Shown piece by piece: positions 1 to 64,000 of a DNA stretch of 64,000 bases. The notes under the pieces were generated by a model, which saw only the letters and a list, made by a program, of their open reading frames with translations, was not told where the DNA came from and did no database searches. Each line of letters begins with the position of its first letter. The first letter of the stretch is position 1. The stretch is from an uncultured bacterium. Lineage in GTDB: Bacteria; Pseudomonadota; Alphaproteobacteria; UBA8366; JADFVY01. The stretch is taken from the NCBI GenBank assembly GCA_965603635.1, contig CBFDDT010000003.1, positions 6,978 to 70,977 of the forward strand, written 5' to 3'. Both the position numbers and the translations under genes were made by a program.

Positions 1-210
1 ATCAAGGCCTTCGTCATGCTGCGCCCCGGTTACGAGGGCACCCCGGCGCTGGCCCGCGAAATCCAGGACCACATAAAAACCCGCCTCGCCGCCCACGAAT
101 ATCCCCGCGAGGTAGAGTTCGTCACCGCCCTGCCGATGACCACCACCGGCAAAATCATGCGCGGCGAGCTAAGGGCGAGAGAGGCGGAGCGAAACGGCGG
201 AGAGAGGTAA
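1..210 (+). CDS. AMP-dependent acyl-CoA synthetase/ligase, C-terminal fragment (5' end lies outside the window)
   Basis: The frame is open from position 1. The C-terminal motif EVEFVTALPMTTTGKIMRGELR is typical of adenylate-forming ANL enzymes. Stop codon at 208-210. Confidence 0.8.
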   Translation: MKAFVMLRPGYEGTPALAREIQDHIKTRLAAHEYPREVEFVTALPMTTTGKIMRGELRAREAERNGGER

Positions 211-252
211 GGACGGCGTCGCTGTCTGTTTTGCCCTATCTTTCCATACGCT

Positions 253-396
253 CCTCATCCAGAGCCTGACGAAGGATGTGCCCGAGGGGAAATGCGTGAA
301 CGGCGAAAGTACTGTTTTTCAAACGGTTGATGGCGATTCCGGTTTCCCGGAAAGAGCCGCCGAGTGGCTGCATCCTTCGTCAGGCTCAGGATGAGG
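253..396. repeat. MITE/REP-like inverted repeat with 26-bp arms and a 92-bp spacer
   Basis: Left arm 253-278 is cctcatccagagcctgacgaaggatg. Right arm 371-396 is catccttcgtcaggctcaggatgagg. The arms are complementary at 25 of 26 positions. The element is intergenic. Confidence 0.7.
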
Positions 397-446
397 ATGG
401 TGTGATAAAGATGGGAGAGAGGCTCCGCCGCTGTGGTTCACCCCTC

Positions 447-1388
447 CTAAAGCCGCGCCAGCCTCTCGACGATCAGCGCGTAGAACCCATCCGCGTTGAT
501 TTCGTTTATCACCAGCGCGTTGGGTTTCTCGCCGGTGATGGACCACCAGTCGGTTACGGTGCGGCCCATGGTAAGCTCGCTCCGCGTTTCGATCTCCACG
601 CGCACATGCCGGCCGGCGAACAGCTCCGGCTTCAATAGATAGGCGATAACGCAGGGGTCGTGCAGCGGCCCGCCCGCCATGCCGTAGCGGTCCATGTCGA
701 AACGGTCGTAGAAATCCAGCATACCGACGACCGCGGCCGAAACCGGCGTGCCGATGGCGCGGATCGCATCCAGGCGCTCGGGCGTGGTGATCGCCTTGTG
801 GGTCACGTCCAGCGGGATCATCACGACCGGCCGGCCGCATTCGAACACCACATGGGCGGCGTGCGGGTCGACATAGATGTTGAACTCGGCCGACGGCGTG
901 GTGTTGCCGGTGATCATCGCGGACCCGCCCATCAGCACGATTTCGGCGATATTGGGCAGGATGCGCGGCTCCTTGACGATGGCCTGGGCAATATTGGTCA
1001 GCGGCCCCAGCGGGCAGAGCGTGATGCCCTCAGGCCCGGCGGCCAGGCACGTCTCGACGATGAAATCCACCGCATGGCCCTCGGCCAGCGCGATTCCGGG
1101 CGGCGGCAGGTCGCAACCGTCCAGCCCGGTCTTGCCATGCACGGATTCCGCCGTCACCAGCGGCCGCAGCAGCGGCCCGGGGCAGCCCGCGAAGACGGGA
1201 ATGTCGGTCCGCCCCGCCAGCTCCACCAGCCGCCGCGCATTGGCGGCGGTGAGTTCCAGCGGAACATTGCCGGCCACGCAGGCGATGCCGCGAATGTCGA
1301 GTTCGTCCGGCGAGGCCATGGCCAGCAGCAGGGCGACGGCGTCGTCCTGGCCGGGATCGCAGTCGATGATGATCTTACGTTGCGTCAT
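447..1388 (-). CDS. Inosine/uridine-preferring nucleoside hydrolase family protein
   Basis: The N-terminal IIIDCDPGQDDAVALLLA aspartate-cluster motif matches this family. I moved the start to ATG 1388 (MTQRKIIID); the longer ORF extension has no homology-like character. Confidence 0.9.
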   Translation of the reverse strand: MTQRKIIIDCDPGQDDAVALLLAMASPDELDIRGIACVAGNVPLELTAANARRLVELAGRTDIPVFAGCPGPLLRPLVTAESVHGKTGLDGCDLPPPGIALAEGHAVDFIVETCLAAGPEGITLCPLGPLTNIAQAIVKEPRILPNIAEIVLMGGSAMITGNTTPSAEFNIYVDPHAAHVVFECGRPVVMIPLDVTHKAITTPERLDAIRAIGTPVSAAVVGMLDFYDRFDMDRYGMAGGPLHDPCVIAYLLKPELFAGRHVRVEIETRSELTMGRTVTDWWSITGEKPNALVINEINADGFYALIVERLARL

Positions 1389-1460
1389 GACAGCAAGTAA
1401 CGCGGCGGAGACAGTGGCTGTCAAGCAGGCAGATAACCGCCAGCCAGCCTCTGAATCGCG

Positions 1461-1535
1461 AAACGAGCCCATGCACAGACGTTTTCCGCGGGCTACAGCG
1501 GCATTTCCGGGGAGGATTTGCCGGAAAAATGAACT
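1461..1535 (+). repeat. Intergenic repeat copy A (about 75 nt); partner copy at 63925-64000
   Basis: The core cccatgcacagacgttttccgcgggctacagcgg...ggaaaaatgaac aligns with cccatgcaaagacgttttccgcgggttacagaggg...ggggaaatgaac at the other end of the window, in the same orientation. Confidence 0.6.
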
Positions 1536-1561
1536 AGAATCCGGTTAAGCAAGCGGAATAG

Positions 1562-1575
1562 ATAAGCATGCTTAT
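1562..1575. promoter_or_regulatory. Perfect 14-bp palindrome ATAAGCATGCTTAT upstream of the nucleoside hydrolase gene
   Basis: The sequence is exactly self-complementary. It lies next to a minus-strand TATAAT-like element (atataat, 1572-1580) in the 228-bp gap between the permease stop and the hydrolase start. Confidence 0.35.
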
Positions 1576-1616
1576 TATATCCCACATCCCGTGGCCGGCG
1601 GTGCCTGATTGGCCCG

Positions 1617-3311
1617 CTATGACCCCGAATGCCCCGGCCGCGACCGCCTTATCGCCCGGCTGAGGATGATCACCGGCACGATCCCCGCCAGCACGATGGT
1701 GAGCGCGGGCAGCGCCGCTTCCGCTATGCGTTCCTCCGACGCGTATTCATACGCCCTCGTCGCCAGGGTCTGGAAATTGAAGGGGCGGAGCAGGATGGTG
1801 GCGGGGAGTTCCTTCAGGACCTCGACGAAGACCAGGATGGCGCCGGCCAGCACGCCACCCCTTATCAGGGGCAGGTGGACACGGGTCAGCGTGCCCCATT
1901 TGCCCTCGCCGAGCGTGCGGGCGGCGGCGTCCATGTTGGGGGTTACGCGCACCAGCGACGATTCCACCGCACCGTTGGCCAACGCCATGAAGCGCACCGT
2001 GTAGGCAAAGATCAGGGCGGCCACCGTGCCGCTGAGGATGAGGCCGGTGGAGATGCCGAAAGTGGCCTGCATGACGGCGTCGATGCCATGGTCGAGGCGA
2101 GCCAGTGGCGGTACCGCGCCGACCGCCAGCACCGAACCCGGTATGGCATAGCCGATGCTGGCGAAACGGGTGAGCCCACCCAGCAGCCGGCCGCCGGACA
2201 GCCGCGCGCCGTAGGCGAGGAAGATCGCGGCCGCGATACAGACCATGGCGGCCAGGGTGGCGAGCATCAGGCTGTTGCCGAAATCCTCGATGAAGCGCGT
2301 ATCCAGCCCGCGCGCAAGATTAGCCAGCGCATGGCCGCCCAGCACCCACGCCGGCAGCGCGAAACCCAGCGCGATGGGCGCTGTGCAGGCTGTAACAGCG
2401 GCCCATTTGCGCGCCCCTGCCAGTTCGTAACCAGGCAATTCGCGATAGCGCGTGGTGGTCTGGTGATAGCGCTGGGACCGGCGCGAGCGGCGCTCGATCC
2501 AGATCAGGGCCAGCACCAGGACGGTGAGGGTCGCCGCCATCTGCGCCGCCGCGGATTCGTTCACGTCCAGCCAGACCCGGTAGATGCCGGTGGTGAAGGT
2601 ATCAACGGCGAAATACTGCACCGTGCCGAAATCCGCCAGGGTTTCCATCAGCGCCAGCGACAGACCGGCGACGATCGCCGGGCGCGCCATCGGCAGGGCG
2701 ACGGTGAAAAAACTGCCCCAGGCGGAACGACCCAGCACGCGGCTGGCCTCCAGCAGGCAGACCGACTGGCTAACGAAGGCGGCGCGCGTCAGCAGGTAGA
2801 CGTAAGGGTAGAAAACCAGGGTCATCATGGTCGCCGCGCCGGGGATGGTGCGGATGTCGGGGAACCAGTAATCGCGCGACGATTGCCACCCGAAGAGTTC
2901 GCGCAATCCCGTCTGCACCGGTCCGGCATATTCCAGCAGGTCGGTATAGACGAAGGCGATGACATAGGCCGGCACGGCGAGTGGCAGCAACAGCGCCCAT
3001 TCGAAAAACCCGCGCCCCGGGAACCGGCAGACCGATACCAGCCAGGCCGGCCCGATACCGACCGCCAGCACGCCCACGCCCACGCCCAGCGCCAGCAGAA
3101 GAGTGTTGAGCAGGTAACCCGGCATCACCGTGGAAATCAGATGTGCCCAAACCCCGTTGTCCGGGGCCAGGGCCATCAGGGCGACGGCGACGATCGGACT
3201 GGCCACGGCGAGGGCCACCAGCACGGCGCCCGCCGTCCAGGCATCGAAGCGCGGCCGCCGCCAGCGCCGCCACTGCTGCAGCGGGCTCTGTATTTCCCCT
3301 ATTACCGCCAA
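1617..3311 (-). CDS. Iron(III)-type ABC transporter permease (fused double permease, FbpB-like)
   Basis: This is a 564-aa polytopic protein with two ABC permease halves. It lies directly downstream of a Fe3+-type binding protein gene. Confidence 0.85.
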   Translation of the reverse strand: MAVIGEIQSPLQQWRRWRRPRFDAWTAGAVLVALAVASPIVAVALMALAPDNGVWAHLISTVMPGYLLNTLLLALGVGVGVLAVGIGPAWLVSVCRFPGRGFFEWALLLPLAVPAYVIAFVYTDLLEYAGPVQTGLRELFGWQSSRDYWFPDIRTIPGAATMMTLVFYPYVYLLTRAAFVSQSVCLLEASRVLGRSAWGSFFTVALPMARPAIVAGLSLALMETLADFGTVQYFAVDTFTTGIYRVWLDVNESAAAQMAATLTVLVLALIWIERRSRRSQRYHQTTTRYRELPGYELAGARKWAAVTACTAPIALGFALPAWVLGGHALANLARGLDTRFIEDFGNSLMLATLAAMVCIAAAIFLAYGARLSGGRLLGGLTRFASIGYAIPGSVLAVGAVPPLARLDHGIDAVMQATFGISTGLILSGTVAALIFAYTVRFMALANGAVESSLVRVTPNMDAAARTLGEGKWGTLTRVHLPLIRGGVLAGAILVFVEVLKELPATILLRPFNFQTLATRAYEYASEERIAEAALPALTIVLAGIVPVIILSRAIRRSRPGHSGS

Positions 3312-3341
3312 GCGGTTACCACCTCTTCCCCATGTCGCCCC

Positions 3342-4424
3342 CTACCGGTACCCCGCCCGATCGTATAGCTTGATCGCGAGCGGCACCTGTTTGGCGATCT
3401 CCGAGAGCGGGGCTTCGTCGGCATGGAAACGGCCCCAGGCCTCGACCGCCGGATGCCAGGCGACGCCCGGCTTCACCGGATATTCGTAGTTACTGGCGGC
3501 ATAATGTTCCTGGGCCCAGTCGCCGCTGAGGAACTCCAGCAGTTTGACCGCGTTGTCCCGGTTCTTGGCGTATTTGGCGACGCCGCCTCCGGAAATGTTG
3601 GCGTGGGTTCCGCGGCCGTCCCGGTTGGGGAAGATCACGCCGATGGCGGCCGCCCATTCCTTCTGTTCGGGCTCGGCCTCATTGAACTGCATCTTGCCGA
3701 TGTAATAGGTGTTGATCAGCGCAATATCGCATTCGCCCTGCCAGATCGCCTTGACCTGGGCGCGGTCGTTGCCCTGGGGTTTACGGGCGAGGTTCTCCTT
3801 CACCCCCTTCGCCCAGCCCTGCGCGATCTCCTCGCCCTTGGCGACGATGATCGAGGCCAGCAGCGACTTCATATAGACATGGCCGGAGGAACGGGTGCAG
3901 ATACGGCCCGCCCATTTCGGTTTGGTAAGATCCTCATAGGTGTTGATCTCGTCCGATTTGACCCGATCCCGCGAATAGACGATGACGCGGGCCCGCGCGG
4001 TCAGCCCGAACCACTTGCCGTCCGGGTCGCGAAACCGCGCCGGAATGTTGGCTTGCAGCACCGCCGATTTCACCGGCTGGAAGGTATCCGCCTCGGCATG
4101 CTGGCTGAGCGTCGCGATGTCGGCGGTCAGCACAAGGTCGGCGACACTAGCCTCGCCCTCTTCCTGCATGCGCTTCAGGATGCCGCCCTTGACGTACTGA
4201 ACATTGACCGCGATGCCGGTCTCGGCGGTGAATTTGTCCAGCAGGGGCCGGATCAGGAATTCCTGGCGGTAGGAATAGAGATTCACCTCGCCACCGGCCG
4301 CCGCCACCGTTTCGGAGAGCCCCGACATGCCGGCCGCCATGATCGCCGCTATCAACAGCCGCCGCGCCTGGCCGGCCAATATCGAATCCGTAAATTTCAA
4401 AATTCTATTCATTACCTTTTCCAC
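3342..4424 (-). CDS. Fe(3+) ABC transporter periplasmic substrate-binding protein (FbpA/AfuA-like)
   Basis: It has a signal-peptide-like N-terminus followed by a binding-protein fold (VNLYSYRQ...). It sits in an operon with the permease. The start may be GTG 4424 or ATG 4412. Confidence 0.85.
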   Translation of the reverse strand: MEKVMNRILKFTDSILAGQARRLLIAAIMAAGMSGLSETVAAAGGEVNLYSYRQEFLIRPLLDKFTAETGIAVNVQYVKGGILKRMQEEGEASVADLVLTADIATLSQHAEADTFQPVKSAVLQANIPARFRDPDGKWFGLTARARVIVYSRDRVKSDEINTYEDLTKPKWAGRICTRSSGHVYMKSLLASIIVAKGEEIAQGWAKGVKENLARKPQGNDRAQVKAIWQGECDIALINTYYIGKMQFNEAEPEQKEWAAAIGVIFPNRDGRGTHANISGGGVAKYAKNRDNAVKLLEFLSGDWAQEHYAASNYEYPVKPGVAWHPAVEAWGRFHADEAPLSEIAKQVPLAIKLYDRAGYR

Positions 4425-4782
4425 AATGTTTCGTTATACGGTGACGCACATATTAATTGCGAATAATTCTCAATTGCAAGTTCATTTTATTGGCAACCGA
4501 CGCGCGGGGCAAGCAAAACCATACGGGGATTAAGGAAATGGCCGGCGCTGCTGAAATACCCGCAAAACCGCCAAAAAGCCCAACAACTCCGAGGCTTACA
4601 GGGCTACAGGGCACTGGATTACCGCCCGCCTCGCCACCCGATGCGACATTATGCCACCGCGTGGACGCGCCGGATTTGCCATCCGCGTCCAGGGAAACCC
4701 TGGGTCGGTGCGCTCCCCTGCCCCCGCAACACTGGAATCCGGGCGCGCCTTGTGCCACATAGGGGCCAGTTATACCGAACCC

Positions 4783-5449
4783 ATGGAGAACCGAACCTTG
4801 CCGGCCAACGAAAAACTAGTCCTTGCCCTGCCGAAGGGGCGCATTCTGGAAGAGGTGATGCCGCTGGTGCGCGCCGCCGGCATCGAGCCGGAGCCCGCCT
4901 TTGACGACCCGAAATCGCGCCTGTTGCAGTTCGACACTAACATCCCCGAGCTGTCGATCATCCGCGTGCGCAGCTTCGACGTGGCGACCTTCGTCGCTTT
5001 TGGCGCGGCGCATCTGGGCGTGGCCGGCAACGACGTGCTGATGGAGTTCAACTATCCCGAACTGTTTGCGCCGGTTGACCTGAAGATCGGCCATTGCCGA
5101 CTGTCCATCGCCGAACCCAGGGAGCTGGTGCAAAAGGACGACCCGGCGCGTTGGAGCCATATCCGCATCGCCACCAAATACCCGGCGATCACGCGGGCGC
5201 ATTTTGCGGCGCGCGGGGTGCGGGCGGAATGTATCAAACTGAACGGCGCCATGGAGCTGGCGCCGGGGCTCGGCCTGTGCCGCCGCATCGTCGACCTGGT
5301 GTCCACCGGCAAAACGCTGGAGGAAAACGGGCTGGTAGAGATCGAGACCATAACCGAGATCACCAGCCGGCTGATCGTCAATCGCGCCGCCCTGAAGACG
5401 CGGCCAGAGGAGGTCGGCGGCTGGGTCGATCGCTTCCGGGAGGTCGCCG

Positions 5450-5460
<11 letters not shown>
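4783..5460 (+). CDS. hisG: ATP phosphoribosyltransferase, short form
   Basis: [13 protein letters not shown]... gives a 225-aa short-form HisG. The start is ATG 4783 (MENRTL). The 3' end overlaps the hisD start. Confidence 0.9.
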
Positions 5461-6759
<1,299 letters not shown>

Positions 6760-6760
<1 letters not shown>

Positions 6761-7233
6761 TGGGCGACCCAAGGATCGTCTCCCTCGACCTCGATGAAAA
6801 GACGGTGCTGCGCCGCAGTCCGGAGATCGAGCATGAGCGCGCCGTGGCGATTTTCGACATCCTGGAGGAAAACCGCTTCGCGCCCATTGGCCATGACGGC
6901 GGCCCTTACGACCTGACTCTCAGCATTGAGGACCGGCAGCGGCTGGTTCTGGACATCCAGGTCGCGAACGGCGGGCCGGTGGAACGGGTGACACTGTCGG
7001 TGACGCCCTTCCGGCGCATCGTGAAGGATTATTTCCAGATCTGCGAAAGCTATTTCGACGCCATCAAGCGGCTGTCGCCATCGCAGATCGAGACCATCGA
7101 CATGGCGCGGCGCGGCCTGCACAACGAGGGCTCGGTTATGCTGAGCGAGCGCCTGCGCGAAAAAATAGACATGGACCAGGACACGTCCCGCCGGCTGTTC
7201 ACGCTGATCTGCGTCCTGCATATCCGCGGATGA
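6760..7233 (+). CDS. UPF0262 family protein
   Basis: This conserved alphaproteobacterial family follows hisD (EIEHERAVAIFDILEENRF). The ATG at 6760 overlaps the hisD stop; GTG 6757 is an alternative start. Confidence 0.8.
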
Positions 7234-7237
7234 TCTA

Positions 7238-7684
7238 TTGAGCGACCTGCCCGGAGCCATCCTGTTCGCCTGCAGCCACAATTCGCTGCGCTCGCCGATG
7301 GCGGAGGGGATCATGAAGCATCTTCACGGGCGGCGGGTTTTTGTCGATTCCGTCGGCGTGCGTGCGCGCGAGGTAGACCCCTTCGCGGCCGAGGCGATGG
7401 AGGAGATTGGCATATCCATCGAAGACCACCACGCCAAGACCTTCGACGAACTGGAAGACAGTTCGTTCGACGTAATTGTCACGCTCTCGCCGGAAGCCCA
7501 GCACAGCGCCGTCGAGATGACGCGTACCATGGCCTGCGAAGTGGAATTCTGGCACACTTTCGACCCGTCGATCGTCGAGGGCAACCGCGAGACCCGCCTG
7601 GACGCCTACCGTCAGGTGCGCGATCAGCTGATGAAACGCATCATGGAACGCTTCCCGGTAGAGGGCGGCATGGCGAGCGTGTGA
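7238..7684 (+). CDS. Low-molecular-weight phosphotyrosine phosphatase / ArsC-like protein
   Basis: It carries the P-loop ILFACSHNSLRSPMAEG (C-X5-R-S). The start codon is TTG. Confidence 0.85.
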   Translation: MSDLPGAILFACSHNSLRSPMAEGIMKHLHGRRVFVDSVGVRAREVDPFAAEAMEEIGISIEDHHAKTFDELEDSSFDVIVTLSPEAQHSAVEMTRTMACEVEFWHTFDPSIVEGNRETRLDAYRQVRDQLMKRIMERFPVEGGMASV

Positions 7685-7693
7685 GGGGGGCAA

Positions 7694-8293
7694 ATGCAAG
7701 ACCCGGCATTGATTGATCGCCTGCTGGATGTAGTGGAATTCGAAATCGCGCCCATGACGGCGACGGGCGTGACGCGGGGGAACAAGCTTTTCGGGGCGGC
7801 GATCCTGCGCAAGTCGGACTGGTCCACGGTGATCGCGGAAACCAACAACGAAACCGAAAACCCGCTTTGGCATGGTGAAATGCATGCGCTGAAACGGTTT
7901 TACGAACTGCCGCGCGAGGCCCGCCCGAAACCGGCCGACTGCATCTTTCTGGCAACGCATGAGCCCTGCTCGCTGTGCCTGTCGGCCATCACCTGGGGCG
8001 GCTACGATAATTTCTGGTACCTGTTCAGCCACGAGGATTCCCGCGATTCATTCAATATCCCCCATGATTTGCGGATATTGAAAGAAGTATTCCGCCTGGA
8101 ACCCGGCGGCTACGCGGCGGAGAACCAGTACTGGAAGAGCCATAATATCGTGAAGACCATTGGCGCCCTGGATGAGCCTGACCGGACGCGCCTGCGCACG
8201 CGCGTGGAGGAATTGTCTGAAATTTATGCCGGCCTGTCGGAAATATACCAGGGCAACAAACATCTGGCCGGGGGCGATATCCCGCTGGATTGA
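7694..8293 (+). CDS. CMP/dCMP-type zinc deaminase family protein
   Basis: It has the HGEMHA and HEPCSLC zinc-binding motifs (H-A-E ... P-C-x-x-C). There is a GAGGGGGG RBS ahead of ATG 7694. Confidence 0.8.
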   Translation: MQDPALIDRLLDVVEFEIAPMTATGVTRGNKLFGAAILRKSDWSTVIAETNNETENPLWHGEMHALKRFYELPREARPKPADCIFLATHEPCSLCLSAITWGGYDNFWYLFSHEDSRDSFNIPHDLRILKEVFRLEPGGYAAENQYWKSHNIVKTIGALDEPDRTRLRTRVEELSEIYAGLSEIYQGNKHLAGGDIPLD

Positions 8294-8318
8294 GGAGCGA
8301 TACCAACCCACACCCCGC

Positions 8319-8351
8319 ACAAAAAGAATGACCGGCTCTTTCGAGCCGGCC
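8319..8351 (-). terminator. Rho-independent terminator acting on the minus strand only
   Basis: On the minus strand, ggccggctc-gaaa-gagccggtc forms a 9-bp stem with a GAAA loop, followed by attctttttgtg. The plus strand has no U-tract after the stem. Confidence 0.65.
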
Positions 8352-8715
8352 ATCCTCGGAGGTACATGAAGAAAGGTCCCTAAACATCCGATCATTCGGG
8401 TGCCTCGGGCTCGGTCAATCTGTCAATCTTCCGCCTTGCGGCCTGGATCGAACCTGACGGAGGGGTTCGTCTGGCTGTTCCTTCGGGGGCACGTCCTAGG
8501 GAACACAAATCATCCGACCTTACAGTTACAAACATCGTCTCTATCGCGTTGAATGTCAAGCGTTTGACTCGAAAAAATTAACTTCGTCGGTTCACCAACG
8601 AGAATCGGGGAAGTTGCAGACCATCCTTTGCCGCTGCAGGCTTGACCGCCGGTCGCCGGAGCGTCAGAACAAGCCCTGCCGCCGACAGGGCAGCGACTGC
8701 CAACGGGATAATTGA

Positions 8716-9303
8716 GTGACCGCTACACCACCACCACGTTTCGTGCTTGCCTCTGCCTCGCCCAGGCGGCTGGATTTGCTGGCCGGAATCGGCATCGCGC
8801 CGGATGTTGTCGACCCGGCGGCGGTCGACGAGACGCCGGGCAAGGCCGAGTTGCCACGCGACCACGCCGCCAGACTGGCCGGCGAGAAGGCCGCCGCCGT
8901 GCGGGCCCGCCATCCCGACGCGGTGGTTCTGGCGGCCGACACCGTGGTGGCGCTGGGCCGGCGCATCCTGCCCAAGGCGGAGGACGAGGCGACGGCGCGG
9001 CGCTGCCTGACGATGCTGTCGGGGCGACGGCACAAGGTAATCGGCGGGGTTACGGTAATCGGCGTGGACGGCGCCGAGTGGCGCCGCCTGGTTACCACAT
9101 CGGTGAGGTTCAAGCGGCTGGATATAGCCGAAATTGAGGCCTATATCGCTAGTGGCGAGTGGGACGGCAAGGCCGGCGGCTACGCTATCCAGGGCCGCGC
9201 GGCCGCACTGATCCCCTGGATCGAGGGGTCCTGGTCGAACGTCGTGGGGCTGCCGCTATACGAAACGGCGCAGCTGCTGCGCAACGCGGGGGTAGTTGCA
9301 TGA
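8716..9303 (+). CDS. maf: Maf-like nucleoside triphosphate pyrophosphatase
   Basis: FVLASASPRRLDLL..., ...GKAGGYAIQG. GTG start. The stop overlaps the next gene's ATG. Confidence 0.9.
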   Translation: MTATPPPRFVLASASPRRLDLLAGIGIAPDVVDPAAVDETPGKAELPRDHAARLAGEKAAAVRARHPDAVVLAADTVVALGRRILPKAEDEATARRCLTMLSGRRHKVIGGVTVIGVDGAEWRRLVTTSVRFKRLDIAEIEAYIASGEWDGKAGGYAIQGRAAALIPWIEGSWSNVVGLPLYETAQLLRNAGVVA

Positions 9304-10667
9304 AGTCCGAAGAGACATGGCTGATCGAGTTTTCCCCCGGCGAGACACGCGCGGCGCTGATCGACGGGCGGGACCGGTTGGTGGAGATGCTGATCGAGCG
9401 CATGGGCGAGAGCGAGATCGTCGGCTCGATCCATCTCGGCAGGGTAACCCGGGTGGAAAAGGGCATCGGCGCGGCCTTCGTGGAATTTGGCGATCGCGAA
9501 CCGGGTTTCCTGGGCAAGGCGAAAAACGTGACCGAGGGCCAAGCGGTGATCGTCCAGGTGATCCGCGCGGCGGGCGGCGGCAAGGGCGCGGTGCTGACGG
9601 TGAATCCGGTGCTGCCGGGGCGCTATCTGTCGCTTGATGCGACACGGCCCGGAATCCACTGGCCGCGCGGCAAGTGGGAGGGTGACAGGGCGGAGCTCGG
9701 CGCGCTTCTGGAGGAGATCGCGCCCGAAGGATCCGGCCTCGCCCCCGGTCCGCTGGCCGCGGAGACGTCGCCCGATACACTCAAGGCCGAGGCCGGGAAG
9801 CTGGCCACCCTGTGGATGGAGATCAACGCGCAAGCCGCCGCCGCAAAGCCCCCGCTACAGTTGCGGGCCGCGCCGTCGCTGACGGACCGTATCCTGTGCG
9901 AGGCGCGCGGGCCGGTGGTGATGGATGACCCAAGGAGCTTTTCCACCATCAATACAGTAGCCGGACAAGAAATGCCCGATCTGGCCGGCGCGCTGGAGCT
10001 GTACATGGGAAAGACACCGCTGTTCGAGGAGACCGGCGTGGAGGAGCAGCTCGAAGAGGCGCTGGGTCCGCGCATGGAAATGCCCGGCGGGGCCAGCCTG
10101 GTGATCGAGGAGACCGAGGCGCTGACTGCCATCGACGTCAATATGGGCGCCAGCGGCGGGCGCATGCAGTCGGACAATGCCATAGTAAAGGCCAACGAGG
10201 CGGCGGCGCTTGCGGTGGCGCGACAGATTCGGTTGCGTAATATCGGCGGACTGATCCTGGTGGATTTCATTTCGATGAAAAGCAAGGCGCACCGCAAGCA
10301 ACTTGTCGAGTTGCTGCGCCGCGCGATGCGGAGAGACCCGGTGCGCCACGACGTGCTGGGCATGACGCCGGCCGGGCTGGTGGAGATTACCCGCCAGCGC
10401 ACCGGCCATCCGCTCGCCGCCCTGTTCGCCCACCCGGCGCGGTATGTCGCGCGGCCGCTGCCCGAAGCGCAAGCCTGCGCGGCCCTGCGCGCGGCGCTAC
10501 GCCGGTCGTGGAGCGGCAAGACCGTGCTGGCCGCCGATCCGGCAATCGTCGAGGCGCTGCAGGGAATACTGGCCCCGGCGCTGGAGGAGGTCGGCCGCAG
10601 ACTGGGGTTGCCGCTGGAACTGCTGGCGGAGCCAGGCCGCGGCGGCTATGAATTCCGCAAGGGCTGA
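9300..10667 (+). CDS. rng: Ribonuclease E/G family protein
   Basis: It has RNase E/G catalytic-domain blocks (EALTAIDVN, GGLILVDFI). The ATG at 9300 overlaps the maf stop (ATGA). Confidence 0.85.
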   Translation: MKSEETWLIEFSPGETRAALIDGRDRLVEMLIERMGESEIVGSIHLGRVTRVEKGIGAAFVEFGDREPGFLGKAKNVTEGQAVIVQVIRAAGGGKGAVLTVNPVLPGRYLSLDATRPGIHWPRGKWEGDRAELGALLEEIAPEGSGLAPGPLAAETSPDTLKAEAGKLATLWMEINAQAAAAKPPLQLRAAPSLTDRILCEARGPVVMDDPRSFSTINTVAGQEMPDLAGALELYMGKTPLFEETGVEEQLEEALGPRMEMPGGASLVIEETEALTAIDVNMGASGGRMQSDNAIVKANEAAALAVARQIRLRNIGGLILVDFISMKSKAHRKQLVELLRRAMRRDPVRHDVLGMTPAGLVEITRQRTGHPLAALFAHPARYVARPLPEAQACAALRAALRRSWSGKTVLAADPAIVEALQGILAPALEEVGRRLGLPLELLAEPGRGGYEFRKG

Positions 10668-10682
10668 TCGGGAGAACGAGGT

Positions 10683-10865
10683 ATGAGCGACAAAAAACCA
10701 TGCCCGATCTGTGGCAAGCCAAAAGCGGAGAAATACGCGCCCTTCTGTTCGAAGCGCTGCGCCGAGGTGGACCTGTCGCGCTGGCTGGGCGGGGTCTACC
10801 GAATCCCCACCGACGAGCCCCCCGAGGGCGGTGACTATCCACCGGAAGAGGACGAGAACGGATGA
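10683..10865 (+). CDS. yacG: DNA gyrase inhibitor YacG (zinc finger)
   Basis: CPICGKP...FCSKRCAEVDLSRW; 60 aa. Confidence 0.85.
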   Translation: MSDKKPCPICGKPKAEKYAPFCSKRCAEVDLSRWLGGVYRIPTDEPPEGGDYPPEEDENG

Positions 10866-10948
10866 AGGTGAATTTCCCTGTCCGATATGCTGGACAGCGC
10901 GCCCGGATTTGATTATGTAAGGCCTCCGTCGCACCCGCGATACCCGGC

Positions 10949-11024
10949 GCCCGGGTAGCTCAGTTGGTAGAGCAGGGGATTGAAAATCCCCGTGTCGGCA
11001 GTTCGAATCTGTCCCCGGGCACCA
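10949..11024 (+). tRNA. tRNA-Phe: tRNA-Phe (anticodon GAA)
   Basis: A 76-nt cloverleaf folded by hand. The acceptor stem is GCCCGGG/CCCGGGC, the anticodon loop is TTGAAAA, the T-loop is TTCGAAT, and the CCA end is encoded. Confidence 0.95.
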
Positions 11025-11283
11025 TTTTTCTTCCCCATGCCTCTGTCTTCCGTTGCCGCCAAATATCAGCGGCATCGGCGCAAACCGAAAACGCGGTTTG
11101 CTTGCGCGTGATGTAGCAATACGATAAATCCGCTCTATCTATGACGCAATCGACTGGGCCCGGCGAAATAGCGGGTGGCGATTTTGGCCGCCGACCCGCC
11201 GGATAATTCGACCGCCTTCCTTGCGTGCCTTGGAACAGATCGCCCCGATCCGAACGGTTTTGTAATCTACGCTGGGCTTTTAT

Positions 11284-12768
11284 ATGCATTCACTCATTGT
11301 TTACCGCGACCAATGGTTCGGCAACATCCGCGGCGATGTCCTGGCCGGACTCGTTGTTGCCCTAGCCCTCATTCCCGAGGCCATCGCCTTTTCCATCATT
11401 GCCGGGGTCGATCCCAAGGTCGGACTCTACGCGTCGTTTTCGATCGCGGTGATCGTCGGAATCACGGGTGGTCGGCCTGGCATGATTTCAGCCGCGACCG
11501 CGGCGACCGCGGTGCTGATGGTAACGCTGGTCCGCGAATACGGGCTTCAATATCTTCTGGCGGCAACGGTCCTCGCCGGGCTGTTGCAGATCGCCGCGGG
11601 GCTTCTGCGGCTCGGTTATGTCATGCGTTTCGTATCGCGGTCGGTGTTGACCGGTTTCGTCAACGCGCTGGCGATCCTGATTTTCATGGCCCAGCTACCC
11701 GAACTGATCGGCGTTCCATGGCTGACCTACGTCATGGTCGCGGCCGGGCTTGGTATCATCTATCTGTTCCCGATGGTGACCAAATCCATTCCGTCGCCGC
11801 TGGTCTGCATCGTCGCCCTGACGGCGATCACTCTCTACTTCGGCTTCGATTTGCGCACCGTGGGGGACATGGGCGAATTGCCGTCGACTTTGCCGGTCTT
11901 CCTGATCCCCGATATCCCCCCGACCCTCGAGACCCTGCTGATCATCCTGCCCTATTCGGCGGCCGTCGCGGCGGTGGGGTTGCTCGAATCCCTGTTGACC
12001 GCGACGATCGTCGAAGACCTCACCGACACGCCCACCAACCTCAGCCAGGAATGCATCGGCCAGGGTCTCGCCAACACGGCGACGGGCTTTATCGGCGGCA
12101 TGGCCGGCTGCGCGATGATCGGCCAGTCGATGATCAATGTTAAATCAGGTGGCCGCGGCCGGCTTTCCACCGTCAGCGCCGGCGTATTTCTGTTGTTCAT
12201 GATCGTCGTGCTTGGCGACCAGGTGAAACAGATCCCGATGGCGGCCCTGGTCGCCATCATGATCATGGTGTCGATCGGCACCTTTAGCTGGTCGTCGATC
12301 AAGAACCTGCGCACCCATCCGCGCAGTTCCTCGCTGGTCATGATCGCGACCGTCATCACCGTCGTTGCGACCCATAATCTTGCGATCGGCGTTCTCGTCG
12401 GCGTGCTGCTGTCCGGCATTTTCTTCGCCTGGAAAATTGCGCAAATTTTCCGGGTTACATCGACCCTGTCGGCGGACGGCAGGTCGCGAATCTACATTGT
12501 GGAGGGGCAGGTTTTCTTCGCCTCGGCGGTAAATTTCACCGCCGCCTTCGACTTCAAGGAGGCGCTTGAGAAGGTCACCATCGACGTAAGCCGGGCCCAT
12601 ATCTGGGATATTTCCAGCGTGGCCGCGCTCGATATGATCGTTCTCAAATTCCGCCGCGAGGGGGCCGAGGTAGAGATCGTCGGCCTGAACGAGGCCAGCG
12701 AGACAATCGTGGATCAGCTTGCGATCCACGACAAGCCCGGGGCGCTCGAACGCCTCATGGGGCATTAA
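11284..12768 (+). CDS. SulP family inorganic anion transporter with a C-terminal STAS domain
   Basis: A 494-aa polytopic protein with typical SulP N-terminal ([20 protein letters not shown]) and STAS C-terminal features. Confidence 0.9.
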
Positions 12769-12779
12769 GGGAGAACGCA

Positions 12780-13634
12780 ATGTCTAAAATATGTGCATTG
12801 GTGGATGGCTCCGTCTATTCCGAAAGCGTCAGCGACCATGCGGCCTGGATCGCGCAAAGAGCGGGATATTCGGTTGAACTGCTGCATGTCCTCGGCCGGC
12901 GCGAGACCTCGGGCGCGCCGTCGAACCTCAGCGGCGCCATAACGCTGGGTGCCCGCACGGCGCTTCTGGAAGAGCTGAGCGCGCTGGACGAACAGCGGGG
13001 GAAACTCGCTCAGAAATACGGAAGGGCGATCCTCGACGACGCCAAGGCCCGCATCGAGGCGGCCGGCGTGACCGACGTCACCGCGGTGCTGAGGATCGGC
13101 GACATCGTCGAAACCGTCGCCGAATTCGAGGCCGACGCGAAAATGGTGGTGGTCGGCAAGCGCGGCGAGGCGGCCGATTTCGCGAAACTGCATCTCGGCT
13201 CCAACCTGGAACGCATCGTGCGCTCCAGCCAGAAACCGGTTTTCGTCGCCTCGCGCGGCTTCCGGCCGATCGAACGTGTCCTCATCGCCCATGACGGCAG
13301 CGCCAGCAGCATGAAGGCGGTCGACCATGTCGCGCGCGGCAAGCTGTTCGCCGGTTTGCAAGTCCGCCTGCTGACTGTCGGCGCCGACAGCCCGGAAAAC
13401 CGCAAGCGGCTGGACGACGCAAAGGCCACGCTGAAGGCGGGCGGCCACGAGGCCGAGGCCAGCATTATGCAGGGCCAGCCCGAGGCGGCAATCGCCCAGG
13501 CCGTCGAATCGGAAGGCGTCGACCTACTGGTAATGGGCGCCTACGGCCACTCCCGCGTCCGCAGCCTGATCATCGGCTCGACCACGACGGGCATGGTCAG
13601 GTCATGCAAAATACCGATCGCGCTCTGCCGTTGA
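12780..13634 (+). CDS. Universal stress protein, tandem Usp domains
   Basis: Two Usp domains, each ending in G-x2-G-x9-G-S/T (VVGKRGEAADF..., VMGAYGHSRVRSLIIGSTT). Confidence 0.9.
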   Translation: MSKICALVDGSVYSESVSDHAAWIAQRAGYSVELLHVLGRRETSGAPSNLSGAITLGARTALLEELSALDEQRGKLAQKYGRAILDDAKARIEAAGVTDVTAVLRIGDIVETVAEFEADAKMVVVGKRGEAADFAKLHLGSNLERIVRSSQKPVFVASRGFRPIERVLIAHDGSASSMKAVDHVARGKLFAGLQVRLLTVGADSPENRKRLDDAKATLKAGGHEAEASIMQGQPEAAIAQAVESEGVDLLVMGAYGHSRVRSLIIGSTTTGMVRSCKIPIALCR

Positions 13635-13721
13635 GACCTGTCTCATGGGGCAATGGGCACGGACAAAAGTGGAGGTGAGGCCGGGGCAATGCTCCCGGCC
13701 CCAGGAATAGCCTGCCGAAAT

Positions 13722-14096
13722 TCAGACGTGGATAATTTGATCTTTTAACGAATAGGCGATCGCCAATACGTCCTTGCGGGTATGCTCATCGATCTTGTGC
13801 TTGTCGAGCGTGCTCAGGATGTCATCGACCGCAGCCATGTATTCCTGCGCGCTGACATTCATACCGCGATGCGCCTCGGGCATTTCGCGGCCGCTATACT
13901 GCTCCGGCCCTCCGGCGCCCGCGCCAAAGAAATCGCACAGATGTTGTTTGATGGTGGCAAGACGCTCCGGCTCGTTGCGGTAAGGCAAGAAGCGGACCTT
14001 GATCAGCGGATTATTCATGTGCGCTTCGACGACGTCGTCCACCAACGTTTTGATACCTTTTTCGCCCCCGAGACGTTCGTACAGACTTTCACTCAT
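13722..14096 (-). CDS. Truncated hemoglobin (group I-like globin)
   Basis: MSESLYERLGGEKGIKTLVDDV... is a trHb-type N-terminus. The start is ATG 14096, preceded by AAGGAG. Confidence 0.8.
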   Translation of the reverse strand: MSESLYERLGGEKGIKTLVDDVVEAHMNNPLIKVRFLPYRNEPERLATIKQHLCDFFGAGAGGPEQYSGREMPEAHRGMNVSAQEYMAAVDDILSTLDKHKIDEHTRKDVLAIAYSLKDQIIHV

Positions 14097-14210
14097 ATTA
14101 TTCTCCTTACTGTTGCCAATTCCATGCTGGAAAGGTCGCGCCAATCAGATTGCGACCGGATTTTGATATACGAATCAAGAGTATATTGTTGACTGCGTTT
14201 TGGGATGTCT

Positions 14211-14227
14211 AGTACAGGATCTGTACT
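14211..14227. promoter_or_regulatory. 7-3-7 perfect palindrome AGTACAG-GAT-CTGTACT in the divergent trHb/hxlR promoter region
   Basis: The inverted repeat was seen directly. It lies about 100 bp upstream of the hxlR-family gene and about 115 bp upstream of the globin gene. Confidence 0.4.
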
Positions 14228-14328
14228 GTCCGCGATTAAATCGTGGGGCAGAAGCTCGAAAGAAAAACATCGTTTGAGCGGTGGGCGTTGGGTTCGCCTG
14301 CAATCTGGCATTTTTTGAAGGAGATGGC

Positions 14329-15045
14329 ATGAAGGGGTATGGTCAATACTGTCCGCTGGCACAGGCCAGCCAGATATTGTGCGAGCGCTGGACACTGCTG
14401 GTCGTGCGAGAATTGATCGCCGGCAGCACAAGATTCAATGAATTGCGACGAGGCGTGCCGCTTATGTCGCCGACGCTGCTATCGCGGCGCCTAAAACAGT
14501 TGGAGACAGCGGGTGTGGTTCGGCGCCAGCGGACCGGCAATGACATTTCCTATGAACTCACCCAGGCCGGTGAAGAACTGCGCCCGGCCATCGAGCTGCT
14601 CGGCGCCTGGGGACACCGCTGGGTGCGCACCCGGTTGGGGCCCGAGGATCTGGATGCCGGGTTGTTGATGTGGGACATGCGGCGCTGCATCGACCCCGCT
14701 CATTTCCCGGAGCATCGCGTGGTCGTGCAACTTCATTACATGGATGCCCCACAGGGGGCGCGGGATTGGTGGCTGGTTTCCGAGAGCCGCGATGTCGACC
14801 TGTGCCTCGCGGACCCGGGTTACGAAGTGGATCTGCTGATCCGCAGCCCGTTGGCCACGATGACGGCGGTCTGGACCTGCCAGTTGCCTTTCCGGGATGC
14901 CGAGCGCAGTGGCGAAATCGAAGTGGTGGGGGACGTTGGGCTGGCGCGGAAACTGCCGGACTGGCTGTGCGCCAGCCCTCTCTCGCGTCTCGGTGAGCTT
15001 TACGAACCGCCGGAAGTGGGTTGGGCCGAGATTAGTCGGGCGTAG
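14329..15045 (+). CDS. HxlR family winged-helix regulator with a C-terminal extension domain
   Basis: YGQYCPLAQASQILCERWTLLVVRELIAGSTRFNELRRGVPLMSPTLLSRRLKQLE. The start is ATG 14329, preceded by GAAGGAG. Confidence 0.85.
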   Translation: MKGYGQYCPLAQASQILCERWTLLVVRELIAGSTRFNELRRGVPLMSPTLLSRRLKQLETAGVVRRQRTGNDISYELTQAGEELRPAIELLGAWGHRWVRTRLGPEDLDAGLLMWDMRRCIDPAHFPEHRVVVQLHYMDAPQGARDWWLVSESRDVDLCLADPGYEVDLLIRSPLATMTAVWTCQLPFRDAERSGEIEVVGDVGLARKLPDWLCASPLSRLGELYEPPEVGWAEISRA

Positions 15046-15287
15046 AGGAACTCCGCGAGCGGCCGGACGACGCCAAGGCCACGCTGAAGGCGGGCGGCCA
15101 CGAGGCCGAGGCCAGCATTATGCAAGGTCAGTCCGAGACGATCGTCGCGCAGACGGTCGAATCGGAAGGCATCGACCTGCTGGTAAAGGGCGCCTACGGC
15201 CACTCCCGCGTCCGCAGCCTGATCATCGGCTCGACCACGACGGGGATGGTCCGGTCATGCAAGATACCGATCGCTCTTTGTCGTTGA
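15036..15287 (+). pseudogene. Remnant of a usp gene (C-terminal about 80 codons only)
   Basis: 15047-15287 matches 13394-13634 (the 3' end of the intact usp) at 216 of 241 positions by hand alignment, with no indels. The frame is preserved (…DDAKATLKAGGHEAEASIMQGQSETIVAQTVESEGIDLLVKGAYGHSRVRSLIIGSTTTGMVRSCKIPIALCR*), but there is no N-terminal domain or credible start. Confidence 0.75.
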
Positions 15288-15382
15288 GGTAATACCCGGG
15301 TTAACCTGCGTCCCGCGCACCCGAACGGAAAATCGGCTATAGCTTGGTGGGTTATCTGATTACAGCCACGGGAGGCGCAACA

Positions 15383-16384
15383 ATGACTGACGGCGGCATG
15401 TCGCCATACGGGTTCACGGCGGCGGCAGATGAGCCGATTGCCTACCTGCGACGTATTCGGGAGTATTATGAGGCGCTGGGTTATGGCGCGCCCTATGAGT
15501 GGGCGCATTACGATGACGCGCCCTTCCAGCCATTGGGGAAACCGCTGGCGGAATGCCGGGTGGCCATCGTCACCACCGCCGCCCCCTACCAGCCCGGCAA
15601 GGGCGACCAGGGGCCGGGCGCGCCCTACAATGCGGAACCCAAATTCTATAAGGTTTACTCGGGCGATACGGATGCGGAGCACGATCTGCGCATTTCGCAC
15701 ATCGCCTACGACCGCGCCCACACCACGGCGGAAGACCACGGCGCCTATTTTCCCCTGCCGGAACTACGGCGAGCGGCGGCGCGCGGGCGCATTGGGGCCG
15801 TTGCGCCGCGTTTCCACGGCATCCCCACCAACCGCAGCCATCGCGTGACCATCGGGACCGACTGCCCGGAGGTCGTTGCGCGGGCGAAGGAAGACAGCGT
15901 GGACGCGGTGCTGCTGCTGCCCAACTGCCCGGTCTGCCACCAGACGGTCAGCCTGGCGGCGCGGATGCTGGAGGAGAACGGCATCGCCACCGTCGTCATG
16001 GGCTGCGCCAGGGATATCGTGGAATATGTGGGCGTGCCGCGCCTGCTGTTTTCCGACTTCCCCCTGGGCAATGCGGCCGGGCGGCCAGGCGACCCGGAGT
16101 CCCAGGCGCTGACGCTGGAGTTGGCTCTGCGGCTGCTGGAAAGCGCACCCGGCCCGCGCACCACAATGCAGTCGCCGCTGAAATGGAGCGACGATGCGGA
16201 CTGGAAGCTGGACTATTCAAACGCCGCGCGGATGACGCCAGAGGAAATCGCCAAACGGCGTGCCGAGTTCGACCGGGTGAAGGCCACGGCAAAAACCCTG
16301 CGCGAGGATGCAGGGGTTACGCGGGACAGGCGCGCCGAGGCGCCGGCGGATTTCCGCCCGGCGCGTGGCGGCGAGACGGCGTAG
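15383..16384 (+). CDS. Glycine/sarcosine/betaine/D-proline reductase component B-like family protein (non-selenoprotein homolog)
   Basis: The family was recognised from blocks such as RVAIVTTAAPY..., LLLPNCPVCHQT..., GIATVVMGCARD. There is no in-frame TGA. The start is ATG 15383, after GGGAGG. Confidence 0.65.
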   Translation: MTDGGMSPYGFTAAADEPIAYLRRIREYYEALGYGAPYEWAHYDDAPFQPLGKPLAECRVAIVTTAAPYQPGKGDQGPGAPYNAEPKFYKVYSGDTDAEHDLRISHIAYDRAHTTAEDHGAYFPLPELRRAAARGRIGAVAPRFHGIPTNRSHRVTIGTDCPEVVARAKEDSVDAVLLLPNCPVCHQTVSLAARMLEENGIATVVMGCARDIVEYVGVPRLLFSDFPLGNAAGRPGDPESQALTLELALRLLESAPGPRTTMQSPLKWSDDADWKLDYSNAARMTPEEIAKRRAEFDRVKATAKTLREDAGVTRDRRAEAPADFRPARGGETA

Positions 16385-16411
16385 GCGGCAGGTCTGCCGA
16401 TAGCCTAAAGT

Positions 16412-16453
16412 TTGATCTCCATCAAAGCGTTACGACGCGATTCTTGTTAGAAT
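16412..16453 (+). promoter_or_regulatory. Class II FNR/FixK-type promoter: perfect TTGATCTCCATCAA box plus a TAGAAT -10 element
   Basis: The box at 16412-16425 matches TTGAT-N4-ATCAA at 10 of 10 positions. TAGAAT at 16448-16453 starts 22 nt after the box end, which centres the box near -41.5. The downstream ATG is at 16530. Confidence 0.7.
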
Positions 16454-16529
16454 TTTATCGTTGATGCGAGCTAACGGCGCCGACGCGTCTGCGATTGCCC
16501 GGCATGCGGAGAAGGAGGTCGGCACAGCA

Positions 16530-17537
16530 ATGCGAAACATGAAATGGACAGCGTTGCCGTTGGTGCTCGCCCTGCTCTGCTTTACCGGCACCGGCCCAGC
16601 CTGGGCGAAGACGGAACCGGACCCGGCGGTCGCCGTGCCGCGGGTACAGAATCCAAGGCGCATCGCCGAAGGGCCGCACGGACTGGTGCTGGTCACCGAC
16701 CGCCGCCTCGGCGCCGTCGTCGCGGTCGACAGGGACAGTCTGGAGCCGATCTGGAGCACCGCGCTGCCGCGGGAGGGCGCACCCTTCGGGCTTGCAGCCA
16801 TGAAGCAGCGGGTCTTCGTCGGCAATACCAGCACAAAGAACGTCGAGGTTTACAGGATGCGCGGGCCCGGCGAGCCTTACACGGCACTCCGTTTCGCCTA
16901 CAACCTCGGTAACGTCCCCGAGGGCGCGACCGGCCCCTTCGAAAATCCGATCGGCATTGCCGTGGACAAGAACGAGAATCTGGTATTCGTTCTCGACGGC
17001 GCGACGAAGCGCATCGACGTGTACAAATCGAGAGGTTCGATTCAGCATTCTTTCGAGCCGCGGGACAGCGAAGGCGTGTTGCTAAGCCCGGTATCGCTAG
17101 CAGTGGACGAACTGCGCCGGGAAATTCTGGTCGGCGATTACGGCAATCCGCGACCGGAGCCCGACTGCAGTTTCTGCACATACACCGCCACCGCACCGGC
17201 GCGCATCCTGATCTACGATTATGGCGGCGAGCTGCTGTTTGAGATCAGGGGCGACGGCACCACCCATTGGTCGACGCGGTTCGCCCGAGTGCAGGGGATG
17301 GCGGCGAGCGGCGACGGGCGGATCTTCGCGGCCGACCCCCTGGGCGGCCGGATTCTCGTCTTCGACCGGTACAGCGGTGCCTTGCTGCAGGAACTGGGCA
17401 CGCAAGGACCGGACGAAGGACAGCTTATGCTGCCGCTGGATGTCTGGCTCGATAGCGAGACCGGCGATCTGTTCGTCTCCAACAACCGGGGCGCCCGCCG
17501 CGTGGAAGTGCTGCGGAACGTCGGGGGGCAGCAATGA
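16530..17537 (+). CDS. Secreted NHL-repeat / six-bladed beta-propeller protein
   Basis: The signal peptide is MRNMKWTALPLVLALLCFTGTGPAWA. Repeated blade motifs are present (PIGIAVD, PVSLAVD, GRILVFD, LFVSNN). There is an AAGGAGG RBS. Confidence 0.8.
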   Translation: MRNMKWTALPLVLALLCFTGTGPAWAKTEPDPAVAVPRVQNPRRIAEGPHGLVLVTDRRLGAVVAVDRDSLEPIWSTALPREGAPFGLAAMKQRVFVGNTSTKNVEVYRMRGPGEPYTALRFAYNLGNVPEGATGPFENPIGIAVDKNENLVFVLDGATKRIDVYKSRGSIQHSFEPRDSEGVLLSPVSLAVDELRREILVGDYGNPRPEPDCSFCTYTATAPARILIYDYGGELLFEIRGDGTTHWSTRFARVQGMAASGDGRIFAADPLGGRILVFDRYSGALLQELGTQGPDEGQLMLPLDVWLDSETGDLFVSNNRGARRVEVLRNVGGQQ

Positions 17538-18343
17538 GAATCTTCGTCAGGTTTTTCGGTGTTGCGTTGCTGGTGTTCGGCTGGCTCGTCCTGGCGCCGG
17601 TTCCCGCGGCGCATGCCGCGATGGAGTGTATCGAATGTCACGCCGACCCGAACGGCGGGGGATTCCATGGCGGATTTCGCTCGCTGACGGGCCTGACCAG
17701 GGCCGAGGTCGATGTCGTCTGCCTGTCCTGCCATGACGGTAGCTATACCAACCCCGCCGGCATCACGGCGCCCGAGGCCGCAGTCCATGAGCAGGTCTAC
17801 AGCGGATCGGGCAAGGCCCCCGAATACGGGACGTTCAGCGCCGGCTGCCTCGATTGTCACAACACCCATGGCCAACTGGCCGGCGACGGCAGCCTGATCG
17901 AAAACCTGCAACTGCTGGGCGCGCTGGTCCGCGAAGCGAGTTCCACCGACGGCGTCGCGCGAATCCGCAAGCCGATCATCGACCCCGGCCCCGACGGCAC
18001 GCTCGGCACCAGCGACGATTTCCATGCCGGCTGGGAATGCGACAGCGGTATCAATGACGATCCCGCCTGCGTCACCGCCGACGACGGCTTCGGCGGCACC
18101 CATGTCCGCGCGCCGGCGTTCTACGGTAATATCTATGAAGGGGGCACCTGGTCCGGCAATGGCGGGGTAAATCCGTGGGCGAACGACACGCTTCCCTACA
18201 ACGGCTCCTGTAATTCCTGCCATACCCGCACCAACCACCACCGCCGGGACAACAGCGGCGGCGACCACACCCACAACATCTCCAAGGCGGGCTGCGTCGC
18301 CTGCCACTCGCACGTGTCCGGCTGGCTGAACAAGGGCGGCTGA
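17534..18343 (+). CDS. Secreted pentaheme c-type cytochrome
   Basis: It has a signal peptide and five CXXCH motifs (CIECH, CLSCH, CLDCH, CNSCH, CVACH). It is translationally coupled to the upstream gene by an ATGA overlap. Confidence 0.85.
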   Translation: MRIFVRFFGVALLVFGWLVLAPVPAAHAAMECIECHADPNGGGFHGGFRSLTGLTRAEVDVVCLSCHDGSYTNPAGITAPEAAVHEQVYSGSGKAPEYGTFSAGCLDCHNTHGQLAGDGSLIENLQLLGALVREASSTDGVARIRKPIIDPGPDGTLGTSDDFHAGWECDSGINDDPACVTADDGFGGTHVRAPAFYGNIYEGGTWSGNGGVNPWANDTLPYNGSCNSCHTRTNHHRRDNSGGDHTHNISKAGCVACHSHVSGWLNKGG

Positions 18344-18432
18344 GGGTTCTACCGGGCGCGGGGTAGAGGCTTGCCCTCTATTCCGCTGCCTCGTCTTCTC
18401 CCGCGTCGAGCCTGACCTAGCAGGCTGCTGGG

Positions 18433-19857
18433 TCACCCCACCACGAATTCCGGCAACTCCGCTGGCCGCCAGTCGCCCAGCGCGTCCTCGATATAACGGG
18501 CGGCGGATATCAGTTCCGCCTCGCCACCGGGGCGGCCGGCGATCTGAATGCCGGCGGGCAGGCCGTCCGGGGTAGTGCCGCAAGGGATACAGATCACCGG
18601 CAGCGAGACCAGGGTGAAGCCGTAGGTGATGGCCAACCAGTCTATGTAAGTCTCGAATTTGCGCCCGTTGCACTCGCCGACATAGCGTTCGTCCTTGGGA
18701 AAAGGCGGGACGATGGCGCCGGGGCAGACGATAACGTCGTGGGTTTCCAGGAACTCACGCACGGCGTGGAACAGCCGCACCCTCTCGCGCTCAGCCTCAA
18801 CGATGGCGCGGCCGTCCAGCGCCAGGCCTTTCTCGACGTTCCAGATCACCTCCGGTTTCAACAGGTCGCGGTGGGATTCCAGCAGCGGCCCGGTCGCCAC
18901 GGCAAAGGCCACCGCGCGCAATACCTGGAACGCCTCGTGCGTTCCGGTGAAATCCGGGCAGGCCTCAACCATCGGCAAACCAGCGCCCTCCAGCCGGCCA
19001 ACCGCGTCCCGGAACACAGCCTCTACCGCCGGGTCGACCGGCGCCAGCCCCAGACCCACGCTGAAAGCAACGCGGGCGGGCTTGCGCGGGTTGCGCGCGG
19101 CGGCCAGGAACATACCGCCGCTGTCGGCGCTGGCCACGGGGACGGTATGGTCGCGCCCCGTCATGGCGTCCAGGCCCAGCGCGGCATCGGTAACGTTGCG
19201 CGCCATCGGCCCCTCGACGGGCAGCAAGCCGTAGGGATTGGTATCGGGACCCGTGGGCACGCGGCCGGGGCTGGGCCGCAAGCCGACGACGCCGCAAAAA
19301 CTCGCCGGGGTGCGCAGCGATCCCGCCATGTCGGAGCCATGGGCAATCCAGGCGCAGCCCGTGGCCAGCGCCGCCGCCGCGCCGCCCGAGGAACCACCCG
19401 CCGAGCGCTCGCGGTTCCAGGGGTTGACGGTGGTTCCGAATACCTCGTTGAAAGTGTGCCCGCCGGCGCCAAATTCCGGGGTGTTCGACTTGGCGTAGAC
19501 AATGCCGCCACGATCCTCCAGCCGCGTAACGATGCTCTCGGACCGCTCCGGCACATGGTCGGCGAAGATCGGCGAGCCGGATGTCGTGCGCACGCCCGCG
19601 ACCGGCACCAGATCCTTGATCGGTATAGGCAACCCCGCCAGCATGCCGCGATCTTCCGGCTTGCGTTCCATCAACCGCCGCGCATGATCGCGCGCCCGGT
19701 CGAGGCACAACGTCGGCAAGGCGTTGACCACCGGGTCGACCTCGGCAATCCTCTGTTCCAGCGTGTCGATGAGGTCCAGCGCCGAAACCTCGCCCTGCTT
19801 CAGGAGGTCGACAATTTCCGTTGCACTCTTTTCAATCAGCGTTTTGTCCGCGCCCAT
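18433..19857 (-). CDS. Amidase (amidase-signature family)
   Basis: It carries the GGSSGGAAAALA signature and is 474 aa long. Confidence 0.9.
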   Translation of the reverse strand: MGADKTLIEKSATEIVDLLKQGEVSALDLIDTLEQRIAEVDPVVNALPTLCLDRARDHARRLMERKPEDRGMLAGLPIPIKDLVPVAGVRTTSGSPIFADHVPERSESIVTRLEDRGGIVYAKSNTPEFGAGGHTFNEVFGTTVNPWNRERSAGGSSGGAAAALATGCAWIAHGSDMAGSLRTPASFCGVVGLRPSPGRVPTGPDTNPYGLLPVEGPMARNVTDAALGLDAMTGRDHTVPVASADSGGMFLAAARNPRKPARVAFSVGLGLAPVDPAVEAVFRDAVGRLEGAGLPMVEACPDFTGTHEAFQVLRAVAFAVATGPLLESHRDLLKPEVIWNVEKGLALDGRAIVEAERERVRLFHAVREFLETHDVIVCPGAIVPPFPKDERYVGECNGRKFETYIDWLAITYGFTLVSLPVICIPCGTTPDGLPAGIQIAGRPGGEAELISAARYIEDALGDWRPAELPEFVVG

Positions 19858-19971
19858 GCACCCTGCCTCGTTTTGTTGTTACATGGCCATGATCCTTTGA
19901 AACGACGACGCTCGCAAGTCATACCGGCAAATACTTGCCCCCCACGCTTCCCGCCCGTAATCTCCCGTACC

Positions 19972-21390
19972 ATGACGGAAATGAACAGAGACGCGCTGGA
20001 GCGCATCAAGGCGACGGTGGGGCCGAAGGGCTGGTCCGATGATTCGGGCGAAATCGCGCCGCTGGTCAGCGATCAGCGCGGGCTGTTCGTCGGCAAGACG
20101 GCGCTGTTGGTGAAGCCGGCCTCGACGGCGGAAGTAGCCGAGGTGGTGAAAATATGCGCGGATGCGGGTATCACCGTCGTTCCGCAGGGCGGCAATACCG
20201 GCCTGGTGGGCGGCGGCGTGCCGTTCGAACATGGCGGCGAGATTCTGCTGAGCATGTCCCGCATGAACCATGTACGCGCGGCGGACCCGGCGAACTATAC
20301 GATGACGGTGGAAGCGGGCTGCGTACTGGCCGACATCCAGGCGGCGGCGGAAAAGATCGACCGGCTGTTCCCGTTGAGCCTGGGCGCGGAAGGGTCTTGC
20401 CAGATTGGCGGCAATATCTCCACCAATGCCGGGGGCGTGGCGGTGCTGCATTACGGCAACATGCGCGAGCTGGTGCTGGGGATCGAGGCGGTGTTGCCCG
20501 ACGGGCAGGTCTGGAACGGGCTGCGCGCGCTGCGCAAGGATAATACGGGTTATGACCTGAAACAGCTGTTCATCGGGGCGGAGGGCACGCTGGGCGTTAT
20601 CACGGCCGCCGTGCTGAAACTGTTCCCGCTGCCCAGGGATGTGCAGACCGCCTTCGTCGCGATCCGCGACCTGGACGCGGCGATCGATTTGTTGGCCGCC
20701 GCGCGCAATGCCAGCGGCGATGCCGTGACGTCGATGGAACTGATCCCGCGAATGTCGCTGGAGTTCGCCTGCCGGCATGTCGCGGGCGTAACCGACCCGC
20801 TGAGCGAGCCACACGAGAACTACCTGCTGGTGGAGTTTTCCGGCGCCCGTTCCGACGGCGGCATGGCGGAAAACATGACCGCCTTTCTGGAGGGCGCCTT
20901 CGAGATCGGCCTTGTGCTGGACGCCGCGCTGGCCCAGTCCGAGGCCCAGCGCGCCGATCTGTGGCGCATCCGGGAGGCCATCGTAGAGGCCCAGAAATTC
21001 GAGGGCGGCAGCATCAAACACGACATCGCCGTGCCGGTCGACAAATCCCCCGAATTCATCCGCCGCGCCGTGGCCGCGGTGACGGCGGCGATGCCCGGCA
21101 TCCGCCCCCTGCCCTTCGGCCATATCGGCGACGGCAACATCCACTTCAACCTAAGCCAGCCGCCCGGCATGGACGCGGGCGAATTCCTCACCCACTGGGC
21201 GGAAATGAACCGCATTGTGCACGATATCGTCGCGGATCTGGATGGCTCAATCAGCGCCGAACACGGCGTCGGCCGCCTGAAGCGGGAGGAAATCACCCGC
21301 TACAAAAGTGCGCTGGAACTGGAAATGATGCGCAAGGTGAGGGCCGCACTGGACCCCAAGGGGATCATGAACCCGGGGAAGGTTATTTAG
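19972..21390 (+). CDS. FAD-linked oxidase (D-2-hydroxyacid/D-lactate dehydrogenase, GlcD-like)
   Basis: It has an FAD_binding_4-type N-terminus (VVPQGGNTGLVGG) and a C-terminal HGVGRLK motif. The true start is ATG 19972; the upstream part of the 883-aa ORF is antisense to the amidase gene. Confidence 0.9.
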   Translation: MTEMNRDALERIKATVGPKGWSDDSGEIAPLVSDQRGLFVGKTALLVKPASTAEVAEVVKICADAGITVVPQGGNTGLVGGGVPFEHGGEILLSMSRMNHVRAADPANYTMTVEAGCVLADIQAAAEKIDRLFPLSLGAEGSCQIGGNISTNAGGVAVLHYGNMRELVLGIEAVLPDGQVWNGLRALRKDNTGYDLKQLFIGAEGTLGVITAAVLKLFPLPRDVQTAFVAIRDLDAAIDLLAAARNASGDAVTSMELIPRMSLEFACRHVAGVTDPLSEPHENYLLVEFSGARSDGGMAENMTAFLEGAFEIGLVLDAALAQSEAQRADLWRIREAIVEAQKFEGGSIKHDIAVPVDKSPEFIRRAVAAVTAAMPGIRPLPFGHIGDGNIHFNLSQPPGMDAGEFLTHWAEMNRIVHDIVADLDGSISAEHGVGRLKREEITRYKSALELEMMRKVRAALDPKGIMNPGKVI

Positions 21391-21412
21391 GAGGCCCGGT
21401 CCTGCAGGCTAC

Positions 21413-21721
21413 TCAGCTCAGCGACAGCCAGTACAGGAAGGCGTAGAGGGCGAGGAATGCGCCGTTAAGCAGCAGGCCGGCCCAAGCCATGGCGCGGCGG
21501 GATGTTCCGCGCAATACCGCAAAAAGGCCAGCGACGAGCCCGGCCAGCGGCAGCGCCGGCATCAAAAATTTGACGAAGTCCCCCATGCCCGGCGACATCG
21601 AGTGGATCATCAACATGGCGTAGAGAGTGACGAGCCAGACGAGGATCCCGCATATGAGCGAAATTGTCCCGGCGACGCCCGACGTCGTTTTCCTTGTCTG
21701 TCTTGTCTCGTCTTCGCTCAT
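21413..21721 (-). CDS. Small membrane protein (3 predicted TM helices), hypothetical
   Basis: Hydrophobic helices follow the MSEDETRQTRK start. I recognise no family. Confidence 0.5.
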   Translation of the reverse strand: MSEDETRQTRKTTSGVAGTISLICGILVWLVTLYAMLMIHSMSPGMGDFVKFLMPALPLAGLVAGLFAVLRGTSRRAMAWAGLLLNGAFLALYAFLYWLSLS

Positions 21722-21853
21722 GCCGTTTTCAGTTACTTTGGGTAGCTTTGGGCAACATATCATAAGCCCCAGAAATGCGCACGGCCGGGGCATGGACTTG
21801 TGCCGGCGGCGGCGTTTAGGATGGTTGGTTCCACGAATTCATTGCGAGGCCCC

Positions 21854-22621
21854 ATGCACCCCATCATCGCCCTTTGGAGCCATCCCCGGTCGATGTCGAC
21901 CGCGACCGAGCGCATCATGCGCGAGCGGGGCGATTTTCGCTGTTTTCACGAGCCATTCATGTATCTTTATTACGTCGGGGATGGCGTAAAGGAAATGCCG
22001 CTTTTCGAGGCAGACCCGGACCTGCCCACGAGTTACGAGGACATCCGCGACATGCTGCTGGCGGCCGGCGAGGCGGGGCCCGTTTTCTTCAAGGATATGA
22101 GCTATTACATCGCCGACCGGATGATGGCGGATGAGGCTTTCGCGCGGCGGCTGACCAACACCTTCCTGATCCGCGATCCGGCGAAGACCATCGTATCGTT
22201 TCACCGGAAGGATCCGGACGTCCGGCTGGAGGAAATCGGGTTGGAACAACAATGGCGGCATTTCGAATGGCTGACTGGATTGCTGGGCGCGCCGCCGCCG
22301 CTGATGGACGCGGCCGACATCCAGGCCAACCCGGCAGGCATGATCCGCACCTGGTGCGCGGCGGCAGGCATCGAATTCCTGCCGCATTCTCTGGAATGGG
22401 ACAGCCCGCCGCCGGCCGAATGGGAACAAGTGTCCGGCTGGCACAGAGAGGTCATGGCGTCGGGCGGCATCGCCAGGGAAAGGGCGGCCGGCGCGAATGG
22501 CGAGTCCGAGGTCACACTAGACAGCGTCCCCCAACTTCGCCGCTATTACGAACATCACCTGCCGTTTTATGAAAAATTGCGGAGACATCGATTGGCGCGT
22601 GTTAAACCGGAAGTACGGTAG
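21854..22621 (+). CDS. Sulfotransferase-like P-loop protein
   Basis: The N-terminal LWSHPRSMSTA resembles the PAPS-binding PKxGTT loop. This family assignment is from memory only. Confidence 0.55.
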   Translation: MHPIIALWSHPRSMSTATERIMRERGDFRCFHEPFMYLYYVGDGVKEMPLFEADPDLPTSYEDIRDMLLAAGEAGPVFFKDMSYYIADRMMADEAFARRLTNTFLIRDPAKTIVSFHRKDPDVRLEEIGLEQQWRHFEWLTGLLGAPPPLMDAADIQANPAGMIRTWCAAAGIEFLPHSLEWDSPPPAEWEQVSGWHREVMASGGIARERAAGANGESEVTLDSVPQLRRYYEHHLPFYEKLRRHRLARVKPEVR

Positions 22622-24511
22622 TTACTCCTCCACCTCCACGACCTTGGCCGGACGGCAATCGACGGCCTGGACGGGCAGGCGGACGGTGAAGCGGCTACCC
22701 TCGCCGGGTTTGCTGTCGACCGAAATGGCGCCGCCCATCATCTCGGAGTAGTGGCGGCATATGGCGAGCCCCAGGCCGGTGCCGCCATATTTCGAATCGC
22801 GGCCTGTTTCGGTCCGCTCGAAGGCCACGAACACGCTTTCCAGGCTGTCGCGCGCGATGCCGATGCCGCTGTCGGCAACGTAAAAGCGAATCCATTCCTT
22901 GCCGCCGGTGTGGGCATCGTCATGGAAGCGCGACATACCAAAGTGGATTTCGCCCTCGTCGGTGAATTTCGCGGCATTTGCCAGCAGGTTGAACAGAATC
23001 TGCTTCAACTTGGTGGCGTCCGCGCGCATGCGCCCCGGTTTGGTCGGGATGTCCAGGATCAGCTGGTTGCCATTGGCCTCCACAAGTGGGCGGACCGTCG
23101 CGGCGATCTCGCCTATCAGCACCGTCAGGTCGATTTCCTCCAAATGGAACTCAGTGCGCCCGGCCTCGATCCGCGACAAATCCAGTACTTCATTGATCAA
23201 CTGCAGCAGATGCCGGCCCGCGATATTAATGCGCTCCAGATCGGGTGCAAGATCGGATTGCCCGCGTTCCTCGACATCTTCCTTCAAAATTTCGCTGTAG
23301 CCGATAACCGCGTTCAGCGGGGTTCGCAATTCGTGGCTCATATTGGCGAGAAACTGCGATTTCGCCGCATTGGCCTCTTCGGCCTGAAACTTCGCGGCGA
23401 GCAATTCCTGTTCCACCTCGTAACGTTCTGTAATGTCCAGATTTGTGCCTGTTACGCGAATCGCCCTGCCCTCGGCGTCGCTGGCGATGTCCGCCTGTTC
23501 GAAGATCACCTTTTCGCTGCCGTCGGGCAGGATAATCCGGTAATCGCAGCTGTAGGGTTTGCATTGTGCGACGGCATCCCTGATCACCGCGTCGACGCGC
23601 TCGCGGTCCTCGGCGTGAACGATATTCAAGGTCGTGTCGTAGTCATAGGCCGTGGCGTTCATGTCCCGTCCGAACAGGCGGTTGTTTTCGTCGGACGAAA
23701 TAATCCTGTCATTGACGATGTCCCACTCCCAGCTACCAAGGCGCGCGATGCGCTGGGCGTTGGCCAGCGCCTTTTCCCGGTCGCGCAACATTTCTTCCAC
23801 CCGCTCGCGATCTGCGATTTCATTGCGCAAATTCTCGTTCAGGCTTTCCGCGCGCTCTTTCGCCTCAAGCGCCTTCTCGGTCTCTTCGATCAGGTTCGCC
23901 ACGAGTCCACGATTTTCGCCGGTCAGGCGTACGGCTTCGAGAACGACCCTTTCCTGCCGCTTTCCGGTCATCAACAGGAATGCCAGCAACACCGTGCCCA
24001 TTACCGCCATGGACCAGCCGATCTCACCGCCTTGCCAAGCGAAATAGAGGACTGCCGGCCCCAGAACCGGGATGACGAACAACAGGTAAGTCATGAAAAC
24101 GCGGGCCAGCGACGGCAGCCCACCCGCGGCCATCCCGCCCAACACGAAGGCCGTGAACACCTTGTGAAGCGGCGGCGCCTCGGACATCACGACCAGGCAA
24201 CCGACGCCCCAGCCGATGCCCGTTAATGTAGTGAGTACAGCCAGGCGCAGCAGCCACGCCCGTGCTTCGACTTCATCATAGCTACCGGCACGGCGGTGCC
24301 AGGCATACAGGGCAATGCGCGACATCATTACGCTGGCGATAAAGGCAAACCATCCTAGCAATATCGGGGATGGCAGTTCGCCGCGCATGACGAAGGACAG
24401 GACCGCGGCGTTTAACAGATTTACCGCAACCGTGGCCGGCGCGTCGGAATAGATCAACCGGACTCTGCCGGCGAGATAGGGTTCCCTGTCGTGTATGTCG
24501 GCGGAAGCCAT
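22622..24511 (-). CDS. Membrane sensor histidine kinase (multi-TM N-terminus, coiled coil, PAS, HisKA, HATPase_c)
   Basis: The H-box is [21 protein letters not shown], and the N/G boxes are LLANAAKFT and [11 protein letters not shown]. Confidence 0.9.
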
Positions 24512-24540
24512 ATTCGATTACCCCGTCCCGGTCCGGTCGA

Positions 24541-26484
24541 TCAATTCGTTGCCCCGGCAATCGCCGGAGCGAGGGACGCGCTGGCTTTAGCCGGCAAGCG
24601 AACCGTAAAGACGCTGCCCCGGCCGAGCTCGCTCTCGGCCGATATCGCGCCGCCCATCATCTCACAGTAATGCCGGCTTATGGCCAGACCCAGGCCGGTG
24701 CCCCCATATTTTCGCGTAGTGGAGGGGTCCAGTTGGTCGAAGGCCCGGAAGGCGGCCTCGATCCGGTTCGCCGCCATGCCGATGCCGCTGTCGGTTACGG
24801 TGAATAGGATCCAGCCATCATGGCCCTCCGCCTCTGGCTCCTCCAGGCGATGCACCTTGACGGTTATCCGTCCCTCTTCGGTGAATTTCGCGGCGTTCGA
24901 TAACAGATTATACAGGATCTGACGGACCTTGGTCGCGTCGGCGGCCATTTCGCCCAAGTCCGGGTCGCAATCGACGGTCAACTCGTTGCCCTTGGCCGCG
25001 GCAAGTGGGCGAACCGTCGAGACCACATCGCCGACCAATTCAGAGACTCTGAACGATTCAATATACAGTTCCATCCGTCCGGCTTCGATTTTCGACAGGT
25101 CCAGCACCTCATTGACCAGCGCCAGCAGATGCCGCCCCGCCGTGTTGATTCGGTCCAGATCGACCGAGCTTTCCTCCTGGCCCGCCTCCACCGCATCTTC
25201 CTTCAGGATTTCGCTGTAGCCAATAATGGCGTTCAGCGGGGTCCGGAATTCGTGGCTCATATTAGCCAGGAACCGTGACTTGGCGCGGCTTCCCTCCTCG
25301 GCCTGAGATTTCGCCGCCTCCAGTTCCCGCAATACCCGGTGCTGTTCGGTAATGTCATGGGTTGTCCCGGTCATGCTCGCGGGACGGCCACTATCGTCGA
25401 ACATCGTCTCACCACGTTCATGCAGGACTCGCGCCGTGCCGTCAGCCAGAAAAGCGCGATGTACCACGCTATAGATCGAGCCATCTTCGAGTGAAGCGTT
25501 GACCGCTTTGGTAACGGCGTCCCGGTCATCCGGGTGCACCATTCCCATGAACTGATCGAACGTGATGGATTCAGTGGCCCGGTCGATAGCGAAGATACTA
25601 TAAGCCTCATCCGATCCACGAATTTCGTTCGTTACCAGGTTCCATGTCCAGCTTCCAAGCCCGGCTATACGCTGTGCATTCGCAAGGCTTGCCTCTCGCT
25701 CTCGCAACTCACCACCGACCTTTTCGCGTTCAGCCATTTCGTGCCGCAGCTCAGCGTTCAACTGCTCGGCCCGGGCTTTCTCAGCCGTCAGATGTTCGAT
25801 CAGCCCCTGGTTTTCCATTGATAACCCGAGCGATTGTTCCAGTGAGTCGCTTTGTTTTCGTCCGGCAAGCAGCAAAAAAGTCAGGAACAGAACCGACATG
25901 GCGGCCATGCCGTACCCGGATTCTCCTCCCACCCTTGCGAAATGGACGGCGACAGGGGTTACCGACGGAATCACGAAGGCCAGATATGCCGGATAATAAC
26001 GCGTCAGGGTAATTACCGCGCCCGCGGCCGACCCACCGAGCACACCGACGGTGATTATCTGATACGGTGGCCCCGCCTCCGGCAGCATGAAAATGCCCGC
26101 AAGACCCCAAGCCACGCCGGTCCACAGGGCTCCGAGCGAATAGTACCGCGCCCAGTTCCCCATCGCGCCATCCGTTGGCGCGGCCGCCCTGAACCTGCTT
26201 ACCAGCCAAACCCGCCAGAGGATGCCAGCCGCCATGAAGGCCGACCACCCAGCCAGGATACCGGCATCCACCATGTTGCGAAAAACTATTGCCAGGATCA
26301 CGGTATTTATGACGTTTACTGTCGTGGTCTGCCCAATGCCCGAGTACAGCAGCCGCACACGCGCCGCATATATCCGCTGCTCCAGTCCACCGGACAGGAC
26401 CGTGGTTGGCATGGGGGCGACGAAGGAACCGCCGGTATCCAATTCGTTCTTGATCTGGCTTGTCATAAATTCGGTGCGACTCAC
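24541..26484 (-). CDS. Membrane sensor histidine kinase, tandem paralog of the downstream kinase
   Basis: It has the same architecture. The H-box is [21 protein letters not shown], with [11 protein letters not shown]. Confidence 0.9.
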   Translation of the reverse strand: MSRTEFMTSQIKNELDTGGSFVAPMPTTVLSGGLEQRIYAARVRLLYSGIGQTTTVNVINTVILAIVFRNMVDAGILAGWSAFMAAGILWRVWLVSRFRAAAPTDGAMGNWARYYSLGALWTGVAWGLAGIFMLPEAGPPYQIITVGVLGGSAAGAVITLTRYYPAYLAFVIPSVTPVAVHFARVGGESGYGMAAMSVLFLTFLLLAGRKQSDSLEQSLGLSMENQGLIEHLTAEKARAEQLNAELRHEMAEREKVGGELREREASLANAQRIAGLGSWTWNLVTNEIRGSDEAYSIFAIDRATESITFDQFMGMVHPDDRDAVTKAVNASLEDGSIYSVVHRAFLADGTARVLHERGETMFDDSGRPASMTGTTHDITEQHRVLRELEAAKSQAEEGSRAKSRFLANMSHEFRTPLNAIIGYSEILKEDAVEAGQEESSVDLDRINTAGRHLLALVNEVLDLSKIEAGRMELYIESFRVSELVGDVVSTVRPLAAAKGNELTVDCDPDLGEMAADATKVRQILYNLLSNAAKFTEEGRITVKVHRLEEPEAEGHDGWILFTVTDSGIGMAANRIEAAFRAFDQLDPSTTRKYGGTGLGLAISRHYCEMMGGAISAESELGRGSVFTVRLPAKASASLAPAIAGATN

Positions 26485-26640
26485 GCGTTCGGTTCCCGCA
26501 AAAGATACAACAGCATACGGAAGTAGTCACGCCCTCAAAAAGGGCAGTCTCGTAGGGCAAGAATATTGCGCCGCACCGGTATGGGGTTGCAGCCGCACGT
26601 CCGGTCCGCGATAACTATAACGACCAAGGGAGACTGAAAA

Positions 26641-28428
26641 ATGACATCCTACGACGCGCCGCTTGCGGATATGCGTTTCCTGTTGCACGACCTCGGCCTG
26701 TTGAAATCGGTGAACGGTTTGCCGGGGCTGGAGGAGGCCACCGGCGATCTGGTGGACGCGGTTCTGGAAGAAGCGAACAAACTGGCGCGCGACAAGCTGG
26801 CCCCGATCAATCATACGGCCGACCTTGCCGGTGGTTCGAAGCTGGAAAACGGCGTCGTGCGCACTCCGGACGGCTGGAAGAACGCTTATGACGCGTTTGT
26901 CGAGGGTGGCTGGAACGCCGTGCCGTTCAATCCCGATTTCGGCGGCCAGGGCCTGCCCTGGCTGGTCGGCATTACCCTGCAGGAAATGTGGCAGTCGGCG
27001 AACATGTCCTGGGCCCTCTGTCCGCTATTGACCCAGGGCGCGGTGGAGTTGTTGAGCGCCCATGGGACGGACGAGCAGAAGGCGGCCTGGCTACCCAAAC
27101 TGGTCTCCGGCGAATGGACGGGAACGATGAACCTGACCGAACCGGGCGCGGGGTCGGATGTCGGCGCCCTGAAAACCAGGGCGGAAAAGTCGGGCGACCA
27201 CTACCTGATTCGGGGCCAGAAGATTTTCATTACCTACGGCGAACACGACATGACCGACAACACGGTCCATATGGTGCTGGCCCGCACGACGGATGCGCCG
27301 GCGGGCGTGAAGGGAATCTCGCTTTTCATCGTGCCCAAGGTGATGGTCAATTCTGATGGTTCACCGGGCGCACGCAACGACCTGCGCTGCGTGTCGCTGG
27401 AGGAAAAGCTCGGTATCCATGGCAGCCCGACCTGCGTCATGGCCTTTGGCGATAACGAGGGCGCGGTGGGCTATCTGGTTGGCGAGAAAAACCATGGCAT
27501 GGAATACATGTTCACCATGATGAACAACGCCCGGATCAGCGTCGGTCTGGAAGGCGTGGCAATCGGTGAGCGTGCTTACCAGCAGGCACGCGCCTATGCC
27601 CGTGAGCGGACGCAGGGCAAGACGGGCACCGACGGCAGCGGGGCAATTATCGGCCATCCGGATGTGCGGCGCATGCTGATGATGATGCGCGCCCTGACCG
27701 AGGCCGGCCGCGTCATTACCTACGATCTGGCAGCCATGCTGGACATATCGAAGCGCCACAAGGAAGAAAACTGGCGGGCCTATGCGGCGCGGCGCGTGGC
27801 GCTGCTGACGCCGGTGGTCAAGGCCTGGTGCACCGATATGGGCGTCGAGGTCGCGTCGCTGGGCATCCAGGTGCATGGCGGCATGGGTTATATCGAGGAA
27901 TCGGGCGCGGCCCAGCATTACCGGGACGCCCGCATCGCGCCGATCTACGAGGGCACCAACGGCATACAGGCGCTGGACCTGGTCGCGCGGAAGCTGCTGC
28001 GCGACGAAGGCGAAGGGGCGCTGGAATATATCGACGAGGTGCATTCGCTGATCAACGGGCTGAACCAGCATTCGGAGGAGGATCTGGTAGTCATAAGACG
28101 GCATCTGGCGGCGGCGGTGGATGCGCTGGATAACGCCACCCACTGGCTGTTGGATGCGGCGGCCGAAAACAAGATCGACGCCATCGCCGGCGCCACACCT
28201 TATTTAAGGCTGTTTGGGACCGTCGCCGGCGGCGCCATGCTCGCCCGTTCCGCATTGCGCGCGACGGAATCCATCGAGGCCGGCAGCGGTGACGAAGCGG
28301 TACTGGTCGACAAACTGGTCGTCGCCCGGTTTTATGCGGAACAGGTTCTGCCGCAAGCCAGCGGCCTGGCCACTTCCATCACAGCCGGTTCAGGCACCAT
28401 CATGGCGCTGGCGGAAGATAGATTTTAG
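26641..28428 (+). CDS. Long acyl-CoA dehydrogenase with a C-terminal extension
   Basis: The 595-aa protein has ACAD blocks (YEGTNGIQALDL, GGMGYIEE) and a GGGAG RBS. Confidence 0.9.
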   Translation: MTSYDAPLADMRFLLHDLGLLKSVNGLPGLEEATGDLVDAVLEEANKLARDKLAPINHTADLAGGSKLENGVVRTPDGWKNAYDAFVEGGWNAVPFNPDFGGQGLPWLVGITLQEMWQSANMSWALCPLLTQGAVELLSAHGTDEQKAAWLPKLVSGEWTGTMNLTEPGAGSDVGALKTRAEKSGDHYLIRGQKIFITYGEHDMTDNTVHMVLARTTDAPAGVKGISLFIVPKVMVNSDGSPGARNDLRCVSLEEKLGIHGSPTCVMAFGDNEGAVGYLVGEKNHGMEYMFTMMNNARISVGLEGVAIGERAYQQARAYARERTQGKTGTDGSGAIIGHPDVRRMLMMMRALTEAGRVITYDLAAMLDISKRHKEENWRAYAARRVALLTPVVKAWCTDMGVEVASLGIQVHGGMGYIEESGAAQHYRDARIAPIYEGTNGIQALDLVARKLLRDEGEGALEYIDEVHSLINGLNQHSEEDLVVIRRHLAAAVDALDNATHWLLDAAAENKIDAIAGATPYLRLFGTVAGGAMLARSALRATESIEAGSGDEAVLVDKLVVARFYAEQVLPQASGLATSITAGSGTIMALAEDRF

Positions 28429-28444
28429 GGCTGGCGCCGCACGC

Positions 28445-28723
28445 TCACGCGGCCGCGGCGGTTTTCCGGCCGTACCAGATTTCGCAATGATCCGCCAGTT
28501 CAGCGCGGTCAAGGCCAAAGGCCAACGCAATAGCCGAGTGCGTGAATTCCGGCAGCGCGATCTCGCCCCGTTCAATCTCTTCTATCAGCGAGGCATCGCC
28601 AATCCCGGCCTGTTCGGCGAGTTCGGCCTGGGTGATCTTCCAATGCTGACGCTGCTTGCGCAGCCACTCACCAGCTTCGGCGTAAAATAGATCGCCATTT
28701 TTCGGGTTTTCGTTCCGGAGCAT
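28445..28723 (-). CDS. XRE family helix-turn-helix transcriptional regulator
   Basis: The HTH is WKITQAELAEQAGIGDASLIEEIERGE; 92 aa. Confidence 0.8.
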   Translation of the reverse strand: MLRNENPKNGDLFYAEAGEWLRKQRQHWKITQAELAEQAGIGDASLIEEIERGEIALPEFTHSAIALAFGLDRAELADHCEIWYGRKTAAAA

Positions 28724-28812
28724 CGCTTCAGGCCTCCATTTTCAGTCATTCATCATTTATGTTGCGCTGCAACAATAACACGGATAATTGTGCATCGCAA
28801 CATTCTATTTAT

Positions 28813-29307
28813 CTAATGAACAACTCGGAGCTGGAAGGGTATCAGCCCGCCATCGTCATCGAGGGCATCAAGCATTTCGCCAATGCCGGCTCCGGTTATC
28901 GGGTGGATCCTGGCCGTTGCGATGTCCGCCAGGGGCCGAAGCACGAAGGCGCGTTCCGCCAGCCGGGGGTGGGGCACTAAGAGATCTGGCAGGTCGATCA
29001 CCTCATCACCGAAGAAAACGATATCGAGGTCAATCGGCCGGGGTCCGTTGCGTTCACCCGGCCCGCGGCCCAGCTTTTTCTCAATACTCTTCAGAAATGC
29101 CAGCAGAGCCGACGCACCCAGACCCGTCTCGGCCGACAGCACCATGTTCAGGAAGCGCGGCTGATCGGTCACATATTTCGGGTCGGTTTCATAGACCGGC
29201 GAGCGTTCCAGCACCGTAACCTTGGGCGCCAGTGCCGTGATTGCGGCCTCAAGATTCGCCATGCGGTCGCCAATATTGCCGCCCAGCGCGATATAGACCA
29301 GGGTCAT
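28813..29307 (-). CDS. folK: 2-amino-4-hydroxy-6-hydroxymethyldihydropteridine diphosphokinase
   Basis: VYIALGGNIGDR..., GPRPIDLDIVFF. Confidence 0.9.
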   Translation of the reverse strand: MTLVYIALGGNIGDRMANLEAAITALAPKVTVLERSPVYETDPKYVTDQPRFLNMVLSAETGLGASALLAFLKSIEKKLGRGPGERNGPRPIDLDIVFFGDEVIDLPDLLVPHPRLAERAFVLRPLADIATARIHPITGAGIGEMLDALDDDGGLIPFQLRVVH

Positions 29308-30188
29308 GCGTCATCGCCCGCCGGGTCGGCGCGCAGCATGGCGTCCATCATGCGCGCAACCCGCACCATTTCCCTGGTGTCATGCACCCGCACGATATCG
29401 GCGCCCCGCACAATCGACAGCGCAATCGTGGCGGCGGTGCCCTCCACGCGCTGGTCCGGCGGCAGGTCCAGAACACGGCCGATGAAAGATTTCCGGCTCG
29501 GGCCGGACAGGATCGGATAACCGAGCGCCTTGAAGCGCTCCATATGATTGATCAGCGCCATGTTCTGCTGGATCGTCTTGCCGAAGCCGATGCCCGGATC
29601 CAGAATGATCTGGTCGCGCGCCACGCCGGCGGCGAGCGCGGCCTCGGCCAGCGACTCCATCTCACGCGATACATCCGCCAGCAGATCGTCGTAACTGGCG
29701 CCCAGATAGCTGCCACCCAACTGATCGACAATTAATTCGTTGGGCCGGCTGCGGTTATGCATCAGAATCACCGGCGCGCCACGTTCCGCCGCCATGCGCC
29801 CCATCGCGGGGTCGGCCCTGAGGCCCCAGACGTCGTTGACGATATGCGCGCCGGCGTCCAGTGCGGCGGCGGCGACTTCCGCCTTGAACGTGTCTATCGA
29901 TATCAGGAGATCGGGAAATTCATCGGCCAGCGTCTCGATCACCGGCAGGACGCGTTCCATTTCCTCAGCCGCGCCAAGAGGCGTGGAGCCCGGCCGCGTG
30001 CTTTCCCCGCCGACGTCCAGAATATCCGCTCCCGCGTCCACGAAATCGCGGGCCTGGGCCATGGCACGGTCGAGGGCACCCTTGGCTTCCACGCGCAGAC
30101 CATCGCCCGAGAATGAGTCGGGCGTGACATTCAGGATGCCCATGACATAGGTGCGCGATCCCCAGTCGAACCGGTCCGTCAGGCGCAT
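29304..30188 (-). CDS. folP: Dihydropteroate synthase
   Basis: IMGILNVTPDSFSGDG, GADILDVGGESTRPG. It overlaps folK by 4 nt. Confidence 0.95.
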   Translation of the reverse strand: MRLTDRFDWGSRTYVMGILNVTPDSFSGDGLRVEAKGALDRAMAQARDFVDAGADILDVGGESTRPGSTPLGAAEEMERVLPVIETLADEFPDLLISIDTFKAEVAAAALDAGAHIVNDVWGLRADPAMGRMAAERGAPVILMHNRSRPNELIVDQLGGSYLGASYDDLLADVSREMESLAEAALAAGVARDQIILDPGIGFGKTIQQNMALINHMERFKALGYPILSGPSRKSFIGRVLDLPPDQRVEGTAATIALSIVRGADIVRVHDTREMVRVARMMDAMLRADPAGDDA

Positions 30189-30260
30189 GGATTATTGCTC
30201 CGCAGGTTGCTTCGTTCTGTTGCGCCTTATCCCCCAGCACCCCGTCCGATGCAAGCCCGA

Positions 30261-31901
30261 TCAGGCGGTGGGTAGTTTGTAGCCCTCGAAACGCTGGCGC
30301 AACTGGCGCTTGGAGACCTTGCCGGTCGCGGTTAGCGGCAGTTCATCGGCAAAGGCAATGTCGTCGGGCACCCAAAAATTGGCGACTGCACCGCGCAGGT
30401 ATTCCAGAATGGACTCCTTGTCCGCGTCATGGCCCTCGGCGGCAACGACGACCAGCAGGGGTCTCTCGCCCCATTTGGGATGCGGAATGGCGATTGCCGC
30501 GGCAGCCGCGACTGCCGGATGCCCCAGCGCCGCGCCTTCGAGGTCGATGGAGCTGATCCATTCGCCGCCGGACTTTATCAGATCCTTGGCGCGGTCGGTA
30601 AGCTGCAGGTTGCCATGCTCGTCGATCACGCCGATATCGCCGGTGCGGAACCAGCCGTCCTCGTCGAAGGCGGCTTCGCTGGCCTCTGCATCATTGTAAT
30701 ACCCGCTGATCACCGTATTTCCGCGCAACAGAACCTCGCCCGCCGTGGCGCCATCATGTGGCGCGGCAACACCGTCATCGTCAACGAGTTTGAATTCCAC
30801 ACAAAATGTTGGCCGACCCTGCTTGAGCTTGAACTTTTGTTGGTCCTCTCCTTCCAGATTATCCGGGATAGAGCTCGGCATGGTGGCGGAGCCGATCGGG
30901 CTGATTTCCGTAAGACCCCATCCCTGAATAAACTCCACGCCGTGATCCTCAATATCCTTGATCAATTGTAGCGAAGGCGCCGCGCCGCCGCAGATAACAT
31001 TCTTGAGGCTGGAAAAGGCGGATCCGGTCTCGGCCACATGTTGCATCATACCGTGCCACAATGTCGGCACGCCCGCGGTAGCCGTTACCTGTGCACGTTC
31101 CACCATGTCATACAGCCCGGCGCCATCCAGTTTCGGCCCCGGCATCGCCATGGACGCACCAATAATCGGGCAGGCATAGGGGTATCCCCATGCGCAGACG
31201 TGGAACATCGGCACCGCCGGCATGAACACGTCTCTGCGCGTAAGCCACCCATCAAATAATGCGATGGAGGACAGGGCATGCAACACCGTCGAGCGGTGAC
31301 TGTATAACGCGCCCTTGGGGTTCCCAGTTGTGCCGGATGTATAACAGAGCGCCGCCGCCGTTCGTTCGTCCAGTTCGGGCCAGTCAATCATTTCTGGCTG
31401 GCCGTCCAGCAGATCCTCGTAACATTGCAGATTGTCGATCGCGCTTTCGGGCATACCGGCCGCATCTGTCATCACAATCACGCCCTCTATCGTGTTCAGG
31501 GCCGGCGCCAGACCTTCGATCAGAGCAAACAGTGTCGGATCGATGAAAACGAAGCGATCCTCCGCGTGATTGAAAATGTGGACCAACTGTTCGTGGAACA
31601 GGCGTGGATTGACAGTGTGACAGACCGCGCCGATGCCGGAGATCGCATAGTAGAGCTCGAAATGCCGGTAATCGTTCCAGGCCACGGTGGCAATGCGGTC
31701 GCCCGGCCTTACTCCCATCGCCATCAGGCCATGCGCCAGCCTGGCAATGCGCTTGGCGGCATCGCGGTAACCGTGGCTGTGGATATTTCCCGCCGCGTCC
31801 CGCGAAATAATCTGTCTGCCACCATGCGCTTTCGCGGCGTAGTCGATAATCGACGAGATCAGGAGCGGTCGCTCCATCATCTGTCCGAATATTGCAGTCA
31901 T
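30261..31901 (-). CDS. Medium/long-chain acyl-CoA ligase (AMP-forming)
   Basis: The AMP-binding motifs are YTSGTTGNPKG and GWFRTGD. The start is ATG 31901 (MTAIFGQMMERPLL), after GGAGGAG. Confidence 0.9.
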   Translation of the reverse strand: MTAIFGQMMERPLLISSIIDYAAKAHGGRQIISRDAAGNIHSHGYRDAAKRIARLAHGLMAMGVRPGDRIATVAWNDYRHFELYYAISGIGAVCHTVNPRLFHEQLVHIFNHAEDRFVFIDPTLFALIEGLAPALNTIEGVIVMTDAAGMPESAIDNLQCYEDLLDGQPEMIDWPELDERTAAALCYTSGTTGNPKGALYSHRSTVLHALSSIALFDGWLTRRDVFMPAVPMFHVCAWGYPYACPIIGASMAMPGPKLDGAGLYDMVERAQVTATAGVPTLWHGMMQHVAETGSAFSSLKNVICGGAAPSLQLIKDIEDHGVEFIQGWGLTEISPIGSATMPSSIPDNLEGEDQQKFKLKQGRPTFCVEFKLVDDDGVAAPHDGATAGEVLLRGNTVISGYYNDAEASEAAFDEDGWFRTGDIGVIDEHGNLQLTDRAKDLIKSGGEWISSIDLEGAALGHPAVAAAAAIAIPHPKWGERPLLVVVAAEGHDADKESILEYLRGAVANFWVPDDIAFADELPLTATGKVSKRQLRQRFEGYKLPTA

Positions 31902-31912
31902 CCGCTCCTCCG

Positions 31913-32674
31913 TTACTCCGCGGCCGCCTGGCCTGATGCCACCTCCACGCTGTCGACCAGTTCGGCGCCTCGCGACGCCATGAAATAGAGGCCCAGATAA
32001 TGTGTCGCTTCTTGCGGGTGGGCGACTGTTTCCGACAGCCCCAAACCCGTGGCGACATCGCGCGGCAGATCGTAGGTCGAACAGCCCGCCGCATAGACCG
32101 AAATGTCCTTCAATGTCGGCATCATATCGTGATTGCGGGCCGACAACGTGGTGAGGACAAAATCCATGACGCAGATGTCGGTGCAAATTCCGACGACAAG
32201 CAGCCGGGTAAGCCCGTTACCGTTTACCCAGTCCACAACGCTGTTGCCGCCGTCCGGGCGTATCGCCCCGACGAAACCATTGATGCAGTCCTTGCGCACC
32301 AGTGTCGCCGCCTGCTCGTCTTCCAGCCATTTCAGTTCGGGCACCAGTTCCTCTTCGCCGGTGCCCTTCTCGCAATGAGGCGGATAGGGCGGCTCCGGCT
32401 TGCCGGGATCATGGGTGTCGAGGAAGGCCAGGATCGGCCAGCCCCGTGCCTGATATTCCCGGGCCAGCCGGTTCGTTTCATCGATCATCCGGGTCACCTG
32501 CGGGTTATCGACCGGCGGCGCCAGATTGCCGCATCCGACCGATGCAAAGCCGTTTACCTCGTCGACGATGACCAGTCCGGTACCGCTCCCGGTAATGTGA
32601 AGTCCGTTTATGGCGAGCGGCATGGCCTCTCGCAACATGCCGCTCAGCGTTGATTCCACGGGGTTTGAATTCAT
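31913..32674 (-). CDS. Isochorismatase-family cysteine hydrolase
   Basis: It has the D...K...C triad context (VIVDEVNGF, VVGICTDICV). Confidence 0.85.
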   Translation of the reverse strand: MNSNPVESTLSGMLREAMPLAINGLHITGSGTGLVIVDEVNGFASVGCGNLAPPVDNPQVTRMIDETNRLAREYQARGWPILAFLDTHDPGKPEPPYPPHCEKGTGEEELVPELKWLEDEQAATLVRKDCINGFVGAIRPDGGNSVVDWVNGNGLTRLLVVGICTDICVMDFVLTTLSARNHDMMPTLKDISVYAAGCSTYDLPRDVATGLGLSETVAHPQEATHYLGLYFMASRGAELVDSVEVASGQAAAE

Positions 32675-32739
32675 TCCTGCCTCTACTGTTTGCCTTAATT
32701 TAGCTTAAATTTTATAATAATTGTAATATTAATATATAT

Positions 32740-32775
32740 TTAACGTTATGTTAACGTTTGATGTTTGGTTATAAT
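32740..32775 (+). promoter_or_regulatory. Two TTAACGTT direct repeats spaced 11 bp apart, overlapping a candidate promoter (TATAAT at 32770-32775)
   Basis: TTAACGTT occurs at 32740-32747 and again at 32751-32758. They lie inside a roughly 120-bp AT-rich island between divergent genes. Confidence 0.4.
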
Positions 32776-32822
32776 ACACCATCGGGGAAAATTTGGATCA
32801 GAGGTTCTTTGGGGAGAAATCG

Positions 32823-33476
32823 ATGATAATGGGTGTGATAGATCGCCAATGGCTGCAGGGAATTGTTACGGGATTCGCTTTTGCGATTCTGGCGGCAATG
32901 CTGGCGCCATCGGCTAACGCGGCCGCGCCTGGGGAGGAGGCGGAAGCGTTTATGAATGACTTGGCGGTAACCGGGATCGCCCTGCTGGAAAAGGGCGATT
33001 ACACGAAGAGTGAGCGCGAACTGAAATTCCGCGAAATCGTCAGCAAGGGTTTCGCCCTGAAGGCTATCGGAAAATTCGTGGTCGGCCGCTACTGGCGCAA
33101 GATGGACTCGGTGCAGCAGGATGAATATCAGGAACTATTCTCCGAATGGCTGCTTAAGACCTATGCGAACCGCTTGGGCGGTTACCGCGGGCAGACGGTG
33201 GAAATCGTCAAGAGCATTGAGACTGCCTCCCGACATAAGGACGTCATCGTTACGACTCGGATAAACTTGGCGAACGGGCAGCCACCGATCAACATCGATT
33301 GGCGCGTGCGAAAATTTGGCGACGAATACAAGATCATCGACTTAGCCTTTGAAGGCGCAAGCATGATCGGCACACAGCGCAAGGAATTCGAATCGATCAT
33401 ACGGAAGGTGGGCGTTACCGGCCTGATAGACAGTCTGCGCGAGCGTCTCTCCGTGCTTCTGGCGGACACCGGCTGA
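32823..33476 (+). CDS. MlaC/Ttg2D-family phospholipid-binding periplasmic protein
   Basis: FREIVSKGFALKAIGKFVVGRYWRKM...EYQELFSEWLLKTYANRL. It has a signal peptide. The start is ATG 32823 after GGGGAG; TTG 32793 is an alternative. Confidence 0.8.
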   Translation: MIMGVIDRQWLQGIVTGFAFAILAAMLAPSANAAAPGEEAEAFMNDLAVTGIALLEKGDYTKSERELKFREIVSKGFALKAIGKFVVGRYWRKMDSVQQDEYQELFSEWLLKTYANRLGGYRGQTVEIVKSIETASRHKDVIVTTRINLANGQPPINIDWRVRKFGDEYKIIDLAFEGASMIGTQRKEFESIIRKVGVTGLIDSLRERLSVLLADTG

Positions 33477-33539
33477 GATTCATAAATTTAATAGTCTCCT
33501 GAATGGAATTGGGCTGCCCTTAGGTGGCCCGATTTCTTT

Positions 33540-34844
33540 TCAGTTGCCGCGCTCGGGATCGGTTATGTGTTTCAGATAGGCGATCAGTTCGGCGCGGTCC
33601 CGCGGTTCGTTCATGCGTTGCAGCGGCATCTTGGAACCCGGGGTGAACAGGTCGGGACCCTCGGCAAATAGCCTGTCTATATTTTCTTCTGTCCATATTA
33701 TGTCCGTGCCGACCAGCGCATCGGAATAGGGATACCCTTCGACGGTTCCGGCCGGGCGGCCGAATACACCGTATAAAGTCGGTCCCGCCTTGTCGGCGCC
33801 ATCAATTTCCGTAGTGTGGCAGGCCCGGCATTTACGAAACAGGCGGGCGCCCCGACTGCCGTCTTCCTCGTGCCCGGCGCCGGCGGTTTCCGTCAATTCG
33901 CCACCTAGCGGAATGCCGTATTCAACGTCCCAGATACGAACGATCCCGTCGGCGCCGGCCGACAGCAACAATCTGCCGTCTGGTGTAAAGGAAAGAGACC
34001 AGACCGGACCTTCATGACCTTCCATGGCATGGACGATTTTACCGCTGGCGAGGTGCCAGATCCTGACAGCCTTGTCGATACCGCCAGACGCAACCAGTTT
34101 TCCATTCGCGGAAATCGCGATCCCTATTATGGGGCCCGCATGGCCATACCAAATGGCCAGTTCCCGCCCGGTTTCCAGGTCCCACAAGCGGACGGTTTCG
34201 TCCACGCTGCCCGAGATCGCCTGGCGGCCGTCCGGCGTGAAGACGACGCTGTTTACGGCAAAGTCGTGGCCGGTTACCGTCAACAGCAATGCGCCGTCGG
34301 CGACGTTCCACAGATGCATGCTGGAATCATGCGCGCCCGAAAGCAACTTCTTGCCGTCCGGCGAGAACGCCACCGCATTGAAATTAGTATCGCGGCCTTC
34401 AAGTATACTCAGCGTTTCGCCCGACTCGATATCCCAGATCCGGATACTGCGATCCCAGGCCGCCGTGGCAGCGAGTTGGCCGTCCGGCGATACCGTCACG
34501 GCCGCTATCTTTCCCCTGTGCCCTGAGTATTTCCGGAGGACGGTTCCATCATCCAGTGACCAGAGAATCATCATTCCGTCGTCTGCGCCGGAAACAGCGC
34601 GGGCGCCGTCAGGCAGGAAGGCGACGCTGTTAACGCCGCCCTCATGGCCGTTGAACCGACCCGCCCTGCCGCTGTCCGGCAGGTTCCAGTGCATAACGGA
34701 ATAATCGAAGCTGGCGGTTAGCGCATGCCGGCCGTCCGGGGATATGGCGACGTCCTTGACGAAGCCGCCATGCCCCACGAGGTCGGCGCGCGCCACCGCC
34801 GACACGAACAGAACGGCCAGCGCGCTTGCTGTCCAGAACTTCAC
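33540..34844 (-). CDS. Secreted 7-blade WD40 beta-propeller fused to a C-terminal class I cytochrome c domain
   Basis: The signal peptide is VKFWTASALAVLFVSAVARA. Seven GH...W(D/N/S/H) repeats are present. The C-terminus reads FRKCRACH...GPTLYGVFGR...GSKMP...IAYLK. GTG start at 34844 after GGAGAG. Confidence 0.85.
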   Translation of the reverse strand: MKFWTASALAVLFVSAVARADLVGHGGFVKDVAISPDGRHALTASFDYSVMHWNLPDSGRAGRFNGHEGGVNSVAFLPDGARAVSGADDGMMILWSLDDGTVLRKYSGHRGKIAAVTVSPDGQLAATAAWDRSIRIWDIESGETLSILEGRDTNFNAVAFSPDGKKLLSGAHDSSMHLWNVADGALLLTVTGHDFAVNSVVFTPDGRQAISGSVDETVRLWDLETGRELAIWYGHAGPIIGIAISANGKLVASGGIDKAVRIWHLASGKIVHAMEGHEGPVWSLSFTPDGRLLLSAGADGIVRIWDVEYGIPLGGELTETAGAGHEEDGSRGARLFRKCRACHTTEIDGADKAGPTLYGVFGRPAGTVEGYPYSDALVGTDIIWTEENIDRLFAEGPDLFTPGSKMPLQRMNEPRDRAELIAYLKHITDPERGN

Positions 34845-34935
34845 GACCAGTACCCTCTCCTGTCCCGGTTCATGGTTCGGGAAACGGCGCGGCACGAAGG
34901 ACCACCTTTCAGGCAGCCCTTCGCGCCTTGCCCAA

Positions 34936-36102
34936 TCAGGCGGTCTGCGGTTTGGCGTCCCCGGCCACGGCCGTGGAACCGCCATCACCATCGTGATCCG
35001 GCGGCGGCGCCTCGCCTTTGACCTCGGCGACCCAAAGCCCATGATGTTCACGGGCCCAGTTCTCATCGACCATGCCGCTACCCATGGCGTCCCATGCACC
35101 TTCCATGCCCACTGATCCAATATAGATATGAGAGATGATGATGGCGATCATCACCGCGGCCATGACGGCATGCCAGAGAAGTGAAAGCTGCAGCTCCTCG
35201 ATCCCCGTAAGCGCGGTCGGGAGGTTCAGTCCAAAGACATTCAATAACGAGAAGGTCGGCCCAAACACGCTGAACGTGGAGGGGAACATCATCGACAATC
35301 CAGAAACGCTAAGCGTAACGCCCCCCAAAACAACGGACCAGAAAATGAATTTCTGACCGGCATTGAATTTTTTTGCGGGCGGGTGAACGTCCTTGGTAAA
35401 CAGCCCGCCGCCGACGGCAAGCCATTTCAGGTCGATACCCCGTGGGATATTATCCTTTACCCACAGCACGAAGATCAGCACGATCCCCGCCATAAAGGCG
35501 AAGGCGACGTAATGGTGAAGCAGTTTTCCATAGTAGGCGGTAAAGGCAAAAATTTGGTGCAACGCCCCGAATTCGCCAGGCGTCTCGCCCGCCTTGCCGA
35601 AAAGATAGCGGCCGTACATGACATTCAGTCCGGTTAACCCCAGCACGATGAAGCTGCCCGCGGTCAGCCAATGACCGATAAGTTCGATGCGGCTGAAACG
35701 TTCTATCAGCCTGCCGCTGAGCCCCGAGTCGATGCGTATGCGACCGCGCAGACCAAAGAAAAATCCCAGAATGACAAGCATGCCAACAATCATCCAGCCG
35801 CCGAAACTGGCAACGGGCCCATTGCGAGCATTACGCCAGTTCTCGCCCTCTGACTGGATCATCACCCCGGCCTTTTTGTCCGGGATCGAGACCGTGAATT
35901 GCTCTCCCTGGCGCACGGAGCGCCAAAACTCTGCGTCACTGTTCGCGCCAAGCGACTCGCCCGGCACCTCACCGGCTTGTTGCGCCATCGCCATGCCGGA
36001 GAAACCCGGCAGTTCGATCGTCGCCACGCCGAAGCCGGCCGCAAGCGTCAGCACGACCATAAATCGTGCAACATAACTGAAAGATTTGATTATTTTAGAC
36101 AT
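34936..36102 (-). CDS. Formate dehydrogenase gamma subunit (cytochrome b) with an N-terminal periplasmic extension
   Basis: The FdnI-type 4-TM core has conserved His residues (IGHWLTAG, LLHHYVAF, NAGQKFIFW, SHIYIG). The start is ATG 36102 after GGAGAG. Confidence 0.85.
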   Translation of the reverse strand: MSKIIKSFSYVARFMVVLTLAAGFGVATIELPGFSGMAMAQQAGEVPGESLGANSDAEFWRSVRQGEQFTVSIPDKKAGVMIQSEGENWRNARNGPVASFGGWMIVGMLVILGFFFGLRGRIRIDSGLSGRLIERFSRIELIGHWLTAGSFIVLGLTGLNVMYGRYLFGKAGETPGEFGALHQIFAFTAYYGKLLHHYVAFAFMAGIVLIFVLWVKDNIPRGIDLKWLAVGGGLFTKDVHPPAKKFNAGQKFIFWSVVLGGVTLSVSGLSMMFPSTFSVFGPTFSLLNVFGLNLPTALTGIEELQLSLLWHAVMAAVMIAIIISHIYIGSVGMEGAWDAMGSGMVDENWAREHHGLWVAEVKGEAPPPDHDGDGGSTAVAGDAKPQTA

Positions 36103-36136
36103 TCGCCCTCTCCGAAGAAATGGGTTTGCCGGATCG

Positions 36137-36337
36137 TTACCGTTGGCCATTGGCCCGATAACGAAGTTCGGTTAATTGCTCGTCCGTCAGGTTCTGGTCC
36201 GGCTTACCCATATAGGTCCCCTTTTCGAACTCCAGCGTTCTGTTCTGTTCTTCCTTGCGGCAACCACTGATCGCCAGTCCGGCCACCAACAGGCAGCCCA
36301 GCAACAGTGGCAAACGCGCTCTGCTCATTCCGTTCAT
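36137..36337 (-). CDS. 66-aa lipoprotein, hypothetical
   Basis: The lipobox is LLGCLLVAGLAISGC, after MNGMSRARLP. It sits between the FDH beta and gamma genes. Confidence 0.5.
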   Translation of the reverse strand: MNGMSRARLPLLLGCLLVAGLAISGCRKEEQNRTLEFEKGTYMGKPDQNLTDEQLTELRYRANGQR

Positions 36338-36407
36338 GGCCTCATATACCCTTTCATTCTCATGCTCTTCCGGCGCGGCGGTAACATACAGCTTTTTGTC
36401 GTCAATC

Positions 36408-36459
36408 TTCCCTGAAAATAAGAACAGGGGAGGCGCGGCCCGAAAGCCCCGCCCCCCCC
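36408..36459 (-). terminator. GC-rich hairpin plus T-rich tail between fdh beta and the lipoprotein/gamma genes (possible attenuator)
   Basis: The arms ggggaggcg (36427-36435) and cgccccccc (36450-36458) pair at 8 of 9 positions. On the minus strand the stem is followed by tgttcttattttc. A C8/G8 homopolymer lies at 36452-36459. Confidence 0.4.
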
Positions 36460-36491
36460 GGGTTATCTTGCAACAAGATCCTGTATCCGGC

Positions 36492-37088
36492 TCAGCTTCC
36501 CGATTTAAGCTGATAAGCCGTTCCCCAGCCCCAGGCGCCCGAGCCGAAGCCACGCGCTACAACGCGTTCGCGATAGATGTCGGATACGACATTGCCATCG
36601 CCGGCGAGTAGCGCCTTGGTCGAGCACATTTCCGCGCAAAGCGGGAGCTTGCCCTCGGCCAGACGGTTACGGCCATATTTCTGGAACTCAGCGTCGGACA
36701 TATCTTCTTCCGGGCCACCATTGCAGAAGGTGCATTTATCCATCTTGCCGCGGCTGCCAAAATTACCGGCGCTTGGATATTGGGGCGCGCCAAACGGGCA
36801 GGCGTAGAAGCAATAACCGCAACCGATGCACAGATCCTTGGAATGCAGAACCACGCCTTCCTCGGTTGAGTAGATGCAGTCGACCGGACACACCGCAATA
36901 CACGGTGCGTCCGAACAATGCATGCAAGCCACCGAAATCGAGCGTTCACCCGGTTTGCCGTCATTGATAGTAACGACCCGCCGGCGGTTTACACCCCACG
37001 GAACTTCGTTTTCGTTCTTACATGCAGTAACACAGGCGTTGCACTCGACACAGCGCTCGGCGTCACAAAGGAATTTCATGCGTGCCAT
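36492..37088 (-). CDS. Formate dehydrogenase iron-sulfur (beta) subunit, 4x[4Fe-4S] ferredoxin type, no membrane anchor
   Basis: The cysteine clusters are CVECNACVTAC, CMHCSDAPC, CIGCGYCFYAC and CTFC; 198 aa. Confidence 0.9.
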   Translation of the reverse strand: MARMKFLCDAERCVECNACVTACKNENEVPWGVNRRRVVTINDGKPGERSISVACMHCSDAPCIAVCPVDCIYSTEEGVVLHSKDLCIGCGYCFYACPFGAPQYPSAGNFGSRGKMDKCTFCNGGPEEDMSDAEFQKYGRNRLAEGKLPLCAEMCSTKALLAGDGNVVSDIYRERVVARGFGSGAWGWGTAYQLKSGS

Positions 37089-37101
37089 GATTTATGCCTC
37101 C

Positions 37102-39969
37102 TCACGCTTTCTCGATGTTGCACAGGGTGACCTTCGACTCCTGCATGTGGGTTACCACATCATAGCCGTAAGTGCCGCAGGTGTTCGATGACTCGCCAAC
37201 AACGTACGGCACGGTGCCGTCCGGATATTTGTGGCTAAAGTCCTCGCCCTGGAAATGCCCGCCGAAATGGAACGGCATAAAGGCAACGCCTTGTCCGACA
37301 CGTTCGGTGATCATCGCCTTGACCTTGACCTTGGTGTTCTCCGGGCTGTGGACCCAGATATCGTCACCCTCGCGAATGCCGAGATTGTTGGCGTCGATCG
37401 TGTTGATTTCGCAGAACATGTCCTGCTGCAACTCGGCCAGCCAGGGGTTCGACCGGGACTCGTCGCCGCCGCCCTCATATTCGACCAGACGGCCGGAAGT
37501 GAGGATGATCGGATGCGACTGCGAGAAGTCCTGATCCTGGATCGTCTTGTACATGGTCGGCAAGCGGTACTTCTTGCGATCCTCGTAGGTCGGATAATCG
37601 GCCACGAGATCACGCCGCGGCGTGTAGAGCGGTTCGCGATGCAGCGGAACCGGATCCGGGAAAGTCCAGACCACCGCCCTTGCCTTCGCATTACCGAAGG
37701 GTGCACAGCCATGCTTGATGGCGACCCGCTGGATACCGCCGGAAAGGTCGGTCTTCCAGTTGGTCTTGTCGCCGGCAACCTTGTCGATAGAGGCCTGTTC
37801 TTCGGCCGTCAGGTCGCCTTCCCAACCAAGCTTCTTGAGCACGCCCATGTTGAACTCGGGATAACCGTCCTCGATCTCCGAGCCGACCGAATAGGAGCCT
37901 TCGGCAAGCAGGTTGTCGCCCTCCCGTTCCACGCCGAAGCGTGCACGGAAGTTGAGACCGCCCTCGGCCACGGACTTGGAGGTGTCATAAAGGATAGGCG
38001 TGCCCGGATGTTTCATCTCCGGCGTTCCCCAGCACGGCCAGGGAAGGCCGTAATATTCACCGTCGACCGGCCCGCCAATCGCCTGCAGCGTGGTCTTGTC
38101 GAAGGTGTGCTGGTTTTCCATGTGAAGTTTCAGGCGCTCCGGCGACTGGCCGGTATAACCGATGGTCCACATGCCGCTATTGAACTCACGGGTCGTGTCC
38201 TCGATCGAAGGCTCGTTATTCTCGACCTTGATGTTTTTGAACATCTCGTCGGCGAAACCGAGCTTCTGGGCCAGGAGATACAGAATCTCATGGTCGGTCT
38301 TGGAATTCCACACCGGATCGACGACCGTTTCGCGCCACTGCAGTGAACGGTTGGACGCGGTGACCGAGCCGTAAGTCTCGAACTGCGTCGCCGCCGGCAA
38401 CAGATAGACGCCGTCCTTGCGATCATGCAGCACGGCGGAGACCGTCGGATAGGGGTCGATCACGACCATCAAATCCAGTTTCTCCATCGCCACCTTCATT
38501 TCCGCGAGGCGGGTTTGCGAGTTCGGTGCATGGCCATCGAACACCATGGCGCGGACATTGTCCGGCTGATCCATGTTCGCCTTGTCTTCCAGCACGCCGT
38601 CGATCCAGCGCGATACCGGAATGCCAGCCGATTCCATCAATTTCTGGTCGGCGAACCGGCCCAGCAGATAGTCGTAATCGACATCCCAGACACGGGCCCA
38701 ATGCTTCCAGGATCCGGTCTTCAGACCGTAATATCCCGGCAGCGAATGGCTGAGCACGCAGAAGTCCGTGGCGCCCTGCACATTGTCATGGCCGCGGAAG
38801 ATGTTGGCGCCGCCGCCGGCGGTACCCATGTTGCCCAAGGCCAACTGCAGTACGCAGTAGGCGCGGGTGTTGCTGCTACCCGTGGTGTGCTGGGTGCCAC
38901 CCATGCACCAGACGATGGTACCCGGGCGGTTATTGGCCAGCGTCCGCGCGACGCGCTTCATCTGCGAGCCGGGAACGCCGGTGACCCGCTCGGTCTCTTC
39001 CGGGGTCCACTTCGCGACCTCGGCCTTGATCTGATCCATGCCCCAGACGCGGCGGCGGATGAATTCCTTGTCCTCCCAGCCGTTCTCGAACACATGCCAC
39101 AGAATGCCCCAGATCAGCGCGACGTCCGTGCCAGGACGGAACCGGACATATTCGTCGGCATGAGCCGCCGTGCGTGTAAAGCGCGGATCGCAAACGATCA
39201 GCGGCGCGTTATTCTGCTCCTTGGCCTTGAGGATATGCTGCATCGCAACCGGATGCGCCTCGGACGGGTTGGAGCCAATCAGGAACATCGCACGGGAATT
39301 GTGGATGTCGTTGAAGCTGTTGGTCATCGCACCATAGCCCCAGGTGTTCGCAACACCAGCGACCGTGGTCGAATGACAGATACGGGCCTGATGGTCACCG
39401 TTGTTCGAGCCCCAGAAGGCATAGAACTTGCGGAACAGATAAGCCTGCTCGTTGTTATGCTTCGCCGAGCCGAGCCAGTAGACCGAATCCGGCCCCGACT
39501 CTTCGCGGATCTTCAGCATTTTGTCGCCGATCTCGTTGATGGCGTCTTCCCAACTGACCGCCTTGTACTTGCCGTCAATCAGCTTCATTGGTGTCCGCAG
39601 TCGCTTTTCGCCGATCTGATGTTCGCGAACCGAGGCGCCCTTGGCGCAATGCGAACCGAGATTAAAGGGGCTGTCAAAACCGGGTTCCTGCCCGATCCAG
39701 ACGCCTTTCTGGACTTCGGCGACGACCGTGCAGCCCACGGAACAATGGGTGCAAACGGACTTCTTGATTTCGATATCGGCGCCACCGGCCGCGGCTTCGG
39801 CCTTCTTGACCATGCCGCCGCTCAGCAGGCTGCCGGCCGCGATGCCGCCAGCCGCCAGGCCCGAATTACGCAGGAAGGTACGGCGATCGACCGCCCCGCC
39901 CGTCACGCCGGCCAGGGCCCGCGAGATGTTGGTGCTCCGTGCGAGCCCCTTTGATTTTTTTCTAAGCAT
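37102..39969 (-). CDS. Formate dehydrogenase alpha subunit (Mo/W-bis-PGD), Tat-exported, cysteine-type
   Basis: The twin-arginine signal is VDRRTFLRNSG. The N-terminal FeS motif is CTHCSVGC. The active-site block ARICHSTTVAG aligns to ARVUHGPTVA of E. coli FdnG, with the Cys codon TGT at 39376-39378. Confidence 0.95.
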   Translation of the reverse strand: MLRKKSKGLARSTNISRALAGVTGGAVDRRTFLRNSGLAAGGIAAGSLLSGGMVKKAEAAAGGADIEIKKSVCTHCSVGCTVVAEVQKGVWIGQEPGFDSPFNLGSHCAKGASVREHQIGEKRLRTPMKLIDGKYKAVSWEDAINEIGDKMLKIREESGPDSVYWLGSAKHNNEQAYLFRKFYAFWGSNNGDHQARICHSTTVAGVANTWGYGAMTNSFNDIHNSRAMFLIGSNPSEAHPVAMQHILKAKEQNNAPLIVCDPRFTRTAAHADEYVRFRPGTDVALIWGILWHVFENGWEDKEFIRRRVWGMDQIKAEVAKWTPEETERVTGVPGSQMKRVARTLANNRPGTIVWCMGGTQHTTGSSNTRAYCVLQLALGNMGTAGGGANIFRGHDNVQGATDFCVLSHSLPGYYGLKTGSWKHWARVWDVDYDYLLGRFADQKLMESAGIPVSRWIDGVLEDKANMDQPDNVRAMVFDGHAPNSQTRLAEMKVAMEKLDLMVVIDPYPTVSAVLHDRKDGVYLLPAATQFETYGSVTASNRSLQWRETVVDPVWNSKTDHEILYLLAQKLGFADEMFKNIKVENNEPSIEDTTREFNSGMWTIGYTGQSPERLKLHMENQHTFDKTTLQAIGGPVDGEYYGLPWPCWGTPEMKHPGTPILYDTSKSVAEGGLNFRARFGVEREGDNLLAEGSYSVGSEIEDGYPEFNMGVLKKLGWEGDLTAEEQASIDKVAGDKTNWKTDLSGGIQRVAIKHGCAPFGNAKARAVVWTFPDPVPLHREPLYTPRRDLVADYPTYEDRKKYRLPTMYKTIQDQDFSQSHPIILTSGRLVEYEGGGDESRSNPWLAELQQDMFCEINTIDANNLGIREGDDIWVHSPENTKVKVKAMITERVGQGVAFMPFHFGGHFQGEDFSHKYPDGTVPYVVGESSNTCGTYGYDVVTHMQESKVTLCNIEKA

Positions 39970-40007
39970 TTCCTCAGTCTCCCGTTTAACGGATCAGCGA
40001 GCGATTA

Positions 40008-40205
40008 TTAGAATTTCGCAAGGTCGTAATAGGTGCGAACATGCTCCGTTTCACGATAACCGGAGCTCTTGGTGTTTATTTCTGCCGCCGCCTCGGCCTT
40101 GCTGGCCGACGTGGCAATTGCCGCGGCGCCCACAACGCCGCCCAGACCTGCAATCTTCAGAAGATCGCGGCGTGCGACCTGCTGTTTTTCTTTTTTCGTT
40201 TCCAT
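40008..40205 (-). CDS. Formate-dehydrogenase-region TAT target small protein
   Basis: This 65-aa protein has the Tat signal ARRDLLKIAG and the C-terminal motif YRETEHVRTYY, which matches Y-[HRK]-x-[TS]-x-H-[IV]-x-x-[YF]-Y. Confidence 0.85.
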   Translation of the reverse strand: METKKEKQQVARRDLLKIAGLGGVVGAAAIATSASKAEAAAEINTKSSGYRETEHVRTYYDLAKF

Positions 40206-40268
40206 CGCCTCAACCTTTCACTGCTCTTACATACCCACAGCCGCCATTATCGGGATTGCCCCCCGATT

Positions 40269-40925
40269 TCAGGCCGCCATCTCAAACGCCGTAGACTCGA
40301 TTACCATGAAAATACGGCCAATCGCGCCCACGGGCGCATAAAAATCCGTTGCCTTCGCCACTTCAAGATCGGCAAAAAACTGCCCCGCCCACGGACCTAT
40401 ATGGGCGTCGAAAAAGGCGCGCTGCGCCCCAATGTCCGCGGGATCGCCAAACGCGCCCTCGATCAGCCCGGCCATCATTTCGCACAGGGCGGCAATGTGG
40501 TCCTCGGGTTCCTTGACGTCTTCGGCGCGCGCGATTCCCAGGCGGTCCATATCGACGCGCAGCCTGGCCAGAGGTTTTTCGTATACAAACCCGGTGAGGT
40601 AATAGGAGCAGTAGGGCATAAGCTCGCCACGCCCGACGCCGATAAACAAGTCATGAAATTCGTCGTCGACGCGGGCAGGATCCGCCGCCGCGGCCGTCCG
40701 GCCCAGCGTGCTCAGCGCCTGGCCCAGTTCGCTCGCATCGCCAGTAATTTCGGCGATCCGGCCCAGCGCTTCCCGGTCCGGTATTCGAGCGAGCAGGCCC
40801 GCAAGCAGCCGGTATAGCTGCGCGCGCTGACTGTCTTCTTCTGTGATCGTGGACGCAGAAGATGCGCCCTTGGGTTTATCGCTCACGGCGACTTTTGCCC
40901 CATATTGTTTCCTCCCGAAGTGCAT
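40269..40925 (-). CDS. TorD/DmsD-family redox enzyme maturation chaperone
   Basis: YRLLAGLL..., DEFHDLFIGVG..., EDHIAALCEMMAGL. The start is uncertain (ATG 40925, GTG 40886 or ATG 40979). Confidence 0.8.
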   Translation of the reverse strand: MHFGRKQYGAKVAVSDKPKGASSASTITEEDSQRAQLYRLLAGLLARIPDREALGRIAEITGDASELGQALSTLGRTAAAADPARVDDEFHDLFIGVGRGELMPYCSYYLTGFVYEKPLARLRVDMDRLGIARAEDVKEPEDHIAALCEMMAGLIEGAFGDPADIGAQRAFFDAHIGPWAGQFFADLEVAKATDFYAPVGAIGRIFMVIESTAFEMAA

Positions 40926-41101
40926 ACAATACAGCAGCAGAAAGCGAGACGTCAACTCGTAGTGTGGGCAGTTGGGCAAAAAAAGTCGCCACTAATACAT
41001 ACAATTCATTGGGTTTTTCGATTGAAACCCGCCCAAACGAGCAGGAAACCGGGCCTACCCGGAGGCCTGCAACCCGATATCAAATTTTTGTCGGCGCGAG
41101 T

Positions 41102-41662
41102 TTAACCGAGGTCTTCGTCATCTTCATCCGGGATATCACCGGCACCATCGTCGATTGTCGGGTGCACGTCCGGGATACCTTTCTCGTCGGACTCGCCGTC
41201 GGCGCTTTCCTCACTGCCCACGGGCTCCTCCGGGTCCAACGCTGCTTCCTGTTTTTCTTTCTTGGGATAACCCTTGCCGACCTCCCAGGCGCTTTTCATG
41301 CCCTTGATCACCGTCGCGGCGTCCGTGTAGTCCTCGCCATATTCTTCCATGCCATCGATAACGTTGAAGACCGGGTCGCTGGACCACAGCTTGCGCAGGG
41401 CTTGGCGGCGGAGCGCCTTGGGCACGCCTTGCTTCATGAAGGCCGTGAAGTCGGAGTCAGCGGTCAGCGATTCGATATCCGGCAAATCCGGCGGCGGCGT
41501 CTCATCCGCTGGCGCATCCTGTCCGGTTTCGTCGGGCTGTGCCGCATCCACGGGCAGGTCGGCATTTTCCTCGCGCAGTTCCGGCGCCGCGCCGCCGCGG
41601 CCGTCGCGCACTTCCGCCTTGCGCCGCGACCAGCGGCTTAGCCTGCTTTCGTCAGAGGTCAT
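41102..41662 (-). CDS. DUF3306-like protein
   Basis: The N-terminus is LSRWSRRKAEV, followed by an acidic low-complexity region and a conserved C-terminal half. The ATG at 41662 overlaps the upstream gene by 11 nt. The family name is from memory. Confidence 0.7.
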   Translation of the reverse strand: MTSDESRLSRWSRRKAEVRDGRGGAAPELREENADLPVDAAQPDETGQDAPADETPPPDLPDIESLTADSDFTAFMKQGVPKALRRQALRKLWSSDPVFNVIDGMEEYGEDYTDAATVIKGMKSAWEVGKGYPKKEKQEAALDPEEPVGSEESADGESDEKGIPDVHPTIDDGAGDIPDEDDEDLG

Positions 41663-42203
41663 GGCCGTCGCTCCATCCCGAACCGCGACCGTATCTGGGC
41701 TTGTCGCCCGAATCCTCGTCGAAATGCCGGCGCTGTTTGCGTTTCTTGAATGGCTCATCCACATGATGAAATTCAATAAAATCGCGCAGCCAGGCGACCA
41801 TGCCGTCAGGCATCGGCACTGCCTCTACGACATCCTCGCCGTCGAGATAATCCTGCGCCTCGAACGACGACACCGTGGCGACGAAGGGCTTCAGTTCATG
41901 TTCGCCCTCAAGATCCTCGCGCAGAACCACATAGACCGACGGCGGATCGCCGGTCAGGCAATCCAGGTAGGCCTGGGTATCGGTGCGGAACACCTCGATC
42001 TCCAGCGTGCCCGCGTGATAATGCTCCCAGTCCTCGCCTTCTTTCAATTTTTTCCAGGGACCATCGGGGTCCATCGGCGCCGCGCCCGGTATCACCGCGA
42101 CCGGCAGCCATATGTTATCCGCCCAGGGGTGACTGCTGTCGCGGCGTTCAACGACAATGCCCACGGGCATGGTTTCAATCCGGTTTTTGATTTCTTCGCC
42201 CAA
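41652..42203 (-). CDS. DUF3305-like protein
   Basis: PVGIVVERRDSSHPWADNIWLPVAVIPGA... The start is TTG 42203 after AAGGGG, or ATG 42170. The family name is from memory. Confidence 0.7.
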   Translation of the reverse strand: MGEEIKNRIETMPVGIVVERRDSSHPWADNIWLPVAVIPGAAPMDPDGPWKKLKEGEDWEHYHAGTLEIEVFRTDTQAYLDCLTGDPPSVYVVLREDLEGEHELKPFVATVSSFEAQDYLDGEDVVEAVPMPDGMVAWLRDFIEFHHVDEPFKKRKQRRHFDEDSGDKPRYGRGSGWSDGHDL

Positions 42204-42349
42204 AGCGCGCCCCTTGAAATTTCCGTTCAGGCACAGACTTTAGTCCCGCGCGCCGACAAGGCAAGCGTCAATATAGGCGACACCCTTGGCAGCGCGCGGC
42301 CAAACCGTTAGGGATTGCCCCCACGAAGACAAACCAACCTGGAAAACGA

Positions 42350-43366
42350 ATGACAGAACTCTGGCCCAGCTCCGGCTATCGGCTTCTTCAAACTGACGCG
42401 CAAGGGCGTCTGGCGGTGACCGACGATTTTCTGCGCGCCTATCTGACGCGGCCCGAAATTGCGCCGGTCGAGGAATCGCTGGATGCCGAACGCGAACTGC
42501 ATGCGGAATTGCTGGTCGATCCTCGCATGACGGTGGAGCCGGTCAGGCTGGCCGCGCTTGGCGATGCGGACGCGGCGGAAAATTACCAGGTCGTGTTGTC
42601 TTTTCGCGATCGCCTGGTCGCGGCCGGCACGATCGAGGCCTGTTATCGTGGGCTTTTCGACGGCAATCCGCCCGCCATACCCGTGCCGCCGCTGTTCGTG
42701 GATCAACTTGCCCATGTAATCATGCGCAATATTCTGGACGGCAATGACGACCCGTTCCGCGCCCGCGCCGGCGAATTGTTCTTCCGCAAGCAGACCGGCA
42801 TGAATCAGGACGGCGCGATCCTGCTGGGCGACGATGAGACCGTCGATATGTACCGCCAGCACGGATTCGGCAATATCGGCAAGCTGCTGGCCGAAGCGGG
42901 AACGCCGACCCGCCAGGTGGAACTGGATGTGCTGAACGCGGAAAATGCCGGGCAATTCTGGGATCGCAGCGACCGTTTCGACATGGTGCTGGACCTGACC
43001 TTCGGCCGCGAGGGGTTGGACGCGCTGTGCCGGGTGCTGGAGCAATGGGTCGGCCATTTTTTCGATCTGAAAGTTTCCGTGCAACCGGCACAAAGCGTAA
43101 AGGACGAACACTGGGTCTGGCATATCGGGCTGGATGCAATGGCCAGCGGAATATTGAATGACCTTTATAACGGCGTCGATGTCGAGGAAGAACGGCTGGC
43201 CCGTCTGATATCCCTGTTCCGGCTGGAATTCGCCGATCCCCGGGCCTCCCTGCCACGCGTGGCTGGCCGGCCAATCTATCTGGCGCTGGCCATGGCGGAG
43301 GACAATTCGGTGCGGCTGAAGCCGCAGAATCTACTGGTCAATCTGCCGGTGGCGGAAATCGTTTAA
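42350..43366 (+). CDS. Conserved hypothetical protein (338 aa)
   Basis: A long ORF with good coding character. I recognise no catalytic motif. It is the first gene of a three-gene plus-strand unit. Confidence 0.7.
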   Translation: MTELWPSSGYRLLQTDAQGRLAVTDDFLRAYLTRPEIAPVEESLDAERELHAELLVDPRMTVEPVRLAALGDADAAENYQVVLSFRDRLVAAGTIEACYRGLFDGNPPAIPVPPLFVDQLAHVIMRNILDGNDDPFRARAGELFFRKQTGMNQDGAILLGDDETVDMYRQHGFGNIGKLLAEAGTPTRQVELDVLNAENAGQFWDRSDRFDMVLDLTFGREGLDALCRVLEQWVGHFFDLKVSVQPAQSVKDEHWVWHIGLDAMASGILNDLYNGVDVEEERLARLISLFRLEFADPRASLPRVAGRPIYLALAMAEDNSVRLKPQNLLVNLPVAEIV

Positions 43367-43386
43367 AGAAAATGGAGAAGAAGAGC

Positions 43387-43593
43387 ATGAACGAAGACGC
43401 ATTTAATATGAGCATCCGCAAGTTCCTGAAGAAGGTCGGCGTGACCTCGCAGCGCGAGATCGAGCATGCGGTGCACGAAGCGCTCGCCGACGGCAAAATC
43501 ACCGGCGACACGACCCTGAAGGCCAAGGTGGTGCTGACCGTCGACGGCATCGACCTGTCGGCGACCATCGAAAGCGACATCGAACTGGAATGA
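43387..43593 (+). CDS. Small conserved hypothetical protein (68 aa)
   Basis: MNEDAFNMSIRKFLKKVGVTSQREIEHAV... A GGAGAAG RBS precedes ATG 43387; ATG 43372 is an alternative. Confidence 0.6.
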   Translation: MNEDAFNMSIRKFLKKVGVTSQREIEHAVHEALADGKITGDTTLKAKVVLTVDGIDLSATIESDIELE

Positions 43594-43892
43594 CCGGCGA
43601 GGATAGAACATCGCCGCTGGACCACCCCGCCGCGCGCCTTGCCGCGGTGACGATTGCACTGGCCGGTTTGGCCTTCCTGGGCTGGATGCACCGCAACGAT
43701 TTGTTCCCGCCGGAACCCGGCGCGGCCCCGGGCGACCCCAGAGAGGCCGCCTTCCAGGCCTGCTTCGCACCCCAGGCCGCGCGCATCGCGAAGGACGCGG
43801 AAAGCGGCCAGATCAGCGCCGAGCAGGCCACCCTGTTCCGCGGCCGCGCCGAAGCCTTCTGCGCCGACAAGGCGGCGAAGGGCAGGCAATAG
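43590..43892 (+). CDS. Small membrane-anchored hypothetical protein (100 aa)
   Basis: It has an ATGA overlap with the upstream gene and one TM helix (LAAVTIALAGLAFLGWM). Confidence 0.5.
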   Translation: MTGEDRTSPLDHPAARLAAVTIALAGLAFLGWMHRNDLFPPEPGAAPGDPREAAFQACFAPQAARIAKDAESGQISAEQATLFRGRAEAFCADKAAKGRQ

Positions 43893-43895
43893 CCG

Positions 43896-45971
43896 TCAGC
43901 CCTCGCCCTCTTCCTTCGCCCGTTCGGCCAGCACCCGCGCCCTCTCCTTTACGATCTCTTCCTCGCGTTCGCGCAGATCGTCGTCGGTGGTCCGGGGTTT
44001 GGGGCGGTCGGCGCCCTTGAAGGGGTCGTCCTTGGCATCGAACTGGTCGATAACCCGGCAGTCGTCGCACATCTTGATGCGCTCGGCCATCGGGCCGTCG
44101 GCGAACATCGGGTTCTTGCCGGCCAGCTTTTCGAAAATATGCTCGATCGAGCTCTTGGTGCCGAAGGGCTTGCCGCAACGCACGCATTCGAAGGGTTCTT
44201 CCTCCTTCAGGACGACGGCGCGGCGGGAGTCGGCGGTAAAGGCCAGGCGTGGCTCCAGCTTGATCACCGATTCCGGACAGGTGCTGCGGCACAGCCCGCA
44301 TTGCACGCAGGCCTGTTCGTCGAACGAGAGTTGCGGTTTGTCTGGATTGTCGCGCAGCGCACCCGTGGGGCAGGCGCCGATGCAGGACAGGCACAGCGTA
44401 CAGCCGGCGTCGTCCACCACCAACCGACCGAAGGGCGCGCCGTCGGGTAGCGGCACGATATCGGCGGGCGTCGGCGCGACCTCGTGCAAATGAGCCAGCG
44501 CCAGCCCGATCACCGCGCGCTTGCCACCCGCCGCCAGGAACGAGCCAGGCTTTGCCGACGCGGGGCTCTTCGTGTCCCACAGCAGGCGCTCCACGGCGTC
44601 CGGGTCGGCCTCGGCGATTACCGACACCCGGCCGCCGCCATAACCCAGACCGTCCGTCACCGCCTCGGCAAGGCCGATCTGCTGGGCCAGCCCGGCCAGT
44701 TCATCGCGGCGGTCCGGCCCCACCAGGATACGCAGGGCCGACGCCCCCCATCCCAGCGCGCAGGAGATCAGGTCAAAGCCCGCCATGGTGACCTCATGCA
44801 CCGCAAAGGGCAGCACATTGGCCGGCAGCCCGCGCCCGAACCGCGCCATGGCGTCGATCACATCCGCGCCGTGGCCCTCGTCATGCAGCAACAGCACGGC
44901 ATCCTTGCCGCCCGCCGCGTGGTAGGTGGTCAGCATCGTGCGCAGGCGGCCCAGCAGCGCGTCGGCCGGGGGCATGTCGTAGCGCGCGGCGCCCGTCGGG
45001 CAGACGCTGTTACAGCCGCCGCAGCCGCCACAGACATAATTGTCGATCTCCACATGGTCGCCGGCCGGGGTAATGGCCGAGACCGGGCAGACATCGATGC
45101 AGCGGGTGCAGCCGATTTTCATGCTGCGCGAATGGGCGCAAAGATCGGGCGTGAAATTCACATAGCGCGGTTTCTCGAACTCGCCCACCATATCGGCCAG
45201 CTCGAACAGCGCCTTCTGTACTGCGGCCGGGTTCCCGGGGTCGGGGCGCAGATAGCCGTCGATGCGCTCACCGGCGGGGAACAGGGGTGCGCCGCCGGTA
45301 AGGTCCAGGATCAGGTGGCATTTGGACACCGCCCCGTTGCGGGGATTCTCAAAGGAGAGAGTTCCACGCGACGACACGCTGGCCGGCGCGTAATCGTCGA
45401 CGCCGATCTCGAAGGCGCCCATATGGCCCTTCGCCATTCTGACCGTTCCCCGAAAAACGGGAACGTCCATAATTCGCGGCGGCATGATATCGCCGGGGCG
45501 GTCCAGCAGCAGGGTGACGTCCAGCCGCCCGGCAAGCTGTTGCGCGGCCTCCAGCGCGACCTCGTCGCGGCCATAGACCAGGCAGACACCATCGGATGCC
45601 AGGGTAACCGTCGGGGTCGGCGGAATGTCCAGGGCGGCCTCGGCCAGCAGGGCGGCAATTTTCGCCGTCGCCTTCGCGCCATTCTCGGACCAGCCGGCAC
45701 GCTCGCGGATATTCACATGGCCCAGCGCAGCCGCGCCCTCGCCCACTTCCCCGGCGACCTCGTCGAACAGCGGCGCTTCCTGGGTGCAGGCGACCAGCGC
45801 CTGGCCGCCCTTGGCGATTTCGCCCCGGAAATTGTCGATCTGCGCGCGGCAGAGCTGGCTGGCGATCTCGGGCGCGCCATCGGCGCCGCAAGCCTTGGCC
45901 AGCGCCTTGCCGTCCAGCGCCATGCTGTGCTCGCAATCGCAGAGCAATATCCGTCTGCCGTTGATTTCCAT
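43896..45971 (-). CDS. Large polyferredoxin-like 4Fe-4S protein (691 aa)
   Basis: It has several CxxCxxCxxxCP clusters (CTRCIDVCP, CGGCGGCNSVCP, CTLCLSCIGACP, CVQCGLCRSTCP). The start is ATG 45971 after GGGAGAGG. Confidence 0.85.
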   Translation of the reverse strand: MEINGRRILLCDCEHSMALDGKALAKACGADGAPEIASQLCRAQIDNFRGEIAKGGQALVACTQEAPLFDEVAGEVGEGAAALGHVNIRERAGWSENGAKATAKIAALLAEAALDIPPTPTVTLASDGVCLVYGRDEVALEAAQQLAGRLDVTLLLDRPGDIMPPRIMDVPVFRGTVRMAKGHMGAFEIGVDDYAPASVSSRGTLSFENPRNGAVSKCHLILDLTGGAPLFPAGERIDGYLRPDPGNPAAVQKALFELADMVGEFEKPRYVNFTPDLCAHSRSMKIGCTRCIDVCPVSAITPAGDHVEIDNYVCGGCGGCNSVCPTGAARYDMPPADALLGRLRTMLTTYHAAGGKDAVLLLHDEGHGADVIDAMARFGRGLPANVLPFAVHEVTMAGFDLISCALGWGASALRILVGPDRRDELAGLAQQIGLAEAVTDGLGYGGGRVSVIAEADPDAVERLLWDTKSPASAKPGSFLAAGGKRAVIGLALAHLHEVAPTPADIVPLPDGAPFGRLVVDDAGCTLCLSCIGACPTGALRDNPDKPQLSFDEQACVQCGLCRSTCPESVIKLEPRLAFTADSRRAVVLKEEEPFECVRCGKPFGTKSSIEHIFEKLAGKNPMFADGPMAERIKMCDDCRVIDQFDAKDDPFKGADRPKPRTTDDDLREREEEIVKERARVLAERAKEEGEG

Positions 45972-46189
45972 TAATGCGTTCCTCTCCCGCCATTTCCGGC
46001 TGTTGAAATCTTTACCACCACGGAAATAGTCCGCCGCGCCGCTGGTACCATAGCGCGGCCCCTGGCGGAAGCCCATGCGGGGCAGAAAAGGGGCCGGCGG
46101 GGCGTGATTACCGGCAACCGGTCGCCAATCGAGCGGCCTTGAAACGCCATTGATCCCGCCTGCGATGTTTTTTTTCCAACTATGTCAGG

Positions 46190-46237
46190 CACAATAACAA
46201 AAGACCCGCCAACCGCAATTCTGCGGCAGCGGGTCTT
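46190..46237 (-). terminator. Rho-independent terminator (minus strand)
   Basis: On the minus strand, aagacccgc...gcgggtctt forms a 9-bp stem with an inner ccgca/tgcgg mini-stem, followed by ttgttattgtg. Confidence 0.6.
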
Positions 46238-46289
46238 TCGAGCGAACCGGTCGAATACCCTGGGAGAGCTGGTAGCGAGTAGCGTGGCG

Positions 46290-46490
46290 TCAGACGTTCG
46301 ACGTCGCGCAATTCAATTCCGAAAGCATTCGAACCTGGTCGCGAATCAGAGACCGGGCTTCCTCACTAGGCGTGAGAATCGCCCGAACCCCGTGACGGCC
46401 GTCTTCCTCGACGGCCGCAATGGCGCGTGAAACCGTGGGCAGCTGGATTCTGGCGCCAGAGATAAAATCGTAAAAAGAATTGCAAACCAT
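46290..46490 (-). CDS. Small hypothetical protein (66 aa from ATG 46490; 89 aa from TTG 46559)
   Basis: The ORF lies between a near-consensus FNR-type box and a terminator. Third-position GC is visibly lower than in neighbouring genes, and I recognise no family. Confidence 0.35.
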   Translation of the reverse strand: MVCNSFYDFISGARIQLPTVSRAIAAVEEDGRHGVRAILTPSEEARSLIRDQVRMLSELNCATSNV

Positions 46491-46565
46491 GTCTCTTAAC
46501 CCCTGTCTTGAAATGCCAGACTGGAGGATCACGGGCCAACCCTCATTGATGTATGTCAAGCATAC

Positions 46566-46820
46566 CTAAGTATTATGCGTTCGGCGACGTCCGCCGCGGC
46601 GTCCCGGGGACACAGTGGGCGCCCCGTCAACGGGAGCGATAGCCTCGACATCGGCCAGATCGGTCCGACCAGTGACACAAACCGGGCAGACGCAGCCCAT
46701 GGCGCCGGTGCGCAGGATCATTTCCTCGTAATCGAATTTACGCTCGACTTTCAGGCACCAGCATTCCTCGCCGCCATCGCAGTTGAAACCCCGGCCGCAA
46801 TTTGGGCATTTGCCACGCAT
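46566..46820 (-). CDS. Cysteine-rich CWC family protein
   Basis: CPNCGRGFNCDGGEECWCLKV...CVCPVC. Confidence 0.75.
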   Translation of the reverse strand: MRGKCPNCGRGFNCDGGEECWCLKVERKFDYEEMILRTGAMGCVCPVCVTGRTDLADVEAIAPVDGAPTVSPGRRGGRRRTHNT

Positions 46821-46838
46821 GGAATGACTCGCGAAAAA

Positions 46839-47366
46839 TCAGACGTCGGCTTCGATCTTGAAGCGTTCCTTCACCACGTCGGTGAAAAGGTGGTTGACGA
46901 GAATGCCCCGCACCGCCGCATCTTCAGGCACCACTTCGGAATCGAGGCTGCCGTCGGCGAACATCCCGAGCGCCTGTTCGCGGGCCTTCAGGACGACGGG
47001 GTCGAGCGCGGCCATGGTGACGCCGGAGATGAAACGCACCAGCTTGTCGGCCATTTTCATGGCATCCAGGTAAACCAGGCTTCCCGAATTCTGCAATTCA
47101 CCAACCCGGTCCTTCATCGCGTCGGCGCCCTTGCCGGACATCTCGCCCAGCGCCTCAAAAGTGGCGTCGGCCGCTGCCAATTGTTCCAGTTCGTCGCCAT
47201 GCCGGGCCTCGGTGAGCATTACCGTGCTGCACATCAGGAAACCCAAAACGTAATCGTCGTCCCAGAACCCATCAGGCAGGGGCAGCGCCTTCAGCCGGTC
47301 ATCCACGAATATAGAGATAACCCGCTCGGCGGTATCCTTCGGGCCAGTCGTGAGGTTTTCAATCAT
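46839..47366 (-). CDS. Hypothetical protein (175 aa)
   Basis: The ORF has good coding character and is the first gene of a minus-strand small-gene unit. I recognise no family. Confidence 0.6.
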   Translation of the reverse strand: MIENLTTGPKDTAERVISIFVDDRLKALPLPDGFWDDDYVLGFLMCSTVMLTEARHGDELEQLAAADATFEALGEMSGKGADAMKDRVGELQNSGSLVYLDAMKMADKLVRFISGVTMAALDPVVLKAREQALGMFADGSLDSEVVPEDAAVRGILVNHLFTDVVKERFKIEADV

Positions 47367-47466
47367 TCAGTACTCCCCCGCGGCCGGACCGCCGGTTGCA
47401 ATGTTCAATCCGACAAACCTAAACCATTCCCACGCGCCACGTAAAGGGCGGGGCGGGCGAGGTCCG

Positions 47467-48207
47467 TCAAGAGGTCAGCGCACCGAACACCCGCTGCAGC
47501 AGTTCCGTCGTGCGCTTGGCCGGATCCTTGCGGATCGCGGCTTCTTCCTTGGCGACATAGGTGAACAACCCACCCAGGGCCTTCTTGACGGTATAGCGGG
47601 TCAGGTCGCCCTTCACGTCGGGCACAAAGGGGATCGATTCGTATTTCGACATCATGCGGTCGTAGGATCGGATGGCGCCCACCTCGCTCATCGCATCCAG
47701 TATGATCGGCGTGAAGCGGTCGGTCAGGGGCAGGGTCATATTGCCGCGAAAATACTGCGTTGCCGCGTCGTCCGGGCCTTTCCAGATGCCGCGCACGTCA
47801 TCCAGCGTCATTTCGGTGATGGCGTTCCAGAACACATCCTTGGCCTCTGGCGCGGCGCGCTCGGCGGACCGGTTCAGTTTCAATTCCAGATCCGCGGTCA
47901 TGCTGGCCAGGCCGACCTTGTCCAGTACGTCATGCACCTTGCGCAGGTCCTCGGGCAGCGGAATATGGATCAGCGAATCGGCATTATAACCATCGACCGC
48001 GCCGACCTGGCCGACAACGCGCTGGGTGCCGATGCGCAAGGCTTCCTTCAGCCCGTTGCCGATATCAAGGTCGGTCAGCGGCCGCGAACCGCCGCCGCCG
48101 AGCGCCTGCGAGGCTAGCGACAACCCGCCGCTGCTCAATTTGGTGGTTTGGCATCCGGCCAGGGCGGCGCCCGAAAGAAGGGCTACGAAATTTCTGCGAC
48201 CGATCAT
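47467..48207 (-). CDS. DUF4197-like secreted/lipoprotein
   Basis: The signal is MIGRRNFVALLSGAALAGC, after GGGAG. The conserved block GLKEALRIGTQRVV is present. The family name is from memory. Confidence 0.75.
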   Translation of the reverse strand: MIGRRNFVALLSGAALAGCQTTKLSSGGLSLASQALGGGGSRPLTDLDIGNGLKEALRIGTQRVVGQVGAVDGYNADSLIHIPLPEDLRKVHDVLDKVGLASMTADLELKLNRSAERAAPEAKDVFWNAITEMTLDDVRGIWKGPDDAATQYFRGNMTLPLTDRFTPIILDAMSEVGAIRSYDRMMSKYESIPFVPDVKGDLTRYTVKKALGGLFTYVAKEEAAIRKDPAKRTTELLQRVFGALTS

Positions 48208-48348
48208 TGGTAATTCTCCCGGTGAAACTGCTCTGTGCACATTAGCCGCAAACCCTTGCTTAACAGTAAACATAAATCATCAGGCTCGCTTTCCAATCAG
48301 GTTTGCCAAATCCGTCCGTGGCGATACAGTGCGATCAGGGAGAATGCC

Positions 48349-49743
48349 ATGCGAAGTTACTGGCTCAATCAGGTACTCGAACAATCGCCGGCACAGCCGC
48401 AACCGCTGTCGGGCGACATCACGGCCGACATATGCATCGTCGGCGGCGGTTTTACCGGCCTGTGGACGGCGCTGCACATCAAGGAATCCGACCCGTCGGC
48501 CGACATAGCCATAATCGAGCGCGACATATGCGGCGGCGGGGCCAGCGGGCGCAATGGTGGATTCTGCATGACCTGGGTCTCCAAGGCGCCCCTGCTCTAT
48601 CCGGTTTGCGGCGGGCAGGAGACGGTGCGCATGGTTGAGGCGTCGGAGGCCGCGGTGCGCGCCATCGGGCAGTTCTGCGCCGACAACGGCATCAAATGCG
48701 AGTTCCGCCACGACGGCTGGCTGTGGACCGCCAGCAGCGAGGTCCAGCGGGATGCCTGGCGCAGCAGCATAGACATTCTCGACAAGCTTGGCCTGCATCC
48801 CTTCGACGAGTTGTCGGCCGACGAGGTTGCGCGACGCAGCGGATCGGAACGGCATATCGCCGGCGTATACGAAAAAGGCACGGCGACGGTTCAGCCCGCG
48901 GCGCTGGCCCGTGGCCTGGCGCGAGTCTGCGCCGAGCGGGGCGTGCGGATATACGAAAACACCACGATGACAGAGCTGGGCCGGTCGGCGCAACCCCATG
49001 TACGTACGGATCGCGGCATGGTGAAGGCAACCAGGGTCATTCTGGCGCTGAACGCCTGGGCCCACGAACTGCCGGAATTCCGGCGCGCCGTCATGCCGAT
49101 CTGCGCCGACGGGATCGCGACCGCGCCAATCCCGGAACAGCTTGAAAAACTGGGCTTGCGCGACGGGATGGCAATTTCCGATTCGCGCACCATGGTCGAT
49201 TATTACAGACGTACGGCAGACGGGCGCATGGTGTATGGCAAGGGCGGCGGCGGCTTTCCCTTCGCTGGCCGGGTCGGCAGCCGCTTCGATACTGAATCCT
49301 CGCGCCCCGACGAGGTGCGTACGGCCATGTTGCGCAATTATCCCGGACTTGCCGATGCCCCCATCGCCGCGACCTGGCGCGGGCCGGCAACACGCACGGC
49401 TACCGGCCTGCCGATGTTCGGGCGCCTGAAGGGGGCGCCGGCGATCGTCTACGGGCACGGCTATATCGGCAACGGCGTCGGGCCCAGCTATAATGGCGGG
49501 CGCATCCTGGCCGCCTTGGCGCTGGACCGCAAGGACGAGTGGTCGGAATGCCCGCTGGTCGGCGGCGAGGGTAAATTGCTGCCGCCGGAACCATTCCGCT
49601 ATATCGGGGGACTGGCCGTGCGCGCGGCCGTGCACGCCAAGGACAACGCCGACGACCAGGGGCGGACATCCAACCCGCTTACGCGGTATCTGGCGGGACT
49701 GGCGCCTTCCGGCCTGACGGCCCGGACCGGCGACCGCGACTGA
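48349..49743 (+). CDS. FAD-dependent oxidoreductase (DAO family)
   Basis: The dinucleotide fold is DICIVGGGFTGLWTAL. The start is ATG 48349 after GGGAG. Confidence 0.85.
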   Translation: MRSYWLNQVLEQSPAQPQPLSGDITADICIVGGGFTGLWTALHIKESDPSADIAIIERDICGGGASGRNGGFCMTWVSKAPLLYPVCGGQETVRMVEASEAAVRAIGQFCADNGIKCEFRHDGWLWTASSEVQRDAWRSSIDILDKLGLHPFDELSADEVARRSGSERHIAGVYEKGTATVQPAALARGLARVCAERGVRIYENTTMTELGRSAQPHVRTDRGMVKATRVILALNAWAHELPEFRRAVMPICADGIATAPIPEQLEKLGLRDGMAISDSRTMVDYYRRTADGRMVYGKGGGGFPFAGRVGSRFDTESSRPDEVRTAMLRNYPGLADAPIAATWRGPATRTATGLPMFGRLKGAPAIVYGHGYIGNGVGPSYNGGRILAALALDRKDEWSECPLVGGEGKLLPPEPFRYIGGLAVRAAVHAKDNADDQGRTSNPLTRYLAGLAPSGLTARTGDRD

Positions 49744-49773
49744 TACCAAGGCTCGTTTCCGCAAATTCAACAC

Positions 49774-49812
49774 AAAAAAAAGGGCGGCGCATGATCATGC
49801 CGGCCGCCGCCC
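49774..49812 (-). terminator. Strong rho-independent terminator acting on the minus strand
   Basis: On the minus strand, gggcggcg...cgccgccc forms the stem, with an inner GCATGATCATGC palindrome, followed by T8. The plus strand has no U-tract after the stem. Confidence 0.7.
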
Positions 49813-50052
49813 AGGATATGAGATATTCCGTTCCACGGCGCCAATGCATACAGAATACGGAGAAGGTAACGTCGGAAGAAACCAAACTCCACGGCAATGG
49901 GCTGTGCGCGCTCATCGGTCGCCCGGCTGGCGGGCTACGCCGCATATTGCGCATGAACGGGCGGTAAGCGGAAAACCGGCTCCGTATCGGTCTTCCCTCT
50001 CTAACCCGCGCGGACAAGGTAGCACACTTAGTTACTAATAAACTATCTTTAG

Positions 50053-50083
50053 TTGTATATTTTCTGTATTTCCCCTGTATTTC
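50053..50083 (+). repeat. Three direct repeats (T/C)TGTAT(A/T)T(T/C) phased at exactly 11 bp
   Basis: The repeats are ttgtatatt at 50053, ctgtatttc at 50064 and ctgtatttc at 50075. They lie in an AT-rich 80-bp island and are followed by a tandem ctacttctactt. Confidence 0.6.
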
Positions 50084-50120
50084 TTATACACTACTTCTAC
50101 TTCTTTTTTTGTCGCCGCGG

Positions 50121-50516
50121 TCAGTTCAGGAAGCTGTCGCAGTCGTTGCCTTCCAAGTTGTGGGCGCGTACGATTCCCTTGGCATCGACCTCGAAACTTG
50201 CGGTGCATTCGTAGTGAAATTCGAAGGTCGGCTCCTGGCGGGTTACCGGTACGATGACGGTTTGCCCGTTGACGATCCGGGTTTCGGTCTCCGTCGTGGT
50301 TTCGCCGCCCTGGCTTTCGGTATGGTTGCGGCGCCAGGTCAGGATACTGCTGCCGTTCTTTAACTCATGGACGGCATCCGGCGCGCCCGCGGCCAGCACC
50401 AGTTTCCGCTCCTTCTTGCCGATCCAGACGTCCAGCCGGTGCCGCTCGCGCCTGTCTCCCCACCGCGCGCAACCGGCGACAATGGCGACTATCAGCATGA
50501 CGGCAACGAGGCGCAA
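50121..50516 (-). CDS. Hypothetical lipoprotein
   Basis: The lipobox is VAIVAGC. The likely start is TTG 50516 after GGGAG; ATG 50555 is an alternative. Confidence 0.55.
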   Translation of the reverse strand: MRLVAVMLIVAIVAGCARWGDRRERHRLDVWIGKKERKLVLAAGAPDAVHELKNGSSILTWRRNHTESQGGETTTETETRIVNGQTVIVPVTRQEPTFEFHYECTASFEVDAKGIVRAHNLEGNDCDSFLN

Positions 50517-50645
50517 GATCGGGCACTCCCATATGAGCCAGTCCGAACATCGCATGATTCGCGCTTTTCGTCACCCCGACGCTTGCATCGGCGCGCCGCT
50601 GGTCGCAAGCTCTGCCCGCAAGCGCCCGAACCTGGAGATCCAAAG

Positions 50646-51449
50646 ATGACCAAATGCACACCTTGCAGCCCCTTCCCCACCGCGCGTGACGACGAAGAGG
50701 CCGCCCGCCGCGCAGAGGATACGGCGCAGACACGCTCGCCCAGCTACCGGCTGGCGTTTGCAGACCCTGATTTTTTGGTGCGCGATGAACTTCGGCCGGT
50801 ACGGCTGCAACTGGAGCTTCTGAAGCCCGAGTTGGCGTTTCAGGAAGAGGGGATCGAATCGACCATCGTCGTGTTCGGCAGCGCCCGCACGCCGGCGCCT
50901 GAAGACGACGGGGCCAGCCCGGAAAAGGTCGTCATCTACGAGGAGGCGCGGCGCTTCGCCCGCATAATGTCGGAACGCAAATCACCCGACGGCCTGCGCA
51001 ACGTAATCGTCACGGGTGGCGGCCCCGGTGTCATGGAGGCCGCCAACCGCGGCGCTGATGAAGCGGGCGAACGCTCCGTGGGGCTGAATATCGTGCTGCC
51101 GCATGAGCAGGCGCCGAACCACTACGGCACGCCGGAACTCAGCTTCCAGTTTCACTATTTCGCCATCCGCAAAATGCATTTCCTGATGCGCGCGCGGGCG
51201 CTGGTCTGCTTCCCCGGCGGCTTCGGCACGATGGACGAGCTGTTCGAGACGCTGACCCTGATCCAGACCGGCAAGGTGATGCCGATCCCGGTGCTGCTGT
51301 TCCGCGAGGCCTGGTGGCGCCGCATCGTCAATTTCGAGGCGATGGTCGAGGAAGGCGTCATCTCGCCCGCCGACCTCGACATCTTCCAGTTCGTCGAAAC
51401 CGCCGAGCAGGCCCAGGCGGCGATAGAGAGCTTTTACCGCGAGGATTAA
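50646..51449 (+). CDS. LOG/TIGR00730 family Rossmann-fold nucleotide-binding protein
   Basis: GGGPGVMEAANRGA and PGGFGTMDELFE motifs. The start is ATG 50646. Confidence 0.85.
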   Translation: MTKCTPCSPFPTARDDEEAARRAEDTAQTRSPSYRLAFADPDFLVRDELRPVRLQLELLKPELAFQEEGIESTIVVFGSARTPAPEDDGASPEKVVIYEEARRFARIMSERKSPDGLRNVIVTGGGPGVMEAANRGADEAGERSVGLNIVLPHEQAPNHYGTPELSFQFHYFAIRKMHFLMRARALVCFPGGFGTMDELFETLTLIQTGKVMPIPVLLFREAWWRRIVNFEAMVEEGVISPADLDIFQFVETAEQAQAAIESFYRED

Positions 51450-51976
51450 ACCGCGATGGCCTGTTCAGGCAGTCGGCGCCGTAGCTGCGCGGCTGTCGGG
51501 CGGGCGTCGGCCCCGGGCTGGTAAGCAACACTGATTTCATCGAACGCCGGGATGGCGGATGCCGCGCTCTTGCCCGCCGGCAGTTCGAATTCGTCGAATC
51601 CGCAACGCCTCAGCGGGTCGAGTTGATCATGCAGCACCTGGCCGGTGGCGCGCAATCGGCCTGCAAAACCATGCCGTTCGCGCAGCAGACGCGCCGTCGT
51701 GAAATGGCGGCCATCGTTGAGATTGGAAAAATTCAGCGCAATCAACGCGAACCGGGACAGGTCCGGCAGAATTTCATCGATGCGCTCATGGCTGTCCAGC
51801 CGCAGCCCCAGGGGCTGATTGCGCCCGGCCAGATCCCGGCGCGCGGCCTTCCAGCGTTCCAGCGATATCGTGGCCGGGCGGTCCGGCGGCAGCGACTCGC
51901 CGTCCGCGACATGGATCCAGACGTCGCTTTCGACGGTGGGGCGGGCGTTTCTGTAGTCGATCAACGGCATGGTCAT
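51446..51976 (-). CDS. DUF934-like protein (sulfite-reduction associated)
   Basis: FSNLNDGRHFTTARLLRERHGF... It lies immediately downstream of the sulfite reductase gene. Confidence 0.8.
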   Translation of the reverse strand: MTMPLIDYRNARPTVESDVWIHVADGESLPPDRPATISLERWKAARRDLAGRNQPLGLRLDSHERIDEILPDLSRFALIALNFSNLNDGRHFTTARLLRERHGFAGRLRATGQVLHDQLDPLRRCGFDEFELPAGKSAASAIPAFDEISVAYQPGADARPTAAQLRRRLPEQAIAV

Positions 51977-51983
51977 TACTCCT

Positions 51984-53633
51984 TTAGCCGGTTCCGTAAA
52001 GTGCCGTGCGAAACGGGCCCAGGCCGACGCGCCTCAGGCTGTCCAGGAAGCGTTCGCCGTCCTGGCGCAACTCCAGCCAGGTGACGACGATCGTCTCGAT
52101 CGCAGCGACGATTTCGTCCGCGCCAAACCCGCGCCCGACAATCTTGCCAATCGCCGCATCCTCCGCCGAACTGCCGCCCAGCGTCACCTGGTAGGACTCG
52201 GCGCCGGCCTTCTCCAGACCCAGGATGCCGATATGCCCAACATGGTGATGGGCGCAGGAGTTGATGCAGCCGGAAATATTGATCGTCAGCTCGCCCAGAT
52301 CGTGGCGCTCGTCGATTTCGGCCAGCCGTTCGCTCAGGCGTTGCGCCACGGGGATCGATCGCGCCGTCGCCAGCCCGCAGAAATCCAGGCCGGGGCAGGC
52401 GATTATATCGGTTACGCGCATCAGGTTCGGCGTCGCCAGACCCAGTGAATCCAGGGCTCGCCACAGATCGTAAAGCCTGTCCTGGCGCACATGCGCGAGA
52501 ACCAGGTTCTGGCGATGGGTCACGCGAATCTCGCCGAAACTGTATTCGTCCGCCAGATCGGCGAGCGCATCCATCTGGCCCACATTCATGTCACCGGGAA
52601 TGCCGCCAGCGGGCTTCAGGGAAACCGTAACCGCCGCGTAACCGGGCTGCTTGTGGGGAAACAGATTGGCCGCCGACCAGCGGGCGAAGGCCGAATCCTC
52701 GAAACGCCGGCCCGCAAATAAACCGGGGGCAACCGCCTCGTAGGCCGGCGGCGCGAACCGCGCACGAATACCCGCGACCTCCATCTCGTCCAGGCGCAGC
52801 GCGGAATCGCGGATATGTGCCCACTCGGCCTCCACCAGTTCGCGGAACCGGTCGATTCCCAGCGCGGACACCAGAATCTTGATGCGCGACTTATAGAGAT
52901 TGTCGCGCCGGCCCTCGATATTGAAGACGCGCAGAATGGCCTCCAGGTAACTCAGCAGATCGGCGCCCGGCAGGAAATCGCGGATCGCCTCGGCCAGCAT
53001 CGGGGTGCGGCCCAGCCCGCCGCCGACCCAAACCTTGAACCCGGTCTTGCCATCCGGGCCGCGCCGCATGCTCAGCCCGATATCGTGGACGGCGATGGCG
53101 GCGCGATCGTTCGGCGAACCGCTGATCGCGATCTTGAACTTGCGCGGCAGGAACGAGAATTCCGGATGCAGCGTCGACCATTGCCGGATGATTTCCGCCC
53201 AGGGCCGCGGGTCCTCGATCTCGTCCGCCGCGACGCCGGCGAACTGGTCGGTGGTGGTATTGCGGATGCAATTGCCGCTGGTCTGGATGGCGTGCATTTC
53301 AGCGGTCGCCAATTCGTCCAGAATGTCCGGCGCATCCGCCAGCCTGGTCCAATTGAACTGGATGTTCTGGCGCGTGGTGAAATGCCCGTAACCGCGGTCG
53401 TAACGCCGCGCGATCCGCGCCAGGACGCGAAGCTGGGCGGCATTCAACAGGCCATAGGGAATGGCGACCCGCAGCATGTAGGAATGAAGCTGCAGATAGA
53501 GCCCGTTGCGGAGCCTTAGGGGCTTGAATTCATCCTCGGAAAGCTCGCCGGAAATCCGCCGGACGACCTGGCCGCGGAACTGCGCGGCGCGTTCGCGTAC
53601 AAGCGTGTCGTCAAGCTCGTCATAGGCATACAT
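51984..53633 (-). CDS. cysI: Nitrite/sulfite reductase hemoprotein (assimilatory sulfite reductase)
   Basis: The siroheme/4Fe-4S cysteine motifs are IIACPGLDFCGLA and SGCINSCAHHHVGHIG; 549 aa. Confidence 0.9.
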   Translation of the reverse strand: MYAYDELDDTLVRERAAQFRGQVVRRISGELSEDEFKPLRLRNGLYLQLHSYMLRVAIPYGLLNAAQLRVLARIARRYDRGYGHFTTRQNIQFNWTRLADAPDILDELATAEMHAIQTSGNCIRNTTTDQFAGVAADEIEDPRPWAEIIRQWSTLHPEFSFLPRKFKIAISGSPNDRAAIAVHDIGLSMRRGPDGKTGFKVWVGGGLGRTPMLAEAIRDFLPGADLLSYLEAILRVFNIEGRRDNLYKSRIKILVSALGIDRFRELVEAEWAHIRDSALRLDEMEVAGIRARFAPPAYEAVAPGLFAGRRFEDSAFARWSAANLFPHKQPGYAAVTVSLKPAGGIPGDMNVGQMDALADLADEYSFGEIRVTHRQNLVLAHVRQDRLYDLWRALDSLGLATPNLMRVTDIIACPGLDFCGLATARSIPVAQRLSERLAEIDERHDLGELTINISGCINSCAHHHVGHIGILGLEKAGAESYQVTLGGSSAEDAAIGKIVGRGFGADEIVAAIETIVVTWLELRQDGERFLDSLRRVGLGPFRTALYGTG

Positions 53634-53648
53634 GGCTGCAATCTCCCG

Positions 53649-53924
53649 TCAGGCGACTGATACGGTAGGGCCATCGGCCCGGATGCGTTCCCGCAGGCGC
53701 GCCGGCAGGATACGGCTGTCTCGCATTTCGATTTCCACCTCATAGACCCCGATGATCCGGCCGCTAGCCTCTTCAAGCCGCCCCGCGTCCAGGTCTTTCG
53801 CCAACTGCCCGTCGGCCAGGTAAATGGCGGCATCGGCGATGTCCCACGACCAGTGCCCGTCCGGGTCGCGCCAGACAACGGCGCCGTCATGCAACCTGTT
53901 ACCCGTAACCACCATTTGCGCCAT
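53649..53924 (-). CDS. DUF2849-like protein
   Basis: VVTGNRLHDGAVVWRDPDGHW... This is the usual first gene of alphaproteobacterial cysI clusters. The family name is from memory. Confidence 0.8.
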   Translation of the reverse strand: MAQMVVTGNRLHDGAVVWRDPDGHWSWDIADAAIYLADGQLAKDLDAGRLEEASGRIIGVYEVEIEMRDSRILPARLRERIRADGPTVSVA

Positions 53925-54116
53925 GGAAACCGCCTCCGGGACTATTTATTAAACTCATGTGAGGCTGTATATCTTCCAATATAGTGATTAGTCAATGTTA
54001 TTTATTTTATATCACAGTTTTTTTAAGTTATTTACACACCCAGCAAATTCAAAAATAAACATCAACTCGCTTTTTGAAGCCCGCAATCTCCCGAACAAAC
54101 AGCCGGTAAACCGCGA

Positions 54117-56924
54117 TTACCGCGGCCAGTCCGGTCGATACTCCGCCCCCTCCGCCTCCGCCTCGCCATCCGGTTCCGGCTGGCTGCTCCCCTTGACGAA
54201 GCGGGTATAGATCAGACTCAACAGAAACAGGCCGAGGCCAAGGCCAAGGAATGACACGACCCGGTACAGCCCGCCCATCTCGCCCATGTCGAACAGGAAC
54301 ACCTTGCAGATCGAGATCGCCAGCACCGCGACGGAGGCATAACGCACCGCGATGCTGTTGCGCCAGATGCCCAGCACCAGCAGGGCGGCGCCGTAGAGCA
54401 GCCAGGCGCCGGAATAGGCATACCATTCCGCATCCGACGTCCATCCCCGCGAAAGCCAACTGCCGTGGAACGCGTGGCGGACTTCCAGGGAAATCCAGAC
54501 GAACGCCAAAACGAGCGCGCTGATGCCCGCGATGACCGGCCCCGAGGGATGGCCCTGTCTGGTGGTTTCCATGTGGAAAATCACCGCGAAAGCAGCCGGA
54601 ATTGCATAGGCCAGCAGCAGGAGATTGAAGATCCAGTACGACCCCACCGCGCCGCCGAACATCAGCGGGTTGAGCCCGATCAGATGCACCATGACGATAT
54701 GTCCGCCTGACAGCAACGCCAGGATCTGCCAGCCCCAAACCGCCACCACGCGCGGTTTTTCGGCGCGGCACTGGTACAGCAGCGCCAGCGATATGGATAG
54801 CCAGGCTATGGTCCGCAGGCTCGCCTCCAGCAGGCTATCGCCGGGCTGGAACTCGCCGCGTTGCACGATATCGGCGATCTCCATGGTGGCGAACATGGTC
54901 AGGAAGACCAACGCACCCGATTCCAGCATCAGCACCAAGGCATCGTCGGCCCGGCGGCGGAACAGGCGCGACGCCACATAGAAGGCGATCGTCGGAATAC
55001 CATAGCCATAAAACATCCAGTTCAGTCCCGGCGTGGCGGCCAGCCCATAATCGAAGATTTCGGGATTGAACACCAGCCGGCCCAGGATGATAACCGCCAG
55101 CAGCATGGCGACGGCGCGCAAGGGGCCGACCCGGGTGCGTTCGTGAATCCAGCCAATGGCCGGCAGTTGCAGCGCCAGGGCGACGGTCAGCCAGGCATTC
55201 TCCAGGGACATCGCCATGGCCAGCGACAGCGAGGCCACGACACCCACCGCATAGGCGGCCAGCGCGCCCTCCATGCCGGCTCCGGCGCGTTGGCGGGCGA
55301 CCATCATGGCCGCGCCCAAGCAGAGCGCGCCCAGCAACAGCCCAAACACCGCCCAGGTCAGATCGACCTCGAAACCCTTGATGCGGCCGTAGGCTATGGC
55401 CAGGGTGACGATCGGCACGCCCGCCGACAGGCCGGCCCACAGGCCCGGCCGCGCGGCGCCCCGCAGCAGCCCGAAACCGGCGACACCGAACAGGCCGGCG
55501 TAACAAACGGCGGTCAGGACATAGGGCACGAGACCTGGCGGCAGGGTATCCATGATATCGATATCGCCCGGCCAGAATGGCAAATCCCAGGACAGGAGGA
55601 CCAGCCCCACCATGATTGCGGCGCCGATGGAAAGCGCGTCGAAAGTCACGTCGCGCCGCCCGGCGAACATCAGGAAGGCGGCCAGCAGGCCGGCCCAGGC
55701 CACCGACCCCCACGCAAAATCGTCGGCCCAGGTCAGCAACAGCGCCAGCACAAGCATCAGGACCGAAGCAGTCCAGGCCAGAATTGCCGGCAGCGGGATC
55801 GTGCTGAACATGGTTTTGAGGGTGAAGGGCGCGTTATGGGCCCTCAGGCCCGCCGGCACATAGATGAACAGGGCCGCCGTCGCCGTCAGGTAGGCGCCGA
55901 TGATCGTTGCGCCAAGATCGGCCGCTGGCTGATCCACCAGCCACAGCACCGGCCAGCCGGCCGCGCCGGACAGCGCCCCCCAGGCCAGCCAGCCCCAACC
56001 TTTGTATCGCAGCACCCCGAGCGCCGCGCCGGTTACCGCCAGGACGTAGGGGAACAGGCCATATGCCGAGGGATGCCCGGTCTGCACTAGGATCGGCACC
56101 AGGAACCCGCCCAGGATGCCCAGCGCCGCGACGAAAGGCCCCTGCAGAAGCGACAGCGCCATCGCCAGCACCCAGACTACGCCCAGCGCGATGAAGGCGG
56201 CCATGGGGGGCAGCAGGTCATAGAGCGCGTAGGCGGCGTAGATGCTGACGAACAGGGCCGAAACCCCGGCCGCCGACAGCGCCGGCGGAACCAGCGAGGG
56301 TTTGACGAAACCCGCGGCCTGGTGCAACGGGTGACGCCGCAGATATTCGCCGGCGGCGATCAGGATCAGGCCCAGCAGCGCGCCAAGGGAACATTGGATA
56401 ACCGGCGTCAACCAGCCCACCTGCATGGCGTGGCGGACAAGGAAAACAACGGACAGCGCAACCGCGATGCCACCGATCACCACGAACACGCGGCGAAAAA
56501 GCTTCTCTTCCAGATTTTCGCGGGTCTTCGCCAGTTCCTTTTCCCTGAAAGGGCCAGTCGCGGGCGGGCGGCCCGCCGACGCGCGGGGCGGTTTGGTGGG
56601 TGGTTCGGGCATTTGGGGTTTTTCCGCCACGGGTTCTTCCGGCGCGGGCTCTTTCGGCGTTTCCGCGACCGTTCGTTCCGGTGGGGCCGTTCTTTCCGGA
56701 ACCGCCGGCGCCGGTTGCGGTTCATCCGGTTTTGCTGCTTCAGGATCAACTTTGGGCGACTCGCGCAACTGAGCAAGCTGAGTCTGCATCTCACGCAATA
56801 TGCGGTGCAGGCGCGCTATCTCGTAGCGAAGGTTCGATGTCTTCACCAACGCGACAATTGCAAGAACCGGGGCAACCAGCAGCAGCACCCCGATAATCCA
56901 CAAAAACGAATCCAGCCCATACAT
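54117..56924 (-). CDS. DUF2339-like large polytopic membrane protein
   Basis: An N-terminal TM helix is followed by a coiled coil (LRYEIARLHRILREMQTQLAQLRE), a Pro/Glu-rich linker and more than 20 TM helices. The start is ATG 56924 after GGAAGGG. Confidence 0.8.
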   Translation of the reverse strand: MYGLDSFLWIIGVLLLVAPVLAIVALVKTSNLRYEIARLHRILREMQTQLAQLRESPKVDPEAAKPDEPQPAPAVPERTAPPERTVAETPKEPAPEEPVAEKPQMPEPPTKPPRASAGRPPATGPFREKELAKTRENLEEKLFRRVFVVIGGIAVALSVVFLVRHAMQVGWLTPVIQCSLGALLGLILIAAGEYLRRHPLHQAAGFVKPSLVPPALSAAGVSALFVSIYAAYALYDLLPPMAAFIALGVVWVLAMALSLLQGPFVAALGILGGFLVPILVQTGHPSAYGLFPYVLAVTGAALGVLRYKGWGWLAWGALSGAAGWPVLWLVDQPAADLGATIIGAYLTATAALFIYVPAGLRAHNAPFTLKTMFSTIPLPAILAWTASVLMLVLALLLTWADDFAWGSVAWAGLLAAFLMFAGRRDVTFDALSIGAAIMVGLVLLSWDLPFWPGDIDIMDTLPPGLVPYVLTAVCYAGLFGVAGFGLLRGAARPGLWAGLSAGVPIVTLAIAYGRIKGFEVDLTWAVFGLLLGALCLGAAMMVARQRAGAGMEGALAAYAVGVVASLSLAMAMSLENAWLTVALALQLPAIGWIHERTRVGPLRAVAMLLAVIILGRLVFNPEIFDYGLAATPGLNWMFYGYGIPTIAFYVASRLFRRRADDALVLMLESGALVFLTMFATMEIADIVQRGEFQPGDSLLEASLRTIAWLSISLALLYQCRAEKPRVVAVWGWQILALLSGGHIVMVHLIGLNPLMFGGAVGSYWIFNLLLLAYAIPAAFAVIFHMETTRQGHPSGPVIAGISALVLAFVWISLEVRHAFHGSWLSRGWTSDAEWYAYSGAWLLYGAALLVLGIWRNSIAVRYASVAVLAISICKVFLFDMGEMGGLYRVVSFLGLGLGLFLLSLIYTRFVKGSSQPEPDGEAEAEGAEYRPDWPR

Positions 56925-57139
56925 TACTATGTCCCTTCCAAATCCCGCCCAATAATGGCACAGCCCTGTATGATTTGCTGGGTAAAGATGAAAATCAAAG
57001 CAGTTTGTGATTCCGCTATCCACCAGTTTTCCGACCGACGGCCGACGCGGGCGTCAAAAACTCTTTATCTCCTGTTGGCCTGTTTCTTCGGAATCTGGTA
57101 ATGCTCTAACACTATTATCGGCAAACGGCAGGGAATGGC

Positions 57140-58312
57140 ATGCTGGCCTTCGACAAACAGGAATATCTCGACAGAATCGAGAACGTAAAGCTTCGGATGA
57201 TGCAGTTCGGGCTCGACGTCCTGATCGTCAGCGATCCCGCAAACATGAACTATCTGACCGGCTATGACGGCTGGTCCTTCTATACCCCGCAGGCCGTGGT
57301 GGTCGCGCTGGCCCAGGACGAACCCTATTGCGTCGTGCGCGGCATCGACCTGAACGGCGCCAGGGTCACCACCTTCCTGGACGATTCCAACCTGATCGGC
57401 TATCCGGACGATTACGTCCAGACCAAGCGCAAGCATCCGATGGACTTCCTGGCCGAGGTGCTGGAGGCGCGCGGACTGGGCCGCGGCAATATCGGGCTGG
57501 AAATGGATTCATACTATTTCACGGCCGCCAGCGCCGAGGCGCTGTACCAGCAACTGCGCAACGCCACCTTCAAGAATGCCGACACGCTGGTGAACTGGAT
57601 TCGCTCGATCAAATCGCCAGCCGAGCTGGACTATATGCGCCAGGCGGCGCGCATCCTGGAAAATGTCATGACGGTGGGCATCGATGCCGTGGAACCCGGC
57701 GTGCGCCAGTGTGACGCAGTGGCTAAAATTCTCGCGGCGCAGACCTCCGGCACACCGGAATTCGGCGGCGACTATACCTCGATCGTACCCATGCTGCCGA
57801 CCGGGATCGGAACCTCGACCCCGCATCTGACCTGGTCGGACAAACCCTTCGTCAAGGGCGAGGCGACGATCCTGGAACTGGCCGGCTGCCGGCGGCGCTA
57901 TCACTGCCCGCAGGCGCGAACGGTATTCCTCGGCAAGCCGCCGCAAAAACTTGTCGACGCCGCCAAGGTCGTGGTCGAGGGGCTGAACACGGTCATCAAC
58001 GTAGCGGCGCCCGGCCTGACCTGCGAAGAGGTCGAGGGCGTGTGGCGCGGCGTAATCGCAAAGGCCGGCATCAAGAAGGACTCACGGATGGGCTATTCCG
58101 TGGGCCTGAACTATCCGCCCGACTGGGGCGAGCATACGATCAGCCTGCGGCCCGGCGACAAGACGGTGCTGCAGCCCGACATGACGATTCACCTGATGCC
58201 CGGCATCTGGGAGGATGACTGGGGCATCGAGATCAGCGAATGTATCCACCTGACCGAAAACGGCGCGGCGCCTCTGGCCAACACCCCGCGCGAGTTGATC
58301 ATAAAGAATTAA
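57140..58312 (+). CDS. M24 family metallopeptidase (creatinase/ectoine-hydrolase-like)
   Basis: The creatinase-type N-domain has LIVSDPANMNYLTGYDGWSFY, and the C-terminal pita-bread domain follows. Confidence 0.85.
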   Translation: MLAFDKQEYLDRIENVKLRMMQFGLDVLIVSDPANMNYLTGYDGWSFYTPQAVVVALAQDEPYCVVRGIDLNGARVTTFLDDSNLIGYPDDYVQTKRKHPMDFLAEVLEARGLGRGNIGLEMDSYYFTAASAEALYQQLRNATFKNADTLVNWIRSIKSPAELDYMRQAARILENVMTVGIDAVEPGVRQCDAVAKILAAQTSGTPEFGGDYTSIVPMLPTGIGTSTPHLTWSDKPFVKGEATILELAGCRRRYHCPQARTVFLGKPPQKLVDAAKVVVEGLNTVINVAAPGLTCEEVEGVWRGVIAKAGIKKDSRMGYSVGLNYPPDWGEHTISLRPGDKTVLQPDMTIHLMPGIWEDDWGIEISECIHLTENGAAPLANTPRELIIKN

Positions 58313-58400
58313 ACGCGCGGAAAAGGCCATCTTTTGTTTCGATTCCGGAACAACAGCCTAACATTTCAGTAGTTTTTTTGAGCCCGGCCGGACGCGCAAC

Positions 58401-58871
58401 CTACCGGTGAGAGATCGGCTTGGCGTAAGTCAACTCGACATCCCAGGGAAACAGTATCCAGGTGTCCTGGCTGACCTCGGTGATGAAGGTGTCGACCATC
58501 GGCCGGCCCGCCGGCTTGGCGTAAATGGTCGCGAAATGGGCCTTGGGCAGCATGTCGCGCACGATCTTGGCCGTGGCCCCGGTATCCACCAGGTCGTCCA
58601 CGATCAGCCAACCCTCGCCATCGCCCTCCACGCCCTTCAGGATCTTGGCGCTGCCCTGGTCCTTATGGTCGTAGGTCGCGACGCAGACGGTATCGACCAG
58701 CCGAACCTCCAACTCGCGCGCGACAATCGCCGCCGGCACCAGCCCGCCGCGGGTAATCGCGACGATCCCCTCGAAGGGCCCCTGTTCATGCAGCCGCCAA
58801 GCCAGCGCCTTCGCATGGCGGTGCAGCTCGTCCCAGGAAACGGGAAAGTCCATGGAAGGGGAATCGCTCAT
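58401..58871 (-). CDS. gpt: Xanthine-guanine phosphoribosyltransferase
   Basis: It is near-collinear with E. coli Gpt ([47 protein letters not shown]). The start is ATG 58871 after GAGGA. Confidence 0.9.
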
Positions 58872-59036
58872 CGTCGCATCCTCTGTCATTGCCGGTGTTC
58901 GGTCGGTTTTAGCCGATGCCCCGCCGCACGGCAACGCGGATAGCAGGGTTTCGGCACAGTATTTTAACAGCCGGTTCATATTTTTGGTACAGTATCCTGA
59001 TCGCGTCTTACGGTTGCACAAAAAAAGGGGTAGCCG

Positions 59037-61373
59037 ATGAACTCGTTTTACAAAATCCTGCGGCCTGCCGCGGCATCATTTCTGTTTACGCTCGCTGCGT
59101 GCGGTGGTGGTGGCGGCGGTGGCGGCGGCCTTCCGACTCCAGGTCCCCTGGGGTCGGAACAACCTGCCTCCAATTTCACTTCCACGGGGGATTACGACCC
59201 CTGTATCACGGCAATGGGCGGCGGCACATATTGCAATTACGGTCTCGGCCAGATCGGCGCGGCAGACGTCTATGCGAAGGGCGCCGATGGCGACGGCGTG
59301 GTCGTGGCCGTCATCGACAGCGGTATCGATACGGCGCATGTGGAACTGGACACCAGGATATCCGCCGATAGTACGGACATTGTGAGTCCTATAACACCAC
59401 TCGACGATGCAACGGGGCACGGCACCATGGTTGCGGGGGTTATCGCGGCCGAGCGAAACGACGTCGGAACGCATGGCGTGGCATTCGGTTCGACGATCCT
59501 CGCAATCCGTACCGACGGTCGCTATCTGGACGGCACAAGTACCGGTATGTACTCTATTCTGGATGTAACAGCCGGCATATCCTACGCGGCAGGCAAGGCG
59601 CACGTGATCAATATCAGCCTTGGTGCGACTGGCACACAACTGGGCGATCCTTTCGGGAGCCCTGCCGAACAGGCAATGTTTGAGCGGGCGCTGATCGACG
59701 CGATGGCCGCCAAAGCAATCATCGTCGTCTCGACCGGAAACGATAGCGCGACGGAAGCCTCGCTTCCATCCGCCTACGCCGGCGATACAGCGGTCAATGC
59801 CAGCGGGCAGATGCTTGCCGTCGGTGCAGTCAATAACGCCGCCAACGCCATCGCGGATTTTTCCAACCACTGCGGCCTGGCGAAGGATTTCTGTCTTGTC
59901 GCCCCTGGCGATGGACTTTGGACAACTTACCCCGGCGATTATCTTGCTTACACCGCTGGCACGTCATTTTCGGCGCCGTATGTTGCCGGTTCGGCGGCCC
60001 TGTTGATCCAGCTTTGGCCGACACTAGCGCCATCGGAAGTCGTTAATATCATGCTGACCACGGCGACAGACATGGGAGACGTCGGCGTCGACACGGTATA
60101 CGGCCACGGCCTCTTGTACCTTTCCGCCGCCATCCTGCCGGCGGGCGCGCTGGAAGTGCCTCTGACGCCGCTGGCCGACGGCGATGGCGTTACGCTGGAC
60201 GGCACGGCGCTGGCGTTGGGGCCGGCCTTTGGCGACGCGCTGACGAATTCGGCCCTGCTGGGCCAAGCCTTCGCGCTGGACGATTACGACCGGAACTACG
60301 ACATCGATCTCAACGGATTCGTGGCTCATTCATCGCGCGGCTTCGGGCTTCAGGCGCTGCTTGGCGGCGGGTCCGTTGAATCAGTAGATGCCGAACTTCC
60401 CAACGGCATGAAAGTCGCCATGGGCGTCTCGGACGACGACCAAACCGAATCGCCCGCCGATTGGGCCGGCATGGCCGTTGAGGACGGCGAAGAACAGCAA
60501 CTGCACGGCATGAGCCTTGAGGTCGAAAGTGGCCTCGGCGCCAGCGTCCGCTTCGGCTACGACGTCACGCCGGAACAGCAGATGGCCGGGCTGGCGGCCA
60601 GCGAGCCGGCCGGGCTGTTCTGGATGCCGGGCGACCTGCTGGGCGCACAGCATGGCCTGGTCGACGCGGGGACCGGCGTTTCCCTGTCCCGCCAATTAGA
60701 TCCCTCGTCGATCCTCTCGATCGGCTGGGTCGATCAGGCGGACGACGCGGATGAGTGGACGCCGGACGCGAAGATCGGCGAGATCACGCTGGCGCACCGT
60801 TTCGACAATGGCGCGATCGGCTATGCGGGTTTCTCGACGGTGGACGAACAGGGCGGTTTCCTGGGCAGCGACGCCGCGGGCGGCTTTGCGGTCGACGGCG
60901 CCGATACGCAATTCTACTCGCTGGGCGGCCGTTACCCGATGACGGCCGGGCTGGAACTGATCGGCAACTATACGCTGGCCGAGGCCGACATGAGGGCGGA
61001 CGGAACCAGCCTGCTGAGCGAATGGAGCGAGATCCGCGCCGAGGCCTTCGGCGTCGGGTTGGTGAAAAACGGCGTCCTGGGCCGCCATGACCGCGTCGGC
61101 CTGCTGGCCGGCCAGCCCTTGCGGGTGAGCAGCGGCGAGGCCACGGTGACGGCGCCGGTCGATTATCTGATCGACAAGACGGTGGTCCAGGACTCCGAGC
61201 GGGTCTCCATGACCCCGTCGGGCCGGGAGATCGACCTGCAGCTTGCATACGATACGCCGCTGGGCGCCGGCGCCGCCATTTCCGGCTGGGTGATGATGCA
61301 TCTGGAGCCGGGCCACGTGGCGAGCGCCGACCCGGCCTATGGGGTAGGACTCAGGTTCAGCGCGGCGTTTTAA
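59037..61373 (+). CDS. Lipoprotein-type S8 subtilisin-like serine protease with a C-terminal autotransporter-like beta-barrel
   Basis: The lipobox is LFTLAAC, followed by Gly9. The catalytic residues are D (VAVIDSGID), H (HGTMVAG) and S ([11 protein letters not shown]). The C-terminus ...[10 protein letters not shown] ends in an aromatic residue, as outer-membrane barrels do. Confidence 0.85.
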
Positions 61374-61416
61374 GATAGCGCTTCCCCGGCGCGGTTTCCC
61401 GGCATAAGGTCCGGGA

Positions 61417-62340
61417 ATGACCGAGGCCGCACCCAGCACCCTGCCCATCGATAGCGCCGCCGTTTTACGCGGCCGCGTCCTCGTGCTGCTTTCCGGCGCG
61501 GGGATGAGCCTGGGCGGGTTGTTCATCCGCTCCATCCAGGAGGCCAACGAGTGGCAGATCCTGTTCTGGCGTTCGCTGGGTTTAATCGCGGCGCTGCTGG
61601 TTTTTATCACCTTCCGAAATCAGGGGCGCGTCTTTCAAACCTTCCGGGCCGCCGGCACGAAAAGCGTAATCGCCGGGCTCTGTCTGGCCACTGGCTTTAC
61701 CTGCTTTATCTTTTCGATCACCCACACGACGGTGGCCAATACGCTGTTCATGTTGAGCGCGGCGCCGTTCATCACCGCGGCCCTGAGCCGCGTCCTGCTG
61801 GGCGAGGATGTGACGCGCGGGACCTGGGCGGCCATGCTGGGCGCCGGAGCCGGCATCGCCATCATGGTGGGCGAGGGCATGGCGGCCGGTGACCTGTTCG
61901 GCAACCTGATGGCGCTCGCCGCCGCCGTCGGCTTCGCCGGCTTTTCCATTGCCCTGCGCAGCGGCCGCGGGGTGGACATGATGCCCGCGACATGCCTGGC
62001 GGGTCTGTTCGGCGCCATCGGGTCAGCCGCGATCATTATCGCAACGGGTGGCGATTTCGAGGCGCCGGCCATGGATATCGGCATCTGCGTGACCTATGGC
62101 GTGGTCGCGATCGGCGGCAGCCTGATTGTCTTTACCATGGGGTCGCGCCTTGTATCGGCCGCCGAGTTGACGCTGTTGTCGCTTACCGAGGTAGTGCTCG
62201 GCCCGGTCTGGGTTTGGTTGGCCTTCGCCGAGACTCCAAGCGGCCTGACGCTGCTGGGCGGCGCGATCCTGCTGGCCGCGATCGTCGGGCGCGCGGCGAC
62301 CGGCATAAAGCGCCGCCGGCCGCCCATCGGAGTCGTGTGA
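61417..62340 (+). CDS. DMT/EamA family transporter
   Basis: A 10-TM protein with duplicated EamA halves. Confidence 0.85.
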   Translation: MTEAAPSTLPIDSAAVLRGRVLVLLSGAGMSLGGLFIRSIQEANEWQILFWRSLGLIAALLVFITFRNQGRVFQTFRAAGTKSVIAGLCLATGFTCFIFSITHTTVANTLFMLSAAPFITAALSRVLLGEDVTRGTWAAMLGAGAGIAIMVGEGMAAGDLFGNLMALAAAVGFAGFSIALRSGRGVDMMPATCLAGLFGAIGSAAIIIATGGDFEAPAMDIGICVTYGVVAIGGSLIVFTMGSRLVSAAELTLLSLTEVVLGPVWVWLAFAETPSGLTLLGGAILLAAIVGRAATGIKRRRPPIGVV

Positions 62341-62440
62341 CGCTCTTGCGGGCCGCCGCAACACTCATCACATAGGGTGTACAGGCGTTTCATTCAGCGG
62401 GAGCCGACCCATCGTTTCAGACGGCAACAAGCAAACCCTT

Positions 62441-62710
62441 ATGCGCCGGTTGCGCCGGGCGTCCGCCTGGGGCCGGCTGAAAATTCCCTTCGGTATCCGC
62501 GCGGTGCTGGGCGGGCTGTTCGTGATGGGGGGCATATTCGGATTTCTGCCGATACTCGGCTTCTGGATGATCCCGGTGGGGCTGGTGCTGATCGCGCTGG
62601 ACGTGCCGCCGCTGCGCCGCTGGTTGCGGTCCTGGCTGCATAACGGCATCCGCCCGCGCCGCCGCTGGCAAGGCCAGAAGCGGACTGGACATGACAAGGA
62701 CAAGAAGTAA
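62441..62710 (+). CDS. Small two-TM membrane protein, hypothetical
   Basis: A basic N-terminus is followed by two hydrophobic helices (GGLFVMGGIFGFLPILGFWMIPVGLVLIAL) and a basic C-terminus. Confidence 0.5.
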   Translation: MRRLRRASAWGRLKIPFGIRAVLGGLFVMGGIFGFLPILGFWMIPVGLVLIALDVPPLRRWLRSWLHNGIRPRRRWQGQKRTGHDKDKK

Positions 62711-62745
62711 GACTGGCGCGGTAATTGCCATGGGAGACTGACCGC

Positions 62746-63879
62746 ATGTTCGGACGAGGCATTCCGCTGTTCAGAATACTCGGCTTCCAGGTCAAGCTGG
62801 ACGCCAGCTGGCTGATCCTGGCCGTGCTGGTCACCTGGTCGCTTGCCGCCGGCTATTTCCCGGCCCGCTACGAAGGCCTGTCGGGGCCGACCTATCTGTG
62901 GATGGGGGTTGCCGGGGCGCTCGGCCTGTTCGCCTCGATCGTCTTCCACGAACTCAGCCATTCGCTGGTGGCGCGCCGCTATGGCATGCAGATCAGGGGA
63001 ATCACGCTGTTCATTTTCGGCGGCGTCGCCGAAATGGAGGATGAACCGCCGACCGCGAAGGCCGAGTTCCTGATGGCCATCGCCGGGCCCATCGCCAGCG
63101 CATTGCTGGCTGTCTTGTTTCATATTCTCGAGGGATTCGGCGTGCGTATGGGGATGGCGGCGCCGGTTCCGGCCGTGCTTGGTTATCTGTCTTTCATCAA
63201 TATGCTGCTCGCCGGCTTCAACCTTGTCCCCGCCTTTCCGCTGGATGGCGGGCGAATGCTGCGCGCCACCCTGTGGGGCTGGAAGGGCGATCTGCGCTGG
63301 GCCACCCGCATCGCCGCCAACGCGGGGGCGAGCTTCGGATTCGGGCTTATCGCCTTCGGCCTGTTCAATCTCGTCACCGGCAATCTGATCGGCGGCATCT
63401 GGTTCATGCTGATCGGCTTCTTCGTGCGCGGGGCCGCCGCCGGCTCCTACAGCCAGATGCAGACCCGCCGATTTTTCGAAGGCGAACCGGTGCACCGCTT
63501 CATGGTGACCGACCCGATTGCCGCGCCCCCGGACATCACCGTCCATCGACTCGTAGAGGACTATATCTACCGCCATTATCACGAGCTGTTCCCGGTGGTG
63601 GAGGATTCACGCCTGCTGGGCTGCATCGGCATCGCCGAGATCAGGCATATCCCGCGCGACCGGTGGGATCTGGTGCGGGTGTTCGACGCCATGTCGCCGG
63701 CCGCGCCGGAAAACACCGTCGATGCGAATACCGATGCGGTCGAGGCGCTGGCCATCATGCGCCGCACCGGCAACAGCCGGCTGATGGTTGTCGAGGACGG
63801 CAGGCTCGTCGGCCTGGTAACGCTGAAGGACCTGTTGCGCCTGATCGCCTTCAAGATGGATTTGGAGGGGATGGGTTAG
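62746..63879 (+). CDS. M50 site-2 protease family protein with C-terminal tandem CBS domains
   Basis: HELSHSLVARR (HExxH) and NLVPAFPLDGGR motifs are present, with a CBS pair at the C-terminus. The start is ATG 62746 after GGGAG. Confidence 0.85.
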   Translation: MFGRGIPLFRILGFQVKLDASWLILAVLVTWSLAAGYFPARYEGLSGPTYLWMGVAGALGLFASIVFHELSHSLVARRYGMQIRGITLFIFGGVAEMEDEPPTAKAEFLMAIAGPIASALLAVLFHILEGFGVRMGMAAPVPAVLGYLSFINMLLAGFNLVPAFPLDGGRMLRATLWGWKGDLRWATRIAANAGASFGFGLIAFGLFNLVTGNLIGGIWFMLIGFFVRGAAAGSYSQMQTRRFFEGEPVHRFMVTDPIAAPPDITVHRLVEDYIYRHYHELFPVVEDSRLLGCIGIAEIRHIPRDRWDLVRVFDAMSPAAPENTVDANTDAVEALAIMRRTGNSRLMVVEDGRLVGLVTLKDLLRLIAFKMDLEGMG

Positions 63880-63924
63880 GGCGTTTCAAAGTTGATCGGC
63901 CCCGGCCGCCGACATCCAAAACGC

Positions 63925-64000
63925 GAGAACGACCCCATGCAAAGACGTTTTCCGCGGGTTACAGAGGGTTTTGCGGGTGGTTTCGGGCGGGGAAATGAAC
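63925..64000 (+). repeat. Intergenic repeat copy B (truncated by the window end); partner at 1461-1535
   Basis: gaccccatgcaaagacgttttccgcgggttacagagggttttgcgggtggtttcgggcggggaaatgaac aligns with copy A in the same orientation. Confidence 0.6.

Follow-up and report, generated by a model that had tools for sequence, protein, structure and literature searches.

A gene trio that probably belongs to the FDH3-type formate dehydrogenase accessory set of Alphaproteobacteria

Three plus-strand genes, encoding a DUF6352 protein, a DUF6494 protein and a small membrane (TM) protein, lie between minus-strand DUF3305/DUF3306 genes and a minus-strand polyferredoxin gene in the stretch of alphaproteobacterial DNA analysed here (64 kb; hereafter the window). 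They are probably conserved but facultative accessory genes of a formate dehydrogenase of the FDH3 type, a Tat-exported and membrane-bound Mo/W enzyme. This assignment is based on family membership, gene order, conservation of the linkage and the absence of insertion signatures. Synteny and the lack of such signatures place the trio in the FDH3 system rather than in an insertion.

The trio and the FDH3 gene cluster of the window

Table 1. Positions of the trio, the FDH3 genes and the shared intergenic region in the window
Feature	Position	Strand	Description
WD40 beta-propeller/cytochrome gene	33540-34844	-	predicted periplasmic; C-terminal c-type cytochrome; Pfam WD40, CRACH motif, Cyt c-550 domain
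Formate dehydrogenase gamma (cytochrome b)	34936-36150	-	TIGR01583, 135 bits vs 115.85; Pfam Ni_hydr_CYTB
FDH3 beta	36492-37088	-	four-cluster ferredoxin subunit; NF038355 FDH3_beta equivalog, 340 bits vs 240
Formate dehydrogenase alpha (Mo/W-bisPGD)	37102-39969	-	Pfam Molybdop_Fe4S4, Molybdopterin, Molydop_binding
Tat-signal small protein of formate dehydrogenase regions	40008-40205	-	65 aa; TIGR02811, 61.1 bits vs 48.45
TorD/DmsD-type redox-enzyme maturation chaperone	40269-40925	-	Pfam PF02613, E 1.4e-31; start inferred
DUF3306 gene	41102-41662	-	about 186 aa from ATG 41662; Pfam PF11748, E 1.3e-30
DUF3305 gene	41652-42203	-	183 aa; Pfam PF11749, E 1.7e-39
Divergent intergenic region DUF3305/DUF6352	42204-42349		146 bp
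DUF6352-family gene	42350-43366	+	338 aa; predicted cytoplasmic, lacks a signal peptide; opens the plus-strand unit
DUF6494-family gene	43387-43593	+	68 aa; Pfam PF20104, E 2.5e-32, full-length
Third gene, bitopic membrane protein	43590-43892	+	100 aa; family-less; ATGA overlap with the DUF6494 stop
Polyferredoxin gene	43896-45971	-	691 aa, predicted cytoplasmic; several Pfam Fer4 families

The ORFs of the trio were found where a preliminary description of this DNA had placed them (Table 1). That description regarded the three genes as translationally coupled and without recognised function. The coupling applies to the overlapping DUF6494 and TM genes; the DUF6352 and DUF6494 genes are 20 nt apart and the latter has its own Shine-Dalgarno sequence. 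As for function, the DUF6352 and DUF6494 families carry no functional annotation in Pfam, but the first two genes are clear Pfam members and only the third is without a family.

The 338-aa protein matches DUF6352 over its full length (Pfam PF19879, E 1.5e-73, 248 bits against a cut-off of 25). More than 3000 homologs were found, and there are 1468 clusters at 50% identity. Its AF2 model is confident (pLDDT 87.8, pTM 0.86), and neither fold search nor sequence search gave a match in the PDB; conserved Cys residues and known cofactor motifs are absent. The DUF6494 protein has an invariant N-terminal motif, FNMSxRKFLKxVGVTSQ, in an alignment of 18 orthologs, and no sequence relative in the PDB. 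A start of this gene at ATG 43372 is less likely than at 43387, since the Pfam match begins with the Met encoded at 43387, a codon preceded by GGAG at a distance of 9 nt. The 100-aa protein has a single hydrophobic TM helix; the C-terminal domain that follows is helical and contains two conserved Cys, and the predicted topology is N-in, C-out. It matched no Pfam or NCBIfam model; 32 close homologs were found, and divergent homologs occupy the same position in 12 loci. Homology and fold searches tied none of the three proteins to a characterised maturation factor. None of the family models queried captures the recurrent FDH3 linkage or the third gene, and a full-text literature search found no paper naming DUF6352, DUF6494, DUF6505 or the BPL-like gene described below.

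The neighbouring formate dehydrogenase, a periplasmic enzyme, is of the FDH3 type, because the FDH3_beta equivalog, the gamma subunit and the Tat small peptide all exceed curated cut-offs. FDH3 is named after Fdh3 of Methylobacterium/Methylorubrum extorquens, and NCBIfam NF038355 is called 'FDH3 subunit beta'. The alpha subunit has the Tat signal DRRTFLRNSG and Fdh-alpha as its top NCBIfam match. The WD40/cytochrome protein recurs in FDH3 clusters (homologs in L081, L082, L083, L024, L054, L067, L070, L078 and L080). The DUF3305 protein matches the DUF3305 portion of the NCBIfam MobA-DUF3305 fusion model NF011058, which points to a Moco link; its AF2 model (pLDDT 84.5) has no fold match in the PDB. 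The DUF3306 start was placed by homolog lengths and the Pfam match, in an ORF open to 41776. The polyferredoxin contains two 2x[4Fe-4S] ferredoxin domains together with a CDC motif at the N-terminus, CxxC...CxxC at the C-terminus and a charged tail; its start at 45971 is backed by homologs, and its ORF is open as far as 46076.

The window thus resembles known FDH3-type clusters in its equivalog-level beta subunit, Tat-signal alpha subunit, cytochrome b gamma subunit, TIGR02811 peptide, TorD-like chaperone, DUF3305/DUF3306 and polyferredoxin of about 690 aa, and the same gene set is found in the RefSeq-annotated clusters of Sinorhizobium, Bradyrhizobium, Microvirga and Roseobacter. It differs in that its DUF6352-DUF6494-TM unit is inverted and lies between DUF3305 and the polyferredoxin, and in that TupABC, FdhD and MobA genes do not adjoin the cluster, whereas FdhD is near some other FDH3 clusters (L081, L090, L094, L096).

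Gene order and the convergent junction

In the usual alphaproteobacterial order, BPL-like, DUF6505, DUF6352, DUF6494 and TM protein genes follow one another and converge with the polyferredoxin gene, which diverges from DUF3305-DUF3306-TorD-Tat peptide-FDH3 alpha/beta/gamma. In the window, the block formed by the trio and the convergent polyferredoxin gene is inverted relative to this order, and no BPL-like or DUF6505 gene occurs anywhere in the 64 kb. An identical layout is present in L093, a close relative, with the BPL-like gene past the 5′ end of the polyferredoxin gene, as an inversion predicts. The arrangement is common to L001, L002, L072 and L093, with a DUF6352 identity of 69-74% for the first three, and is therefore old. 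The convergent block is conserved beside DUF3305 in either orientation. It may be that the operon running from the BPL-like gene to the TM gene, facing a polyferredoxin gene divergent from the DUF3305-FDH3 genes, is the ancestral layout. The block would then have been inverted in the lineage of the window, so that DUF6352 would share a divergent promoter region with DUF3305 and the BPL-like and DUF6505 genes would no longer be adjacent.

In an alignment of the window, L001, L002 and L072, which have the same arrangement, the 146-bp region between DUF3305 and DUF6352 contains three conserved blocks: CACAGACT(C/T)TAG, GCAA(G/A)GCAAG and CTTGGCAG-N13-TAGGGAT. The blocks are putative promoters; a sigma-70 scan of the region did not flag them.

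At the other end of the trio, the TAG of the TM gene (43890-43892, plus strand) is followed by CCG and then by TCA, which is the TGA of the polyferredoxin gene on the minus strand (43896-43898). The two units are convergent with 3 bp between their stops, as had been described. Is the trio a recent insertion or rearrangement that parted the polyferredoxin from DUF3305/DUF3306 and acts through convergent-transcription interference at this junction? The preliminary description offered such an uncoupling insertion as one of two readings. The junction lacks a terminator-like site and any significant hairpin (z -1.4 and -1.1), and the block is inverted compared with other Alphaproteobacteria, as this reading would have it. 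It is nevertheless disfavoured, and I consider it very improbable. The tight junction is not unique to the window: the convergent block is kept in six loci, distant relatives among them, with gaps of 1-30 bp (3 bp in L093, 1 in L011, 21 in L035, 29 in L044 and 30 in L002), and the shared arrangement is old. Around the trio there is no compositional break, mobile-element gene or meaningful flanking repeat; its GC3 of 0.72-0.86 is almost inside the range of the neighbours (0.59-0.83, the upper value being that of the polyferredoxin). Moreover, in Alphaproteobacteria the polyferredoxin is normally a transcription unit of its own, apart from DUF3305/DUF3306; an arrangement collinear with that pair is confined to Betaproteobacteria (Variovorax L086, Ralstonia L088). 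To call the accessory half of the cluster 'split' was thus an overstatement.

Linkage to FDH3 genes across genomes

The other reading offered, that the trio is a further part of the same system, agrees with its distribution. Genes for DUF6352 and DUF6494 are found repeatedly beside FDH3-type clusters, the polyferredoxin and DUF3305/DUF3306, in many cases together with the small TM gene. They do so in several gene orders, and the association spans Rhodospirillales, Hyphomicrobiales and other Alphaproteobacteria. Because many lineages show it again, the arrangement exceeds chance. Same-strand operons of DUF6352, DUF3305 and DUF3306, in this order and with gaps of 14-54 bp, are present in Ferrovibrio, Arenibaculum, Sinorhizobium and Bradyrhizobium. 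On plasmids, all 10 DUF6352 matches are in records also bearing DUF3305, the two genes adjoin each other in each of the seven records listing both coordinates, and full FDH3 clusters were present in the four plasmid regions inspected (Sinorhizobium, Bradyrhizobium, Methylobacterium and Microvirga). The polyferredoxin and DUF3305 co-occur in the same genera (84 and 92 plasmid records, respectively). The Roseobacter polyferredoxin gene is directly followed by DUF6494, and both belong to an operon that also contains Mrp/NBP35, BPL-like and DUF6505 genes. Some proteins seem to fuse the polyferredoxin to DUF6352, or DUF6352 to DUF3305, but these look like products of frameshifts in the gene calls and were therefore rejected as Rosetta-stone evidence.

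I surveyed 80 genomic DUF6352 loci for FDH3-cluster genes within 10 kb. Such genes were found at 20 loci; a further five had only the usual operon partners (BPL-like, DUF6505, DUF6494 or TM genes), and 55 had neither. At least four different gene orders are represented among the linked loci. The outcome is divided. The trio recurs with FDH3 in many Alphaproteobacteria, and the trio and polyferredoxin remain tied to formate dehydrogenase genes in the FDH-linked lineages, but DUF6352 is unlinked at those 55 loci. Thus, the linkage of DUF6352 to FDH3 is loose, that is, real but facultative.

DUF6352, and perhaps DUF6494, could instead be general-purpose cytoplasmic proteins, for example of redox or Fe-S metabolism or of something unrelated, that are merely near FDH3 in some lineages. 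The solo DUF6352 genes adjoin housekeeping genes (class II RNR-like, MlaD, AccBC, TadA, PurD and ABC-F). Plasmid records with DUF6494 number 159, compared with 92 for DUF3305, and stand-alone paralogs of DUF6494 exist in unrelated contexts, such as beside a nuo cluster, and in Skermanella. Many FDH3 clusters also manage without trio genes: no DUF6352 was seen in the 12-kb flanks inspected of Roseobacter FDH3 clusters or in any Roseobacter plasmid record, no trio gene in the 12-kb flanks of the Variovorax and Ralstonia clusters, and none within 10 kb of six of eight sampled DUF3305 loci. The TM gene is absent from L002 and L044. Still, this explanation seems unlikely. The linkage survives at least four independent rearrangements, across orders and down to 43% identity, and DUF6352 is also found directly upstream of DUF3305 within the same operon. 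In an NJ tree, the FDH-linked DUF6352 loci form a deep grade and the solo loci two derived clades, so that the solo state is the derived one. At least two genomes with a solo DUF6352, both Kiloniellaceae MAGs, still have an FDH3 cluster on a separate contig (L048/L094 and L009/L099). If a gene were placed at random in a 4-Mb genome, it would be expected within 10 kb of a single cluster in about 0.5% of cases.

Possible roles of the trio

The most likely role of the trio would be to aid cytoplasmic maturation of the enzyme alongside the polyferredoxin, judging from genomic context and known precedents. DUF6352 and DUF6494, both presumably cytoplasmic, may act with the polyferredoxin, DUF3305/DUF3306 and the TorD-like chaperone when cofactor-loaded FDH3 alpha-beta is readied for Tat export. 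This step could be the loading or proofreading of Fe-S and/or Mo/W-bisPGD, analogous to the roles of NapF/NapD or FdhE/FdhD. Through the TM protein, a helical domain with a disulfide may be positioned in the periplasm, at the site where the enzyme would assemble on cytochrome b.

NapF, FdhE and FdhM are precedents for a maturation role (PMC10609526). FdhE and FdhD of E. coli FDH-N and FDH-O are cytoplasmic, non-structural proteins, whose genes adjoin those of a periplasmic formate dehydrogenase and which are required before Tat export (PMC10609526). They resemble the trio and polyferredoxin in the role proposed here, but no sequence or fold relation was found, and no fdhE was annotated in the FDH3 neighbourhoods inspected. 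NapF of periplasmic nitrate reductase is a cytoplasmic multi-[4Fe-4S] protein whose gene accompanies those of a Tat-exported Mo-bisPGD enzyme; it is facultative across species and has been implicated in supplying the catalytic subunit with Fe-S clusters (PMC10609526). The polyferredoxin is likewise a multi-[4Fe-4S] protein, presumably cytoplasmic, accompanying a Tat-exported enzyme. In contrast to NapF, it is four times larger and scores 42.5 bits against the NapF equivalog cut-off of 102.2, and nap operons have no counterpart of the trio. DmsD/TorD-linked fdhGHI operons have upstream DUF3305, DUF3306 and fer4 genes (Bay et al. 2015, PMC4464133). The core that they have in common with the window is a periplasmic formate dehydrogenase associated with DUF3305, DUF3306, a TorD-family chaperone and a 4Fe-4S protein; DUF6352, DUF6494, DUF6505 and the BPL-like gene are unmentioned in that study.

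It is doubtful that the trio and polyferredoxin make up a unit for electron transfer or sensing in the cytoplasm instead of a maturation device. Such a unit would be a redox relay, or a regulator linking the expression or activity of FDH3 to the redox state of the cytoplasm, with DUF6494 as a small regulator and the TM protein as a signal transducer. The Fer4 domains of the polyferredoxin most resemble the electron-wire polyferredoxins FwdF, MvhB and HdrA, but this similarity is generic. DUF6494 is small with a basic helical N-terminus, occurs alone by respiratory operons and keeps its adjacency to the polyferredoxin; however, Pfam and NCBIfam searches detected no DNA-binding or signalling domain. 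DUF6352 lacks conserved Cys and any known cofactor motif, as noted above, and FDH3 has its own complete path to quinone through the beta subunit and cytochrome b. The maturation role remains the preferred one, and the DUF6352-DUF6494-TM trio is probably an uncharacterised part of the FDH3 accessory gene set in many Alphaproteobacteria.

Gene content of the FDH3 cluster and properties of the trio proteins

The genes of the locus are listed in the table. The coordinates first given for the trio (the three plus-strand genes that lie between the minus-strand DUF3305/DUF3306 genes and the minus-strand polyferredoxin gene), for the DUF3305/DUF3306 pair, and for the polyferredoxin gene were reproduced by the ORF map and the sequence. 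For the alpha subunit, TIGR01591 is the best match, yet the score of 461 lies below the equivalog cut-off of 666. Since the beta subunit scores above the FDH3_beta equivalog cut-off, the enzyme was assigned to the FDH3 type, a Tat-exported periplasmic Mo/W formate dehydrogenase. Enzymes of this type are common among Alpha- and Betaproteobacteria.

Features of the FDH3 locus, with the minus-strand cluster in transcription order
Feature	Coordinates	Strand	Evidence or remark
DUF3305	41652-42203	-	PF11749, E 1.7e-39; first in transcription order
DUF3306	41102-41662	-	PF11748, E 1.3e-30
TorD/DmsD-type chaperone	40269-40925	-	PF02613
Tat-signal small peptide, 65 aa	40008-40205	-	TIGR02811, 61.1 bits vs cut-off 48.45
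Formate dehydrogenase alpha	37102-39969	-	Pfam Mo-bisPGD domains; Tat signal DRRTFLRNSG
FDH3 beta	36492-37088	-	NF038355 FDH3_beta equivalog, 340 bits vs cut-off 240
ORF, 66 aa	36137-36337	-	between FDH3 beta and gamma; lipobox-like LAISGC
Cytochrome b gamma	34936-36150	-	TIGR01583, 135 vs cut-off 115.85
WD40/cytochrome c protein	33540-34844	-	signal peptide, WD40 beta-propeller and C-terminal c-type cytochrome (CRACH; Cyt c-550-like domain)
DUF6352 protein, 338 aa	42350-43366	+	PF19879, E 1.5e-73
DUF6494 protein, 68 aa	43387-43593	+	PF20104, E 2.5e-32
TM protein, 100 aa	43590-43892	+	outside any family
Polyferredoxin, 691 aa	43896-45971	-	faces the TM protein gene stop-to-stop

The 66-aa ORF had no match in a family search and may encode a small lipoprotein that has gone unrecognised as a subunit or assembly factor of FDH3; ORFs of 64-66 aa were also called between beta and gamma in five comparison loci (L094, L096, L099, L100, and L101). 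The WD40/cytochrome c protein could be a periplasmic electron acceptor of FDH3. Its homologs, annotated as 'c-type cytochrome', are recurrent in FDH3 clusters; in Roseobacter they follow gamma, and in Sinorhizobium and Bradyrhizobium they adjoin the polyferredoxin gene. The genes at about 30-37 kb (30261-37088), which encode an AMP-binding enzyme, MlaC, the WD40/cytochrome c protein, and FDH3 gamma and beta, are comparatively low in GC3 (0.63-0.71), most of the remaining genes in the window being at about 0.75-0.85.

The preliminary description found no recognised function in the trio proteins. This holds as far as function is concerned, but the first two genes belong to named Pfam families with full-length matches: DUF6352 at 248.3 bits against a cut-off of 25 (residues 3-293 on profile positions 3-285 of 290) and DUF6494 at 111.5 bits against 24 (profile positions 1-68 of 68). 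The three genes had also been called translationally coupled, which is true of the DUF6494 and TM protein genes with their shared ATGA, whereas the DUF6494 gene starts 20 nt downstream of the DUF6352 gene without overlap and has its own Shine-Dalgarno sequence (GGAG). The spacing between these two genes is kept at 23-48 nt in relatives.

The single-domain DUF6352 family has more than 3000 homologs forming 1468 clusters at 50% identity, nearly all of 330-360 aa. Its alignment contains many invariant charged or aromatic residues (e.g., in HWVWHxGLD, RAxELFFRxQ, and KPQNLLxNLP) and no conserved Cys. AlphaFold2 gave confident models of DUF6352 (mixed alpha/beta; pLDDT 87.8, pTM 0.86) and of DUF3305 (pLDDT 84.5). 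Foldseek found no match in the PDB for either model (best E 0.88 and 0.66, respectively), and a sequence-profile search of the PDB with DUF6352 was also empty; as the PDB yielded nothing by fold, profile, or sequence, function assignment from structure was abandoned for both proteins. In the ortholog alignment, DUF6494 has a basic invariant N-terminal motif and an acidic, variable C-terminal half. The TM protein, for which no Pfam or NCBIfam family was found, consists of one hydrophobic helix followed by a helical domain of about 60 aa with two conserved Cys, and in most orthologs the N-terminus is short and positively charged. The predicted topology is N-in, C-out, with a disulfide bond in the periplasm. 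This protein is fast-evolving (29-62% identity across loci), and its gene is missing from L002 and L044, two of the comparison loci. None of the three trio proteins matched PF02613 (TorD/DmsD/NarJ, Nitrate_red_del) or related models.

Distribution and gene orders of the trio and its partners

Does the trio travel with the FDH3 genes? The DUF6352 alignment was scanned against one genome per species, which gave 80 loci. These, including flanks of at most 10 kb per side, were queried by tblastn and HMMs with the window proteins plus the BPL-like and DUF6505 proteins of relatives. Six-frame ORF clustering of these loci was polluted by high-GC shadow ORFs; therefore, the clusters were used only to name neighbours, which were afterwards checked against Pfam. 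FDH3-cluster genes were found at 20 of the 80 loci and the usual operon partners only at another five, while DUF6352 was alone at the remaining 55. The synteny comparison proposed earlier thus found the trio travelling with the FDH3 cluster, though only in some lineages.

The trio genes recur in the FDH3 accessory neighbourhood over independent lineages, in at least four arrangements. In the commonest linked order, exemplified by L011, L035, L044, L059, and L098, the genes BPL_LplA_LipB_2 > DUF6505 > DUF6352 > DUF6494 > TM protein converge on the polyferredoxin gene, which in turn diverges from DUF3305 > DUF3306 > TorD > Tat peptide > alpha > beta > gamma. In a second order, found in Ferrovibrio, Arenibaculum, Sinorhizobium meliloti pB, Bradyrhizobium, Methylobacterium bullatum, and Microvirga, the DUF6352 gene immediately precedes DUF3305 in the same orientation, and 14-54 bp separate the two; RefSeq calls the beta gene fdh3B in the annotated records of this group. 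The third order is that of the window and of L001, L002, L072, and L093, where the block from DUF6352 to the converging polyferredoxin gene is flipped so that DUF6352 faces DUF3305. The DUF6352 identity is 69-74% for L001, L002, and L072. In L093, a BPL-like gene is located just past the 5′ end of the polyferredoxin gene, at the spot predicted by a simple inversion of the block. A six-frame HMM scan found neither BPL-like nor DUF6505 genes in the entire 64-kb window. The neighbouring orf175 (46839-47366) and CWC protein (46566-46820) were considered as diverged DUF6505 or BPL-like proteins and rejected, as HMM searches showed no similarity. Among plasmids, DUF3305 is also present in all ten records with DUF6352, and the two genes are adjacent in seven of the seven records listing both sets of coordinates. 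The recurrence across lineages and gene orders supports the earlier reading that the trio is a further part of the same system, and a functional tie between the trio and FDH3 is quite probable.

Three homologous proteins looked like Rosetta-stone fusions, P0189 and P0249 of the polyferredoxin C-terminus with DUF6352 and P0277 of DUF6352 with DUF3305. Their linkers and tails look out-of-frame, and they are probably frameshifted gene calls that reflect adjacency only; therefore, they were not counted as evidence.

The 55 solo loci bear on a rival explanation, in which the trio has a general housekeeping role. Neighbour-joining placed the FDH-linked DUF6352 genes in the deep grade of the tree and the solo genes in two derived clades (Burkholderiales; Rhodospirillales with Kiloniellaceae and Azospirillum). 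In two Kiloniellaceae MAGs with a solo DUF6352, a different contig carries an FDH3 cluster (L048/L094 and L009/L099), and Azospirillum has the pattern of solo DUF6352 plus FDH3 at the genus level. These few cases fit the dispersal of a still-associated gene. In Burkholderiales, the solo gene apparently represents a different, conserved operon context for the DUF6352 family. The housekeeping explanation is judged unlikely. In a Betaproteobacteria MAG (L074, 6568-8423), the solo DUF6352 gene follows an ABC-F ATPase gene and overlaps (ATGA) a downstream SirB1/transglutaminase-TPR-like gene. A link of the Burkholderiales solo genes to tungstate or molybdate through this ATPase was dismissed, as the neighbour is an ABC-F (Uup-like) protein and not TupC.

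Seen from the other side, DUF3305 occurs in 92 plasmid records and the polyferredoxin in 84. Since the counts are similar and the genera the same, the polyferredoxin is the regular partner. Eight DUF3305 loci were sampled from genomes and metagenomes; within 10 kb, the polyferredoxin gene is present at three of them and the DUF6352-DUF6494 operon at two. In Variovorax and Ralstonia, the polyferredoxin gene is in line (DUF3305 > DUF3306 > polyferredoxin > TorD), and no trio gene was found in the inspected flanks of their FDH3 clusters. Roseobacter plasmids have a divergent operon of polyferredoxin > DUF6494 > Mrp/NBP35 > BPL-like > DUF6505, with DUF6352 absent from both the operon and the cluster vicinity. 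The Mrp/NBP35 Fe-S carrier ATPase gene is inside the FDH3 accessory operon in Roseobacter (L083 and L084), between DUF6494 and the BPL-like gene, and in Ralstonia (L088), upstream of DUF3305. Since DUF6352 is absent where Mrp/NBP35 is embedded, the two may be alternatives.

DUF6494, found on 159 plasmid records, has a broader spread than DUF6352. Stand-alone paralogs occur by a second nuo (NADH dehydrogenase) cluster on S. meliloti pB (L091, 530.7 kb) and near an oxalate/formate antiporter gene on Skermanella pTT6-2 (L092). There are hints that DUF6494 serves Fe-S respiratory enzymes more broadly. On plasmid p4 of Azospirillum lipoferum 4B (L085), a DUF3305-DUF3306 pair has no formate dehydrogenase gene within 12 kb; thus, this pair is not always encoded beside an FDH.

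Junctions of the trio block and the insertion question

The gap of 3 bp between the TAG of the TM protein gene and the minus-strand TGA of the polyferredoxin gene was borne out. The gap is also 3 bp in L093, 1 bp in L011, 21 bp in L035, 29 bp in L044, and 30 bp in L002; the tight convergent junction is itself conserved. A bidirectional terminator hairpin over the junction was rejected: the folding energies were indistinguishable from those of shuffled sequence, and a terminator scan found no terminator-like site there. Many alphaproteobacterial orthologs share the charged low-complexity tail (DDDLREREEEIVKERARVLAERAKEEGEG) in which the polyferredoxin ends (43896-44000); the sequence encoding this tail extends to the junction.

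At the other end of the trio, the intergenic region between DUF3305 and DUF6352 (42204-42349) has three blocks kept among the four aligned loci (the window, L001, L002, and L072): CACAGACT(C/T)TAG, GCAA(G/A)GCAAG, and CTTGGCAG-N13-TAGGGAT. The region also contains a palindrome, TTGGCAGCGCGCGGCCAA, at 42286-42303. The blocks and the palindrome are candidate elements of a shared divergent promoter/operator.

According to the other earlier reading, the trio is an insertion that uncoupled the polyferredoxin gene from its partners. It does interrupt the minus-strand genes; the same arrangement is common to the relatives L001, L002, L072, and L093. No transposase or integrase domain was found in 41.1-46.6 kb, and the repeats flanking the block are only short and imperfect. 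The GC3 of the trio (0.72-0.86) is nearly inside the range of the neighbouring genes (0.59-0.83), and the composition profile has no step at the trio boundaries, with GC almost in the local range. Neither composition nor repeats thus provided an insertion scar, and a disruptive insertion is highly improbable.

A predicted role in FDH3 maturation

Before Tat export, FDH3 alpha needs one [4Fe-4S] cluster and Mo/W-bisPGD, and beta needs four clusters. Apart from the TM protein, the members of the accessory set lack signal peptides. The trio may assist in maturing or proofreading FDH3 in the cytoplasm, a process in which the polyferredoxin would be central; the TM protein would contribute from the periplasm. 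A maturation role is considered the most likely because of accessory precedents, the lack of an annotated fdhE, the match of DUF3305 to a MobA fusion, and the Fe-S- and Mo-related neighbours. I hold the statement as a whole, that the trio is part of the FDH3 system and takes part in maturation, with moderate confidence.

As for precedents, the E. coli periplasmic FDHs are served by FdhD and FdhE, a TorD homologue, FdhM, serves the Campylobacter FDH, and NapF, a cytoplasmic polyferredoxin that is facultative across species, loads Fe-S into NapA (PMC10609526). The FDH3 accessory set is likewise facultative across species. The resemblance of the polyferredoxin to the NapF equivalog TIGR00402 is confined to Fer4 motifs (42.5 bits against a cut-off of 102.2). 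It is also conceivable that the trio and the polyferredoxin form an electron-transfer or regulatory unit; such a unit is judged quite improbable. In favour of maturation, none of the FDH3 neighbourhoods inspected has an annotated fdhE, DUF3305 matches its own portion of the NCBIfam MobA-DUF3305 fusion model, and genes for Mrp/NBP35 Fe-S carriers, FdhD, MobA, and Tup/Mod-like transporters often lie nearby. In contrast to E. coli with FdhD and FdhE, the FDH3 type has a different, larger, and uncharacterised helper set. A more far-reaching proposal is possible and rather doubtful: the trio, the 690-aa polyferredoxin, the BPL-like protein, DUF6505, and DUF3305/DUF3306 would constitute a dedicated, undescribed FDH3 biogenesis machinery that replaces FdhE-type proofreading and includes at least two folds (DUF6352 and DUF3305) without recognisable relatives among solved structures.

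A 2015 study (PMC4464133) had already linked DUF3305, DUF3306, and fer4 genes to dmsD-fdhGHI operons. A literature search found no other account of FDH3 accessory genes and no paper naming DUF6352, DUF6494, or DUF6505, while RefSeq already uses labels such as 'DUF6352 family protein' for the cluster neighbours. The window adds an inverted and reduced instance of a recurrent, undescribed module that is accessory to a known type of enzyme. Since the FDH3 link is facultative and the function of the trio is a prediction, the finding is more a promising lead than a surprise. Periplasmic Mo/W formate dehydrogenases power formate respiration and are under development as CO2-reduction catalysts, and maturation limits their heterologous production. 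The placement of the trio in the FDH3 helper set offers a concrete hypothesis for two Pfam DUFs and a minimal gene list for co-expression with FDH3, and the two confidently modelled proteins without PDB relatives, DUF6352 and DUF3305, are candidates for structural work.
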